Source of the DNA: Bugula neritina | Taxonomy: Eukaryota; Animalia; Bryozoa | DNA length: 64,000 nucleotides | Direction: 5' to 3' | Assembly: GCA_964035545.1 (NCBI GenBank) | Contig: OZ037766.1 | Span: 11,150,722-11,214,721, forward strand | In this document: positions 1-64,000 of the stretch, in pieces | How positions within the stretch are numbered: the first letter of the stretch is position 1 | How the letters are laid out: each line of letters starts with the position of its first letter | Translations under genes and position numbers: made by a program | The notes under the pieces: model-generated | Database searches by the model: none | What the model was told of the DNA's origin: nothing | The model's input: the letters and a program-made list of their open reading frames with translations, nothing else

Positions 1-1606
1 GCCTGTATAGCTACATTAACATAATATGCATAATATTAAGCAGAACTCAGTTTAGCTGCTATAATTGTTATGAGGGCTGCTCATACAAATGTCTCCAATG
101 GGCACCAGGTCTTATTGCCAAATGTTTTTATGTAAGATTGGAATTAGAATTTATGTAAGATTCAGATTAGAAAGAGAAATAAGTAGGCTGTTGTTGCTAA
201 AATAGGTATGTATGGACATGATTATAATATTTCTAACATGTGTTGAAATCATAGTTTATAGGCTTCTTACTATGCAGCTGTCATTAAATTGGTTACCTCG
301 CTTGACTGAGTGTGATTCAATATGTAGTGGGATTGAGCAAGAATAGTCAATATGAAATAATTTAGCTGTATGAGACAATCACACGAATGAACGTGTTCTA
401 AACTGCTAGTTTCCAACATGTGTAGAATGATGTGTAGCCAATTTAAGGCACTCTGTGTGAAAAAGTTGCTTTATTGTCTATAGCTTTTGTTTGTACTCAG
501 TTTCTGGGCCTAATAGTAACACTAACAGAAAATTTTATAAAGATATCAAACACTTCAAGTTGATGTCTTTAGTATATGAAATGCCCAAAATAGTAGCCTA
601 TAACTGTGGCATAACGTTGAATATTACTGACTCTCTAGACTCTTTCAACTTCAAGTGTTCTCGTATGATAACTTCACTTCAATATTTTCCTACCTTAGAC
701 ATTGACACATTAACAGTAAAACACTACACAATGTCGCTGTCATTTATATTATATATTAATATAACAATAATAACCGTTATAATTAATCAGCAATATTGTG
801 ATTATTATGTTAGTGTTACCTGCTAAAAGAGTATAATCATACCACTGCTGGCAGACGTAGAATGAGAATCTTCTGCTGTAGATAATCTTGATTCATTTCA
901 CAGAAGTATAGCACACCACAAACTTATCATAAATACTGGTAAGAAAAAACAAACGGGTTACTTATTTCATGAAGCTTACAATAGAAACAAAATCTACAAT
1001 AGTACAAAACTAACCAAAATATTATATTAAAGTATTCGACATGCACTGCTATTGTACCAACCACGCAGCAGTCAAGTTCTAGTATACGTTAGCCGCTAGC
1101 GTGCCGTGTTTGAGTCATACATTACCCGTGGAGTTATCTGGCATGGTATCACAGGTTTTCAATTATTAAGAGGATAACTCTATGTTTGAAACTATGGCAC
1201 AGAATAAGGGAAGTATTACGGACTATGATGGTTAGATCTCTCATCCACTGAATTGAAACTATAACTATAGTTCAATGTCTCTCATCAGTGTTAAATAGCC
1301 ATGCGCCAGCTTATGATTTAAAGAAAGTACAACTCTAGTTTTCTCTAAATGGCAACACAGACAAGGCAATAAATACCAGCTACAGCTGTGAAATAATTTT
1401 TATTGGTTTAGAACTGTTTTACTAGCTTTTACATAACTAGAAAAATCTTGATACCACTTTTCATGACAGATTAGTCGATTAGATAGTGAAACAACATAAA
1501 GAAAACTTAGCACACTTATTTGTATATAAATACTAAAAAATCCAAATACAATTAGAAACATACAACCAAATGGTGTTTCAGGCAGTTTCTTTATGCAAGA
1601 TCAAAA

Positions 1607-4600
1607 TTACTTATTGTCAAGTTGACCTTTCAGGCGATCTAGCTTCATTTGTTTTCGTTTCAATTCCTCACTGAGCCTATTGATTTCAGACTGCTGGTGG
1701 TGAACTTCATCTTCAATGTGGTCATGTAAAGCCTTTATTTGTTGAGCTTGCTACAGTGTAAAACATAAATTCACATGTATATAATGTAACTTTCTGAGTC
1801 AATGCCCTTCTGGAAGATATCGAACCATCAAATATAGAGGGGCATGGGGCAGAGATAGCTTCTTGCGACATCTTGTAAATACTTTAAATGAGCTTTTATT
1901 TTAAATAATCCAACAGAGTTTTGATTTTTTCTCTTATTTTTGTTCATTCCTACTTATTATAGCCAGTATTTACACTGAATTTTGCAACGTGTTGTCATGT
2001 TTGTGATATGTAATAAATCAATCAATCAAGTCGTAGGCCTAGAATAGTGGAAAATTTACAACAGATATAATGTGAAATTCAAGCAAGATAGTTCTAAACC
2101 GAACATGATAGTTCGATAATTTCTAAAGTTTAATATTAATGAAATATGAATCATAAATGAAAGCATCAATACCTAGCTTACTCGTTTCAGCATAACCAGA
2201 TTTTAATAAAATATGATAGTTTAAATATCCACTACATATACACCAAATATTTGCTATAATTAAAAAAAATTCAACATCTTAAACTAAGTTTGTCTTGAGA
2301 AAATCAATCTTATTGAGCATTGATTAATAAAAACACTCCTTATGGTTTCTTTAACTGAGACTTTCTAATCTAACAAAAAATTGCAAAGTACACACCAACA
2401 TATTTATCCAGCAGTTTTGAACAAGAATAGCAAAAATACAAACTACTGAAAATGCTCAGTTTGCCGTCTATTTGAAGGTTTTCCTATTAATAACCAGGGG
2501 GCATACTAAAGAGTTGAGAGGACAACTTCACTATAAGAAAACTGACCCTATCTCTAACAGTAATTAGCTGCCATATTAAACTCATGGAAATATAACCGTC
2601 TAAATTTTGAAAAATCTTCTTGATTCCAAAAACTAACGATTGGGTGCTGTCTGAACATTGTCTATATGAGAGCAGATGCAACGTATTAAATACTGTTTTG
2701 TGTTGATAAAATAATGAGTGTACTAAATTGCCCTCTTCCTTTCAAAAGTAGCCTGACAAATGCAAAAACCATAACCATAGATAAAAAGGTAAACCTAAAG
2801 CTTCACATTTCTCACTGATATTTTATATTAAAACTAGTTGGATATGTTGCAACTGATATTTCGACCAATACTAAAAATATATGTTATTAAATTATGTGCT
2901 CAGGATATTGCCAAGAGGTAATTAATACTACATTCAAAATGACTAAATCATGTTCTTATTTTAGCAGATTTCCAACTGATAGTCTAAAGATAGTATTTTA
3001 TTGCTAACTACTCAACATATTTGCACTTTTACAGCTCTTGGCAAGCATTTTCTATGTCAAAGGTTTGTATTTCTTTTAGATCGCATGTAAAAGAAGCGAA
3101 TAGATACCAGTTTTCTAAAATATTCCTCTTCTCTTGCTGCTTCCATCTCACCAAAAGCACCTCCAGCGGTTCTAATAGACCCACCACCTCCACCTCCCTG
3201 CATAAAAGGTATTGCTGTCTTGAACGCTTAACACAGAGTAACATATACCTATAGAGTAGCAAGTCTTAATACTATATAAGAAAACTGAATCCCTACTTTT
3301 CAACATTACATATATATAAACTCTGCATATAATATGATTGCTACGACTGAAAGGTCATATTTAACATTCCTTGAAAGAATATGAGTACCAGGACTACTGG
3401 AGTATTTAATCTCATTTATTCTAAAAATTATAAGATATAATAAAATGACTAGTTTAGGATATATGCAAATTGAAAGCAAATTTTTGACTCTGCACATGGC
3501 TTGCAGGTCATTAATAAACCTTGACACAGGCACACATTTTGTTATTATTTACCTTGCCTTGTCCAGAACCAACATTCCCAGAAGTCACTGCCCGAACTGT
3601 CTGATAAGCTAAGCTTAAAACAAAACAAATAAAATATTATACACAAAGGAAAATTGATGTACATAGAGCTACTGGTTAAATTTAAATGCAAAATAAAAAA
3701 TAATTACCAACCAAACAGCCGAATCAAAAATTAAACAACCCAAGTGGCAAACTCTACTTCTGCGCCTAATGCAATTTGATCAAGATGATGGTTGAAATAC
3801 CTTAATTTGAAGTGTTGCTTTGAATTTCAATAGATTTATACACGCTAAAACTCCAAAATCCAAATCCATGATACAATATGCCTAACTAACCACACTGCAC
3901 CAGTACACCATACTTAAAAGTAGGTACCATGTATATTTTACAATAAAAATATCAAAATTGAGAAAAAATTTATTCTACTATGATTCTAACTAAGTACAAA
4001 TTTATAAATTTCTGAGATTTCTAATAAAATTTTTAATAAGTTTTTAATCATTTTCATAGTGAAAAACACAAGCTGAGATAACGTATGCTCTTGCAGTTAA
4101 TGTTACGCTTTAAGCTCAAAGTGAATATAAATTTAGCTGTAAATGATTAGTAGAAGGTTATGAATTTGTTCAGAGTATAGACAGCTTAATTTATTAGGTA
4201 GCTAGTTTGCTTGCTAAAATTATTTAAAAAAATATTGCAGTTGCAGGTGTCTAGGTAGGTGAAGTGCTAAACCAAATGCTTATAATATATAATTTATATC
4301 AGCCTTGGTAACTATAGCTAAATATATTTATAACGAAAATTTAGACATTTTGGAGAGCATTTCTCAATTTTGCAAAAAAAAATTTATTTTACCATCATGA
4401 TTATGTTTTTATTATATTATAAATTCAAAATATATTAGCCTAAGGTAAATAAAATGCACTGCTTATATTTCGAAGTGAGTTTGCCCAAAACTTGAACTGT
4501 TTTAGCTTGGAAGCTTATTAGTATGTAGCCTAAGGCTAATACACCAATTCTGTAAATTAGTAATTGGCAAAACTAAATAATGTTGCATTTGGAATACGAA

Positions 4601-5800
4601 TTAATAATATCATCATCATCACCATGATCAATGATCAAACATAAAATATACATTTATTTACAAAAAAATTATTAAACCTAAGGTTTCAAATCCCAATAGT
4701 TATACTTATAGTTATAATTTATTATATTTTAATTTAAGCATAGTCATGCTCATATTGCAATTCACCACGATGAAGGATGCAGGACAGAGGTACAAGTGTG
4801 AATTGGCAGAGCCTGGGATAATGGAGAGAGCTGACCAGGTATTATGTGACAAGAAAATAGAGGTGCTTATTTACAAGACAGTGCTATTGTATGGAGCAAA
4901 ACATGGCTATTGAATTTGACCAAGTGGCTGTGAGTGAGTGATTGACAGATCGAGATTACCTTGCGGAAAAATTTAGTGTATGTGAGACGAGAATGCTGGG
5001 TTACTGCCTGAGATATAGTCTTGAAGAGCACAAAACCAACGAGAGCATAAGGCAAGAAGCGAATGTCACGAATGTGTTAGAACTAATGAGAAGGTTGCAG
5101 TGGTTTGGACATATATGCAGAAGAGAGAAAGAAGATGACATCAAAATAATACTTGAGACAGAGATGAAAGTTAAAGGAAAGAGAAATAGGGGACTCCCAA
5201 AGCATAGATGGCAGGACACAATCACCATCAGGAAAGACCTCTAATCACTAATGAATAGGACGCCCAGGACGGACAGTGTTTACCTCTGATTACCTCTGTT
5301 AAGTGGAGAAGCCTAATTGTAATTGAGCTAGGCCTCCAGAGTCACCCGCTACTCGAACAGGACAGTCAGTGTCACAGCGCGGAGATAGGGGAGGATCAAG
5401 ATAGGATAGCCTAAGTCACACTCATACTCCATGATTATGATACTCATAGTCATACTCATAGTGATAGCGAATCAGAAAGTGATACTCATACTGATAGTGA
5501 TACTTACTGTCATACTCGTACTGATGTTGATACTCATATTGATACTCATAGTCATACAAATAAAATCATAAGTCTAAGACTTAGACTAAGTCATACTGAT
5601 ACTCATATTCACATTAATACTCTTACTCTTACTCTTAGTCTTAGTGATCCTGATAGTCATACTCATAGTGATAGCATAAAATTAAAAGTTTAGTCAATTA
5701 TTATATTTATACAACATAAGCAAAAAATTTAACACTAACAACTAATTGCATAAAATTCAGCTTACCTTTGTAATTTAAAAGTATGCTTTAGCATTGCCAT
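1607..5800 (-). CDS. ATP5IF1: Mitochondrial F1Fo-ATPase inhibitor IF1, 4 coding exons (5800-5766, 3613-3553, 3197-3108, 1750-1607), 109 aa
   Basis: Splicing at GT-AG gives MAMLKHTFKLQSLAYQTVRAVTSGNVGSGQGKGGGGGGSIRTAGGAFGEMEAAREEEYFRKLQAQQIKALHDHIEDEVHHQQSEINRLSEELKRKQMKLDRLKGQLDNK*. It contains the IF1 signature GSIRxAGGAFGxxEAAREExYFR and a His-containing coiled coil. Not in the ORF track because the exons are short. Confidence 0.93.
4760..5330 (+). mobile_element. Decayed RTE-clade LINE 3' fragment in ATP5IF1 intron 1
   Basis: ORF 4942-5244 reads ETRMLGYCLRYSLEEHKTNESIRQEANV...RRLQWFGHICRR...GKRNRGLPKHRWQDTI, the typical RTE ORF2 C-terminus. Frameshifted upstream; boundaries approximate. 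Confidence 0.8.
5420..5680. repeat. Degenerate hexamer array (ATACTC/ATAGTC/ATAGTG)n
   Basis: Directly visible: gatactcatagtcatactcatagtgata...; related arrays recur elsewhere in the window (see findings). Confidence 0.85.
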
Positions 5801-6462
5801 TACGATTTTTAAAATACTTTAGTATTTTGTGCAAGAGGAGTGATTAAGCAATACTCAGTGCCGGCGTCACGGAGCCTTCAATTTCAACCGGATAAACTAT
5901 AGAGTTATGGGTAACTGTAGCCTTGTAACCAGAAATACTACCACTGGTAATAACTAATAACTCAGTGTGATTAGAAATTTATTTTCATCGAACTCAATAG
6001 CTCAGTGGTTATTTTTATTAGAAAATAGCTATAAATTTCAAGTATAAACTTATTGTTTTATTTAATTATATTAACATTGTGCATTTGCAGCTTTGCTCTA
6101 AATGTATGTTTTATTTTAGTTATTATTTGTAATGCAGGCTAAGAATTATGAAAATTGCTTCAAGTAGCACCAAGTTACTGTTAGTGTTAGAAGTGATTGA
6201 GTGCGGTGGCTTGGGTGTCTCTAGTTTTAAGTTTGGAGTTCGGACGACGAAGTGTATAGTTCTAGAAGTAGATTCTAGAATCTATTCGAATCGAAATTGT
6301 TTTGTTTAAAAATGAATTGCTGAATCATTATGACCTTTTAGTTTTATTATAATTAAATAGTTTTTAATCTAATCTGATCTAATCTAATCTAATCCGTCTA
6401 ATCTCCAATAGTAATTCTGATAGTCTTAAACAGTAGCCTAGAGACATCAGTCATCACGATAT

Positions 6463-6872
6463 TGTTGTGATTTTGTGGATTATAAGAATAGACTAGTAGT
6501 CTGCATGCCAGTTATTGTGATAGAAATAAAGAGTCTTGATTAAAATGAATCTATGAGTATTTATTACTTCTGACTGCTTCGAGCTCCAGTACAAGAATGA
6601 ATTGCTTTGGAAAAACTTCGCACTTATATAGGGGGAAATTCCCGCCACTTAATGAGGGACCGAAACTCGTGCGAACGTCGGAGTTCCGCCGACCGACATC
6701 GGAGGAAGACCTGCCCGATCTCGGGCAGGCCCCTCCGATATCGTGTCTTCGGCCTCCGACTTCGCACGAGTCTCGGTTTACATATAATAATAATAAAAAA
6801 AAAGAAACGAGTGCGAGGGAATATAACTCTAAATAAAACAAGGACATGGTATATTTGCGCGAATCTACAACA
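6463..6872 (-). repeat. 3' LTR (410 bp)
   Basis: Identical to 13916-14325 except G6818 versus A14271. On the - strand there is TATATAAG at 6630-6623 and AATAAA at 6565-6560. Confidence 0.97.
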
Positions 6873-6884
6873 CACACCCCCTAT
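6873..6884 (-). other. Polypurine tract (plus-strand primer)
   Basis: The - strand reads ...ATAGGGGGTGTG immediately abutting the TG of the 3' LTR. Confidence 0.75.
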
Positions 6885-7040
6885 TGGAAAGTATCGCTTT
6901 CCGATACAAAAAAAACAAATATACAAAATAAAAAAAACAATATCTAGGGGTGCACAAGTTTACAAAGAAAAATAAAGAAAATATAAAGGTAATAAAGGTT
7001 TGAGCAGGCTGATTGTCATGAGTAGTGGTAGAGTAGCCTT

Positions 7041-10000
7041 TCAGTTGCGACGGTCACCTCTGCGGCCCTCGAGCCTGTCCAGGCGGCGGCGAACAGCGTG
7101 GAGGTCATCCTCCAGCCGGCGTACCTGCCGGCGCAGCCGGAGAACCTCAGTCTCATGGGGGCATCGTGCTGGCACTGCTGGGGTAGGGGTGGAACCCGGG
7201 ATCCTAGGGTCCTGGCGCCTCCGTCTCTTGTGGCCGGCTACCTGCTGGGCTCTCTCTCCATTCCCGTCGACCCTAGCCAACACAACCCGGAGAGGTCGGG
7301 TGACAGCTGGCTGGGCCGCAGGTGGTGCCTCGTCGTCAGTAGCATCCTGTGTTGGGCGGCATGCCGGAAATCCCTGGGCGAGTGTCGCCCGTTTATGGGG
7401 GTCGCCGATGTGAGGGAGAATCAAGTCCCGGAATTCGGGAAATGTCGCCTCGTCGACAACAAACACCTGACCCGTGTGGTAGCGGGCTATGCGCTGGTGC
7501 CTCAGCACGTAATCTCTTTGAAAAGAGAATTCGCCACACGGGCAGAAGACGTTGGCATAATGTTGGGGCACGTGCACCCGCAGTCGCCTGGTAGTAGTAA
7601 ACCTTTTACTACACTGGCGGCACTTGCGGTTGCCGGCCTCTCCACAGTCCTGCTCTATCCTAGCACGGGTCTCTGCCGTGGTCCAGTGGAGGCGCTCCGT
7701 CAAGATGTGGGGGAGAGCTAGCTGCTGGTAAGGAGGCTCGTCCTTCAACTGAGGGCCCTCACCGGACGGGGAGCCGTCGGTTGGAGGGGGGGTACCTGCT
7801 TCCGGCTGGGTGGTGAGCGTAGGCTCTGGTGCTGGAACCTCGAGCGGGCTGGTAACAGCCGGGTCGGGAACTGTGGTGGCCGGGGAGTCGATACGACTCG
7901 ACCCGACCTCCTCACATTCCATGGCTTCTGCAATAGAAAACAGAGAGCTTGGTGACCTGGCCGTAGGAGTGCCGAATTTCGGCATCTCCTTGTAAGGCAC
8001 TCTTTGACACATGGGTAGGTCAGGTGATAGCCGAAGAGACACCCGTCCAACCTCCTGGTCTAGCAGGTAGTCGTGGACTGGGGACTCTTCTAAATCGTCC
8101 TGACCTTTGTGATCAAAGAACAGCTCATTTTCCCACTGATAGTCGGGTGAAAATGAGTCTAGAGAGCTACTACACTCCGTGAAGGGAGGTTTTAGTAAGC
8201 TAGAAATACCTGATATCGTAGCGAGCTGGGTTTGTTTAACTGTCACAGGCTCCATATCTGTCAAATTTTTCAAATTGAGTTTAAAATAGCGTGCTGTATC
8301 GTTCAAAGTTGAAGTGCAAATGGCCGAGTTTTGATTTTTAATTTTAAAACTCGTGCGATCGCCGATCACGTGACTGGTCAAGTGGTCAATTAAATTAGAC
8401 AACTCCGGGTGTCGGGCCGCCTCCGAATTTCGGTCTCGATTTTCTTGGGTAGTCAGTGTGTTTATGGTTGATCTGAGGTGACAGTCTGAATTCGAGTCCA
8501 GTTGGGGGTAATGATTCGAAGGGTGAAGTTCAGTCATGCACCCCACGTGATAATCAGCCAAATAACCCGGTGGTTTCTTGTCTCTTTTCCCTCTCCCCAG
8601 AGTGAGGTTGGTAGGGTTGCTTGGTTGATGTGGGGTGTCTGGTGGAGGCGGTATATCGTCTGGGACAGGCGTCGGCGGCAAGGGGAGGTCCTCTGGGGCC
8701 GGTGTTAGCGAGGTGGGTGTCTCTGGTTGGTTGGTCTGGCTGGGTAAATCATGGGTGTGTAGAGCGGGTGGCAGGCTCCGTGGGGGGGCGTCGGAGGTGT
8801 CTTGGACTTCTCTGGGGTCACGAACAATTATTTCCCACTCTCGGGGTTGATTCCTCCTCCCACAGGAGATGGGCTGTCGTGCTGGTTCCAGCAGTGGTGG
8901 TGCCTGTCCCGCGGCTTCCGGGCTTCCGTGGTAAGGTTTCAACCGCTGCTCGTTCTGAACAGATATCTGTCCTGAGCGTTCCACACGATATGTATGGTTT
9001 GGTAAAACCTCTACCACGCAATAGGGCCCGACGAACTTAGGCTGTAATTTAGCCGATTGTCCGCGCCGCCTGCGGTAGCTGACCATCCACACCCAGTCTC
9101 CTTCGCGATACAGAGGCGGTTCCTCGGAATCTTCTGTTCGTACCAGCCACTGTTTCTCTCTCAGTGCGTCATGAGCTTTCTTCATGGTTTCGACTAACTT
9201 TCCCACGTACTCATGTACTGGGAATTCTGGGTTAGGAATGTGGTACGCGAGGTGTTCTGGTACCCTGGTTTCTCGGCCCAACATCATCAGATTCGGTGTT
9301 TCCTGTGTGCTGGAGTGGGGGGTGCTTCGGTAGGCTCGCATAATCTGTGGTAGCATGACGTCCCACTCCTCTTGACTCCTTCCCAACAAGAGGCTCCGGA
9401 GAGCATCACCCAACATCCGGTTGTTTCTCTCTACTACTCCGTTCCCTTGGGGGTGGTACGGAGTAGTCCGGCTTTGATTCACCCCCCATACTTGGCAAAG
9501 GTCCTTCAATAGTTGCGACTGAAATTGTGCCCCTTGGTCAGTGTGAATCTGCTCGGGTAGGCCGAAGTAGCAGAACACGTGCTGGTCCAGGACCCGAGCT
9601 ATCGTGGGTGCTGATGCGTCGGGGATAGCCAGGGCGTCTGCCCACCGCGTGAAATGATCTGTTAAGACCAGAATCCAGGAATTCCCCCTCTCTGTCGTGG
9701 GCATTGGTCCCACAAGGTCCACGGCTACGACCTGCCAGGGTCGGCCGGCGTACAGCCGGCGCCGACCCGTGGTTTCGGTGGGGCGCCCGTGTTTGCTGGC
9801 CTGACAGACTTCACAGTGCCGAATTCTCAGTCGCACATCCCTGGTCATCCCGGGCCAATACCATCGCATCTGCAGGCATCTGATGACCTGACTGGCTCCC
9901 GCATGGGCCTGTTTGTGGGTGTCCCAGATGATTTCCCGACGGAGAGCGCGTGGGCATATGACGCGATCCCTTTCTTGTTGCCGGTTGTCTGCTGCGAGTG

Positions 10001-12944
10001 TCATCGTCAGGAGACCGTCTGAACGAATCTGGAGAGAATTCCAGCGGCGGCAGAAGAACTGAAACTCAGCGTCTCCCTGCCGTTGCTGTTCCTCCGAGGG
10101 TCGTCTGCCTTCTCTCTTGGCTCGGAAGATGTCAGCTACTGATCCAGGGAGTGTTTCTTGCAGTCGACACAGCTCCTTGACGTTCTGGTACAGTGTGGGG
10201 TTAGCACGGAGTGCCTGGACGTCGTCTGAGTGGGTTTCAGGCCGAAGATGGCCGTGCTCCCAACGATAGACGTTGCCGTCCCCCAACTGTGCCTCGACGT
10301 CAAGGCGGGCAGGTCCCCCATCACGTCTCTCGATGTGCAGGCATTGCTTGCAGTTCTCTACCGGTCGGCGACTCATGCCATCAGCGTTCCCGTGTTTCTT
10401 GCCGGCACGGTGCTCTATCCGGTAGGAAAACTCAGCAAGAATCTCTAGCCAACGGGCCACCTGACTCGAGGGCTCTGCACGTTTACTCAACCATATCAGT
10501 GATGCATGGTCTGTTCGCAACCGGAACGTTCTTCCATACAGATATGGCCGAAAGTGCTTGACCGCCTTGACTACTGCTAGGAGTTCCTTCCTAGTGGTGC
10601 AGTAGTTTTTCTCGGCGGCCGCGAGAGTCTTGCTGTAGTAAGCCACGACCACCTCACTTCCACCCTGGACTTGAGACAGAACAGCTCCCACACTGTGGTC
10701 GCTGGCGTCGGTGTCCAGGATGTATTCTTTGGCTGGATCAGGATACGCCAGAATCGGCGCCTCCATTAGCCGTTGTTTGAGGTGGTCGAATGCCTGCTGC
10801 TCCTCCTGTGTCCACTGCCACCGGACTCCCTTGGCGGTTAGCCGATTCAAAGGCTGAGCCACCCCTGCAAACCCGGGTACGTACTGCCTGTAGTACCCTA
10901 CCAGGCCCAGGAATGCCCGCAATTCAGAGAGGTCCCGGGGGACGGCCCACTCCTTCACAGCCTGTACCTTCTCCGGGTCGGTAGCGACCCCGTCACGGCC
11001 AACCACATGGCCCAGGTACGTGACTTCTTGCTGTAGGAGTGCACACTTGGAGGGCTTCAACTTCAGTCCAGCAGCCCGGAGTCGGTCAAAGACCTCCCGC
11101 AGACGACTGACATGAGTCGTAAAGTCTGGGGAGATGACAATGACGTCATCCAGATAGATTAGGAGGGTCTTCCAGTGTAACCCACTGAGGACCTGCTCCA
11201 TGAGTCTTTGGAAAGTTGCCGGGGCGGACGTAAGTCCAAACGGCAGTACTTTCCACTTCCAGAGCCCATCGCGAGTAATGAATGCTGCTTTGTCCTGAGC
11301 ATCAGGACTGAGGGGTACTTGCCAGTACCCGCTAAGCAGGTCCAGAGTACTGAAGTACTTGCTACCCGCGAGGGCATCCAGAGACTCATCTATCCGCGGG
11401 AGGGGGTAAGCGTCCTGGATGGTAACGCTGTTGAGTCTGCGGTAGTCCACACAGAACCTCCAGCTACCATCCTTCTTCTTGACCAGGACTACTGGAGAGC
11501 TCCACGCACCGTGGGCAGGCTCAATCAGATCCCGGTCGAGAAGATCTTGCACCTGCCGGCTCACCTCCTTCTCCTTCTCCGGGCCCAGACGTCGGGTTGG
11601 CTGCCTGATGGGAGTGGTGCCAGCTGCCAGGGGTATCTCGTGGGAGATAACCTTAGTCAGCCCCATATCTTCATCACCATGACTGAAGACATCACTGTAC
11701 TCCGCGAGTAGTTGAGCCAGTGTTTGGCGTTCAGTACTACTCGTACAGTTTCCACACGCTCCACTGTACAAGCCAGCCACATGCTCCGGGACTGCTTCTC
11801 GGTGGTTGTGAGGGGGGTTTCCCTGGGTGTCGGTCACTGTTTCCAGTGCCGGACCCACATCCGCCTCATGGATGGAGTGGTACTTCCCCACCAGTGCACC
11901 AGCCGATAATCGGACCGATTCCGCAAAGGGGTTGATGCATTGCACGAGGAGCTCTCTTCGACAGTCCAGCCGATTTAGGCTGTTTGCCAGTTGAATTGCT
12001 CCGTGCGTTCCCTCCACCACCCCCAGTGCGGCGATCTCCTTGCAGTTGACCCTGCATCGGAGAGTAGCCTGGGATCTCCCTGGAATCGTGCAGTCCTGCA
12101 CTACCTGGACTCCGCCCACCAAGGGCCTACCAAACTTGTCCACACAGGCAAGTTCCTTCCCAGCCATCACCACCGCCGACTTCTGGAAATCCATGTGACA
12201 CTGGTGTTTTTCCAGAAAGGGCATTCCCAGAATGGCGTCTTCCTTCAGGTGGCTGACAATGAACGTCTCGTGAATTACTTGATCACGGACTCGTCCAGGT
12301 AGTGTGATAATGCCGTAGAAGGGGATACACGATCCGTCCGCCAACGTACCGTGTGCCCCTTCGTACGGCTCGAGGCTCGCCCGCTCTCGGGCACCAAGGG
12401 TGCCGAAGAGACGCCGACTTAGCAGGTTTGTAGTGCACCCTGTGTCCAGCAGGAAGGTGGCAGCTTTACCCGAAATTTTTCCGGGCAGGAAGTAGCTGCT
12501 TCCATACGGCTGGGTGCTCCTGGGTCGGTCAGTCTCTGGGGGGGACACCTCTTGGGTCCTTACAGCGGGCCTCCTCTTCGTCTTACAGACAACGGGGGTT
12601 TTCTGAGGCTGGGAGGGTAGCTTGGGATACTCTTGCGAGTAAGCTGATTCTTCCTCCACAGCCTCTTCGGGCAACCCCGCGAACCGGTTTTGGAGTGGCC
12701 AGGCCGGAGGATCGGGTAAACCTTGCGGTCTCCGAGATCTCCGAGGTGCCTGCCATCCTGCATCTGGGAGTCCCATCCGGGTCGTAGGTGGCTGGGTTGG
12801 AGAGTCGGGCAGACCTTGGGGTCTCCGACGTCCCCACGCAGCCTCGGCTGGCCTGGAAGAGGCTCCCTGGGTCATTTCTTCCCGGATGGGGTTGGCTGGT
12901 GGCTCACGGTTGGCGGAGGTTACCGCGAGCCCCGGGTGTTTAAA
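7041..12944 (-). CDS. pol: Pol polyprotein (protease, RT, RNase H, integrase) with a long C-terminal extension; probably entered by -1 frameshift from gag
   Basis: Motifs: LLDTGCT (protease), LPFGL and YLDD (RT), DTDASD...KELLA...TDH (RNase H), H..H..CEVC, VDLVGP/TDQGAQF/NGVVER (DDE integrase), KFVGPY. There are no stops over 1985 codons. The ORF-track start at 12998 is GTG, not a credible initiator. Confidence 0.96.
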   Translation of the reverse strand, partial: FKHPGLAVTSANREPPANPIREEMTQGASSRPAEAAWGRRRPQGLPDSPTQPPTTRMGLPDAGWQAPRRSRRPQGLPDPPAWPLQNRFAGLPEEAVEEESAYSQEYPKLPSQPQKTPVVCKTKRRPAVRTQEVSPPETDRPRSTQPYGSSYFLPGKISGKAATFLLDTGCTTNLLSRRLFGTLGARERASLEPYEGAHGTLADGSCIPFYGIITLPGRVRDQVIHETFIVSHLKEDAILGMPFLEKHQCHMDFQKSAVVMAGKELACVDKFGRPLVGGVQVVQDCTIPGRSQATLRCRVNCKEIAALGVVEGTHGAIQLANSLNRLDCRRELLVQCINPFAESVRLSAGALVGKYHSIHEADVGPALETVTDTQGNPPHNHREAVPEHVAGLYSGACGNCTSSTERQTLAQLLAEYSDVFSHGDEDMGLTKVISHEIPLAAGTTPIRQPTRRLGPEKEKEVSRQVQDLLDRDLIEPAHGAWSSPVVLVKKKDGSWRFCVDYRRLNSVTIQDAYPLPRIDESLDALAGSKYFSTLDLLSGYWQVPLSPDAQDKAAFITRDGLWKWKVLPFGLTSAPATFQRLMEQVLSGLHWKTLLIYLDDVIVISPDFTTHVSRLREVFDRLRAAGLKLKPSKCALLQQEVTYLGHVVGRDGVATDPEKVQAVKEWAVPRDLSELRAFLGLVGYYRQYVPGFAGVAQPLNRLTAKGVRWQWTQEEQQAFDHLKQRLMEAPILAYPDPAKEYILDTDASDHSVGAVLSQVQGGSEVVVAYYSKTLAAAEKNYCTTRKELLAVVKAVKHFRPYLYGRTFRLRTDHASLIWLSKRAEPSSQVARWLEILAEFSYRIEHRAGKKHGNADGMSRRPVENCKQCLHIERRDGGPARLDVEAQLGDGNVYRWEHGHLRPETHSDDVQALRANPTLYQNVKELCRLQETLPGSVADIFRAKREGRRPSEEQQRQGDAEFQFFCRRWNSLQIRSDGLLTMTLAADNRQQERDRVICPRALRREIIWDTHKQAHAGASQVIRCLQMRWYWPGMTRDVRLRIRHCEVCQASKHGRPTETTGRRRLYAGRPWQVVAVDLVGPMPTTERGNSWILVLTDHFTRWADALAIPDASAPTIARVLDQHVFCYFGLPEQIHTDQGAQFQSQLLKDLCQVWGVNQSRTTPYHPQGNGVVERNNRMLGDALRSLLLGRSQEEWDVMLPQIMRAYRSTPHSSTQETPNLMMLGRETRVPEHLAYHIPNPEFPVHEYVGKLVETMKKAHDALREKQWLVRTEDSEEPPLYREGDWVWMVSYRRRRGQSAKLQPKFVGPYCVVEVLPNHTYRVERSGQISVQNEQRLKPYHGSPEAAGQAPPLLEPARQPISCGRRNQPREWEIIVRDPREVQDTSDAPPRSLPPALHTHDLPSQTNQPETPTSLTPAPEDLPLPPTPVPDDIPPPPDTPHQPSNPTNLTLGRGKRDKKPPGYLADYHVGCMTELHPSNHYPQLDSNSDCHLRSTINTLTTQENRDRNSEAARHPELSNLIDHLTSHVIGDRTSFKIKNQNSAICTSTLNDTARYFKLNLKNLTDMEPVTVKQTQLATISGISSLLKPPFTECSSSLDSFSPDYQWENELFFDHKGQDDLEESPVHDYLLDQEVGRVSLRLSPDLPMCQRVPYKEMPKFGTPTARSPSSLFSIAEAMECEEVGSSRIDSPATTVPDPAVTSPLEVPAPEPTLTTQPEAGTPPPTDGSPSGEGPQLKDEPPYQQLALPHILTERLHWTTAETRARIEQDCGEAGNRKCRQCSKRFTTTRRLRVHVPQHYANVFCPCGEFSFQRDYVLRHQRIARYHTGQVFVVDEATFPEFRDLILPHIGDPHKRATLAQGFPACRPTQDATDDEAPPAAQPAVTRPLRVVLARVDGNGERAQQVAGHKRRRRQDPRIPGSTPTPAVPARCPHETEVLRLRRQVRRLEDDLHAVRRRLDRLEGRRGDRRN
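12901..12944 (-). promoter_or_regulatory. Programmed -1 ribosomal frameshift signal (U UUA AAC + 6-nt spacer + 10-bp hairpin)
   Basis: The gag frame reads CCT TTA AAC ACC CGG GGC TCG CGG TAA and the -1 frame is pol (..FKHPGLAV..). Stem GGCUCGCGGU/ACCGUGAGCC lies at 12931-12901. Confidence 0.85.
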
Positions 12945-13843
12945 GGCATCCTTCTTTCGTGAGGGCATTGCCTTCGTACATGTCCCCTGGCACCACACCC
13001 CCAGCAGGTGAGGTGGGTAGTACCGGCTGGTTCACCCCGGGGTCGGGGGTTTCGTTTATCAGCCTGTTCTCTCTGCATCTGTTTCATCTCTGCCTGCAAT
13101 CCCTTTACCATGTCCATCAGCATGGTCATCTGGTCAGGTGACGAAGTAGTAGCAGCCGCCACGGCCTGTGGGTTTGGCTGATCCGGCTTAGCGACTTCGG
13201 GTCGTTCCTCAATCTGACAAGCGGTGAAATCCGCACATTGAGGTCCCTCCACTTGGTAGGAAGCCTTGCCCAGGGCTAAGGCTTCCTCTATAGTGGTGAC
13301 CTTGGCTGCCAAGTAATAACGCTGTAGTCCAGGGTTATTGATTGTGTGGAAGAAGGCTTCATACACAGCACCTCTTTGTGCTGCCGGTGTGTCGTCGCTA
13401 TGGGCTACTGGTACTAGTGCCTCAATAGCGTTCGCATGGTCTTGGAGTGAGGTCTTCCGGTCTCGGCGTATGGTGCGCAATCTGTCCCTGGCGGCGCGGG
13501 CGGTTAGCCCGAAACGCGACCTGAGGGCCTGAAAGATGTGCGCTGTATTGGGTCCCAGAGCATAACTCTTTGCCTGACCTGTCAGACAGGTACGGAGGTG
13601 AAGAAGGCGCACCGGTGCCGGCCATTCGGCGAGGGTGGCTACCTCTTCAAACTCCCTGATGAATTGCTCTATGTCCCCATCGCCTCCGAAAATCGGGGGC
13701 CTCAGGCGATACCTGTCTCCAGGTGCTGCCTGCCCGGCCTTGCTGACCTCCCGGAGGGCTGCGATGAGAGTCTCCATGGTGAGACGGTCCCCTTCTCCTT
13801 CTTCTTCTCCTTCTACCATGACTTCTTCTTCTTCGTCCCCCAT
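12920..13843 (-). CDS. gag: Gag (307 aa) with CCHC zinc knuckle
   Basis: ATG lies about 50 nt after the PBS. Capsid-like segment PPIFGGDGDIEQFIREFE...LRTCLTGQA and nucleocapsid knuckle CWGCGARGHVRRQC. Confidence 0.95.
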   Translation of the reverse strand: MGDEEEEVMVEGEEEGEGDRLTMETLIAALREVSKAGQAAPGDRYRLRPPIFGGDGDIEQFIREFEEVATLAEWPAPVRLLHLRTCLTGQAKSYALGPNTAHIFQALRSRFGLTARAARDRLRTIRRDRKTSLQDHANAIEALVPVAHSDDTPAAQRGAVYEAFFHTINNPGLQRYYLAAKVTTIEEALALGKASYQVEGPQCADFTACQIEERPEVAKPDQPNPQAVAAATTSSPDQMTMLMDMVKGLQAEMKQMQREQADKRNPRPRGEPAGTTHLTCWGCGARGHVRRQCPHERRMPLNTRGSR

Positions 13844-13895
13844 TGTGCTGTTCTTTCTTTCTCTCTAATGGCTGCTTGTCGTACTAGTCTATTCT

Positions 13896-13914
13896 AATCC
13901 CACCGCTGCCACCA
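13896..13914 (-). other. Primer binding site complementary to tRNA-Leu
   Basis: The - strand reads TGGTGGCAGCGGTGGGATT 1 nt inside the 5' LTR, complementary to the ...AAUCCCACCGCUGCCACCA 3' end of metazoan tRNA-Leu(AAG/TAG type), recalled from memory. Confidence 0.9.
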
Positions 13915-13915
13915 A

Positions 13916-14325
13916 TGTTGTGATTTTGTGGATTATAAGAATAGACTAGTAGTCTGCATGCCAGTTATTGTGATAGAAATAAAGAGTCTTGATTAAAATG
14001 AATCTATGAGTATTTATTACTTCTGACTGCTTCGAGCTCCAGTACAAGAATGAATTGCTTTGGAAAAACTTCGCACTTATATAGGGGGAAATTCCCGCCA
14101 CTTAATGAGGGACCGAAACTCGTGCGAACGTCGGAGTTCCGCCGACCGACATCGGAGGAAGACCTGCCCGATCTCGGGCAGGCCCCTCCGATATCGTGTC
14201 TTCGGCCTCCGACTTCGCACGAGTCTCGGTTTACATATAATAATAATAAAAAAAAAGAAACGAGTGCGAGAGAATATAACTCTAAATAAAACAAGGACAT
14301 GGTATATTTGCGCGAATCTACAACA
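13916..14325 (-). repeat. 5' LTR (410 bp)
   Basis: Direct repeat of 6463-6872 with one mismatch. Confidence 0.97.
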
Positions 14326-15107
14326 ATATTTTCAGACAACAAATAATGATACTATTACTAATAGTAATATTTCCGAAAGACTGTCACATCTTATACTTAT
14401 ACAGTTTTAGTTATTTGATATCTCTACTTTAACTCTGTGACACTCATTGATATTCATAGTTTAAGTTATACCTAAAGTAATTGATATATGTATTAAATGA
14501 ATATATTTACTTATAGTTATAGTGAGTACTTATACTTATATAATTAGAGTTAGACTATTGTTAATTTGTTATACAGTTGAACTTTCTCATTATGTTATAC
14601 TGAATCTAATACTGATACTGTCAGTGTCTTACTCCTAGTGATAGTCAAGGAATCATAGTGACTGTGATGGTGATAATCATTATAGCTATTACCTACACTA
14701 CTATTAGTGTTAATTTTAAACATTAAACTTGCTAATTGCTAATGCTAATTGAAAGCCACTACACTTCATGGGGGGAGGGGGGGACTTTGAACCTGAAAGC
14801 TTGGCAGTTGATTTTAGTCAGCTGCAGTTTTATTTGCTGCTTGGTTACTTTTACTTGATGTATGTGCATTAAAATTAGCCTAATATACAATTAATATAAT
14901 TATAATTAATTAATTATAATCTATTAAGATAAGTAATAATATAATGAATTAATATAATTCTTTTAATATCTAAAACAGTTTTATACTGCTCTGCATTTAG
15001 CGCTCTATAAAGTTTGTTGTTGCTAAGCCGGCTGATTCTAAGCATGCAGTTGACTTAGATTTTAATGCAAATTGTCACACCCACAATTTGATTGTTTAGG
15101 TAACTTG

Positions 15108-17615
15108 ATGAGCATGGCTACCCGACAAGGTTTAAGAGCTTGTATGTTTATTGGAAGTGCACGTGAAAAACGACTTGGAGACAGAGTTTCAAAATTTATG
15201 ATCTCTCAAATGAAGAAAACTGGATGGACTGTAGATGTTGTTGGTATGCTCTCTTATGCAAAATATTGTCCTGTGCCTTTTGTTAGAAACAATATTTTTT
15301 TATTATTCTCTTAATTAAGTATAACAGTCGTATTATTATCTGTTTTTTATTTTTTTCAATTTAAATACTTTGTGTCAGTGGAATTTTGTTATAAATTTGA
15401 GCGAAGTTTTAAACTATGATGCAGAGCCTTGCCGAATTCATGGCAGTTTGCTCAGTGGTTTCTATTACATGGTTTTTTAAAACTCAAATTCCCCATGCTT
15501 TTTCTAGTATTATCCCCAGTTGCCATTGCTTAGCTACATTATAGATTTAAAATAAATTGTTAATTAAGAAAAGAACTGTTAACTGCAGTTGTTTTAATTT
15601 GTATTACATTTTTATTTCTTTGTAACTAGTGAATTATAATGCAATAATTGTTAGAGTGAATTGTACTGTCACTAAGAATAGTCGTTACATATTTTTGATA
15701 ACGCTAAAATTTGTCAACTTTATTTTGATTGAAAGACTATTAAACCGCACAAGAAAATATGGAACCATGTTATATATTTCAAAAAAAACATTTTAAGGAA
15801 AACAGGTGTTAGGAAGGATTTCTGTGACTGACCGAACAGCAACAAAAACAAAGCTATAAATACTGGAAACATGTTCTAGCCGACTATATTGGCTAAACAT
15901 CTTATTTGCAATAGTTTTCCCCTATTTTCCCTCTCTGCAATATCACAATCAGATTTGCACAAGCTTGAATTAATTGAAGACACATGTGCCCAAAATTATC
16001 ACAACACTAGTTTGGTTTGGTTTACAACTCTGAAGTTGTGGCCTAGTTGTGGCCAAGATATTTTTTGCAGGTTTTCATAGCACATTAATTTAATTAGGTG
16101 CCCTTAGCCCCTTACTACATGTTTCAAATTCACTTGCAAAAATTAAAGTTGTTATTTACAATACTGTAAAATTAAATTAATAATGTTTGAAAGATGGTGG
16201 TTTAGTATAAACAATAAAAATGTGTCCCTTCAAACGATAAGTTAAATTATATCATTATATTCAGTGTGATTTTGCCAAGAGTTCTTGCACCTATAAATTG
16301 TTGAATAAAATAAAACTTGCTGCTCATCTATTATGTTGTTCAATAGATGCAGCTGAAGCTGATTTACCTGTACTCAAAAAGCCAATTTTCTTTTATGATA
16401 AATCTGAAGACGTACCAGAAGTGCTGGGCTCAATCTTAGGTAAGTAATTGTAAACACAAGCTATTACTTTTTTGTCTGTAATAAATGGTCCTATGTTGTA
16501 TCAAAGATTGTTAGTGTTCAATAAAAATGTAATTTAATATCTATTAATTTATTCATATTTTACCACTGAAAAATAGGACATTTAATTGCTCATTAACTTC
16601 TTTGCAAACATGCAGTTTTTTGGGTTTTAAACTGTTTTGCTTAGTCTTTTTTAGATATAATTAAATTTGAATAATAGTTTTTTGCTCTCACTAAGCATCT
16701 GTTTAACATTCTCTGTAAAAATCAGATTTATTCATCTAAAAACTTCTGCTAGTTAACATGATTTCTATTTGAATATGTGTTTGTTCATTGAACATTTTTT
16801 CATAGAACTCTGGTTTAGGTGTCAGAAATTATTTATGAAACTTAAAATGTGTAGCAAATATCTTGTATTGTAGACAAAATAAAGATAGCTGATGCATTTG
16901 TTATTGTGACTTGTGAGTATAACCATTGTCTACCACCAGGGCTATTAAACCTTATTGATCATTTTGCACCTTCTGCTTACAGCAAGCGACCAAGTGGAAT
17001 AGTTTGCTACTCACCAGGTACTGCTTATGTAATATTTAGAGTTTAGACAATTTTGACTTCAAATAGAAAGATTTCCGCCTTGTATTGCTCTTGTGGTATT
17101 GATTATTGCTACTTTCTACAATATGGCAATGAACACTTTTATTTAAATATCGCAATAATATTGTTTTCTAACATTAACTTTGATTTATAAATTTCCCACA
17201 AAACAAGTTGCATTTAGAGGAAAATTTCACTTCTACATATTCTGTTAGCACTTGCTACTAAAAACACAAGAATGTCTTTGATTAATGAGTGGGACTGGAG
17301 AAAAAGTGCATTTGTTAAAAGAGTAACGTCTCTTTTGGACCTATTGCTTTTCTACTAAAATTTAAGTTGTTAATCTGTTTTTTAGGAATGTTTGGTGGTA
17401 TCCGTGCTGCAATGCAAGCACGATGTCTTCTTTCAGAGATTAATACTGTCAGTATTCCCAACATATTTGCTATACCAAAAGTAAATAACTGTTTGGACAG
17501 TGACGGAAACCCAACTGATGATCACATGATTTCAGGGGCCCAAAAGCATCTGGTTGAGCTGGAATGGTATGCACGAGCATTGAAAGTTGCACGTGATGCT
17601 GACAATGATAAATAA
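15108..17615 (+). CDS. NAD(P)H-dependent FMN reductase / quinone reductase (flavodoxin-like, ChrR/Lot6/SsuE family), 4 coding exons (15108-15243, 16347-16439, 16874-17017, 17386-17615), 200 aa
   Basis: In-frame GT-AG splicing. Motifs FIGSAREKRLG, ADAFVIVTCEYNHCLPPGLLNLIDHF, KRPSGIVCYSPGMFGGIRAAMQAR, ELEWYARALK. Confidence 0.9.
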
Positions 17616-19031
17616 TATATCCATAGTATTTCTTTAGAATATCTCTTTGATTGCACAAACCCTCATATGGATTGCACTCTATTAATTTGTTATCGCATGT
17701 GATATAATTTATTTTTATGAGCTTTTAAATCATTGTGTAGTTTTGCCAGCACAATTGTGTTTTATTGTTATTAATCACTTTTTCTTATACATTTTTACAA
17801 TTATTATCTGTGATGGAGCTATAGTTTTTTCATTAGTAGCTAGTTATTTTTTCAAGAATAAATACTGAAAAATGTCAAAATAATTAAGGAGTCTTTTTCT
17901 TAGATCATTACATATGAAAGAAATTATTGGGTTTCAAGTCTATGTAAATTGAACAAACCAGACCATAGAAACTGCAGTGTCTACACTTTATACATTGCAA
18001 GTAAAATGCCGCAGTACTAAATGTGTATCACATATGCATATATTTAAAAATAAGATATTTAAAATAAAGCTCATTATTTGCTCCTTGCTAAATACAATAG
18101 AACATTATTTGGTAAAAAACATAAGTTGTGGTGGGCTATTAAAGGTGTGGACTGTGGAGGCATAATGTTATTGCAATTGTATCAAGACCAGCTAGTTATG
18201 TTCACTGATAGCCTGATTTTAATTTTTAAAAGGTCAATTAAAATATAATTCTGCTTCCTGGACAAATTTTGCGGGTTTTCTTCTTTTTAATTTTCTTGGA
18301 ACATAAACGGCTGGGTGAGTGAGAGATAAGTTCTAGGTGGTTGTCTTAAAATTTGTGTAACTAAATTTCTAATTTGACTGCTCAGTACAGGCTAATGGCT
18401 ATAAGCTATTACCTTCTACAACACTAAAGTATGAGAATTATGTGACCAGGACATGCTTTGCTAAGAAATGAAGATCAGCAGACCATAAGCAGCATCATAA
18501 ACTGGTGGTATATAGAAAAAGAAGCAAAAAAGCACCTACTGCTTACTACAACCTACTACAACTTCAACTGCAAAATGCACCTTGGGAAATTAACAGCATT
18601 AATTCATTTTGTCATTTTTCAACTATATTAGCAATCTTCCTAAACTGATCCAGGTACAATATATACAAAACAAGACTGAATCATGAAATAACATTAATAT
18701 TGCAAGTACTTCTAGATTGCATTTTCCAAGAGTAGACAACAAACACAAATGTTAAAATGGCCTTCATTTAAGAGGTTAAAATTGTTGCCATACAATTTTT
18801 TATAAAAAAAAGTACATTCACTGCCATAGATTACAGAAACTTAATATAACTATTTTGAAATATGCTATGCACATTATATAGCAATGAGCCCAAATGAAAC
18901 AAATTCAACTAAAATTTCGCATTGTGATGTTCACACTATATACACACATAAGGCATTATTGTTTACATTTTTGTTACATCTTTTACTTTAGTATTACAAT
19001 ATAATGTACGTTCCATATGACGCAGTTAACT

Positions 19032-22000
19032 TCACATTTCAGTTTCAATCCTTTGCCGAGTCATGCTAACAATATTCTGCATGGCTTCAGGTTTCAACAT
19101 TTCATAAAGCTAAAAATAGATTACAGCTATTAGATATTACGTTACATATATTATATAGTTAACCCATTGAGCTGCGGCACTTCAACTGTGAATGTTAGCA
19201 AAAAAGCTAACAGAATTAAACTTACTACTCAAGTTGCATGATTTTAAGATATGACAATAAGATAGCAAATTTTTGAAAATTTCGTTCATACAGCAAGTAA
19301 CGACCAGATCTAAATGAATATCATTACCTGATATTGTGAAGATGCTTCATAAGCGTAGTATACACTTGTATCGTAAAGCATCATTTTATATTGAGCCAAA
19401 CACAGAATAGAGTTTCGCATACGCACCATAGCTTCACGCTCTTGCTCACTAATAGGCTGTAATGAAGACAAATGAAAAAAGTAACATTTTTTGACACAGC
19501 TTTAAACATTCTGGTTACGATTCTAGACTCAAGAGTAAGCATAACCAAATTATCTCACCAGCAACTGACTGCAATTATACAAACTGCTCCTGCATGCCTA
19601 AGGCTGTCCAAAAAATGAAATGCAAAACTAAAGCTATTTTTAATTTCAATTTTCATAAAGTACCAAGAGTTGTCTTCTTTCGAGAACTTCAGAAAGACAA
19701 TTAAAAAGCAACTTGTTTCAGTAAGATTTTAGGGCACATATAAAATGTGCCCTACAAACAACTCAGCAACTTTATGCTAGGATCAACACAAGATGACCAA
19801 TAATTAGTTGATTTATATATTTTTCTACAAAAAGGGCAAACAAGAATAACTAAAGTCTTCAAATAACACTTTAGTTTTATTCAAAGAGTATACTAAAAAC
19901 AAAAGAACAAATTGCAGCAATGCATTTGCAAGCAGTGCAACATAATACCTACATCAAGTCTCTGAACAAATCCACCCTCGGCACCCTCACTAGACTGGAG
20001 AGGACATATCCATATGTACCCATTGTTTCCAAGAATCACCGTAACACCACACGGCAGATTATGGAAATGGTTTTTACATCTTTTCACTAATGATGGGCTA
20101 ACTTTCACAAGAATTCCTTGACCCAACTAAAATTCAAAAATATTTTGCTTAGTTAAAGATATTTATAAAGCACAATGAAACTTATCTAGAAATATTTTAT
20201 AAACGCCATCCAATGTAATACATGAACACATATATTTCTACCAAGCCAAGTTTGAATATAAATTTTAATTCTGTTCAAATCTAAACCTGGGCATCTATAC
20301 ATTACTGAATAAATACAAAAAACCAAATTAAATGCAGTTTTATTTAGCCCATGACATTCTACATAAAAAATACAAATAGATGCAAACTCCGAAAAACATA
20401 TAACACCAATTACATGTCCAGCCCTCATTTAAAACAAGTTCTAAACTTTTCCACGTATTTCAAAACATTTAATCAACGCTTGTAGAATTCATGAAAACCA
20501 AAACCAGCTCTAAAGAGGCAGCAACCTGTAGAATGACTTTTAAATATAACTATATAGTTGACACTCCCATATTTTACAAGATTCACTTTGCTTCTGCATA
20601 GCTACCTTGCCATACTTCAAGCTCCTAGTATGTAAAGATAGATGTCCATCACTGTACACAGTTTGCACCTCTGCACTGATTAGATCACCTTCCGACAAGT
20701 ACTCTCTCATCATCCGCTCATCTTCTTCGCTTCTTTTTCTCTAACCAACAAGCATTGTAGTAACATACAAGCGATGAATTAACTGATATAAAAAAAGAAA
20801 CTTTTTATAATTGATGAGAATAATGCCTATTATTGATACTTAGCCCCTGATAAAATATGACTTATCTTGAGTTTAAAGGCGGTAAGCTTCCAGGTTATTT
20901 ATTACATTTGAGCAAAAGTTTGCATGCTTTTCAACTGTTTTATCAGCATTTTATCCAATTTCTTATACGAAAACACTACAAAAATGTAAGTAAAAGTGGT
21001 CATATTAGGTGTCTTGGACTTGCCCAGACTTGCCCGCGAGCGTGCCCTCCGTGTCCTATTCTGACGTGGGGATGGCAAAATAGCCCTATTGTAGCGTGAG
21101 TTTATATCGCGTAAAGTTATTAAGAAGCGGGTTTGTCACAGATTCTCGTTATTCGTAGTTCAAATCACATGAATGTTACTCTTCGGGCGGCTACTAATAA
21201 CTAACGTTAGCTACGCAACATCAAGAAAGGTAACTAATTTGACTGTTTTCAAATGGACTATTCCATTTCGCTAGTTTGTAACTTGCTGTAAATCACAAAA
21301 TAATTATTTTCCCTATTTTAATTTCAATTATCATGTCGACCACACTACCAGAAAATTACTCTTAAATATGCAGTAAATGATGATTTTCAACCGTTTTGTG
21401 ATGAATTATAGGTTAGTAGTTGTCTACGTAAAACCAAGTTTTAAAATTTGTAACTGAATCAGTGAAACTAAATCACAGTATCAGTATGACTATGAGTATC
21501 ACTAGTCTATCACTATGACTATGAGTATGTCTATGACTCTCACTCTAACTCTAAGTCTATGACTGTCGCCTATTGGTGAACTATTATTAATAATATTCAA
21601 TGGTTATATTTATTAATACTATTATCAGTCATAATGATAATCATAATCATATGACAGTATCAGTTACGGAGCAGAATCAGTTTCGAAACTATTACTTATA
21701 ATATTAGTTATAACTATAAGTATAAGTTATACCAATAGCTATATTTATATTAATATAAATATTTATATTCATAGTAATACTAATAACAAATGTAAAATTA
21801 TTATGTTAATAGTTATACTTGTAAGTTATAATATAAAACAAACGACACAAGTATTAATTTGAACTGCTGGTCTTAAAATAAAAAGTAAAATAAATAATAA
21901 TATAAATAATAAAATATAAATTATAATAATTTAATTATACTAATACTAATAGCAATACTTATACAGTAATATAATTATAATAAATTTATAAAATTTAAAC

Positions 22001-25000
22001 AACTTTAAATTTAAGGAACAACTTTAAATACAAACAAAGATAATATTAAATAATTATAATCATAATGATCATAACAATAAATATAATTATGATTCCAATA
22101 ATTATCAATATATTATATAATATTTAAATTATTTTAATTTATAATTATAATCATAAATTGTATAGTTATAGTGAATAAATTCAATTTGACATAACTATAA
22201 TATTATAAAGCAGTCAGCCTATCTCTAATTCTGATTGAAATTCAGATTGTTATGACTGTATCATTATTCACTAACTCTAAGAGTAAGTGGCTACAATTAT
22301 TAGTATCAATGTTGTGTTAGAGTACTATACCCATTGGAATTTTGATATATCCATTATATTTACAACTCTGCCTGTTACAGCTATTAATAAATTGAACCAA
22401 AATACCAACAGTGCCTAATCATCGCCTTATTTATAAAATAATCACAATCATAATGCTCAAGTTAATAGATTGGAAATTATTGAAAATTATGTTGATGCCA
22501 ATATAAATATGACATTGTATGCATCCAAGTAGTGATGTTGTAATATATCTTGGAAGATAATTACATTATAATAAGAGTTAAATTCCTCTAAGTAACTTTT
22601 TTGCAATTATTCCTTAGAATAACTATAACTTATACTCCTAACATTTAATAGCGCATTAGTTTTAGATTGAGCTACTAATTGTATTTATTGCATGTGAAAG
22701 TTAGTTATTCTCCGCCAGCTGCATGAATGTGACTGGTAAATTTTGTAACCTTTGGCAGTAATAACTTTGTAGCATAAATTAGACACATTTTTATGAAAAT
22801 ACATAATTTTAATGCTATAGCTGCTAGTAATTCTAATGGGTGTAATAATATTACTTTCACCAGCATTAATTTTTACTTTGTTCATGCTTCATAAAGCGTT
22901 TTCTAAATTCTTTTTTGAATAAATATACATATAATGTGCTGAATAGATTACATATGTTGGGGTTCTTCCTATACTGCAGCTCAGCCTACACTCCCCGCCA
23001 CAAATGTTCCTAAACTACTAGCTTCATCAGGATACAGATTGATGGAGCTGTATTGATAAAAACTTCTCTTTTTAGCAGTAGAGGCATCATGAAAAAAAGG
23101 CAAGTATTTTACTCAATAAGAATTCGGTTTTTTACTTCTACAAATTTGATAGCCTACACGATTCTATTTAAATGGAAACTGGTCTGACATAATGTGTCTG
23201 CAATTTATTAGTTATAATATAGTAAATACTATGCAGGCCTATAGATCAAATGGCTCAAAAAAAATTAAATAAAACATTACACAATGCTGTATTTATTAGC
23301 AATGTAATACTTAGCAACTAATTTCACATTATCATTGTTTGCAAAGTTTTATATATCTACATATGTTTGTTCAATTCAGTGTTCTGAAGTAGAAGGTTCC
23401 AACAGCAGGGAAAAGCCTTGAACAAGATATTATGTTCTACATCTCCAACTCATTTTAACTTTGCTGGTCAGTTCATTGTGTATCTGGAGCATAGTTTTGT
23501 ATTTTCAAGTAGTCCATCAGATACCTTTGTAGGTAGTAAAGATTAAAATGTTTGTGCAATGATGTCCATAATGTTGAACTGATTTATTGAAACTAAAACT
23601 GTTCTTAATTATAACAAAACTTGACAATCTTTACATAAAGAATAATGTCCTATAATCTATCTTCATTGTAAACAAAATTAGAAAGTTCCACATCAGCAAA
23701 TTGTTTATCATCATCTGTAGGTGGAAGAAGCTTGCACTCAGTTATAAAGGCAAGCTGACGGTGGTTTTCTTTGCCTTCTATGAAGATTTGGAAAGAGCCA
23801 GAAAATTAATACTCTATAACTGCAAAACCATGTTGTAGTGTCTTGTGTTATTGATTGAATCATCTAAAAGAAAAATTGTTGTATCATTATAATTTTACTG
23901 TTAATGAATTAGCAAATCTACTTATCTTGGTAAATATATTCAAGAACAAATACTATAGTGTAACTCAGTTTTGGTTATGTGTATGCTCCTTAAGCAAATT
24001 TACAGCAGATATCAAACTATATATTAGAGACTGATATAGGAATTAAATTTAAGCTAACCATGATGATGTAAATAGCTGTTGTATGTGACTTCGAGAACTC
24101 TGCTGGCCATGTCAGTTCAAATACACCAGGGTGATCTGTTACGAATTTCATGTCATTATTGAAATTCAGCTTTTTCAAGTGCCTCTTCACAACTCTGGCA
24201 GCATTCTGACTGCTCCTTAGCTTTCTGCGCCTGAAATTTCTTCTACTTGCACCATTCTTCTATTGGTGGAATGTTAGCCTATAACAAACAGGTGTACCAA
24301 AGCTAAAAAAATATCTAATTCACTGCACTAGGATATTATTCAACTCATTTAAATTTAACATATAGCAGTAAAACAATCACATAATTGTTTTTATTTTATC
24401 AGCTTTACTTTACAAAGCTGAACCATATAATTTAGTAACTTGTCACCATAATAAACTTTGTACAACATACAAATTGAAAACCTGATGTGATTGCTTTTTT
24501 AATAGAATATACATCAAAAACATGTTACTTTGATAAGCGTGTTTATAATAAAAGTATTAAACCAGTTTGAAAAGATTATTTTGTTATATAAGGGATCACA
24601 AAACTACATCATTTTAGACCTGTAGCTCAATGTTCCTCAAGCAACGGGCTGCTATGACTAATTAATTTTCTATCATTGCATTTGATTGTTCTACTCATAG
24701 TGTATTGGCGAATTAAAATTATTGGTAATTTAATGTATATTTTAGCTACCTCTGTACAATCAATGTCATAGTAATATCAATTAGGTTTTAAATTTCACTG
24801 AGTTTATAGTAAATTACTGCAACCGTTACATAACATTTGGCTAGTTCTCTAGTTCATTAAATAACCATACGAACTTAAATTTACAACATGACAAAACACA
24901 CAAAGCAAAATTAAAATAAGCATATTATGAACCAATGTAAATGATAAGCGATAATGCTGTTATAAAACATAAATTATCAAATTGAAATAGTTATTATTAC

Positions 25001-27753
25001 TATTAGTATTACTATCATTATAACAACTATAACTATTATTAGTATTACTATTACTATTAGTATTAGTATTAGCAAATTAGTAGTAAAAAATGAGTAGAGC
25101 TCAACATATACAATCTAGCTTACTATAAAAGTAGAAGTAGAACTTTTAAAACTATCATCTGCATCATTATCAGAACTATGAGTAATACTAGTAGTTGTAC
25201 TAATAGTAATACTAATTATTAATACTAATAGTATCACTATGAGTATGAGACTTGGGCTGGCAGTGATTATCAGTATCAGCATCGTCATAGTCAAAAGTTA
25301 CAAGAATTAGAAGCCATATTCATATTCATAGTAATAGTCAATCATTGATTGAGTTAATGTCATAGTGATACTCATACTCATAATTAATTTATACGATACT
25401 CATACTCATAGTGATAGTGATACTTCACCGTGAATTTAATAATAATTTTAATTTAATATAAATAATAAAATATTATTATTAATATTATCATTGTTGCTAA
25501 TATTATGTCTTACTCTTAGTCTAACAGCAGCTCTATGAAGAAGTTAAACATAACTGATAAAACAAATTTCAAAAATAATACTGCAACAATCAATATAATG
25601 TATATCAAATTCAATATGCTAGCAACCTAATTTTCAGCTCACTTCATTAACTTTCCGTGCAGTATTGTGAATTGTGATGAAATAAATTTATTAATGGTGA
25701 CCTTGACATCTTCGTCCAAATGCCTTTCACGTCAAGCCCCGAACCAATTTGTAAAAATTTTGGATTTTTTACTTTTGATTATTTTTTACGAAAAGAGCTT
25801 CAAAATAAATTTAAAAAAAAGTGAGCTGTTGTCCACATGAAAAGAAATATATGAGCTAATTTTCTAAATTCAGGAAGTTACCAGAGGGTCACAATATTTT
25901 TTTAAAAAAATCTTTATTTTCACGACAAGCTCTATATATTAATATAGAAAAAAAGAAGACAACTCTTTTTTCAGATTTTTCATGTGCCACGGTCACGTCA
26001 ATATCAGTGCTATTAACACATATATTTTAATTCATTTTTTCTGGTATATTGAGTTGAGATTTTTTGTATATATTTTGTGAATGCTACTAAAAAAGTATGA
26101 TCTTTTAATTAACAGTAATTGATTTTATCAAAATAACCTGGATGCTTACGATGTTTAAGGAAATAACAAAAAGTTGTCAAATAGCAAACCAAACAATATA
26201 GTTTATGCCATTCTATAATATTTCTAAAGAGTAGTATTTATACAATCTATTATATAACATACTTCATCAGTTAAATCACACCTGCAAATATTTCATAATT
26301 GAAATTGAAATTAAGAAAATATATATGAAAAACTTTTAGAACTAGTTGCTTTTAGAAAAAAGACAATAAAGAAAAATTAACCTAAACTTGCATACAACAC
26401 AATGTGTTTCATTTACTACATAGTAGCATTGCTAGGCTGGGTTAAAGGTTTTTATTAGAACTAATTTTTTAATATCTTAGAATTAAAGCATATGAAAGAC
26501 ATTGAATTAACTGAAATCACTTTTTGCTAACTTGAAAAAAGATAATCAAAACTTGTAACAAAGGAATCTTTACAAGGTTTGAGTTACAGATTCCATTACA
26601 TTTTAGCAAGAGTACACAACTTGAACAAAATCATATCATTTCATGGTAAAATATACAAAACTGCTTCTCTGCTTATATAGTTACTGAGTCTTATCTAATT
26701 CTAATTTAAGAGCTTGTAATTTTCACTATCAATTACTAAAAATTGCACTTGATAATAAACTAAATAATACACTTAAATATTTTTGCAAGTTCTTGTTTAT
26801 GTAATTCTTAAATAAGAAGACTTCGGAAAATTTTTCAACATTTTACTAAAAAACTCATGAGTGGGCAACTGTGCGGTGACTATCAATATGCGAATTAAAG
26901 TGTTTAACTACCGAATAATTGACTTGTCCCAAATTATTGTGATTGTCAAATGATTTTTTCCTAAGTTAAACTGTTGCACAAGATTAACATTGTACATCGA
27001 GTCAGGAAAAATAACTGTAACTGCGTCTCACCAATTCTCCACCCGGGAGATTGACACAAGATAGAAGTAAGACGGAGTCCAACACTGTGTGGGCATCTAC
27101 TTTCCAACGCTTGTTGCCAACTTCTGTAATTCGGCCAATCACCACATCTCCAACTTCACCAATATACCTGAGGAGTACACACAGTATTGAAAGTACACTG
27201 CAGAGCAGCAACAAAGCGATGAACAATTCTGCTAGTTGATTCTGCACAAAAAACTGTGAGTTTAAAAAAAACCTATGCTTTTACAAACTGCATGCGAACA
27301 CAAGTAGTTAAAAAAGGACTGTTAAATTAACTGTTTTGACTATACTAACCTGGTTTTTAAAGGACGAACACATATTAATTTGTTCACCCTTTCAACACAT
27401 CCAGCAACAGACGCTAAAATTTTTCCTTCATCAACATCAAAATATGTGCCATGACCTCTGAAATTAATACAATTTTTATTGATAAGTGACACGTTTCAAC
27501 AACATAATTAATAAATTTATAGACAAACAATTTTTCACAAACTGAAGATAGCATCTAAACAACAACATCTAAACAACAATTAAATTTACAGAGAAGAATA
27601 TTAATATACCAATAGGTAGCAACAATTGCTAGACCTCATATAGCCCGAGTCCTTTGAAATCAAATCTCCGGGATTAACCTGGTGCATTGTTTTATCAGAA
27701 GGTAGAACAGCTCTAGATTTTCTGTTGGCAGCTAACCGTATATTGAACTCCAT
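19032..27753 (-). CDS. EXOSC2: Exosome complex component RRP4, 7 coding exons (27753-27635, 27457-27350, 27167-27032, 20740-20606, 20126-19953, 19456-19328, 19109-19032), 292 aa
   Basis: MRGHGTY...ASVAGCVERVNKLICVRPLKTRYIGEVGDVVIGRITEV...RWKVD...NLPGGELRKRSEEDE...LHTRSLKYGKLGQGILV...ILGNNGYIW; exon phases are consistent. Confidence 0.96.
20850..26000. pseudogene. Probable old transposon-derived insertion with decayed exon-like coding segments in EXOSC2 intron 3; boundaries unresolved
   Basis: The intron is 6.3 kb versus 0.2-0.5 kb for the gene's other introns. There are CpG-richer patches at ~21030-21230 and ~25700-26000, and - strand AG..GT-bounded segments (~24280-24060, ~23865-23400) with long reading stretches broken by stops. 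Confidence 0.45.
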
Positions 27754-29150
27754 TGTATCCTACCTAGACTGCTGTAAACAAAAATTGACAAAAATCTTGA
27801 TTAACCAATGCATTATATGTAGAATAATAAAAAAAGACCAAAACTTATTAATTATATTGGCATTACTAATTAAATTGAAATTGGCAGCCTGTTTTTACTT
27901 ACATCATATCAGTCTAAATGTGACAGCATTTTGATGGCTGCAAACCAATCAGTTTAGTAAAGGGCAAAAGTATAGACTGTGGTAGAACTTTTAACATTGT
28001 TTTAAATTTCAATTCAAAAGTTGTTATTGGCAATCATTTTTCTAGCAGTTCCTAATTCTTATCTAATGATGATCAGCTCTACTAACATTACATATGTGAC
28101 ATTAAGTTTAGCATAGTGACACACATGCTCTTATTGAATAAACTTTTTTATTGAATTCAATATTTATTACTTATATTGTTCAATTAGTATTACTATTTAT
28201 CTTATAGTATAAGTTATGAAATAGTAAGACTAAGAGCCTAAGAGTGAGAGGTAAGACTAAGAGGTAATTCAATTTGATAATGATAGGCAACATTCATTTT
28301 CAATTAAGATTATTGGTAATGATATGAAAAATAAATAGTATAATAATCATTATAATCACCGTTGAGCATAATGATAATGATAACTCTAATTAAAACATTA
28401 TTAATCACACCACAAATTAAAATAACAACTATAAGTATATAGTATTAGTATATAGTCATAATTATCATGGTTATCATTATGATTATTTATTAATAATAAT
28501 TATAATATTATAATTATATCAGCATCTTCATTTTGTTTTAAAAATAAACAGAATTATTATTATATTATTTTAATGTTATTTAAACTTTAAACATTATAAT
28601 AATTTAAATTATCATAAATAATAAATATGAATATCATTATCAAATATCAATATCATAATTATTAATCTAAATTTTGAAAATATACGTTTACAGTTTAATT
28701 GTTCAATTATTTACAAAGCAAAGGCTAGCATAATTCATTTGATCAATTTTTTAAAAATAATATTAATAACATTTTCATTTTTATTTTAAATGTTTAGATG
28801 TAATAGCAGCATGGGGAAAACCCGCCAGTGCCATGGCTGCCATGGTTGTAGACTGATATTTTATAGGTTGCATACTGCATACTAGTTACAATACTTATAT
28901 GTAAACAGACTGCCCTGTGGTTATTATGGAGGTTTTCCGAACAAACAAATGTGCTTTCACTCAGTCTATTCACGTTTATTCTCTCGCGGTGAAATTTCGA
29001 TCAGCCATAATTATTGCCTTTGATTATTTGGAGCTATCACCGTAACCTTTCTAATTGATGAACTTTGGGAAATCAAGTAAATACAACCTATTAAATTTAA
29101 ACACCATCCCAATTCAGATTTCTCAGACATCAAGGGACCGTTATTTTGAA

Positions 29151-32100
29151 ATGAGTGACCGAGAGGTATGCATCCTGAACCTGTAAAACTAGAACATCAT
29201 CATCATGATCAAGTTCAACACGAAGTGAACATCAACATGTCCTCGAGTGATCATGATTTTTTTTAACTCAAATTGAAATTAAAATTTAATTTCATAGTAA
29301 TAGTCGTGTTGTTATTAATATATTTACCATTTTTTGTTAATTTGATTGTCAAAAATATTACTAATCTTAGGTAAAAGTTTAAGGAATTGAAAGTTTAAAT
29401 AAAAATCAAAATGTCAGTATGAGTATCAGTATGACTGTATGACTATGAGTATGAATATCACAACGACTCACGAGTCATGTTGATGTTCTGTGTTCATGTT
29501 GACAATTGTCATTGAAATTTAAAGTTATAGTTATGCTCGTAGGGCACTACACGAGCAATTGAAGTTGTTAAATTAATGGTATTAATTATGATAATCATTG
29601 TTATCACTCTTAGTTTTATTGTTTAAATTATACAATTTGAATTATATCTATTTTAAATTCGTATTTCACTGTTTTAAATTTGGCATTGGCTGTGCATGAT
29701 GTTACTGTTAGTGTGGCATTTCAAATTGGTATCTTCAATTGACAGCCTGAGTGTGAGTTTGACTTTGAATTTTTGCAGTGAACTGGTATCAATATGAATA
29801 TAAGAGTCAGTATGACATTGGACTTGGTGTTTTTTGTTTGTTATAATAACCTAATATAAATAAGTGATTAGGCTAACAGTAACAGACACACTCACCGCAA
29901 GTAATTAACTTTTGCAATAGTTATCAATAATAATTACATAATTTATTACAGATTAACTCGATCAAAAGTGTAAAATCTGAGCTTTGTTGATAATGACATT
30001 TTCAAACTTGAAAACAAATTTCAATGTATAAAGTCAAAGATAATTTTGGTTTTGCAAAGGCTCACTCATGCAAGCCCAATCAATTATAGATAATTGCATT
30101 TCAAGGACTCTTGCATCTAAAGTTATAAAAAATACATAGAAGTACGGTCTAAGTTTTATAGAGTTTTTTAAATTTTTTCAGGATGTTCATTTCCATTGAA
30201 AAAATTTCAAAAAGCTTTTTTCTAAAAAATTCCCTTTTCAAAAACAAACAAATAGCTACAGCAATTTATCCTGTTCACGTCGTAGATCAAATAAAACATA
30301 TAAATATCATGGTAATTGTTTTTTTCATGTGGCTGATCTCTTTCCAGTAATAGCTTGAGTGTATCTAGATTCTAGTATCATAACTGTCAACTATAATGAA
30401 TACCAAAATTGTATAAGTTATCATTTATTTGTAGTTTAAAGACTTTAGTATATCTCTTCTCATTGAATCAGTGCGTTTCTTTATACATTTATATTGTGTG
30501 TTTACTTGAACAAAGTTTCCAAAACAACAAACCTAGAAGTTTTTGTCTATTTAATAAATATTGCGCTTCAATAAATTTGCTGATTTATATTGTCAATGTT
30601 AACTTTATAGGACCGCCGATCTAACAGTCGCTCAAGGACGCGATCCAGGTCTAGAAAACGATCGGTTAGTCGTGGTGCGAGATCATACAGTAGATCTAGG
30701 TATAAATGTTATACTTTTTAATTTGTTAATCCATTTTTCTTTGAATGCTTTTCATGTGTCTTTGTTACTTTTTGTGTCCTTTGTTATTATCACAAAAGAT
30801 AAAAGTAGGCTGGCTTTAAACAAGAGGGTATATTCTTGGATATAATAAAAGGTTGAAAGTGTCAACTCAAATTACTGATACATAAATAATAAGTAATTGT
30901 TTTGCCCTTTCATGTCAGAGACTTTATTTTTGTAATACACCCAATCTTCAATGTTAGATGAATAGACGGAGTAAATTGTTTAAATTTTCCTAATATACCA
31001 ATAGTCCTATACTAGTCATTTAAAGAATTTTATCACTTGAAATATTTATGTGAATTTCAATTGGTTTTCTTATTTACAGATCACGAGATCGAAAGTCAAG
31101 AAGCAGATCTCGAAGGAGAAGGTAGACATACGTTTTGTATAACTTATCACTCTGTTGTGTTAATGACTCAAGGATGCAATCCAATTTTTATGCTGTTTAA
31201 TTTGTTTGAAAACACATATTTTAAATTTTGCTTATGCTTGCTACAAAGTTTTATGACAGATAATGTGTGCTAATACATTGGATTTTGCCAGGTTTTGTAA
31301 CTTTCTGTAAACAAAACGTTGGCTTGTTATTTCCAATCTTAAACTATATTGTGATATGTCATGTAAACCTTTGTGGTAGCATTGAGTGCGTTGGAATGAG
31401 TATGACTACTAAGTCGGAGATGTTGTATTTGAAGCTACTCAAGGAGCAGAAGCAGGAGTGCAGACAGGGGTGGCCGTGGAGGAAGACGTCCCAGAGATCG
31501 ATCTCACTCACCCATGTCTAGCAGACGTCGCCACCGAGGTAACCGGGATGACCCCGATCCTAATCGATGTGTCGGTGTGTTTGGCCTGAGTTTGGATACC
31601 CGAGAAAGGGAAATTGAGGTGAGGCTTACATGCAGCCATATTCAGAATTTATTATTCTCTAATACTCTCTCAGAATTTTATAAAACTTTCAACTTTTTAT
31701 GTTTATATGTTAATTATTTGAGATGTTGTTTTATTTGTATTTACAATATTTTGCATGGGTAATGTATTTGTAGGAGTTCTTTGGAAAATATGGCCGTATT
31801 GCAAACTGTCAACTAGTTCATGATAGACATTCTGGTAGATCAAGAGGCTTTGCTTTTGTTCATTTCGAAGATGTTGAGGATGCTATTGAGGTACAGCATG
31901 AGTTCCGGGATTTGAATAATTTATTTTGAGCTTTCATAAAAAAAACTTATTTCTTGTTCAGATTATATTAATGTTATGTATACAATGACTGTTGGCTGGT
32001 AGGCTAAAGAGAATAGTGCAGGAGTGGAGATTGATGGCAAGCCAATCCGAGTGGACTACTCTGTGACTGAGCGAGCTCACACACCTACGCCTGGAGTTTA

Positions 32101-32702
32101 CTTGGGTAAACCAACCACAAGGTAAACCTTTTAGTGTGTGAAGTTTTGTCTTATTTTTATACGAGAAGCTCTGTTGTTTTATTTTTGTAGAATTGTGCTT
32201 TCTGTATTCTAATTTTGTGAACTTTGAACTTGAACACAGTTTAAATTGAGCATGAATTTAAAACTAGGCCAAGCCGAGGATATGGTGGACGCTACGGAGG
32301 AGGAGGAGGAGGAGGAGGGAGTTATGGTGGATATGGAGGTCGATACAGCGGTGGTTACGGTCGAAGAAGGTCACCATCACCATACCGCAGGAGGTCTTAC
32401 GATAGACGGTCTCCCTCACCGTACAGAAGTCGAAGGTATTCAAGGTCAAGGAGCCGATCCTATTCCCCTAGTATGTATCATTTTGTCTAGCATAGAGGCT
32501 TTTTTGTGACCAATGTGTTACTAACAGCTTGCAGTAAATTAAGATCCAAGTTTATCGTGTTTGTTTTACTGTTGATATTTGATATCTAGTTTGATTTATT
32601 TGTTGAGAGCTAGGCTACTTTATAGGCTGATCTAAATCTTAATCAGTTTTCTACTTTCAGAACTTCTATCTCATATTTGTATTTTTTGCAGGGCGTTATT
32701 AG
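29151..32702 (+). CDS. TRA2B: Transformer-2 homolog (RS-RRM-RS), 8 coding exons (29151-29165, 30611-30699, 31080-31121, 31435-31618, 31774-31890, 32003-32121, 32268-32470, 32692-32702), 259 aa
   Basis: [34 protein letters not shown]1 [29 protein letters not shown], a Gly tract, and the C-terminus RSRSYSPRRY*. Assignment to the A or B paralogue is nominal for an invertebrate. Confidence 0.96.
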
Positions 32703-33070
32703 ACAATGCAAATACGCACTATTAGTAGTGGCTGCAGTCTGAAGCTTGCAAATTTTCTTGGGGGGAAAAAGAAAGTATTAGCGTGCCAGAAAATCTCTCC
32801 TATATGTAGTGAGAGGTATTGCATCATCATATAACAGTTACATTGTCAACTCAACTCCCTATTTAGTATTCGAAAGTTTCACAAAATGTAAATTTTTTTC
32901 TAATAAATGGCCACTTGTTGATCATTTATATTTCATGTATTCCTACATTGTGTAAATTTCTTTGCTCTTTCTCTTATGATCAATACATTTTTATCATTCT
33001 TTTTCTGTAAATATATGTTTGCCTGAACAACCAACCTACTATGCTGACTGTATCTATTCTCTTCTCTTAG

Positions 33071-33266
33071 AGAGAAAGAAGCTCTCGTAGAAGTAAGAAA
33101 ACTTATGGAAGAATTTATTGAATATGTTGAAGAGAGAAATAATGAATATGAAATGAAGAGAGAAAATATTGAATAGAAAATGAAGACTGAAAAATATATA
33201 TGTGGTGAATTTGATAGTTGAATTGACCACATTTAGGGAGGAAGTTATTTTGGAAATTATTTTAAG
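33071..33266 (+). promoter_or_regulatory. Candidate GAA-rich non-coding (3'UTR) alternative exon of TRA2
   Basis: Acceptor tattctcttctcttag followed by about 17 GAA motifs in ~125 nt. Candidate upstream donor at 32816, own weak donor at 33267, downstream acceptor at 33411. Confidence 0.6.
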
Positions 33267-34946
33267 GTGCTTGTTTTAATGTGGGCTTTGTAAGGGGAAG
33301 GGACAATCCAATCATTAAATAACACTCAAGGTTGTGGCCAGTGCAGTGTAGATGTTGTGTTATATTATACCTAATTTGTTACTAACATCTACTTCTGTGA
33401 TGTTTTAATAGGTACACTCATGATGCGAGAGATGAGAAGGTTGCATGTCACATCGACAGGTTCAGAAATAGCCTTAAATGAAGCTGTCAAATTTAACTAG
33501 TTTAATCTGTTTCAAATACCCTGATAGTTACTTCCTAAGTTTCTTAATCCTTTAAAAATTTATCTTAGAAAAAATTCATCATGAATGAACTTATTGTGGT
33601 TGGGGGAGTTTGCTGGTTATAGATAAGCGGTCATGGTCATGGTTCAACGTTGCAGACTTCAAATTTAAGCTAATTTTCTTTTTCATCTATGAAAGATAAA
33701 AAAGCACACTTCTAGAGTTATTAAGTGAACACTGCAAGAAAATGATGTGATGACAAAAATGGTGTTTCGGAGTTACTCTGCCCCTTATAGATGGGTAAGG
33801 TAATCTATCATCCGCTGAGTGCTGACAATATTGTGTGGGGCCAGTTATGCTGAAGTATTGACTGATGAACAAATCAAAATAACTCCCAATACTCTGCTTG
33901 AATGAGGCTCCTCTCAATTTTAAGTTTGCACAATGATATATGAATTACCATCACTTGCCTCCATTCTCCCTATTTCTAAGCAAATAACCAAAAGAGCCTT
34001 CCCCTAGTGGCCCTTATATCTTATATGGGATGGTAAGTAAAAATGTCAGCAGTAAATATTAACTATATTTTGACTGCAGTTGAAGAGCAGAGAAAATGAA
34101 GTATTTCATGATGCTAATGGATCATCCAGTGGACATTGGCATAGACGATGCATTTTGTGAACAATTTTCTGTATCTGATGCTGTAGTTCAGAATATGCAT
34201 AAATTTTTATTGTTTGTATATATTGAAATCAATAAAAATTAGTTGCAAGTCCAAGTATCTAAAGTAAATTTGCTGAAATTAAAATCATTAGAGCGCATAT
34301 CATAAAAAATAAGTTCTAAAAATCATACTTGCAACTCTTCTCCATGAAACTCGAAAGATAACTGCAGTGTGTTCTATTGAAGGGTGAACTTCATCCTATT
34401 GTAACAGTTAGTAGTCTCAATTGAACAAAGTGAAATTGGTTGTGGAACTAATCCTGCAGTGCTAAGTTTTTTTATATTCTAAGCAAATCTCACAGCTGAA
34501 AATAAAATATGGCCATTTTGCTAAAGTTGTTGATACTGCAGAATGTCAAAGATAACAAAATGCTGCTGTGCAAGTTGCAGTAACCATTCTAACTTAATGT
34601 GTTGGGCTTACAAGCTACTTATCTATGGGGCTTACTGAAAATTAAAAACTTAACACGTACCTTCTGTCGAGACCTGGAAGAAATGCAAAGCCTTTGCATA
34701 TATAACATAAAGTTTTGCAAGGGTTTTAACCCTCCAAGCGGAAATTTTCAGCATGGCTATAGAACTATATATAAAAATATATTTCATTCATGATCATCAG
34801 TAATATAAATTAGGACATGTTTATAAATAAAAAAGTATTTCTTTACATTATAAATTGAAATAATTATAGATAAACATAATTTGTTTCATATATATATAGC
34901 ATATAAACCATCTATAGAGTATTTTGAATTAAATTTTGTAAAATAT

Positions 34947-37900
34947 TTATATATAAACTTTGCTGAAATACTCAGTTACAAATTCATCAATGATTGCTTG
35001 GTCAGGAATTTTTCCGATCATACCATACATAGCTGCCACCTCTCCAGGTTTAGCTGTTTTACCCTGAAAAATAGAAGTTATAACATCAATGCTTTAAAAT
35101 TAATTTATTGCTGCTTGATATTGCCATACTAAATTTATTGAGACAATAATATTATGATAGTCAAATTTGAGAACACACATCTTTTCATGTTTAACATTAT
35201 GCAAGCATAGCTGAAATTGTTCTCAAGTACCCATCGACCAATTCTAGTGGTATCATTTTTGCCTAAAAACCTAGCTGTGAATGAAAAAAATTGATATGGC
35301 CCAGTTCAAATTTTGCATGAAGAGAAAATTAAAATTCAATGACTAAATAGGCTTTGGATATTTTTTCTCACCCAACTCTCCTTGCATGCAGCTTCTAAAT
35401 CAGAAATTAATTTGCTCTCTTGTCCTATATGTTGAGGTAAAATCGAGAAATGTAGACTGTCTGGTAGCTGCTGTCTTTCCATTCTCCATCCTTCAAGGTC
35501 ACATGTATACATATTATGCAGATACTTTTATACATCAACACCAAAATAAAAATATAAATATTTCGTAATTTGGTACTTTTGCATTATTAGAGGTTAGGAC
35601 TTTTTGTCTTTACCAAGCATAAATATATGAGCACCTCAAAATAAATTCCATTTTATACGAAAGGGCAAAATTGTTGTATGAATTTAATATGCAACATTAA
35701 ATGACATCCAATGATGTTCTTGTCTTCCCCTCCCCCATTGCATAATTTATTTCAACATTTGAGAAATAGTCTCAAATTAAAACACTACTATGCCACACTG
35801 CTTCATACACTGGTGAAAGTATACAAATAGATTGGAGTATCTTAAAGCAACCCACGCAATGGTAGTACAGCAATGCTGCATATTCAGCATTAGGTCTACT
35901 GATTTAAACCTTAACCATTTCTCTTGCAGATGTCATTAAATCATACTCGTCAACAAAATGTACAATACATTAATTTAGAAAAAAAGCCAAAAATATTCAT
36001 GTCTATTTGTACTGAGCATAATGTTGAACCATGTAAGCTAATAGGATATTCGCTTAATATCTTGTAAGTTGCAGTAGTCTCTGCAAGCTCCATACTAGAT
36101 AGCTTACGAAAATGTAAATATAAAATGACACATTAGTATAAATTAAGAAGACTTCACAATTGTGGCATTAGTAAGATATTTTAGGTAGTTAAAATTTGTG
36201 TTGAGTGTTATAAAAAATTTTTAAATCAACAAACCATGACCTTCAACTCATGTGATGATGGAATGTTCAATCCCTACTCAGGAATGTTATTTAAAAATTC
36301 AAAATGGCTTACCTTTTTTCTCCATTTCATCTGCCACCACCAGGATTTTGAGTTTGTTGGAGTTAGATTGAAGAGCAAAGCAGTTCATGATAGGCTTTCC
36401 CACAACTTCCAATCCCTAATAATAATAATTATATTAATATAATCCCAACAGCCATAAAAATGTATACTAAAAAGATATTTCTCACACTATATAACTGAGC
36501 ACATCACAGATATAACAGTGGTGCTGCAAATGAGCCGCTATAGTCTATACTAACAATACCATCATTTTACTATTTAGTTTACACATGATCAAAGCTTGTG
36601 TCTAATTCATCTTAACAAAATAAAAGGTACTAAATGGAGTGTAATGGTGTGAAAATAGAGGTCGAAAACTTCTGCACTTGTACAATCCAACAAGCAGTTG
36701 TCTGCTCATTGGTAACTATTTGTTCACATGATTAAAAGAAGTTATGTCTAAAATGATGCAAAAATTCCTGGTGGAAAGAGGCTTTATGTATACAAAAGAA
36801 AAAATCTCTCCTCTGGCAACCTGTGACCTGAGAGCTCTTCCTAACACCATCAATGACCCTGCCATTGATGGTGTCAGGGACGTGTATGCTAGGTCACTGA
36901 ACCAGTGACCTAGCATACACGTCTGATCTAACCATCACACCGCAATAACTCAAAGTTTTTAGATAAATTGAAAACTGATGTTTAATAATTGGCTCTTTAA
37001 ATTTATGTTTCTGTTTATTCATTATGATTACGTCTCTTTAATTTGTATAATTTGGTACACCAAAGAAATTTGAGGTGGAAATTACCATAATGGTTTATAA
37101 ATTTACTTTTGAAAAAACATTTGAATAAGATTTTTTGAGCAAAAGGATTATTGTTTCACATAACTATTCAAGTTTAATTTTGACTGACTACTCACACAGG
37201 CCTGCCCTACAGTACACGAATGACAGCATGCGCAGCCCTTACTTACCTGCAGACTCGATAGATACTTACTTGAATATTGGTAGCACCTTCCATCAAAAGC
37301 TGTGTAGTCTCTTGTAACTTCTTCGCCGTTTTCATATAGCCATCTTGGCCTAGATGTTTCAGGGTGACCCAAGCAGCTGCCATGGTGCTACCTACAAACC
37401 ATTAGTTCCAATTATTAGCTTCATTGATTAAAATTTGTAAGTAGAATTTACTTCATTTCTGATCAATCAAAACTTACCACTTCTAGTTCCAGCCATTGAA
37501 GTAGAACCAAAGAGTCCACCAGGCCAAGCTGTATAAGAAAACAACTGATGCTTCCTTATGTCTTCATTTTTGTATATCACAGCGCTAGCACCCTGTAAAA
37601 ACAAGTTTCAATTTATAAACTGTGGTGACAGCTTTTTGATTTAATAAAATATTTACTTCAAAATCAATGTCATTCAAGCATTGACATTAGCAGCACCAAC
37701 ACTTTAGGACAAGAAATTGACTAACTGACAGCACAACGCAAGTACCTTGGGTGTGTATCCAAACTTGTGTAAATCTGCAGATATGGATGTCACACCTTTA
37801 CACCGAAAGTCAAAGCATGGAATGTTCATACCCAGCTTTTCCAGCCTAAAAATAAAATAATACAATTCAATTCTGCCACAGCTTTCAACAGTTATATATC

Positions 37901-40851
37901 TATCGGGGTCAATGTTGTTGAAGAGATGATTAGCAAACACAGTAGAGCAATTACCATGGCAACATGAATCCTCCATAGCAAGCATCAACATGGAAGGGTA
38001 AGTTGTATTTGACTGCAAGTTCTGCTATTGATTCAATTGGATCCAGCAAACCATGAGGGTAGGAGGGTGCGGAAGCTGCTATCATTATGGTATTGCTATT
38101 TATAGCCTACAACAACATGGTTAACATCATAAAACCATTGAAAGCCAACACATTGATAAGATTCAAAGATTGCTTGATATAACATTGTTTTCATATATTG
38201 GTGCCTTATTTATAATATACCGATACCACTGAATTAGGATACACAAATCGTATTTTGGGTATGCGTTATTTTTACCTTTTCCATTTTGTCGACATCTGCC
38301 ACATATGATCCAGTCAGGTCAGTGTGAACTACTGTCAGATTGAAATAGCCTGCTGCCTTCTCAAAGGCTGGATGTATGGAGATTGGAGCTACGACCTCTG
38401 GTTTGGTAATGTGAGGTTTATATTTTCTTGCCATATCTCTAAATAGTCACAAAGACAGGTTATCAGATGAAAGCAATTTTATAGACCTTTGCTCTTTATA
38501 AAAGCTAGAGATACATGTTGACTGAAAAACAGTTGACCTTAGAATAAAGATTATAGAGTCACATGCCCAATGACCTTTGGACATCATATTTCCATATGTT
38601 CATTATCTATATATTAATAAGTATTATAAGTTCATCTCTGGCTACTGAACACTCATCTGTTTGTTTAATGTCAGAGTTTGTGAACTATGATTTGTCAGAG
38701 CAGAAAATCAAAAATAGTTAAATAAAAACAAACTCATATTGAACAATGGATACAACTAAAACCAATAACATGATTTTGTAATACTAAACAAGGTTTTCTG
38801 AGTAGCTTGTATTCTTGCACAGTTTTGGAGAGCCTAAGAGCTCACAAATTTCAAAATTCACAGTATAGCCACAACTCAGTTAAGCTTCTAGCAGAGAAAC
38901 TATATTCCAAACCTGTAAGTTTTAACAGCCATCAGCACACTCTCAGTTCCACCTGACGTCAAAGAACCGCATGCTTTGTTATCAGCATTCAGCATAGAGG
39001 CTGTCATAGACAAGCACTCTAATTCAAATTTCCTAAAAATAAAGAGAGCCGCAACTACAATTTGATAAACATATACATTTATACACGCACATATATTTAC
39101 ATACAGATATATTTATACACACATATATATTTACACAAACATATATATTTACATACACATAATATATATATACCTAAGAAAAATAACATCTTGGTCTCTG
39201 GTAACTTTAGAAATATATCTATGATATTATATTCTAATATTTCAAAGTTAAATATGTGTCGAACTTTTATCAATATTTCATGTAAATGACTCGCATTTGA
39301 GAAGAGCTAGCCCAAACACCAGTGATCATTTCAATCGAAAGCTTCACACCTTGAAAAAGTATAACAAATATTTTTTCTAGCAGTAATAAAATTTACCCTG
39401 AAACATGGAGCAGCTGTGGTCTAGGGGTTAGAATGTTGGCTTAGTAAACACGAAATCATGGGCTCGAACCCCAGCAAAGGCCATTAGTGATGTTAGGAAG
39501 AGCATCCAGTCATAATTGCTCCTGTGCCCCCATCTGAATAAGTCCTTAGCCTGATTTAACAAAAAAACCCTTTCCGTAAGAGTTTTCTCACAGAGATGGC
39601 TACTATAAACTTGAGTGAGTTTTTTATGGAGCATTAATTTTAACTAAGATGCAAATAGGGGAAAATACAATTTTCCAATAAAATCCTACCTAAGTGATGG
39701 GAAAGCAACCGGATTTAATGCATTCTCGTTCATGAACATAGACTGGGAAATTTCTACCAATTGCTGATGATTTTGCGAAATGTCATGTTGCTCTAAAAAT
39801 AGAAAAAAAACAAATGGGAATACAAATCTTACTATCAAAAACTACCAGCAAACTGCCCTAGAAGAATTAATAACATTGCAAACTGACAAAAAAAAATCAC
39901 GACTAGATATCGGTAAAATTGTAAAAACATTTAGCCTAACCTGCAAACATCATAATTGCATCTTCTTGAAGTTTCTGCATTTTTCCATCCGGGTCCAGCA
40001 TATATTTATAAGCAAATATTTTGCTGCTTACACCAGCTTCTGACTCTTTTAAATCTTTAAGCTCCTTCATCACTTCTTCATAAGGCATTCCTGAATAGAA
40101 AAATAGTACAGCATATTATGTGATAGTACAGTTTATACATAAATAAAAGTTCATTATTGAAATACAGGTAGTATTGTAATAAAGTAAAAATCAATGGTAG
40201 TGATAAGGATCCTTGGCAGTTGTATTTATACTTCTGTCTGCGTACAAATTTAAAATTTAGTATTGTAATTAAGATCAAAAATTACTCTAATGGAAATATT
40301 AGGAAGTCTGAATTTAATAGTTATTGTGAAAAGAAAACAATAAATATACAAATCTGAGTCCAGACTTCATATCAGATATAATAAGCCACCCAAGACTAAG
40401 AGTATAGAACCGTCATTGTCGAATTGATCAACTGCACAGAGAGAGGGAGAGTTGTTGTATTTAACATTGTGATTTTCATTAAAATCATTATTAATATAAC
40501 TTCACTAGTAACATTATCATTATGATAATTTTTAATTTTATTTTACTTATGTAATTATCATTTATGTTGACGTTAAATTAAAATTTCTAGAATTTTTTCT
40601 TTACCTTTTTCGGGTATACTTAGCATCACTGATCGACCAATTCCATCCTCTTTGTACAACTGTCCAACAAATCCAACAACTTCATTAGTTATGTAAGAAG
40701 AAAGTAGAACTTTCACTCCGGGCAGATTACTAAAACAGCTAGTAAGCCAAGCCGCGACAGCTTTGGTGCCGCCGTTTATCAACTCATGTATTAGTTTGTG
40801 CAAAAATATCAATAGGCCTAATGTGCCTATGAATTCCAGTACACTCAACAT
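34947..40851 (-). CDS. SGPL1: Sphingosine-1-phosphate lyase (PLP-dependent, group II decarboxylase fold), 12 exons (40851-40605, 40090-39941, 39792-39690, 39032-38913, 38438-38276, 38106-37955, 37845-37746, 37592-37478, 37391-37270, 36415-36313, 35490-35372, 35063-34947), 536 aa
   Basis: N-terminal hydrophobic anchor; ENALNPVAFPSLRKFE, TSGGTES, HPAFEKAA, SAPSYPHG, HVDACYGG, SADLHKFG (PLP Lys), WPGGLF..MAGTRS, AAMYGM. All exon phases are consistent. It could be a paralogue rather than the strict orthologue. Confidence 0.92.
36795..36951 (-). mobile_element. Rearranged tRNA-SINE copy containing two fold-back hairpins
   Basis: The - strand shares tgatggtgttaggaagagc with the SINE at 39406-39560 and has an A-box-like head (tgcggtgtgatggttaga). 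Confidence 0.55.
39070..39172. repeat. Degenerate AT/AC minisatellite (atatatttatacacac-like units)
   Basis: About 5 imperfect 16-18 bp units are visible. Confidence 0.7.
39406..39570 (+). mobile_element. tRNA-derived SINE in an SGPL1 intron
   Basis: A box TGGTCTAGGGG, B box GGCTCGAACCC, then a non-tRNA body (ggccattagtgatgttaggaagagcatccagtc) and an A-rich end. No acceptor stem forms. Confidence 0.75.
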
Positions 40852-41825
40852 AACTAAGCTGCAAAGTTGTTCGCCGGAGGATGCGTATGTCTGAATTTAC
40901 ACTATTACAAGTTAAATACTTGATATTTTAATGCAGGTTTAAGATGTGAAAGTCGAGTTGAGAAGGTCCTCAGCCGCCACCCATAGTATTACTATTAGTC
41001 ATAATGATAGTAATCTTTGTCCTATAAATAGCGAACACAAAGCACGTGACATTACCAAAATGATATTGGAATTCTATTTCCACACCAATGCACCTAACTT
41101 GAATTTCAACACAAGTTGTTCTAGAATCCTTTATTTGTAACGTATCATAAAAATTTTAATAAATATTTATAGACGATAAATGAGTAATAAAATAAATTAA
41201 TAATTATAATGCTAAATAATCTTATTTATAATCTTATTCTGGAATCGTTTCGTAGCTAAACTATGGAGTTATCTTTTCTTGAACTATACAATAATATAAC
41301 ATGATGGCGCATCAGAAAATGTTTATGTTTAGTTGCTATAGCAATAAATCTCTAGACAAACTGGCTTTATTTTGCTTTTTAAATCGAGGCGCAAAATAAA
41401 GGTTCAAAATAAAACTGAATTATAGCTCACAAAAATGATCATGCTTTTTAGCTATATAAAAAATTTCACGACATCATCAAATTCTTGCGATACCGCGTTG
41501 AGGCTACTCACTCATTGATTCAATTTTTGAGCCAATTTTTGTGATGAGGTTTGCCAAGATATAATAATAATTATATAGTTATCCGTTGCTAGATGTAGGT
41601 AGTCATGCTCATAGTATAGAAGACGGTGTTAATGTAATTGTATATGCTGGTTATGCAACTTGAGTAGGCGGGAAAATGGTGTAATTTGAAATTTAATTGA
41701 CGTTTAAGTTTAATTAAAGTCATTTACTGATTTTTCATTTAGTGATTTTCAATTGCAAAAGACAAACTGAAACTCAAAGTCCTACAAAACTTCAAATTTA
41801 ATAAACGATCGGAATCAAAACCAGA

Positions 41826-55861
<14,036 letters not shown>

Positions 55862-55963
55862 AAGATGACTCCTACACTCTTTGTCGGCAGTTCTAGAGGA
55901 GCTCCCGTGCAGTGTTGATGTCATGTGCTCCAAAGTTCTTGTAACTCAGTTCCCAGAGACTGT

Positions 55964-56021
55964 TTCTCATCACTACATGGACATGTAGTGCCTTCTCATC
56001 ACTACATGGACATGTAGTGCC
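55964..56021 (+). repeat. Perfect 29-bp tandem duplication of a hairpin-containing unit in the KIF2 3'UTR
   Basis: (TTCTCATCACTACATGGACATGTAGTGCC)x2. Confidence 0.95.
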
Positions 56022-58569
56022 TGACACTCCGTTGCTTACAGATGAAATAGTTGTGATATTCACAACTATTTCTTAAAGTCTATTGCAGATATTTCTTTTG
56101 TGTTATTGTTATATAGTTGACTGAAATATTGTATATTGTTCTTACTGATTCAACATGAATTTTTCATTATTTCTTTTTAAATGATTCTATGATAGTAAGA
56201 CGGGAAGCAACTACCTTGCTCGTGTCTTCTTCTATTATGTTCTTTAGGTTTTCTAACATTTACCTTGAGTGGTTTTGCATATTTATTTGCTGCTGGTATA
56301 ATTATGTTTTTGCTTGACACTCTTCGTATGATTTCTACTCCATTTGACTTTCTTAAAAGATTCCAGCCACTGCCAGATGCATTCTACTCAATAAAAACAA
56401 CCATTCAAAACTCTAAAGTGCATGCAAATTTATTGATCATTTTTAACAAGCTCCGCACAAGGTTGTGTACAAGTTATACATATTACACGTGAAATTATCA
56501 GCAGGGTCAGGCTTGCTTTTTCAGCAAAGTGTGCAACTGCACTGGCTCATTCTGTGTGTGTCATGAAGAAATATCCTACAGAGCGTAACTATTGCATGCT
56601 TTATAAACTTGAATTTTGCAATATAATATTTCCCCATTTGTGGTTAATAAAACACAATTTAATAAATACTCTTGAAAATTTGCAAAATATATACTATATT
56701 TGTTGTAATAACATATCACACCAGCTATTTCAGAAAAATTATATTAAATAATCTCTGGCAATTCGTTATGTCCTAATCACATAGCAATACATTATTTTCT
56801 CACACTATATATAATATGATGATGTATGTAATCTACTGCAATATATATATATACTAACAATAATTATAATCAAAATAATTTAAATAAAGCTATCAGTTAT
56901 TTTATTTACCAAAAATAGGAATATATGTTTAAATTATCATGTTGAGTACTTGGTAACTTGAAAAAAATGAGTCACTGAATTGTATAATATTTATAGAATA
57001 CATGAGTCTAACCAAGGTTAACACATGATGATGTGTGTGATAAAATAATTCCTATCATTATAAGTATATTATTCCTTCAGACTTAAGCAATATAATATCA
57101 AAATAACGTTTCCAATTCATAAAATAAGTTGCATGAGAAGCGTGGAGTCTTTCAAATTATATGGCAAGGAAGCCTTCAGTTGACTCTCACATACACATCA
57201 CAGAATGCAAGGGGTTTCCATCTGTAGAATTTAAACACACACACACAGTCAATTACAAGTAATAGCAGACATACTGCAGTGGTACCCACAATATAAATAT
57301 AGCAATTGTAAAATGATTTTATTTTTAATGGCAGATTTTAATTAAACTCACCAAAATAGTTTTGCTTGGCCAAAAATTAATATTGTGTGTATGGAAAGTT
57401 TCTGCAAACAAAACAAAAACATGTGTGCAAAATTTCAAGAATAAACAACTATAATATATAGGAGATGACATGTTTTTAGTAGAACTAAATTCATGCAGCT
57501 CCTACTTGACAATTATGGTGCAGTGTACACCCCTCTCTACTAGGTAGTGGGCTTACAGCTCATTAGACATAAAGCAAATGGCTTATACAGTCTGGTGGAT
57601 ACATTTATGTATTTCCCTCAATTTACAAGATGTGCTACACGCCTATAACTATATAGTGTTATTCGATTCAGACATTCTCAACTAATTCTATATTATTTGA
57701 GACTTTTTAGGGTTACCTAGTTTATAATTAAACAAGGATTCACTCCTCACTGCTAATTGATGGGTATAGTAAGAAGTCTACACCCACTGTTATTTTCTAG
57801 ATCAGATATTGAAGTATTCAAGTTATATGGCTAAATGTCTATAAATTCCACTAACAGGTAATTAGTAAAATAAACAATCAGTTGAACAAGATAAAAAATC
57901 AGCAAGCTTAAAAGCAGTTAATTCACAAACATAGACCCATGTTGTTCTTGGGTTATGTGTTTTGATAATTGTCTATTGTGTTATTTATTATTACATTTGG
58001 TAGTAATATCCTTTCAAGTACAAAGTCATGTGTGATTACTCAGCACAATCTAGATGAAGAATGTCTACATGTCAAGGAGTGCATACGGAGCTGTACCTGA
58101 CTTCAGTCAAGCAATAAGATATATAATCAAATGTTTAAGAACTGATTTTAGAGAGGAAAGTAAATCACCAAATATTTTTGCTCAGCAAGTAAGTTAATTG
58201 TGGTACTGCACAAAAAGTTGAGCACAGTTCTTTCTAAATTCGCAATTTTTGTCGAAATAGAGTTGAGTCATTTATTAGCAGCAATTTTTAACACAACCCT
58301 TTAAATCATAAACCACCAAACACAAATATTTTCTCCGAAAAAAATTACGTCTCCAAAAGCTGCTGTGTATGGATATTGTGTATTCACAAAACATACTATA
58401 TAAAAGCAGCTCACCATATTCCATTTAGTTTTTATGAATAAAATTGTGCCAAATTTTCACTTTTTTCACTAATTTCAAGCTTGAGCTGTTACTATACTTG
58501 ATAGGTGGATTACACACAGATCTAGAACTCTCTAGAACTCTTCACATTTCACTAGACTGATAAGGCAAC

Positions 58570-58848
58570 TCACCCGGCATTCAAGGCAGCGTAGGCTTGT
58601 AAATGGTCTGCATTGACAGCAGGGTTGATAGTATTGAAGCCGTTGTATCCCTGGAAACCAGCAGTTGGAGCTGCGAGGCCATTGCCAGGAAGTCCTAAAG
58701 CACTGAGTCCAGCCAGGCCAGGGTAAGTGCTTAACTGACTCAAAAGCTACAACATTGAAACAAACCTTGCTTTCTGTTGAATGTGAGAAGAGATCACTAG
58801 TCTGACCAACTTAGTATTTAAGTTCCTGCTATGTAGTATCATAAGCAT

Positions 58849-58922
<74 letters not shown>

Positions 58923-59366
58923 GTATACGAGAAACATTGTTATTTATTACTTTATTAGGTAAAGTAATTACACTGATATTTCGGGTACCACTGTACCCAT
59001 CTTCAGAGTAGCAATGAATGAAATTCAAAAATTATTATGTTACGTTAGACGTTATGCATGACACAAAGAATAGAGAGTGGCAGTTATTGTAAATTATTGA
59101 AACTTAAAGGAGATAATCTTATTTTATATATTACGCAGGTCAAAAATTATACTGATTTTTTTGCATAAAAAATAAATTAGAGTTGACAAAAAATAGATAT
59201 CCAAATATAACGTAACATAATAATTTTTGAATTTCATTCATTGCTACTCTGAAGATGGGTACAGTGGTACCCGAAATATCAGTGTAATTACTTTACCTAA
59301 TAAAGTAATAAATAACAATGTTTCTCGTATACCTATTTATAATCAAATTGCTAGCTCGTAAAGATA

Positions 59367-59457
<91 letters not shown>

Positions 59458-62400
59458 TTATCTATTGTGATATTCTTGAGTTTAGTTTAAAAAATATAGA
59501 GTACTAGAAGGAGCTATTTTCCATTCAAACTTTTTCCGTGAACTTGAAAGGAAACTTGAAAAATAATGATAAATTACTCCGCTGTTGGAGAATGGCGTTG
59601 AATAGTTGTACCTGAGGAGTGTAATTGGGAATTGCAGCATTGTTGTTATCATTAGATTCTTTACCCCAGGAGCATCTCACTATGTAGCCTCCCACTTCAG
59701 TACCATTCACCTCCACTATGGCTTTACAAGCCGATTCTTTACCATCAAACCTAATACGCAATACAATATAATAGTTATTAAAATCTTGATGTGGAAAAAT
59801 CAATTGTTAATAAATATAAAAGCCTGCCATTGACCGTTATTGAAAGACGAAAATAAAATGAAAAATGAAAGAGGGAAATACAATTCTAAGCTGAAATGGA
59901 CTATCAAAAGCTTCCCAGACAAATTTTCAACTTCTTGAATAATTAATTGTGCAGTTTCATCAACTCTAGACAGTTGATGCCTTAGTACCATACATGTATT
60001 TTGCTTTCAAGCTACAAATGTGCATGCAAGTTATAGTAACAATTTATTACATGAAATTTATTATAGGTAAAAACATAAATAAACCATGGAAACTCATATT
60101 GAAATCAATTAATGTGCATCCATAATTATAACGAAAATAAACTTAGTGGTGTGTAACATATTTAAATCTCAGTTGAGTTACACTTCTGTGCCAAACATCA
60201 CCTACAGCAGATGGTAAGCTAATGACTACTAAATGACTAATATACCTGACGAAAGCAAAACCTTTATCTGGGAATACACGAACTTCCTGAATACTGCCAT
60301 ACAGATGGAACGTTTCTCTCATTAGATCTTCTACAACCATCAACAGAGTAAATTTCAATTATTTAATAGTTTTAATAGTTAAATTACACGAACTATTTGT
60401 CCAAACTAGAAAATTTATAGTTTTAAATGTATTTTGTTAGTGAGACTGAGATTCCATTAAGATGTAGTATAGGTCTCAGTCAATGAGTCTGACTATGCTT
60501 GGTTTCATCGAAATATCATAAGTTTTTATGTACTGTGTCTACCATTGGTTCGGCCAAGTAAACCTGTACATATGTAACTTTACTACTTAAATTGTCATAT
60601 AAGTTATCCTTTCTTTTTCTTAAGTTGTTCTGAAAAGTAAAAACCTTACAGTAAATATATATAAATATATATAGGCATAACATTTAAAAATAGTGATAAG
60701 TAGTTACATGTACTAGTCATGAAAATACCACAGGCTGGCGCACTCTGTTTCTACTTTAATATTATACTGGATGCCACATGCTACTCAAGTGCAGCACCAG
60801 GTGTATTCAAGATGACTTACATATTACATTATGAAAACCTGGGTGTCTATGCAATATATGCTGTGCTTAGTCAACTTTTGATATTATTACACAAAACTAC
60901 TTACAATTTTTCAGAAAATTTTAAGAATTAATGTATTTTGCAAGATTGCACTGTTTATGAACAAACTTATATTTTAATATATGATAAACTGTCGGTCACA
61001 CGTTCAATCATATGATATTAATTTCATGCTTATGAATTGATTATTGTTGCAGTAGAAGTATATACAGGTAAATGACTTACACTGCACCGTAGACAGCCAG
61101 TTATATGCTATAAAGTTGCTATAGGTCTTACCTGTAAGGTTTTGCTGTATCCCACCTATATATGCTGTACAGTTCGTAGAACTAGATTGCTTGAAAACTT
61201 CATCATAGTCAAGTTTGTTGGCTGCAAAAAATTTATCATTGAGAAAAATTATGTAGGTTTACATGCAAACATAGTAAAGTACAGACTTGAAGTTTTTTTA
61301 TAATATTGTTAGTCCACACCGATATTTTAGCATGAAAATATATGTATAAAAAGTACAAAATCAATTTTGCAATAAACCTCAAACCAAGATTTATAAAGAA
61401 TAATATTGCGTCTTGACTCTGTCAATATAGATATTTATTATAGAACATTCACTTTCCACCTTACCAGTATTTAGTGAAATATTGCACTATTTCATTTATT
61501 TATTGATCATATTTCCTTCTGCTTATAACATGAAATGAAAACACTAATGGCAATAATATGTGAGCTCAGAAATAGTCATGCGGCAAATTCTAGTATATAT
61601 TACTCAGTATTCGTGTTCATGAAACATGATAGAGGAAGAAATATGCTAAGCTAAAGTCCCCAGCTTGCAAAGTGTTCCTTATTGACTACCTTCTTTTATG
61701 CCTTCAATTACATATATAGTTTATCAAGTACAAGATGTTCCTCAGAACACTATTTGTGCTTTCAATCTTTCAGCTGCATATTATAGCAGACAACTATTCT
61801 GGCTTAAAATAAAAAACAATATTCCATTTACAAAAGTATAGCAGAAGCTGAAAGTATAATCATATATAGCAATGCTCACCAGGCTTTTCTATTGGAGCTG
61901 GAGGTTTCCTTGAAGCCCAGTTAGTTCGAATAGCTCTGCTGCCAAGCCATGCACCATTCATATCATTTATAGCCTTAGATGCATCCTGGAAAAACAAAAT
62001 ATTTCTCTTATTTTTGTTCAGAAATTTGAGTCATTAGGCTATCTAAAATCATTCACTAATTGGAAAAAATTGTTTCCAAAGTGCTCAGGTTTTTAGGAAG
62101 TAGTTTAGCAGAAGTTACAAACTTGCATTTTTCAATGTATCAGGCTTTTCAATAATTGAAGTGAGTTTTGCGATTGTGAATAATTCTTCTTTAAGTTGAA
62201 CTATGTATATTATTGTTTATTAATCTAATAGCTTGTTTTATATATATAGAATTGTGCAGTTATGGATAAAATTCTGCAGTTAGCAGTTAGAGTGACTAAA
62301 AAAGAACAAAAGGCAAGTTTTGTGATGATTTTATTAGCAATTTAGGCATAACTAGCACTCTAAATATTTCTTATTATAAGCTCTACAGGTTAGCATCCGT

Positions 62401-63712
62401 TACTAAGTAATATTTAGGCAATGTATAGTAAGGTCAGCTTGATTGTGTGGAAATTGACTAATTGGCCTAAATGAAAAAAATACCTGTGGATGTTCTGCAT
62501 ATATTCATTATGGAGGATAATTCAAAACAAATACTGTCTACATTTCAACACAAGTGGCTAAAGAAATAGTTAAAAGAAATCCCCCACGGCTCAACTCACA
62601 GTAGGAATATTGTGTGTAGCTAGCTATACATTAGGTAGAGAAAGCTACTCTATACTTACTACTATAGGCTACATATATACCAAACGTAGTTGTACTCTTC
62701 AATGCTGCTGCAGGTGCAGAAACTGAGCACTAAATAAAAAACTGATTGTTTCAATGTGCCATTTGGCTAAGCTCTGAACTTCTGCATTTAAAGTTGTAAT
62801 ATACACAATAAAGGAGAGAAATGGCATTTGATTATTAAAGCTGCTACTTGATGGTATTTCATAGACCTATGAAAATGAATGCCCTCTACTCATACATTTT
62901 TTCTCTTCATTTCAGAACTGACTTTTAAATTTAAACATTTAACCCTACGTCCGGGTAGATAGCTCAATAAAACAAATTTATTAGGAAAACACTAAAAATA
63001 AATGTTTAAATAAAGCCAAATGCTTAATGAACACTCTAGCCAATCTACAATAAATAACTTGGTCGGTAGGTACAAAATGTGCTAGAAACTTGAACAAATG
63101 AAATTGAGCTGATTGGTCAAATTCAACACCACTTTTGATCATGAAGATTACTTTTTCAAAAAGATAAGTTGGGAGAAAGTAGACATGAAAAGATGCATGT
63201 TATTATGATGTCATCTAGATTTCCTAATCAATGAATGCATGTCAAAATCTCTCCAATTAAATGGGAATAAAAATTTATCGTATTTTGTTGCTAATTCTTT
63301 AGAAAGAAAAACTAGTTGACATGTGTGTTAGAACAATAACTCCACAATCAGCTGTTAGCATAGAGGCAAATACAATCTCAGAGATTTTGGTAATTGGTTT
63401 CATTGATTGTTTTCTCATGTAATACCTCACTTTTTAGTAATCCAGTAACTAAGATGTCTTGCTGCACCTTTTGTGTGACACTTACAATATTCCAATAGTT
63501 ACCGAATAGGTGTAAGTAATGGTCATTATAAACTTTAGATGTAAATTATATTTGCTTTTAGCACAATTTCAAAGAGTCATTGTAAGAGTTTTCATTGTAC
63601 AAGTTACCAACTTTGACAGCTGCCAATTTATCCTACCTCTTTATGTACAAATGTAACAAATCCATATCCTTTGCTTTTGCCTGTTTGTGTGTCTTTAATG
63701 ATCTTAACATCT
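58570..63712 (-). CDS. TIAL1: TIA-1/TIAR family RRM protein, 3' part (exons 63712-63637, 61985-61880, 61221-61132, 60330-60246, 59750-59612, 58746-58570); 5' exons lie beyond the window
   Basis: RRM2 [37 protein letters not shown]; [21 protein letters not shown]; RRM3 [17 protein letters not shown]...VRCSWGKE; then a low-complexity tail. TIA1 versus TIAL1 cannot be resolved. Confidence 0.92.
58852..59452. mobile_element. Penelope-like (pLTR-derived) fold-back element embedded in a (TA)n microsatellite
   Basis: (TA)n at ~58852-58916 and ~59371-59452; a perfect 134-bp inverted repeat (58914-59047 / 59208-59341); each arm carries a minimal hammerhead-like motif followed by AATAAA. Confidence 0.7.
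59240..59288 (+). ncRNA. Minimal type I hammerhead-ribozyme-like motif (mirror copy on the - strand at ~59015-58967)
   Basis: attgctact-CTGAAGA-t-GGGTAC agtg GTACCC-GAAA-ta-TC-agtgtaat: CUGANGA and GAAA boxes, a 6-bp stem II, an AUC cleavage triplet and an imperfect stem I. Confidence 0.6.
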
Positions 63713-64000
63713 CTATAAAAGATAACATGAATAATAAATGAGCTGTCTCTTGTTTATGTTGTAACACTTGATAGTGTGTGAGAGAAGCTGCTCTGAGCAT
63801 CTCCCTCCTATCAAAAAGTCAATATACAAATTCTATTTTGCAAAACTACTTGCATTATTGATTTCACGTACAAAAAAGATCATATTTTATCCTATGATAT
63901 CTGATCAATGCAAGTAGATGGCTACTTGGGATAATACTGTAATGAAAATTTGTCACATTAGACTGCAATCAATTCCATACATTTTGCACACATCTGAGTG

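Follow-up and report, generated by a model that had tools for sequence, protein, structure and literature searches.

A two-zinc-finger module behind the integrase of a Bugula neritina Ty3/Gypsy retrotransposon: a likely spliced env-position ORF with a possible role in RNA fate

In errantiviruses, env forms an ORF3 at the position that bears its name, and in chromoviruses a chromodomain is located at the C-terminus of the integrase. Few LTR elements have a known route by which their unspliced RNA is exported or escapes nuclear surveillance; CERV is a case restricted to nematodes. This protein is encoded by Cer1 of Caenorhabditis elegans and, according to the accessible part of PMC10309623, derives from a spliced ORF at the env position, is nuclear, is needed for export of the genomic RNA, and has no homologues outside nematodes. 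Extra ORFs at the env position are therefore already known from CERV and from the accessible portion of PMC5408684; what appears to be new here is an ORF3 of the C2H2 type. No description of such an ORF3 in Gypsy elements was found in the literature searched, with supplements, Repbase, Dfam and GyDB outside the search and a note in Repbase being possible. The word 'zinc' is absent from the main texts, as far as accessible, of the mollusc and annelid surveys PMC6238403, PMC8556966 and PMC8220671, and the available parts of PMC10547256, PMC6338049 and PMC11952523 hold nothing relevant to the module.

How does the Bugula neritina locus compare? The window, a stretch of 64,000 nucleotides, contains on its minus strand an intact Ty3/Gypsy LTR retrotransposon that holds a post-integrase module. 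The 5' LTR (13916..14325; 410 bp, TG...CA) and the 3' LTR (6463..6872), which is preceded by a purine tract (polypurine tract, PPT), differ by one mismatch over 410 sites, and the target duplication ATAT lies outside both; the element is young and intact. An 18-nt primer-binding site (PBS; 13897..13914), which we take to be of the tRNA-Leu type, adjoins the 5' LTR and recurs, identical or with a one-letter change, in the relatives L001, L005, L007, L012, L014, L085 and L104. The gag gene (12920..13843; 307 aa, from ORF and Pfam evidence) encodes one CCHC knuckle. Pol is in the -1 frame relative to gag, a slippery heptamer (12938..12944) is followed by a hairpin, and we infer a -1 frameshift between the two. 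Pol (8550..13031) comprises protease, RT, RNase H and integrase in the Pfam order of Ty3/Gypsy (PR-RT-RH-IN), then an SH3/GPY region and a proline-rich tail that closes with PPGYLADY. A single ORF runs from 13031 to 7041 (1996 aa from stop to stop). The sole named integrase match is a Trichuris protein at 33-37%.

The flanks of the element are AT-rich. Elsewhere in the window, intron-split pieces at 19893-27280, 31433-32490, 50545-53863 and 59525-61258 were read as animal genes and resemble an exosome RRP4 subunit, an SR/transformer-2 protein, a kinesin-13 and an RRM protein, respectively. At 58914-59341, between (AT)n runs, two 134-nt arms form a perfect inverted repeat around a 160-nt spacer and resemble a small foldback element. 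Within U3 of the retrotransposon there is a near-perfect inverted repeat of about 120 nt (6659..6777, minus strand; copy 14112-14230), which is unusually long for an LTR and is a candidate cis-acting site. Its folding has a z of -11.75, with none of 200 shuffles as good. None of seven finger-bearing relatives, several of them cut short, has a U3 hairpin reaching z -5. A tie between the hairpin and the finger module was tested and is unsupported, the hairpin not being common to the relatives.

Beyond the YLADY motif, which ends at 8550, the frame stays open for 502 codons on the minus strand, in agreement with a preliminary description that had counted about 500. An open AT-rich linker (8256..8549; GC 0.43, versus 0.55-0.68 in the other coding parts) leads into an acidic, Ser/Pro/Thr-rich low-complexity region with a conserved RVPYKxM motif (7722..8255). 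This is followed by a conserved domain of 124 aa (7350..7721), in which a C2H2 finger and a C-x-C finger are wrapped by flanking helices and a strand. Finger 1 (C-x2-C-x12-H-x3-H) occupies 7622-7560 and finger 2, of the C-x-C type, 7544-7476. A basic patch, HKRRRRQ (7212..7232), is a candidate nuclear localisation signal, with basic runs at the same place in many homologues, and a C-terminal heptad repeat (7068..7148) was modelled as a three-chain coiled-coil bundle. Finger 1, the basic patch and the heptad repeat all lie where the earlier reading had put them. Conservation is concentrated in the 124 residues (7721-7350) and the terminal coil. The net charge is -10 over the first 70 residues of the acidic N-terminus and +7 in the core.

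Finger 1 resembles zf-C2H2_4 at E values of 0.003-0.03, which lie below the curated cut-off, and instead of a TGEKP-type linker there are five residues and a C-x-C second finger. The helices have Arg at +2 and +3 and Val/Ile/Thr at +6. A Cys/His cluster does lie at 7544-7476, as had been proposed for finger 2; the proposed ligand pattern C-x-C-x12-H-x6-H fares less well. Among close homologues the pattern is C-x-C-x12-H-x5-C, the Cys being kept in 71 of 73 scored, and the residue after it is His in 38 of 73. H-x6-H was accordingly rejected as the family pattern: the window copy has Tyr at the position of the fourth-ligand Cys, then His, which makes H-x6-H an individual trait of the window copy. 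Among distant members, either Cys or His takes the place of the fourth ligand.

Hydropathy averaged over 19 residues peaks at 0.69 in the tail, which hence lacks a membrane segment; with no env family found by Pfam, an env identity was rejected, as the preliminary description had also held. A chromodomain was likewise rejected, none being present among 11 Pfam families at E<=1. The tail matches the feature set of a CERV-like export factor in being an ORF at the env position that is non-membrane and has a zinc-binding motif, a basic signal and a predicted multimerising helix. From this anatomy, the module protein is very probably nuclear and zinc-binding.

Is the module more than a chance open frame? 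With the last 404 aa as query, 23 homologues were found, and a profile of the 124-aa core raised this to 99 clusters (90% identity). A full HMMER scan then listed 562 representatives at E<=0.001, 120 of them at E<=1e-10, some of the scan's matches being generic multi-finger proteins. Among the newcomers of the scan, 108 of 133 score at least 40 bits on a broader profile. These numbers bear out the view that the open frame is more than chance. The domain is also covered by no Pfam family, in keeping with the earlier failure to recognise it as a described Gypsy module. Distant members are 25-35% identical and diverge fast outside the ligands, and the ligands are kept in more than 100 clusters and in elements with 47-60% integrase identity. 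Among 20 module-bearing clusters looked up, 18 have no informative name. One related Pol protein (P0160) has a precomputed PF08719 domain. Two others (P0321 and P0341) have protease and finger module in one frame without RT or integrase, and are perhaps non-autonomous derivatives.

No DNA of close homologues was found in metagenome, viral or genome contigs with the core alignment as query, and an integrase query had no match in viral contigs. The DNA evidence thus comes from more distant relatives, with integrases of 31-61% identity and one 71% locus that has no downstream DNA. Of 70 integrase relatives, five carry the module in the same polypeptide and seven end 2-13 residues past the post-integrase motif, many of the others being broken by frameshifts or contig ends. 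The integrase query led to 118 loci. Those numbered L081-L118 are animal-type Gypsy elements in contigs of several GTDB MAGs; such loci are probably animal (host) DNA in the bins.

A tree of 77 integrase cores, made quickly with IQ-TREE, is divided by a split with a support of 90, not starred. One side has 11 rows with a fused module, 19 with fingers in a separate or broken frame, three without and 17 unscored; the other has 27 rows, none scored with fingers. Fingers thus follow the integrase in 30 of 33 scored rows versus 0 of 27, with rows of fewer than 140 aligned residues, most rows with less than 1.8 kb of downstream DNA and most unlabelled proteins left out, and with three rows on the finger-less side, which have single pattern matches in ORFs of 31-52 codons, counted as noise. 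The module profile is clearly matched by 13 loci, the match of L001 being upstream of its element, and L005, L016, L036 and L033 were scored on the Cys/His pattern. On these sequences the module is to be seen as a character of a whole Gypsy branch, and not as the oddity of one element for which it had been taken. A basal group (L037, L044, L082, L083, L085, L087, L090 and L104) has a more ordinary finger or finger pair and weak profile scores, and for this reason may represent a separate acquisition. In L001 (L001:3-1098), a finger ORF is located upstream of the LTR and primer site, and so probably comes from a preceding copy or a permuted assembly.

Is the module an extension of Pol or a gene of its own? 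In L002 and L004, Pol stops 13 residues past the last motif and the module, which begins at a Met of its own, uses a different frame; the same family includes the copies L008 and L021, which are broken earlier. The basal group, eight more distant loci, also has the module as a separate ORF. Among close homologues, 23 of 101 start at one Met, which suggests a separate ORF as read from proteins, not DNA. Conversely, the frame is open from integrase to module in the window, in P0001 (63% identity) and P0006 (42%), both fused, and in P0141/L011, P0146, P0148, P0149, P0157, P0201, L005, L007, L024 and L025; in P0307, P0315 and P0318 it is open from the post-integrase motif into the module.

A predicted splice acceptor that is strong by a simple score (7920..7945, minus strand; AG 7929-7928) precedes an ATG at 7922 (GCCATGG), with a predicted product of 293 aa. 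It is the best of the internal region by that score and lies five bases before the start, an ATG chosen after the acceptor had been seen; none of 204 pol ATGs reaches a score of 8. Four homologues (P0002, P0003, P0007 and P0077) start at the corresponding Met. A weaker acceptor upstream (8253..8259, minus strand; AG 8259-8258) precedes an ATG at 8255, with a predicted product of 404 aa; its score of 4.0 is reached by 14% of pol ATGs, and the Met is aligned in seven close homologues. The best consensus score for a donor over about 14055-12925 falls within gag (13573..13581, minus strand). This candidate donor (13578) is in phase 1 and in frame with both acceptors, and would yield a Gag-fused product, as in CERV.

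Does the arrangement recur? Acceptors were called by a home-made score, with a threshold fixed after viewing the data, in one representative per family, two family pairs being sisters. Of 64 in-frame ATGs that lie past integrase and before finger 1, 13 have an acceptor no more than 10 nt away; for pol ATGs the figure is 8 of 302 (p 3e-6), and for ATGs out of frame in these intervals it is 10 of 137 (p 0.008). An acceptor plus ATG is present in 11 of 18 families, where 1.6 or 4.0 would be expected (P 2e-4 by simulation with the stricter null); in L012 and L017 a single break was tolerated between the ATG and the finger. The arrangement is found in four of the seven families with clear profile matches. 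No such signal is present in 7 of the 18, including the separate-ORF family L004. The phase of the acceptor differs among families and the ATG follows closely, which fits a non-coding leader. In addition, P0103 diverges from P0015, and P0113 from P0044, at residues compatible with such an acceptor. Among the sequence joints examined, from contigs of one study, none is a junction at the candidate acceptors. The acceptor at 7928 is probably used. Given the excess of acceptors with an ATG and the separate ORFs, the module is likely an env-position ORF3 expressed from spliced RNA and not an integrase tail; the preliminary description had treated it primarily as an extension of Pol, a view that the own ATG behind an acceptor and the separate ORF in several related families do not favour.

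Sequence variation in the tail differs between core and linker. Among the matches listed (40 of 167), from contigs of one study that possibly include the source sample, there are 39 variants in the tail. Those listed for the core comprise six synonymous and four non-synonymous changes, and those for the linker one and eight. No listed tail variant is a stop, and the small deletions at 7250-7252 and 8141 are each confined to a single contig. The linker thus appears to be under little amino-acid constraint; it probably forms the 3' end of an intron that is removed from the subgenomic RNA.

The terminal coil suggests that the protein multimerises. The motif R-h-x-x-h-E is typical of trimeric coiled coils and is present in 25 of 55 homologues with a heptad end, versus a mean of 1.9 in shuffles, which destroy the heptads. 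A three-copy model scores 0.72 against 0.02 for the best control (contacts agree at 92%; pLDDT 72), in line with the trimer-type coil proposed earlier; this score may reflect likeness to solved coiled coils. In calibration, 21 of 30 pairs from microbes and 17 of 29 from eukaryotes attained the mark, whereas no single chain did (0 of 23 and 0 of 30, respectively). On balance, a trimeric module protein is somewhat favoured by the modelling.

Could the module work in its fused form and direct insertion by tethering the integrase to chromatin or DNA, as the chromodomain does in chromoviruses? The open frame from integrase to module in the window and in other fused proteins and loci is what such a tether would need. 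By contrast, other families of the same branch have a separate ORF, an own ATG with an acceptor is present even in fused forms (the window, L007 and L005), and the linker is little constrained in its amino acids. Integrase assemblies are dimers or tetramers, with which a trimeric coil fits poorly. The module's own ATG behind an acceptor and the separate ORFs make tethering less likely, and we regard it as quite unlikely; the same evidence makes a role in RNA fate more likely.

What do predicted structures indicate? The core model has a pLDDT of 95 with all five models in agreement, and a pLDDT of 90 in two of five with a shallower alignment. Foldseek found nothing at E<=0.001 for the core against the PDB and viral models. 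VIA-align gave a best Z of 3.9-4.2 over finger residues only, the best superpositions being on tandem fingers in complex with DNA (Kaiso, Z 4.0-4.2, rmsd 2.7-3.0 over 57-58 residues), and the flanking helices and strand had no structural match (best Z 4.2 overall). Fold searches with these models therefore demonstrate neither a new fold nor a known one. The Atlas structure neighbours of the homologue P0113 are the finger pairs of ASCIZ/ATMIN and plant IDD/STOP/WIP proteins, at TM 0.15-0.21 and under the bar of the tool, and a JACKDAW match has E 0.2, below significance; PF24759, PF24761, PF22995 and PF23115, of the ASCIZ/IDD type, are absent among the Pfam matches listed.

These superpositions raise the idea that the same spliced ORF3 is a DNA-binding transactivator, the fingers of which would read the U3 palindrome while the coil multimerises and the acidic region activates. 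The Kaiso matches, the weak resemblance of P0113 to ASCIZ/ATMIN and IDD/STOP/WIP proteins, the acidic N-terminus joined to a basic core, the Arg residues at helix +2/+3 and the length of the palindrome are all consistent with it. However, the matches are confined to 50-58 residues of the fingers, have low Z values and come from a library in which DNA-bound fingers abound, the TGEKP linker is absent and helix +6 is Val/Ile/Thr, the palindrome is not common to the relatives, and a motif of the ARS2 type described below is left unexplained. A transactivator is thus unlikely, if less so than a tether.

The module also occurs in host-like proteins. Two named homologues are EB796_004208 (P0113) from Bugula neritina and XP_067944745.1 (P0277) from Watersipora subatra. 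P0113 has in common with P0103 an N-terminal piece of 64 aa, 77% identical and with VKxE motifs, which in the two proteins leads into different finger cores, the joints falling at residues that would suit a splice acceptor; the two may stem from a host gene whose alternative finger exons derive from an element, or may be co-opted copies. The Watersipora protein is an annotated host protein with the domain behind a non-element N-terminus, and P0202 has two tandem copies of the domain. These last two proteins may reflect domestication or a host origin of the domain. The presence of the domain in annotated proteins of both bryozoans is what one would expect if a host finger exon had been captured as a passenger. 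The conservation of the ligands across clusters and elements already largely refutes this reading, and the element is young and intact with start and splice signals kept, so that a mere passenger can practically be dismissed. The same host-like genes in two bryozoans could fit an anti-silencing factor that binds the element and blocks repression by host small RNAs or heterochromatin, as could the fast divergence outside the ligands in distant members and an anatomy predicted to be nuclear, multimeric and nucleic-acid-binding. Against this, Pfam found no known suppressor domain, and we consider such a factor very unlikely.

Which function is favoured for a putatively spliced, nuclear protein? 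In 12 of 59 distant members, the pattern [ED][ED]GE[LIV] occurs upstream of the fingers at a distance of at most 200 residues (mean 0.2 and maximum 2 in shuffles). It is absent from the window protein, from all of 68 close homologues and from all of 72 module-less Pol tails. Six of the seven matches across 160,467 aa of locus ORFs fall within the module, in three families. According to the accessible part of PMC9402713, where the same relaxed pattern [ED][ED]GE[ILV] was used, this motif binds ARS2. This motif, the precedent of CERV and the need of a spliced element to export its unspliced RNA led us to choose a role in RNA fate over the alternatives. We propose, with a probability of about 0.45, that the module is a spliced, env-position, trimeric, nuclear two-finger protein that controls the fate of the element's RNA, as CERV does for Cer1. 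The last step of this proposal, a role in RNA fate as opposed to another nuclear role, has an even chance.

In the proposed mechanism, unspliced RNA would serve as genomic RNA and spliced RNA would encode the module protein itself, of 293 aa or 404 aa. This protein, with its acidic arm, finger domain, basic signal and coil, would be nuclear and trimeric, and would act on the element's own transcripts, sparing the unspliced genomic RNA from splicing or decay and promoting its export. A minor Gag-Pol-ORF3 product might also be made through the -1 frameshift. Control of RNA fate is ranked ahead of LTR transactivation, followed by integrase tethering and anti-silencing. It is opposed by the lack of the ARS2-type motif in the window subfamily and by finger superpositions of the DNA-binding type. 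A purely spliced gene is opposed by the frame that is open from Pol through the linker in the window, in P0001, P0006 and eight more proteins, and in loci of four families. The preliminary description had suggested an element-encoded nuclear accessory protein. That much holds for a conserved and probably nuclear protein; of the roles, tethering is lowered and RNA fate, which had not been listed, is raised.

It is tempting to go further and to regard a large, old branch of marine-invertebrate Gypsy elements as 'complex' retrotransposons, in which, instead of env, a spliced, multimeric zinc-finger regulator belonging to an undescribed domain family would govern RNA fate, in many members through ARS2 and the cap-binding complex, with the domain co-opted in bryozoan hosts. 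This wider proposal is tentative and somewhat unlikely in full. A branch-wide zinc-finger accessory gene with a defined predicted splice site, a foldable domain of 124 aa and a host-binding motif in many members would nevertheless make the question of RNA export testable beyond model insects and nematodes. Gene models annotated as 'C2H2 protein' in such animals may be retrotransposon ORF3s or their derivatives.

Like the window element, chromoviruses have an extra folded domain after GPY/SH3 in the Pol frame; the window module lacks a chromodomain and has a start codon of its own, and in several families it is not fused to Pol. ASCIZ/ATMIN and the plant IDD/BIRD, STOP and WIP proteins also have a C-x-C finger five residues after the first finger, whereas all matches to them are below significance and the flanking helices and strand of the module match nothing. 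The likeness to CERV is by description, CERV being absent from the homologues in the 404-aa search, the core-profile search and the HMMER scan. As described in the accessible part of its source, CERV has a C4-type loop, H/M/G domains, a hexamer model and exons in the gag frame, in contrast to the C2H2 plus C-x-C pair and three-chain coil modelled here. The env-position ORF3s of the bdelloid types, as far as the available portion of PMC5408684 goes, are env, GDSL esterase, DEDDy exonuclease, transmembrane or coiled-coil proteins, the words 'C2H2' and 'finger' being absent there; like the module, they follow pol, and they are typically a separate unit expressed from a spliced message.

Follow-up and report, generated by a model that had tools for sequence, protein, structure and literature searches.

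A zinc-finger third ORF fused in frame to Pol in a Ty3/gypsy retrotransposon of Bugula neritina: a conserved start codon, a candidate internal promoter and a predicted optional intron

Accessory regulatory genes of LTR retrotransposons have rarely been characterised, the examples being CERV, the Penv of Tor elements and the sORFs of MDG1. Among retroviruses, foamy viruses have an internal promoter (PMC7828637, in its available part). It is located in env and linked to tas, one of the 3′ accessory genes along with bel-2. This arrangement resembles the unit proposed here in that 3′ accessory genes for a nuclear regulator are preceded by an internal promoter; however, foamy viruses are retroviruses and have no integrase fusion. 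In Oikopleura, as described in the accessible text of PMC4402516, the env RNA of the Tor3b/4b elements starts inside or just after pol (Penv), with no splicing from the LTR, and the env of Tor3a, their sister group, is made by splicing. Like the element analyzed here, Tor3b/4b are of the Ty3/gypsy type and carry a third ORF, the internal promoter being a prediction in our case, but the third ORF of Tor encodes a membrane glycoprotein, whereas ours, joined in frame to Pol, encodes a soluble protein with zinc fingers. On the other hand, Cer1 of C. elegans encodes CERV, an accessory nuclear protein of 517 aa with a cysteine-rich finger that is made by splicing of gag exons to a last exon, in an element without a gag-pol stop (PMC10309623, in the portion available). 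CERV and the ORF3 described below have in common that the C-terminal part, or last exon, lies in the polyprotein frame, whereas the ORF3 element differs from Cer1 in its predicted -1 frameshift, in the conserved ATG of its ORF3 and in a predicted intron inside ORF3.

Two further groups of Ty3/gypsy elements invite comparison. Errantiviruses, too, have a third ORF, placed downstream of pol and before the 3′ LTR (PMC13524379 and PMC4402516, in the parts accessible), and the original prediction drew this parallel for env/ORF3. The parallel fails on the protein itself, which is not env-like: its maximum 19-residue hydropathy is 0.69, with no hydrophobic segment and no env fold, it has a zinc-finger core and it lies in the Pol frame, so the identity with an errantiviral env was rejected. 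Chromoviruses are similar in that their Pol frame ends in a folded module, as far as the available text of PMC13524379 goes, but the module found here, a double C2H2-like finger, follows the integrase tail at a distance of about 280 residues and has its own start codon. A chromovirus was also rejected, since none of the 11 Pfam matches that Pol gives at E up to 1 is to a chromodomain family. No description of the ORF3 family was found in the open literature searched, although repeat libraries may already include such elements, and the accessible sections of PMC13524379, PMC11952523 and PMC6338049 give no account of an ORF3 gene.

The element that carries ORF3 is a young Ty3/gypsy LTR retrotransposon on the minus strand of the window, that is, of the whole 64,000-nt stretch of the Bugula neritina genome that was analyzed. 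Its two LTRs of 410 nt (5′ LTR at 13916-14325, TG...CA, with a TATA box at 14083; 3′ LTR at 6463-6872) show a single mismatch and have a target-site duplication, ATAT, on both outer flanks. The primer-binding site directly 3′ of the 5′ LTR (13897-13914) is presumably that of tRNA-Leu, and no tRNA gene was found within the 64-kb window. The gag ORF (12920-13843) encodes one CCHC knuckle (zf-CCHC E 0.0027, below cut-off), and a slippery heptamer at 12944-12938 followed by a stem-loop at the gag-pol overlap suggests a -1 frameshift (predicted signal at 12897-12944; fold z -2.13, with 4 of 200 shuffles folding equally well). The stop-free Pol frame (7041-13031, 1996 aa) contains, in this order, protease, RT, RNase H, integrase, an SH3-like tail, a linker and ORF3, and the nearest solved structure to its RT is that of Ty3 (E 1e-94). 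The features that place an element in Ty3/gypsy (Metaviridae) are thus present: two LTRs, a primer-binding site, a target-site duplication, the domain order and a Ty3-like RT.

Some additional features of the element and its surroundings can be mentioned. The U3 part of both LTRs contains a long hairpin-like stretch (6657-6779 and 14110-14232), with weak Rfam hairpin matches far under the gathering score. A weak donor-like GTAATA (14022-14013) shares letters with AATAAA, the poly(A) signal in the 5′ LTR, and a short upstream ORF begins near 13958. The rest of the window is occupied by intron-rich animal genes, whose exons (19893-61258) resemble, by eye, what we take to be RRP4/EXOSC2, transformer-2, sphingosine-phosphate lyase, kinesin-13 and TIA-1. 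Moreover, a perfect 134-nt inverted repeat at 58914-59341, with 160 nt between its arms and adjoining TA runs, has the appearance of a miniature DNA transposon.

The letters on which the original prediction was built are all present on the minus strand: an AG at 8259-8258, an ATG at 8255 and a 404-aa frame down to a stop at 7043-7041, which is in frame with the stop-free Pol frame from 13031 to 7041. The start codon of ORF3 (Met1, 8253-8255) has a purine at -3 and G at +4. At E up to 0.001 the relatives of ORF3 comprise 328 representatives, and 23 were found among 7996 scored candidates; no Pfam family lies above cut-off. The Met1 column is reached by 18 of the 32 aligned relatives, four of which were left out (P0172, P0229 and P0014 as misaligned, and P0165, which ends earlier). 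All of the other 14 have Met in this column, and their next residue is always E, D or G, which implies a G at base +4. Half of these relatives (7/14) start at this position by gene call, a procedure that favours ATG, but Met is also found in 7/7 relatives with upstream residues, hence without gene-caller bias. In pairwise alignments, P0172, P0229 and P0014 likewise have a Met in the corresponding position, with G, G and R as the next residues. The ATG of ORF3 is very probably a conserved start, and its maintenance in relatives suggests that ORF3 is likely made as a separate protein too.

The linker between the YLADY motif of the integrase tail and Met1 (8256-8549) stays open for 98 codons, which is reached by chance in 0.4% of 20000 shuffles, and the other two frames contain 9 and 6 stops. 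Stops between YLADY and the ATG were also sought in sister elements, as the original prediction had proposed, and the frame from YLxDY to Met was found open in five of them (P0001, 98 residues; P0006, 104; P0221, 102; P0172, 111; P0229, 72). Among the 17 proteins with the integrase-tail motif (15 of 70 proteins, plus P0001 and P0006), 12 end before the Met, at stops or contig ends that are indistinguishable, and nine of those 12 do so at scattered places, as expected of decayed copies or contig ends. The other three, which have a related type of integrase (P0185, P0189 and P0201), share a common end 78-82 residues past the tail motif, apparently without a fused ORF3. The distant P0142 shows an integrase-tail-like motif 108 residues before the finger and no Met between them, which suggests a pure fusion in some lineages. 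Longer fused proteins were absent among 7984 candidates, which is weak evidence. Taken together, the conserved Met1 and the frame open in five relatives support both a fusion and a free ORF3, and the integrase-ORF3 fusion is probably under selection. The dual expression put forward in the original prediction is therefore supported in its two protein forms, the one with its own conserved ATG and the one fused to the integrase, but not in its route, a spliced RNA through AG 8259-8258.

This route would start with an LTR-driven RNA, spliced from a donor in the leader or gag to AG 8259-8258, with ORF3 starting 2 nt later; combined with the downstream donor described below, it would produce an exon of just 48 nt (8257-8210). 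The AT-rich stretch that accompanies it, placed at ~8500-8200, is real but narrower and shifted: the lowest 200-nt interval of the Pol frame has a GC content of 0.37 (mean 0.57, sd 0.056), the stretch 8550-8351 shows 0.505, the trough at 8350-8256 falls to 0.295, and low GC continues into ORF3 (0.44 at 8255-8100). As an acceptor, AG 8259-8258 has 6 pyrimidines in 15 nt, as many as are found at 191 of 243 YAG sites, and ranks 67 of those 243 by pyrimidines plus T. It lies within the host acceptor range (6 to 12 pyrimidines, n=17), and a matrix trained on 17 host acceptors hand-picked from the window places it 39th or 6th among 537 AGs, depending on the background. It is therefore a possible but unremarkable acceptor. 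Its pairing with the ATG at 8255 is no more than chance, with a YAG ending at most 5 nt upstream at 24 of the 88 ATGs in the element. As deduced from amino acids rather than DNA, an AG across codons -2/-1 is possible in 5/10 relatives with upstream residues, four of which also allow YAG, but it is impossible in the other five, which include the three closest and whose upstream residues are purine-rich.

Possible splice joints were sought in 11 runs of assembled contigs, 10 of which contain only 0.08-0.13 of the words of the window. Six of them (X1, X2, X3, X4, X7 and X11) were aligned to it, with the RNA nature of X1, X3 and X4 being presumed. A splice joint at 8258, 8210/7927 or 8374 appears neither among the nine joints listed nor among the others listed. 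The junction ending at 8257 that had been anticipated is likewise absent from the joints listed, in contigs among which the subfamily of the element itself was not detected: none of the 39 contigs of X1, X3 and X4 in 7751-8950 is at least 99% alike to the window. The sister contigs run unbroken across 8258, 8374 and 7928 (at 7928, X1 record 2 and X4 record 22), which argues mildly against abundant splicing in the sisters. Searches for sister DNA loci gave 0/30 viral-contig and 0/134 metagenome candidates, and 1/18 genome candidates, a weak bacterial match taken as chance; a scan for integrase loci gave 1/58, a 2.2-kb contig ending inside the integrase.

Sister contigs of X1, X3 and X4 match the window at 8299-8415 and carry different letters where they bridge 8215-8298, 66 in place of 84 in X3, and with a joint at 8212-8313 in X1. 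This replacement was judged from contigs joining across, and missing cover at 8231-8270 and 8430-8800 was not counted alone. With 8215-8298 replaced, the 40 nt that would hold the branch point and pyrimidine tract of AG 8259 belong to the replaced part, in contigs that continue unbroken across the site. In favour of this acceptor, the family seems to splice, and Tor3a offers a precedent in an env made by splicing (PMC4402516, in its available text). The conservation expected of the AG/ATG pair, however, was found for the ATG (14/14) and not for the AG, which is not kept in the closest sisters and whose surrounding DNA has been replaced in sister contigs, so that its use as an errantivirus-type acceptor is not supported. 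The first proposed splice site (8258-8259) is probably not the one used, and we regard the production of ORF3 through it as quite unlikely.

What the sister elements do keep, in spite of their divergence, is a DNA island at 8299-8415, predicted to be an internal promoter. The island harbours an E-box, GTCACGTG (8367-8374), that occurs only twice in the 64 kb, its second copy being ~60 nt upstream of what looks like the ATG of a host gene (one case), and the word CGGCCATT (8319-8326), which we take to be YY1-like. One shuffle in 1000 brought two such 8-mers to within 100 nt, the words having been chosen after they were seen. The CGGCCATT word is read as S-A-I in P0001, P0011 and P0038, and as R-P-F in the frameshifted P0165, where it stands in another frame of a protein that ends before the ATG. 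The island also tolerates a change of frame in the contigs, with a net -1 in one of X1 and one of X4. Upstream of ORF3, no ATG occurs in any frame from 8534 to 8256, the fourth longest such gap of the element. A cis-element kept at the DNA level ahead of ORF3 is what a promoter of the Tor3b/4b or foamy type requires, its activity here being a prediction, and the island is somewhat more plausible than not as the internal promoter of ORF3. The same island could alternatively work as an RNA element, allowing internal ribosome entry at ATG 8255 on the full-length RNA. Its conservation, AT-richness and freedom from upstream ATGs would agree with this role, but the region 8430-8253 folds no better than shuffles (z -0.50) and has no Rfam match at E up to 1, and the words in the island look like those of DNA factors, which makes internal ribosome entry highly improbable.

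Splicing inside retrotransposon frames is known (PMC3735527, in the part available), and a second candidate for it lies within ORF3, where an optional in-frame intron (GT...AG, 282 nt or 94 codons) is predicted at 7928-8209. Its donor (8210|8209) and acceptor (7928|7927) both fall after the first base of a codon, and this equal phase, together with the length of 282 nt, means that its removal keeps the frame and would leave 310 aa instead of 404. The acceptor AG at 7929-7928 ranks first of the 243 YAG sites, and first or fourth of 537 AGs on the host-trained matrix. The corresponding column shows the highest upstream pyrimidine potential of 198 alignment columns and allows YA|G in 24/25 rows, though both residues vary (A, S, T, V, L or P before, and E, D, G or A after); 12 other columns pass 75%. 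The element has 10 MAG|GTR sites, among them the donor CAG|GT, at whose column N|GTA is allowed in 14/15 rows; one other column exceeds 60%. As before, the splice signals in relatives are deduced from amino acids, not DNA.

Two relatives that had been excluded from this column test, P0014 and P0229, were found, after the junctions had been predicted, to lack exactly the intron segment. Both run parallel to their sister P0172 as far as the Ser on the donor side, 10 residues past Met1, and resume at the acceptor-side Glu of their sister P0235; P0172 itself has Arg where the donor needs Gly. P0014, on a contig of 12,168 nt, keeps the upstream linker and fits a spliced full-length RNA that has been re-integrated. 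On the other hand, a short repeat is present on either side of the junction in P0014 and P0229, another deletion in P0229 is bounded by repeats, and the two proteins probably share one event. The intron segment also keeps protein motifs. With these observations, the splice pair 8210/7927 seems a better candidate than AG 8259, and we hold with good confidence that the intron is real in the family.

Some of these data would also agree with an ORF3 that is only a C-terminal extension of the integrase, chromodomain-like and perhaps released by the protease, with its Mets as protein motifs and the gap of P0014/P0229 as a deletion between repeats. The open linker under selection, the lack of an internal Met in P0142, the repeat-bounded deletion in P0229 and the motifs kept in the intron segment all point in this direction, but such an extension gives no account of the Met plus G-starting codon in 14/14 relatives, of a DNA island that survives frameshifts, or of a deletion at both independently predicted junctions. 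We consider it very unlikely.

About 5-8 nt behind the acceptor 7928 lies a second conserved Met (Met2, 7920-7922), whose column has Met in 23/27 relatives, Ile in three and Leu in one. This Met bears on another possibility, in which an LTR-driven RNA would be spliced to a different acceptor, either AG 8375-8374 in the island or AG 7929-7928, the latter followed by a start at Met2 (293 aa) or preceded by an in-frame gag exon as in CERV of Cer1. Met2 is conserved, stands in good context behind the best acceptor and is not needed by the internal promoter with its optional intron. Two AG|GT sites in gag (13578 and 13371) are in matching phase, no gag junction being among the joints listed, a CTAAT occurs 23 nt before the YAG at 8375, and exon 5 of cerv lies in the polyprotein frame (PMC10309623, in its accessible portion). 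However, the AG at 8375 ranks 113 or 156 of 537, conservation continues for 75 nt downstream of it in addition to the unbroken sister contigs, and the leader shows no strong donor, with a first GTRAG at 12907. Although unlikely, this splicing is compatible with an internal promoter and an optional intron, and both could coexist.

With regard to the protein, the prediction of the whole ORF3 fold is poor (pLDDT 46.6), and only a core is well folded (7299-7727; pLDDT 92.3, pTM 0.81), which contains two tandem C2H2-like zinc fingers. In this core, H52, C62 and C64 are invariant in 62 rows, and C36, C39, H56 and H77 are kept in at least 90% of them. Its Pfam match to C2H2 is below cut-off, Foldseek gave no match at E 0.001, and the best VIA match is a weak one to Kaiso (Z 3.9, rmsd 2.7, 57 aligned). 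Residue 259 of ORF3 (7481-7479), the likely last ligand of the second finger, is Tyr in the window and Cys in 27/28 matched relatives. A basic cluster KRRRR (residues 343-347) precedes a long C-terminal helix, a likely coiled coil (7065-7160). Acidic activation segments have an acidic composition that is also rich in aromatic residues and leucine; among the 94 residues encoded by the predicted intron, 15 are D/E, 8 are K/R and 21 are W/F/Y/L. We predict that ORF3 acts in the nucleus as a regulator of the DNA or RNA of the element itself, and a role of the fusion form in integration targeting is possible. Similar cores were also seen in other contexts. P0145 (1145 aa) has a related protease joined directly to a distant zinc-finger core, with no RT or integrase match, and perhaps comes from a non-autonomous element. 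In P0025 and P0050 the double-finger core occurs twice and retroelement domains are absent; both are possibly host-domesticated forms.

The most likely pathway, to which we would give as a whole a probability of about one half, combines these elements. The full-length RNA would produce the integrase-ORF3 fusion, whereas a short RNA from the internal promoter in the 8415-8299 island would produce a free ORF3 from ATG 8255. The AT-rich trough would thus be the core promoter and 5′ leader of the short RNA, overlaid on an open frame, with an RNA start predicted near 8330-8260. Either RNA could lose the in-frame intron of 282 nt (8209-7928), which would take out the 94-residue segment, with its many acidic and aromatic or leucine side chains, and shorten the free protein from 404 to 310 aa. 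The free protein, with its two zinc fingers, basic cluster and long helix, would be nuclear and self-associating and would bind the DNA or RNA of the element, its long form activating and its short form damping. The promoter, the RNA start, the use of the splice sites in this copy and the function are the parts of the model that we infer, and they lead to predictions that are exact and inexpensive, namely that the short RNA starts around 8330-8260 and that a junction joins 8210 to 7927.

A more speculative and, for us, doubtful extension is that a single stop-free frame would give rise to up to four zinc-finger products, the long and short fusions and the long and short free regulators, through a host-style internal promoter within Pol and an optional intron by which an activation-like segment is switched in or out, with spliced genomes being re-integrated intron-less, and that ORF3 would belong to a large family of double zinc fingers that animal gypsy elements carry as accessory proteins. 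If the model holds true, a simple retrotransposon would have built a regulatory layer like that of complex retroviruses without breaking its Pol frame.

Follow-up and report, generated by a model that had tools for sequence, protein, structure and literature searches.

TDP-43 and hnRNP A1/A2B1 are reportedly autoregulated by splicing within the 3'UTR. Their 3'UTR intron is coupled to poly(A) choice or NMD (PMC8091538). With regard to SRSF2/SC35, an optional, retained intron is located after the natural stop, and the terminal 3' splice site is activated from a conserved last exon that carries several enhancer sites recognised by the encoded protein; the enhancer lies within a long stem-loop, and both binding and NMD have been demonstrated (PMC2831310). 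Vertebrate Tra2 feedback relies on poison exons, which are essential for male fertility in the mouse (PMC11791180). These exons, TRA2B exon 2 and its TRA2A counterpart, are cassettes near the 5' end that bring in premature stops, and they exhibit noncoding GAA/AGAA arrays and a conservation above that of coding exons (PMC3240583, PMC11791180, PMC12469348, PMC8091538). The RRM of human Tra2-beta reads AGAA (PMC3045587), and the protein activates exons that carry arrays of its sites, among them poison exon 2 of its own gene and the Tra2a poison exon (PMC3240583). In Drosophila, the Tra2 level controls the splicing of an intron of its own pre-mRNA, M1, whose removal is repressed by Tra2 in the male germline (PMC1669769).

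The window, i.e. the whole stretch of 64,000 nucleotides of Bugula neritina DNA analysed here, contains on its + strand, from about 29027, a gene that we identify from its predicted protein as the bryozoan TRA2. It comprises eight exons and an open frame of 259 codons ending with the stop TAG at 32700-32702 (+ strand). All seven coding introns exhibit GT..AG ends, and each is bridged by RNA-type contigs.

29027..29165, + strand: exon 1, 5'UTR and ATG at 29151 (RNA contigs 29027/29038-29163 joined to exon 2; frame)
30611..30699, + strand: exon 2, RS1 (joints in X1, X12, X4; GT/AG ends)
31080..31121, + strand: exon 3, RS1 (RNA contigs; frame and splice ends)
31435..31618, + strand: exon 4, end of RS1 and start of the RRM (RNA contigs; 43-aa piece 100% identical to P0001)
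31774..31890, + strand: exon 5, RRM (RNA contigs; frame and splice ends)
32003..32121, + strand: exon 6, end of the RRM and linker (RNA contigs; frame and splice ends)
32268..32470, + strand: exon 7, Gly-rich linker and RS2 (RNA contigs; frame and splice ends)
32692..32815, + strand: exon 8, final codons, stop and 113 nt of 3'UTR up to an optional donor (joint 32470->32692)

The predicted protein exhibits the architecture of the family, with one RRM (RRM_1) flanked by two RS regions and an atypical RNP2, GVFGL, and its closest PDB matches are human Tra2-beta RRMs. The exon 4 piece of 43 residues is identical in P0001, TRA2B of Bugula neritina; over the full length, the two proteins differ by one substitution and by a Gly linker that is 6 aa longer in the window protein. 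The shorter linker of P0001 corresponds to 18 nt that are absent from exon 7 in runs X1 and X4. The original prediction had named the gene TRA2, and the RS-RRM-RS layout, the Tra2-beta matches and the near-identity with P0001 bear this out.

The residues by which Tra2-beta reads G and A, namely R111, F123, F163, R190, D192, T196 and R198, are kept in the bryozoan RRM (residue list and numbering from PMC3045587). Among the 19 AGAA-reading positions of human Tra2-beta, 12 are identical in the alignment. As the others include R188P, Y165H, S148Q and K197E, next to three conservative changes, the RNA specificity of bryozoan Tra2 may have shifted from the human one.

TRA2 is flanked by two genes of the - strand, RRP4 upstream and sphingosine-1-phosphate lyase downstream. 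RRP4 and TRA2 form a head-to-head pair with about 1.4 kb between them (27700-29151). In the region of about 34200-34950, candidate poly(A) signals are found at 34231 (+, TRA2) and 34206 (-, the convergent lyase gene), and the 3' ends of the two genes may overlap. Behind 34360, an identical 84-nt loose end is present in three runs. Within TRA2 itself, the exon 4 acceptor (31415-31434) exhibits an unusual GAAG and a poor pyrimidine tract and is nonetheless used in three runs. An X1 contig covering 30818-31106, most of intron 2 into exon 3, has a depth of 23 versus about 850-1200 in the neighbouring spliced contigs, and possibly reflects retention of intron 2, pre-mRNA or DNA.

Downstream of the stop, the following features are relevant.

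32816..33070, + strand: optional intron of 255 nt, GT..AG, spliced (joint in X12, X11) and retained (X12, X4, X2, X11)
32902..32907, + strand: AATAAA within the intron, AGTAAA in the RNA lineage; candidate proximal poly(A) signal (sequence)
32970..33224, + strand: 255 nt with zero differences between the window and the RNA-lineage contigs, covering the 3' end of the intron and the GAA block
33044..33070, + strand: branch-point-like CTGAC (A at 33047), pyrimidine tract and AG acceptor (sequence)
33071..33195, + strand: GAA-rich block at the start of the last exon (motif count), candidate Tra2-bound splicing enhancer
33267..33411, + strand: second intron of the original prediction, unsupported (no joint in five covering runs)
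33071..34275, assigned to the + strand: distal 3' region with RNA cover, in pieces to 33886 and at 34088-34275 (run contigs)

The optional intron begins with the donor GAG/GTATTG (GT at 32816-32817), 113 nt past the stop, and ends with a pyrimidine tract and an AG at 33069-33070; the CTGAC at 33044 is located 27 nt upstream of the last exon. The original prediction gave the stop, both splice sites, their distances and the GAA count, and all of these agree with the sequence.

Eight sequencing runs were mapped, seven of them presumed to be RNA-type and one DNA-like (X14); the RNA runs come from a lineage that is about 95% like the window. The joint 32815->33071 is used at exactly the predicted sites in two of the seven RNA-type runs, X12 and X11, which belong to different studies and represent two of the four runs that cover the intron. 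The retained form is observed in all four (X12, X4, X2 and X11). X4 and X2 exhibit this form only, and the spliced and retained forms coexist within X12 and within X11. X14 is unbroken across the intron without differences from the window, of which it is possibly the source. TRA2 is not covered in X7 and X8, and in X1 the cover is interrupted at 32880-33093 without a joint, so neither case was counted as evidence.

In X11, the junction contig agrees at 58 of 58 letters. Contigs across the junction are short, with 28 (+2) letters on the short side versus the tool's bar of 31, and their ends are common to the retained-intron contig, a pattern that we infer to be that of an assembly bubble. The joint could also represent a genomic deletion in the RNA lineage. 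As the ends are GT..AG, a branch point and a pyrimidine tract are present and both forms occur in one run, splicing is far likelier. Transcripts are thus spliced downstream of the stop in X12 and X11, and RNA cover extends well beyond 33070, with a candidate AATAAA at 34231 (+) in the distal 3' region.

Upstream of the acceptor the original prediction holds; downstream of the GAA block it is not supported. It described a poison exon flanked by a second junction, 33266->33412. The letters of the weak donor at 33267 and of the acceptor at 33411 are present, but their use as splice sites is not observed: the junction is absent in all five covering runs (X1, X12, X4, X2 and X11), and the last exon begins with the GAA block in each of the two isoforms seen. 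Because this second junction is absent from the covering runs, the layout shown is that of an optional terminal intron followed by a last exon rich in enhancer motifs, rather than that of a cassette poison exon. Of the features that define the vertebrate cassettes, neither junctions on both sides with a skipped form (rare forms can be missed by contigs) nor a location upstream of the normal stop with a premature stop was found, the block being located 369 nt past the stop; the locus therefore falls outside the vertebrate TRA2 poison-cassette class.

A cassette exon at 33071-33266, with a fully spliced form that escapes observation because of its rapid destruction, is very unlikely. Donor-like and acceptor-like sites do exist for it, rare variants are dropped from contigs, and among the loci of other animals discussed below L018 exhibits a GAA block between acceptor-like and donor-like sites and L037 a donor-like site after its block. 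Nevertheless, 33266->33412 is found in none of the five covering runs, whereas the first junction, itself past the NMD distance, is visible; no skipping joint 32815->33412 was found; and the supposed second intron has accumulated nine differences from the RNA lineage in its 145 nt (eight substitutions and one indel).

With regard to the GAA block, 33071-33195 contains 17 GAA in 125 nt (8 AGAA and 8 TGAA, with a single GAAGAA), the first of them 3 nt past the acceptor. This is the highest 125-nt count in the window on both strands, the runner-up being an acidic coding stretch with 13. Dinucleotide shuffles reached 17 GAA in 0 of 2000 cases for the 3' region, and shuffles of the whole window did so in 0 of 100; with the block itself shuffled at the dinucleotide level, 17 of 5000 did. 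No such block is found at the 5' end, where introns 1-7 exhibit at most 7 GAA per 125 nt, and no Rfam match was obtained in 29000-35000. It is a matter of speculation whether Pro188 and His165 of the RRM are tied to the even mix of AGAA and TGAA. Elsewhere in the window, 6001-14000 forms 8 kb of 48-57% GC against a background of 30% GC, and the second-highest GAA peak, the acidic reading frame near 13793 (-), lies inside it.

The GAA triplets could be Glu codons of an alternative coding last exon, which, joined to exon 6, would replace RS2 with 35 residues, most of them acidic. The phase of exon 6 matches, 11 of the 17 GAA share one frame (P=0.024), the blocks of L066 and L032 are within open frames of 112-113 aa, and the last three exons vary among the tra2 isoforms of crayfish (PMC7363937). 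This reading is highly improbable, given that no joint 32121->33071 or 32470->33071 is present in the three runs with cover, that the observed donor is past the stop, and that the block exhibits zero changes although silent ones would be tolerable. In addition, the frame bias reaches P<0.05 in 0 of 13 other blocks and the extension has no Pfam match.

The original prediction had named conservation of the block in related species as a check, and the block is conserved in the RNA lineage. Across 32786-33520, the comparison, which involves one pair of close lineages, gives 24 substitutions and five indels, none of them inside 32970-33224. A difference-free gap of this length arose in 16 of 200000 uniform placements, and in 291 of 200000 when clustered changes were merged. 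For comparison, five coding exons exhibit 22 differences in 697 nt (about 3%), and the sequence just downstream of the conserved stretch 17 in 296. When the GAA block was fixed beforehand, its 0 differences in 125 nt gave P=0.025 versus coding and P=0.002 versus downstream sequence. The GAA/AGAA array is thus conserved above background, as in vertebrate poison exons. Folding of 32970-33224 is no better than that of shuffles (z 0.71).

These figures also bear on the possibility that the splicing is cryptic and incidental, arising in an A/G-rich 3'UTR without serving regulation. The regulatory reading does draw on sequence and contigs, and conservation was measured between two closely related lineages. 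An incidental origin is nevertheless scarcely plausible in view of a conservation above that of coding exons and of a GAA enrichment that beats all 3'-region shuffles and recurs across phyla.

For this recurrence, metagenome contigs were scanned, and at least 510 relatives were matched. The best 80 of these, mostly spliced transcripts, were used and fell into 55 clusters, of which 35 had at least 300 nt of usable 3'UTR. The 20 left out comprised 16 with a UTR below 300 nt, three with a second tra2 coding stretch past the stop and one with a broken frame; for L051 and L071, in which the last coding intron is retained, cluster mates were counted instead. A GAA cluster was considered significant when its best 125-nt count was reached by at most 5 of 500 shuffles. 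Among these invertebrate 3'UTRs from the best 80 of at least 510 relatives, 14 of 35 exhibit a significant GAA cluster (12 of 21 at 500 nt or more and 2 of 14 below 500), and many of the 21 without one are short. In the same 35 UTRs, GAA is the first of the 64 triplets (median 1, TTC 1), and AAG and AGA, which overlap with it, come next; the comparison covered 3'UTRs of TRA2 only.

The carriers were placed by quick trees of 100-110 columns. Four fall beside Hydra (SH-aLRT 93-95) and two beside the springtail Allacma (97), and three are nearest to annelid/nemertean proteins (71-77% identity, weak support). Three more form one clade, and the remaining two are arthropod-like rows without placement in the tree. 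The three-carrier clade is taken as copepods, partly on the basis of a motif in its sister clade that we take to be a spliced leader.

Many of the blocks in other species begin directly after a pyrimidine tract and an AG, often AAG/G. In a strict test, which is weak, an acceptor-like site precedes the block in 5 of 11 cases versus 2.5 expected (P=0.017); with a looser definition of the block, chosen after the first result had been seen, this rises to 7 of 16 versus 3.1 expected (P=0.0003). In 14 of 18 UTRs, GAA is also more frequent behind strong acceptor-like sites (P=0.02), a behaviour shared by none of five control triplets, and in L018 and L047 two GAA blocks are each preceded by an acceptor-like site. 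These tests give modest support to the idea that splicing into the blocks may also occur in other species. No spliced and retained pair was found within any 3'UTR by all-against-all blastn of the best 80 of at least 510 loci; the retained introns that it detected either belong to 5' regions or correspond to the last coding intron. As similar clusters are found behind TRA2 stops in several invertebrate groups, a GAA-cluster switch in this position is likely to be widespread among invertebrates, judging from the 3'UTR sequences.

The scan also revealed other features of tra2 loci. The last coding intron is retained in some transcripts, altering the C-terminus (L071 versus L076, L051 versus L048). 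L027, L042, L056 and L008, probable copepods, exhibit two tra2 coding stretches in tandem, separated by a few-hundred-nt spacer ending in an acceptor-like site; these are either paralogues read through as an operon or chimeric assemblies. L053, L048, L024, L004, L034, L001, L015 and L061 form one tra2 clade with long, stop-containing 5' inserts; in L053 (1-760), 634 nt are absent from L049 and L052, and some inserts of the clade carry GAA just upstream of the start codon, with at most 12 per 125 nt (L061). In this clade, which mostly lacks a 3' block, regulation may have moved to the 5' end.

Based on the two isoforms and the anatomy of the splice sites, together with the enriched and conserved GAA block and its recurrence across invertebrates, we consider it probable that bryozoan TRA2 is under negative feedback by Tra2, exerted by splicing in the 3'UTR followed by NMD. 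An excess of Tra2 would bind the GAA cluster in the last exon and promote the 32815->33071 splice. The spliced mRNA, with its junction 113 nt past the stop, would be removed by NMD, which would lower Tra2 output. The productive form would be the intron-retaining mRNA, or an mRNA ended at the intronic AATAAA.

The NMD step has points on both sides. The distance exceeds the limit of 50-55 nt, as the original prediction had anticipated, and a junction at least 50 nt past the stop can trigger NMD, a mode judged ancient in a review (PMC6173133). Among Drosophila NMD targets, 3'UTR introns are not enriched (PMC3962487), and a gastropod paper mentions NMD only as a possible cause (PMC12277549). No demonstration of junction-dependent NMD in bryozoans was found in the literature examined. 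Contig depth, a crude measure, is 117.5 for the spliced versus 106.5 for the retained form in X12, and 38.3 versus 49 in X11. Such similar depths, with no sign of depletion, are unlike those of a strongly degraded isoform, which counts against NMD.

The same Tra2-responsive splice could therefore act without NMD, through competition with intronic poly(A), a retained form that is the unproductive one and stays in the nucleus, or a change in the stability or translation of the 3'UTR. The apparent abundance of the spliced form, the AATAAA at 32902 inside the intron and the precedent of TDP-43 favour this. In other animals, AATAAA/ATTAAA is found upstream of the block in 7 of 16 loci, and 3 of 80 contigs (the best 80 of at least 510) have poly(A) 221-395 nt past the stop; two of these three were tested, and neither exhibits a significant cluster. 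We nevertheless hold it to be rather unlikely, as the intronic signal is AGTAAA in the RNA lineage, contigs pass through it in all four covering runs, and the 113-nt distance fits the NMD rule.

The GAA motif does not single out Tra2, since the consensus of SRSF1 is similar (PMC3240583). Another purine-binding SR-type protein could thus read the block, which would make this cross-regulation rather than autoregulation, and the R188P and Y165H changes in the RRM are in line with such a reader. This is quite unlikely, because the core G/A contacts are kept in the bryozoan RRM and the motif recurs past TRA2 stops across phyla, as the first of 64 triplets (best 80 of at least 510).

Compared with the described systems, feedback through the terminal intron most resembles that of SRSF2/SC35, at the sequence level only: an optional intron after the natural stop, a junction more than 50-55 nt beyond it, and a downstream exon with conserved motifs of the kind that the encoded protein would recognise. 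In contrast to SC35, another gene and motif are involved, binding and NMD are predicted here, and 32970-33224 exhibits no unusual fold, whereas the SC35 enhancer is within a stem-loop (PMC2831310). The vertebrate poison exons share the gene family, the array and its conservation, but the bryozoan array is located past the natural stop. As with Drosophila M1, the Tra2 level would control an intron of its own transcript, with activation of a 3'UTR splice instead of repression (PMC1669769). The intron holds a candidate AATAAA, likewise recalling the poly(A) coupling of TDP-43 and hnRNP A1/A2B1, which are hnRNP-type proteins with other motifs (PMC8091538).

No GAA-rich 3'UTR splice element of tra2 was found in the literature searched (titles and abstract starts, with few subscription journals); the isoform may already be present in genome annotations. 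A terminal-intron layout at the 3' end, present in several invertebrate phyla, would be a third layout of Tra2 feedback, beside the vertebrate 5' poison exons and fly M1. It would illustrate the relocation of one regulatory logic inside a single gene. It would also widen the view of unproductive SR-gene splicing as old yet flexible, put forward in a paper whose available portion does not mention tra2 (PMC4379411). The TRA2 3'UTR intron would also provide a natural reporter for junction-dependent NMD in spiralians and cnidarians, and the switch may account for some crustacean tra2 isoforms with differing 3' ends, as in crayfish (PMC7363937).

More tentatively, a GAA-rich, splice-activated element behind the stop could be the ancestral limiter of Tra2 in animals, predating the cnidarian-bilaterian split; we regard this as possible but doubtful. 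If true, hydrozoan-like cnidarians, bryozoans, annelid-like spiralians, springtails and copepods have retained this element, and the ultraconserved 5' poison exons of vertebrates and the M1 intron of flies would be later replacements.
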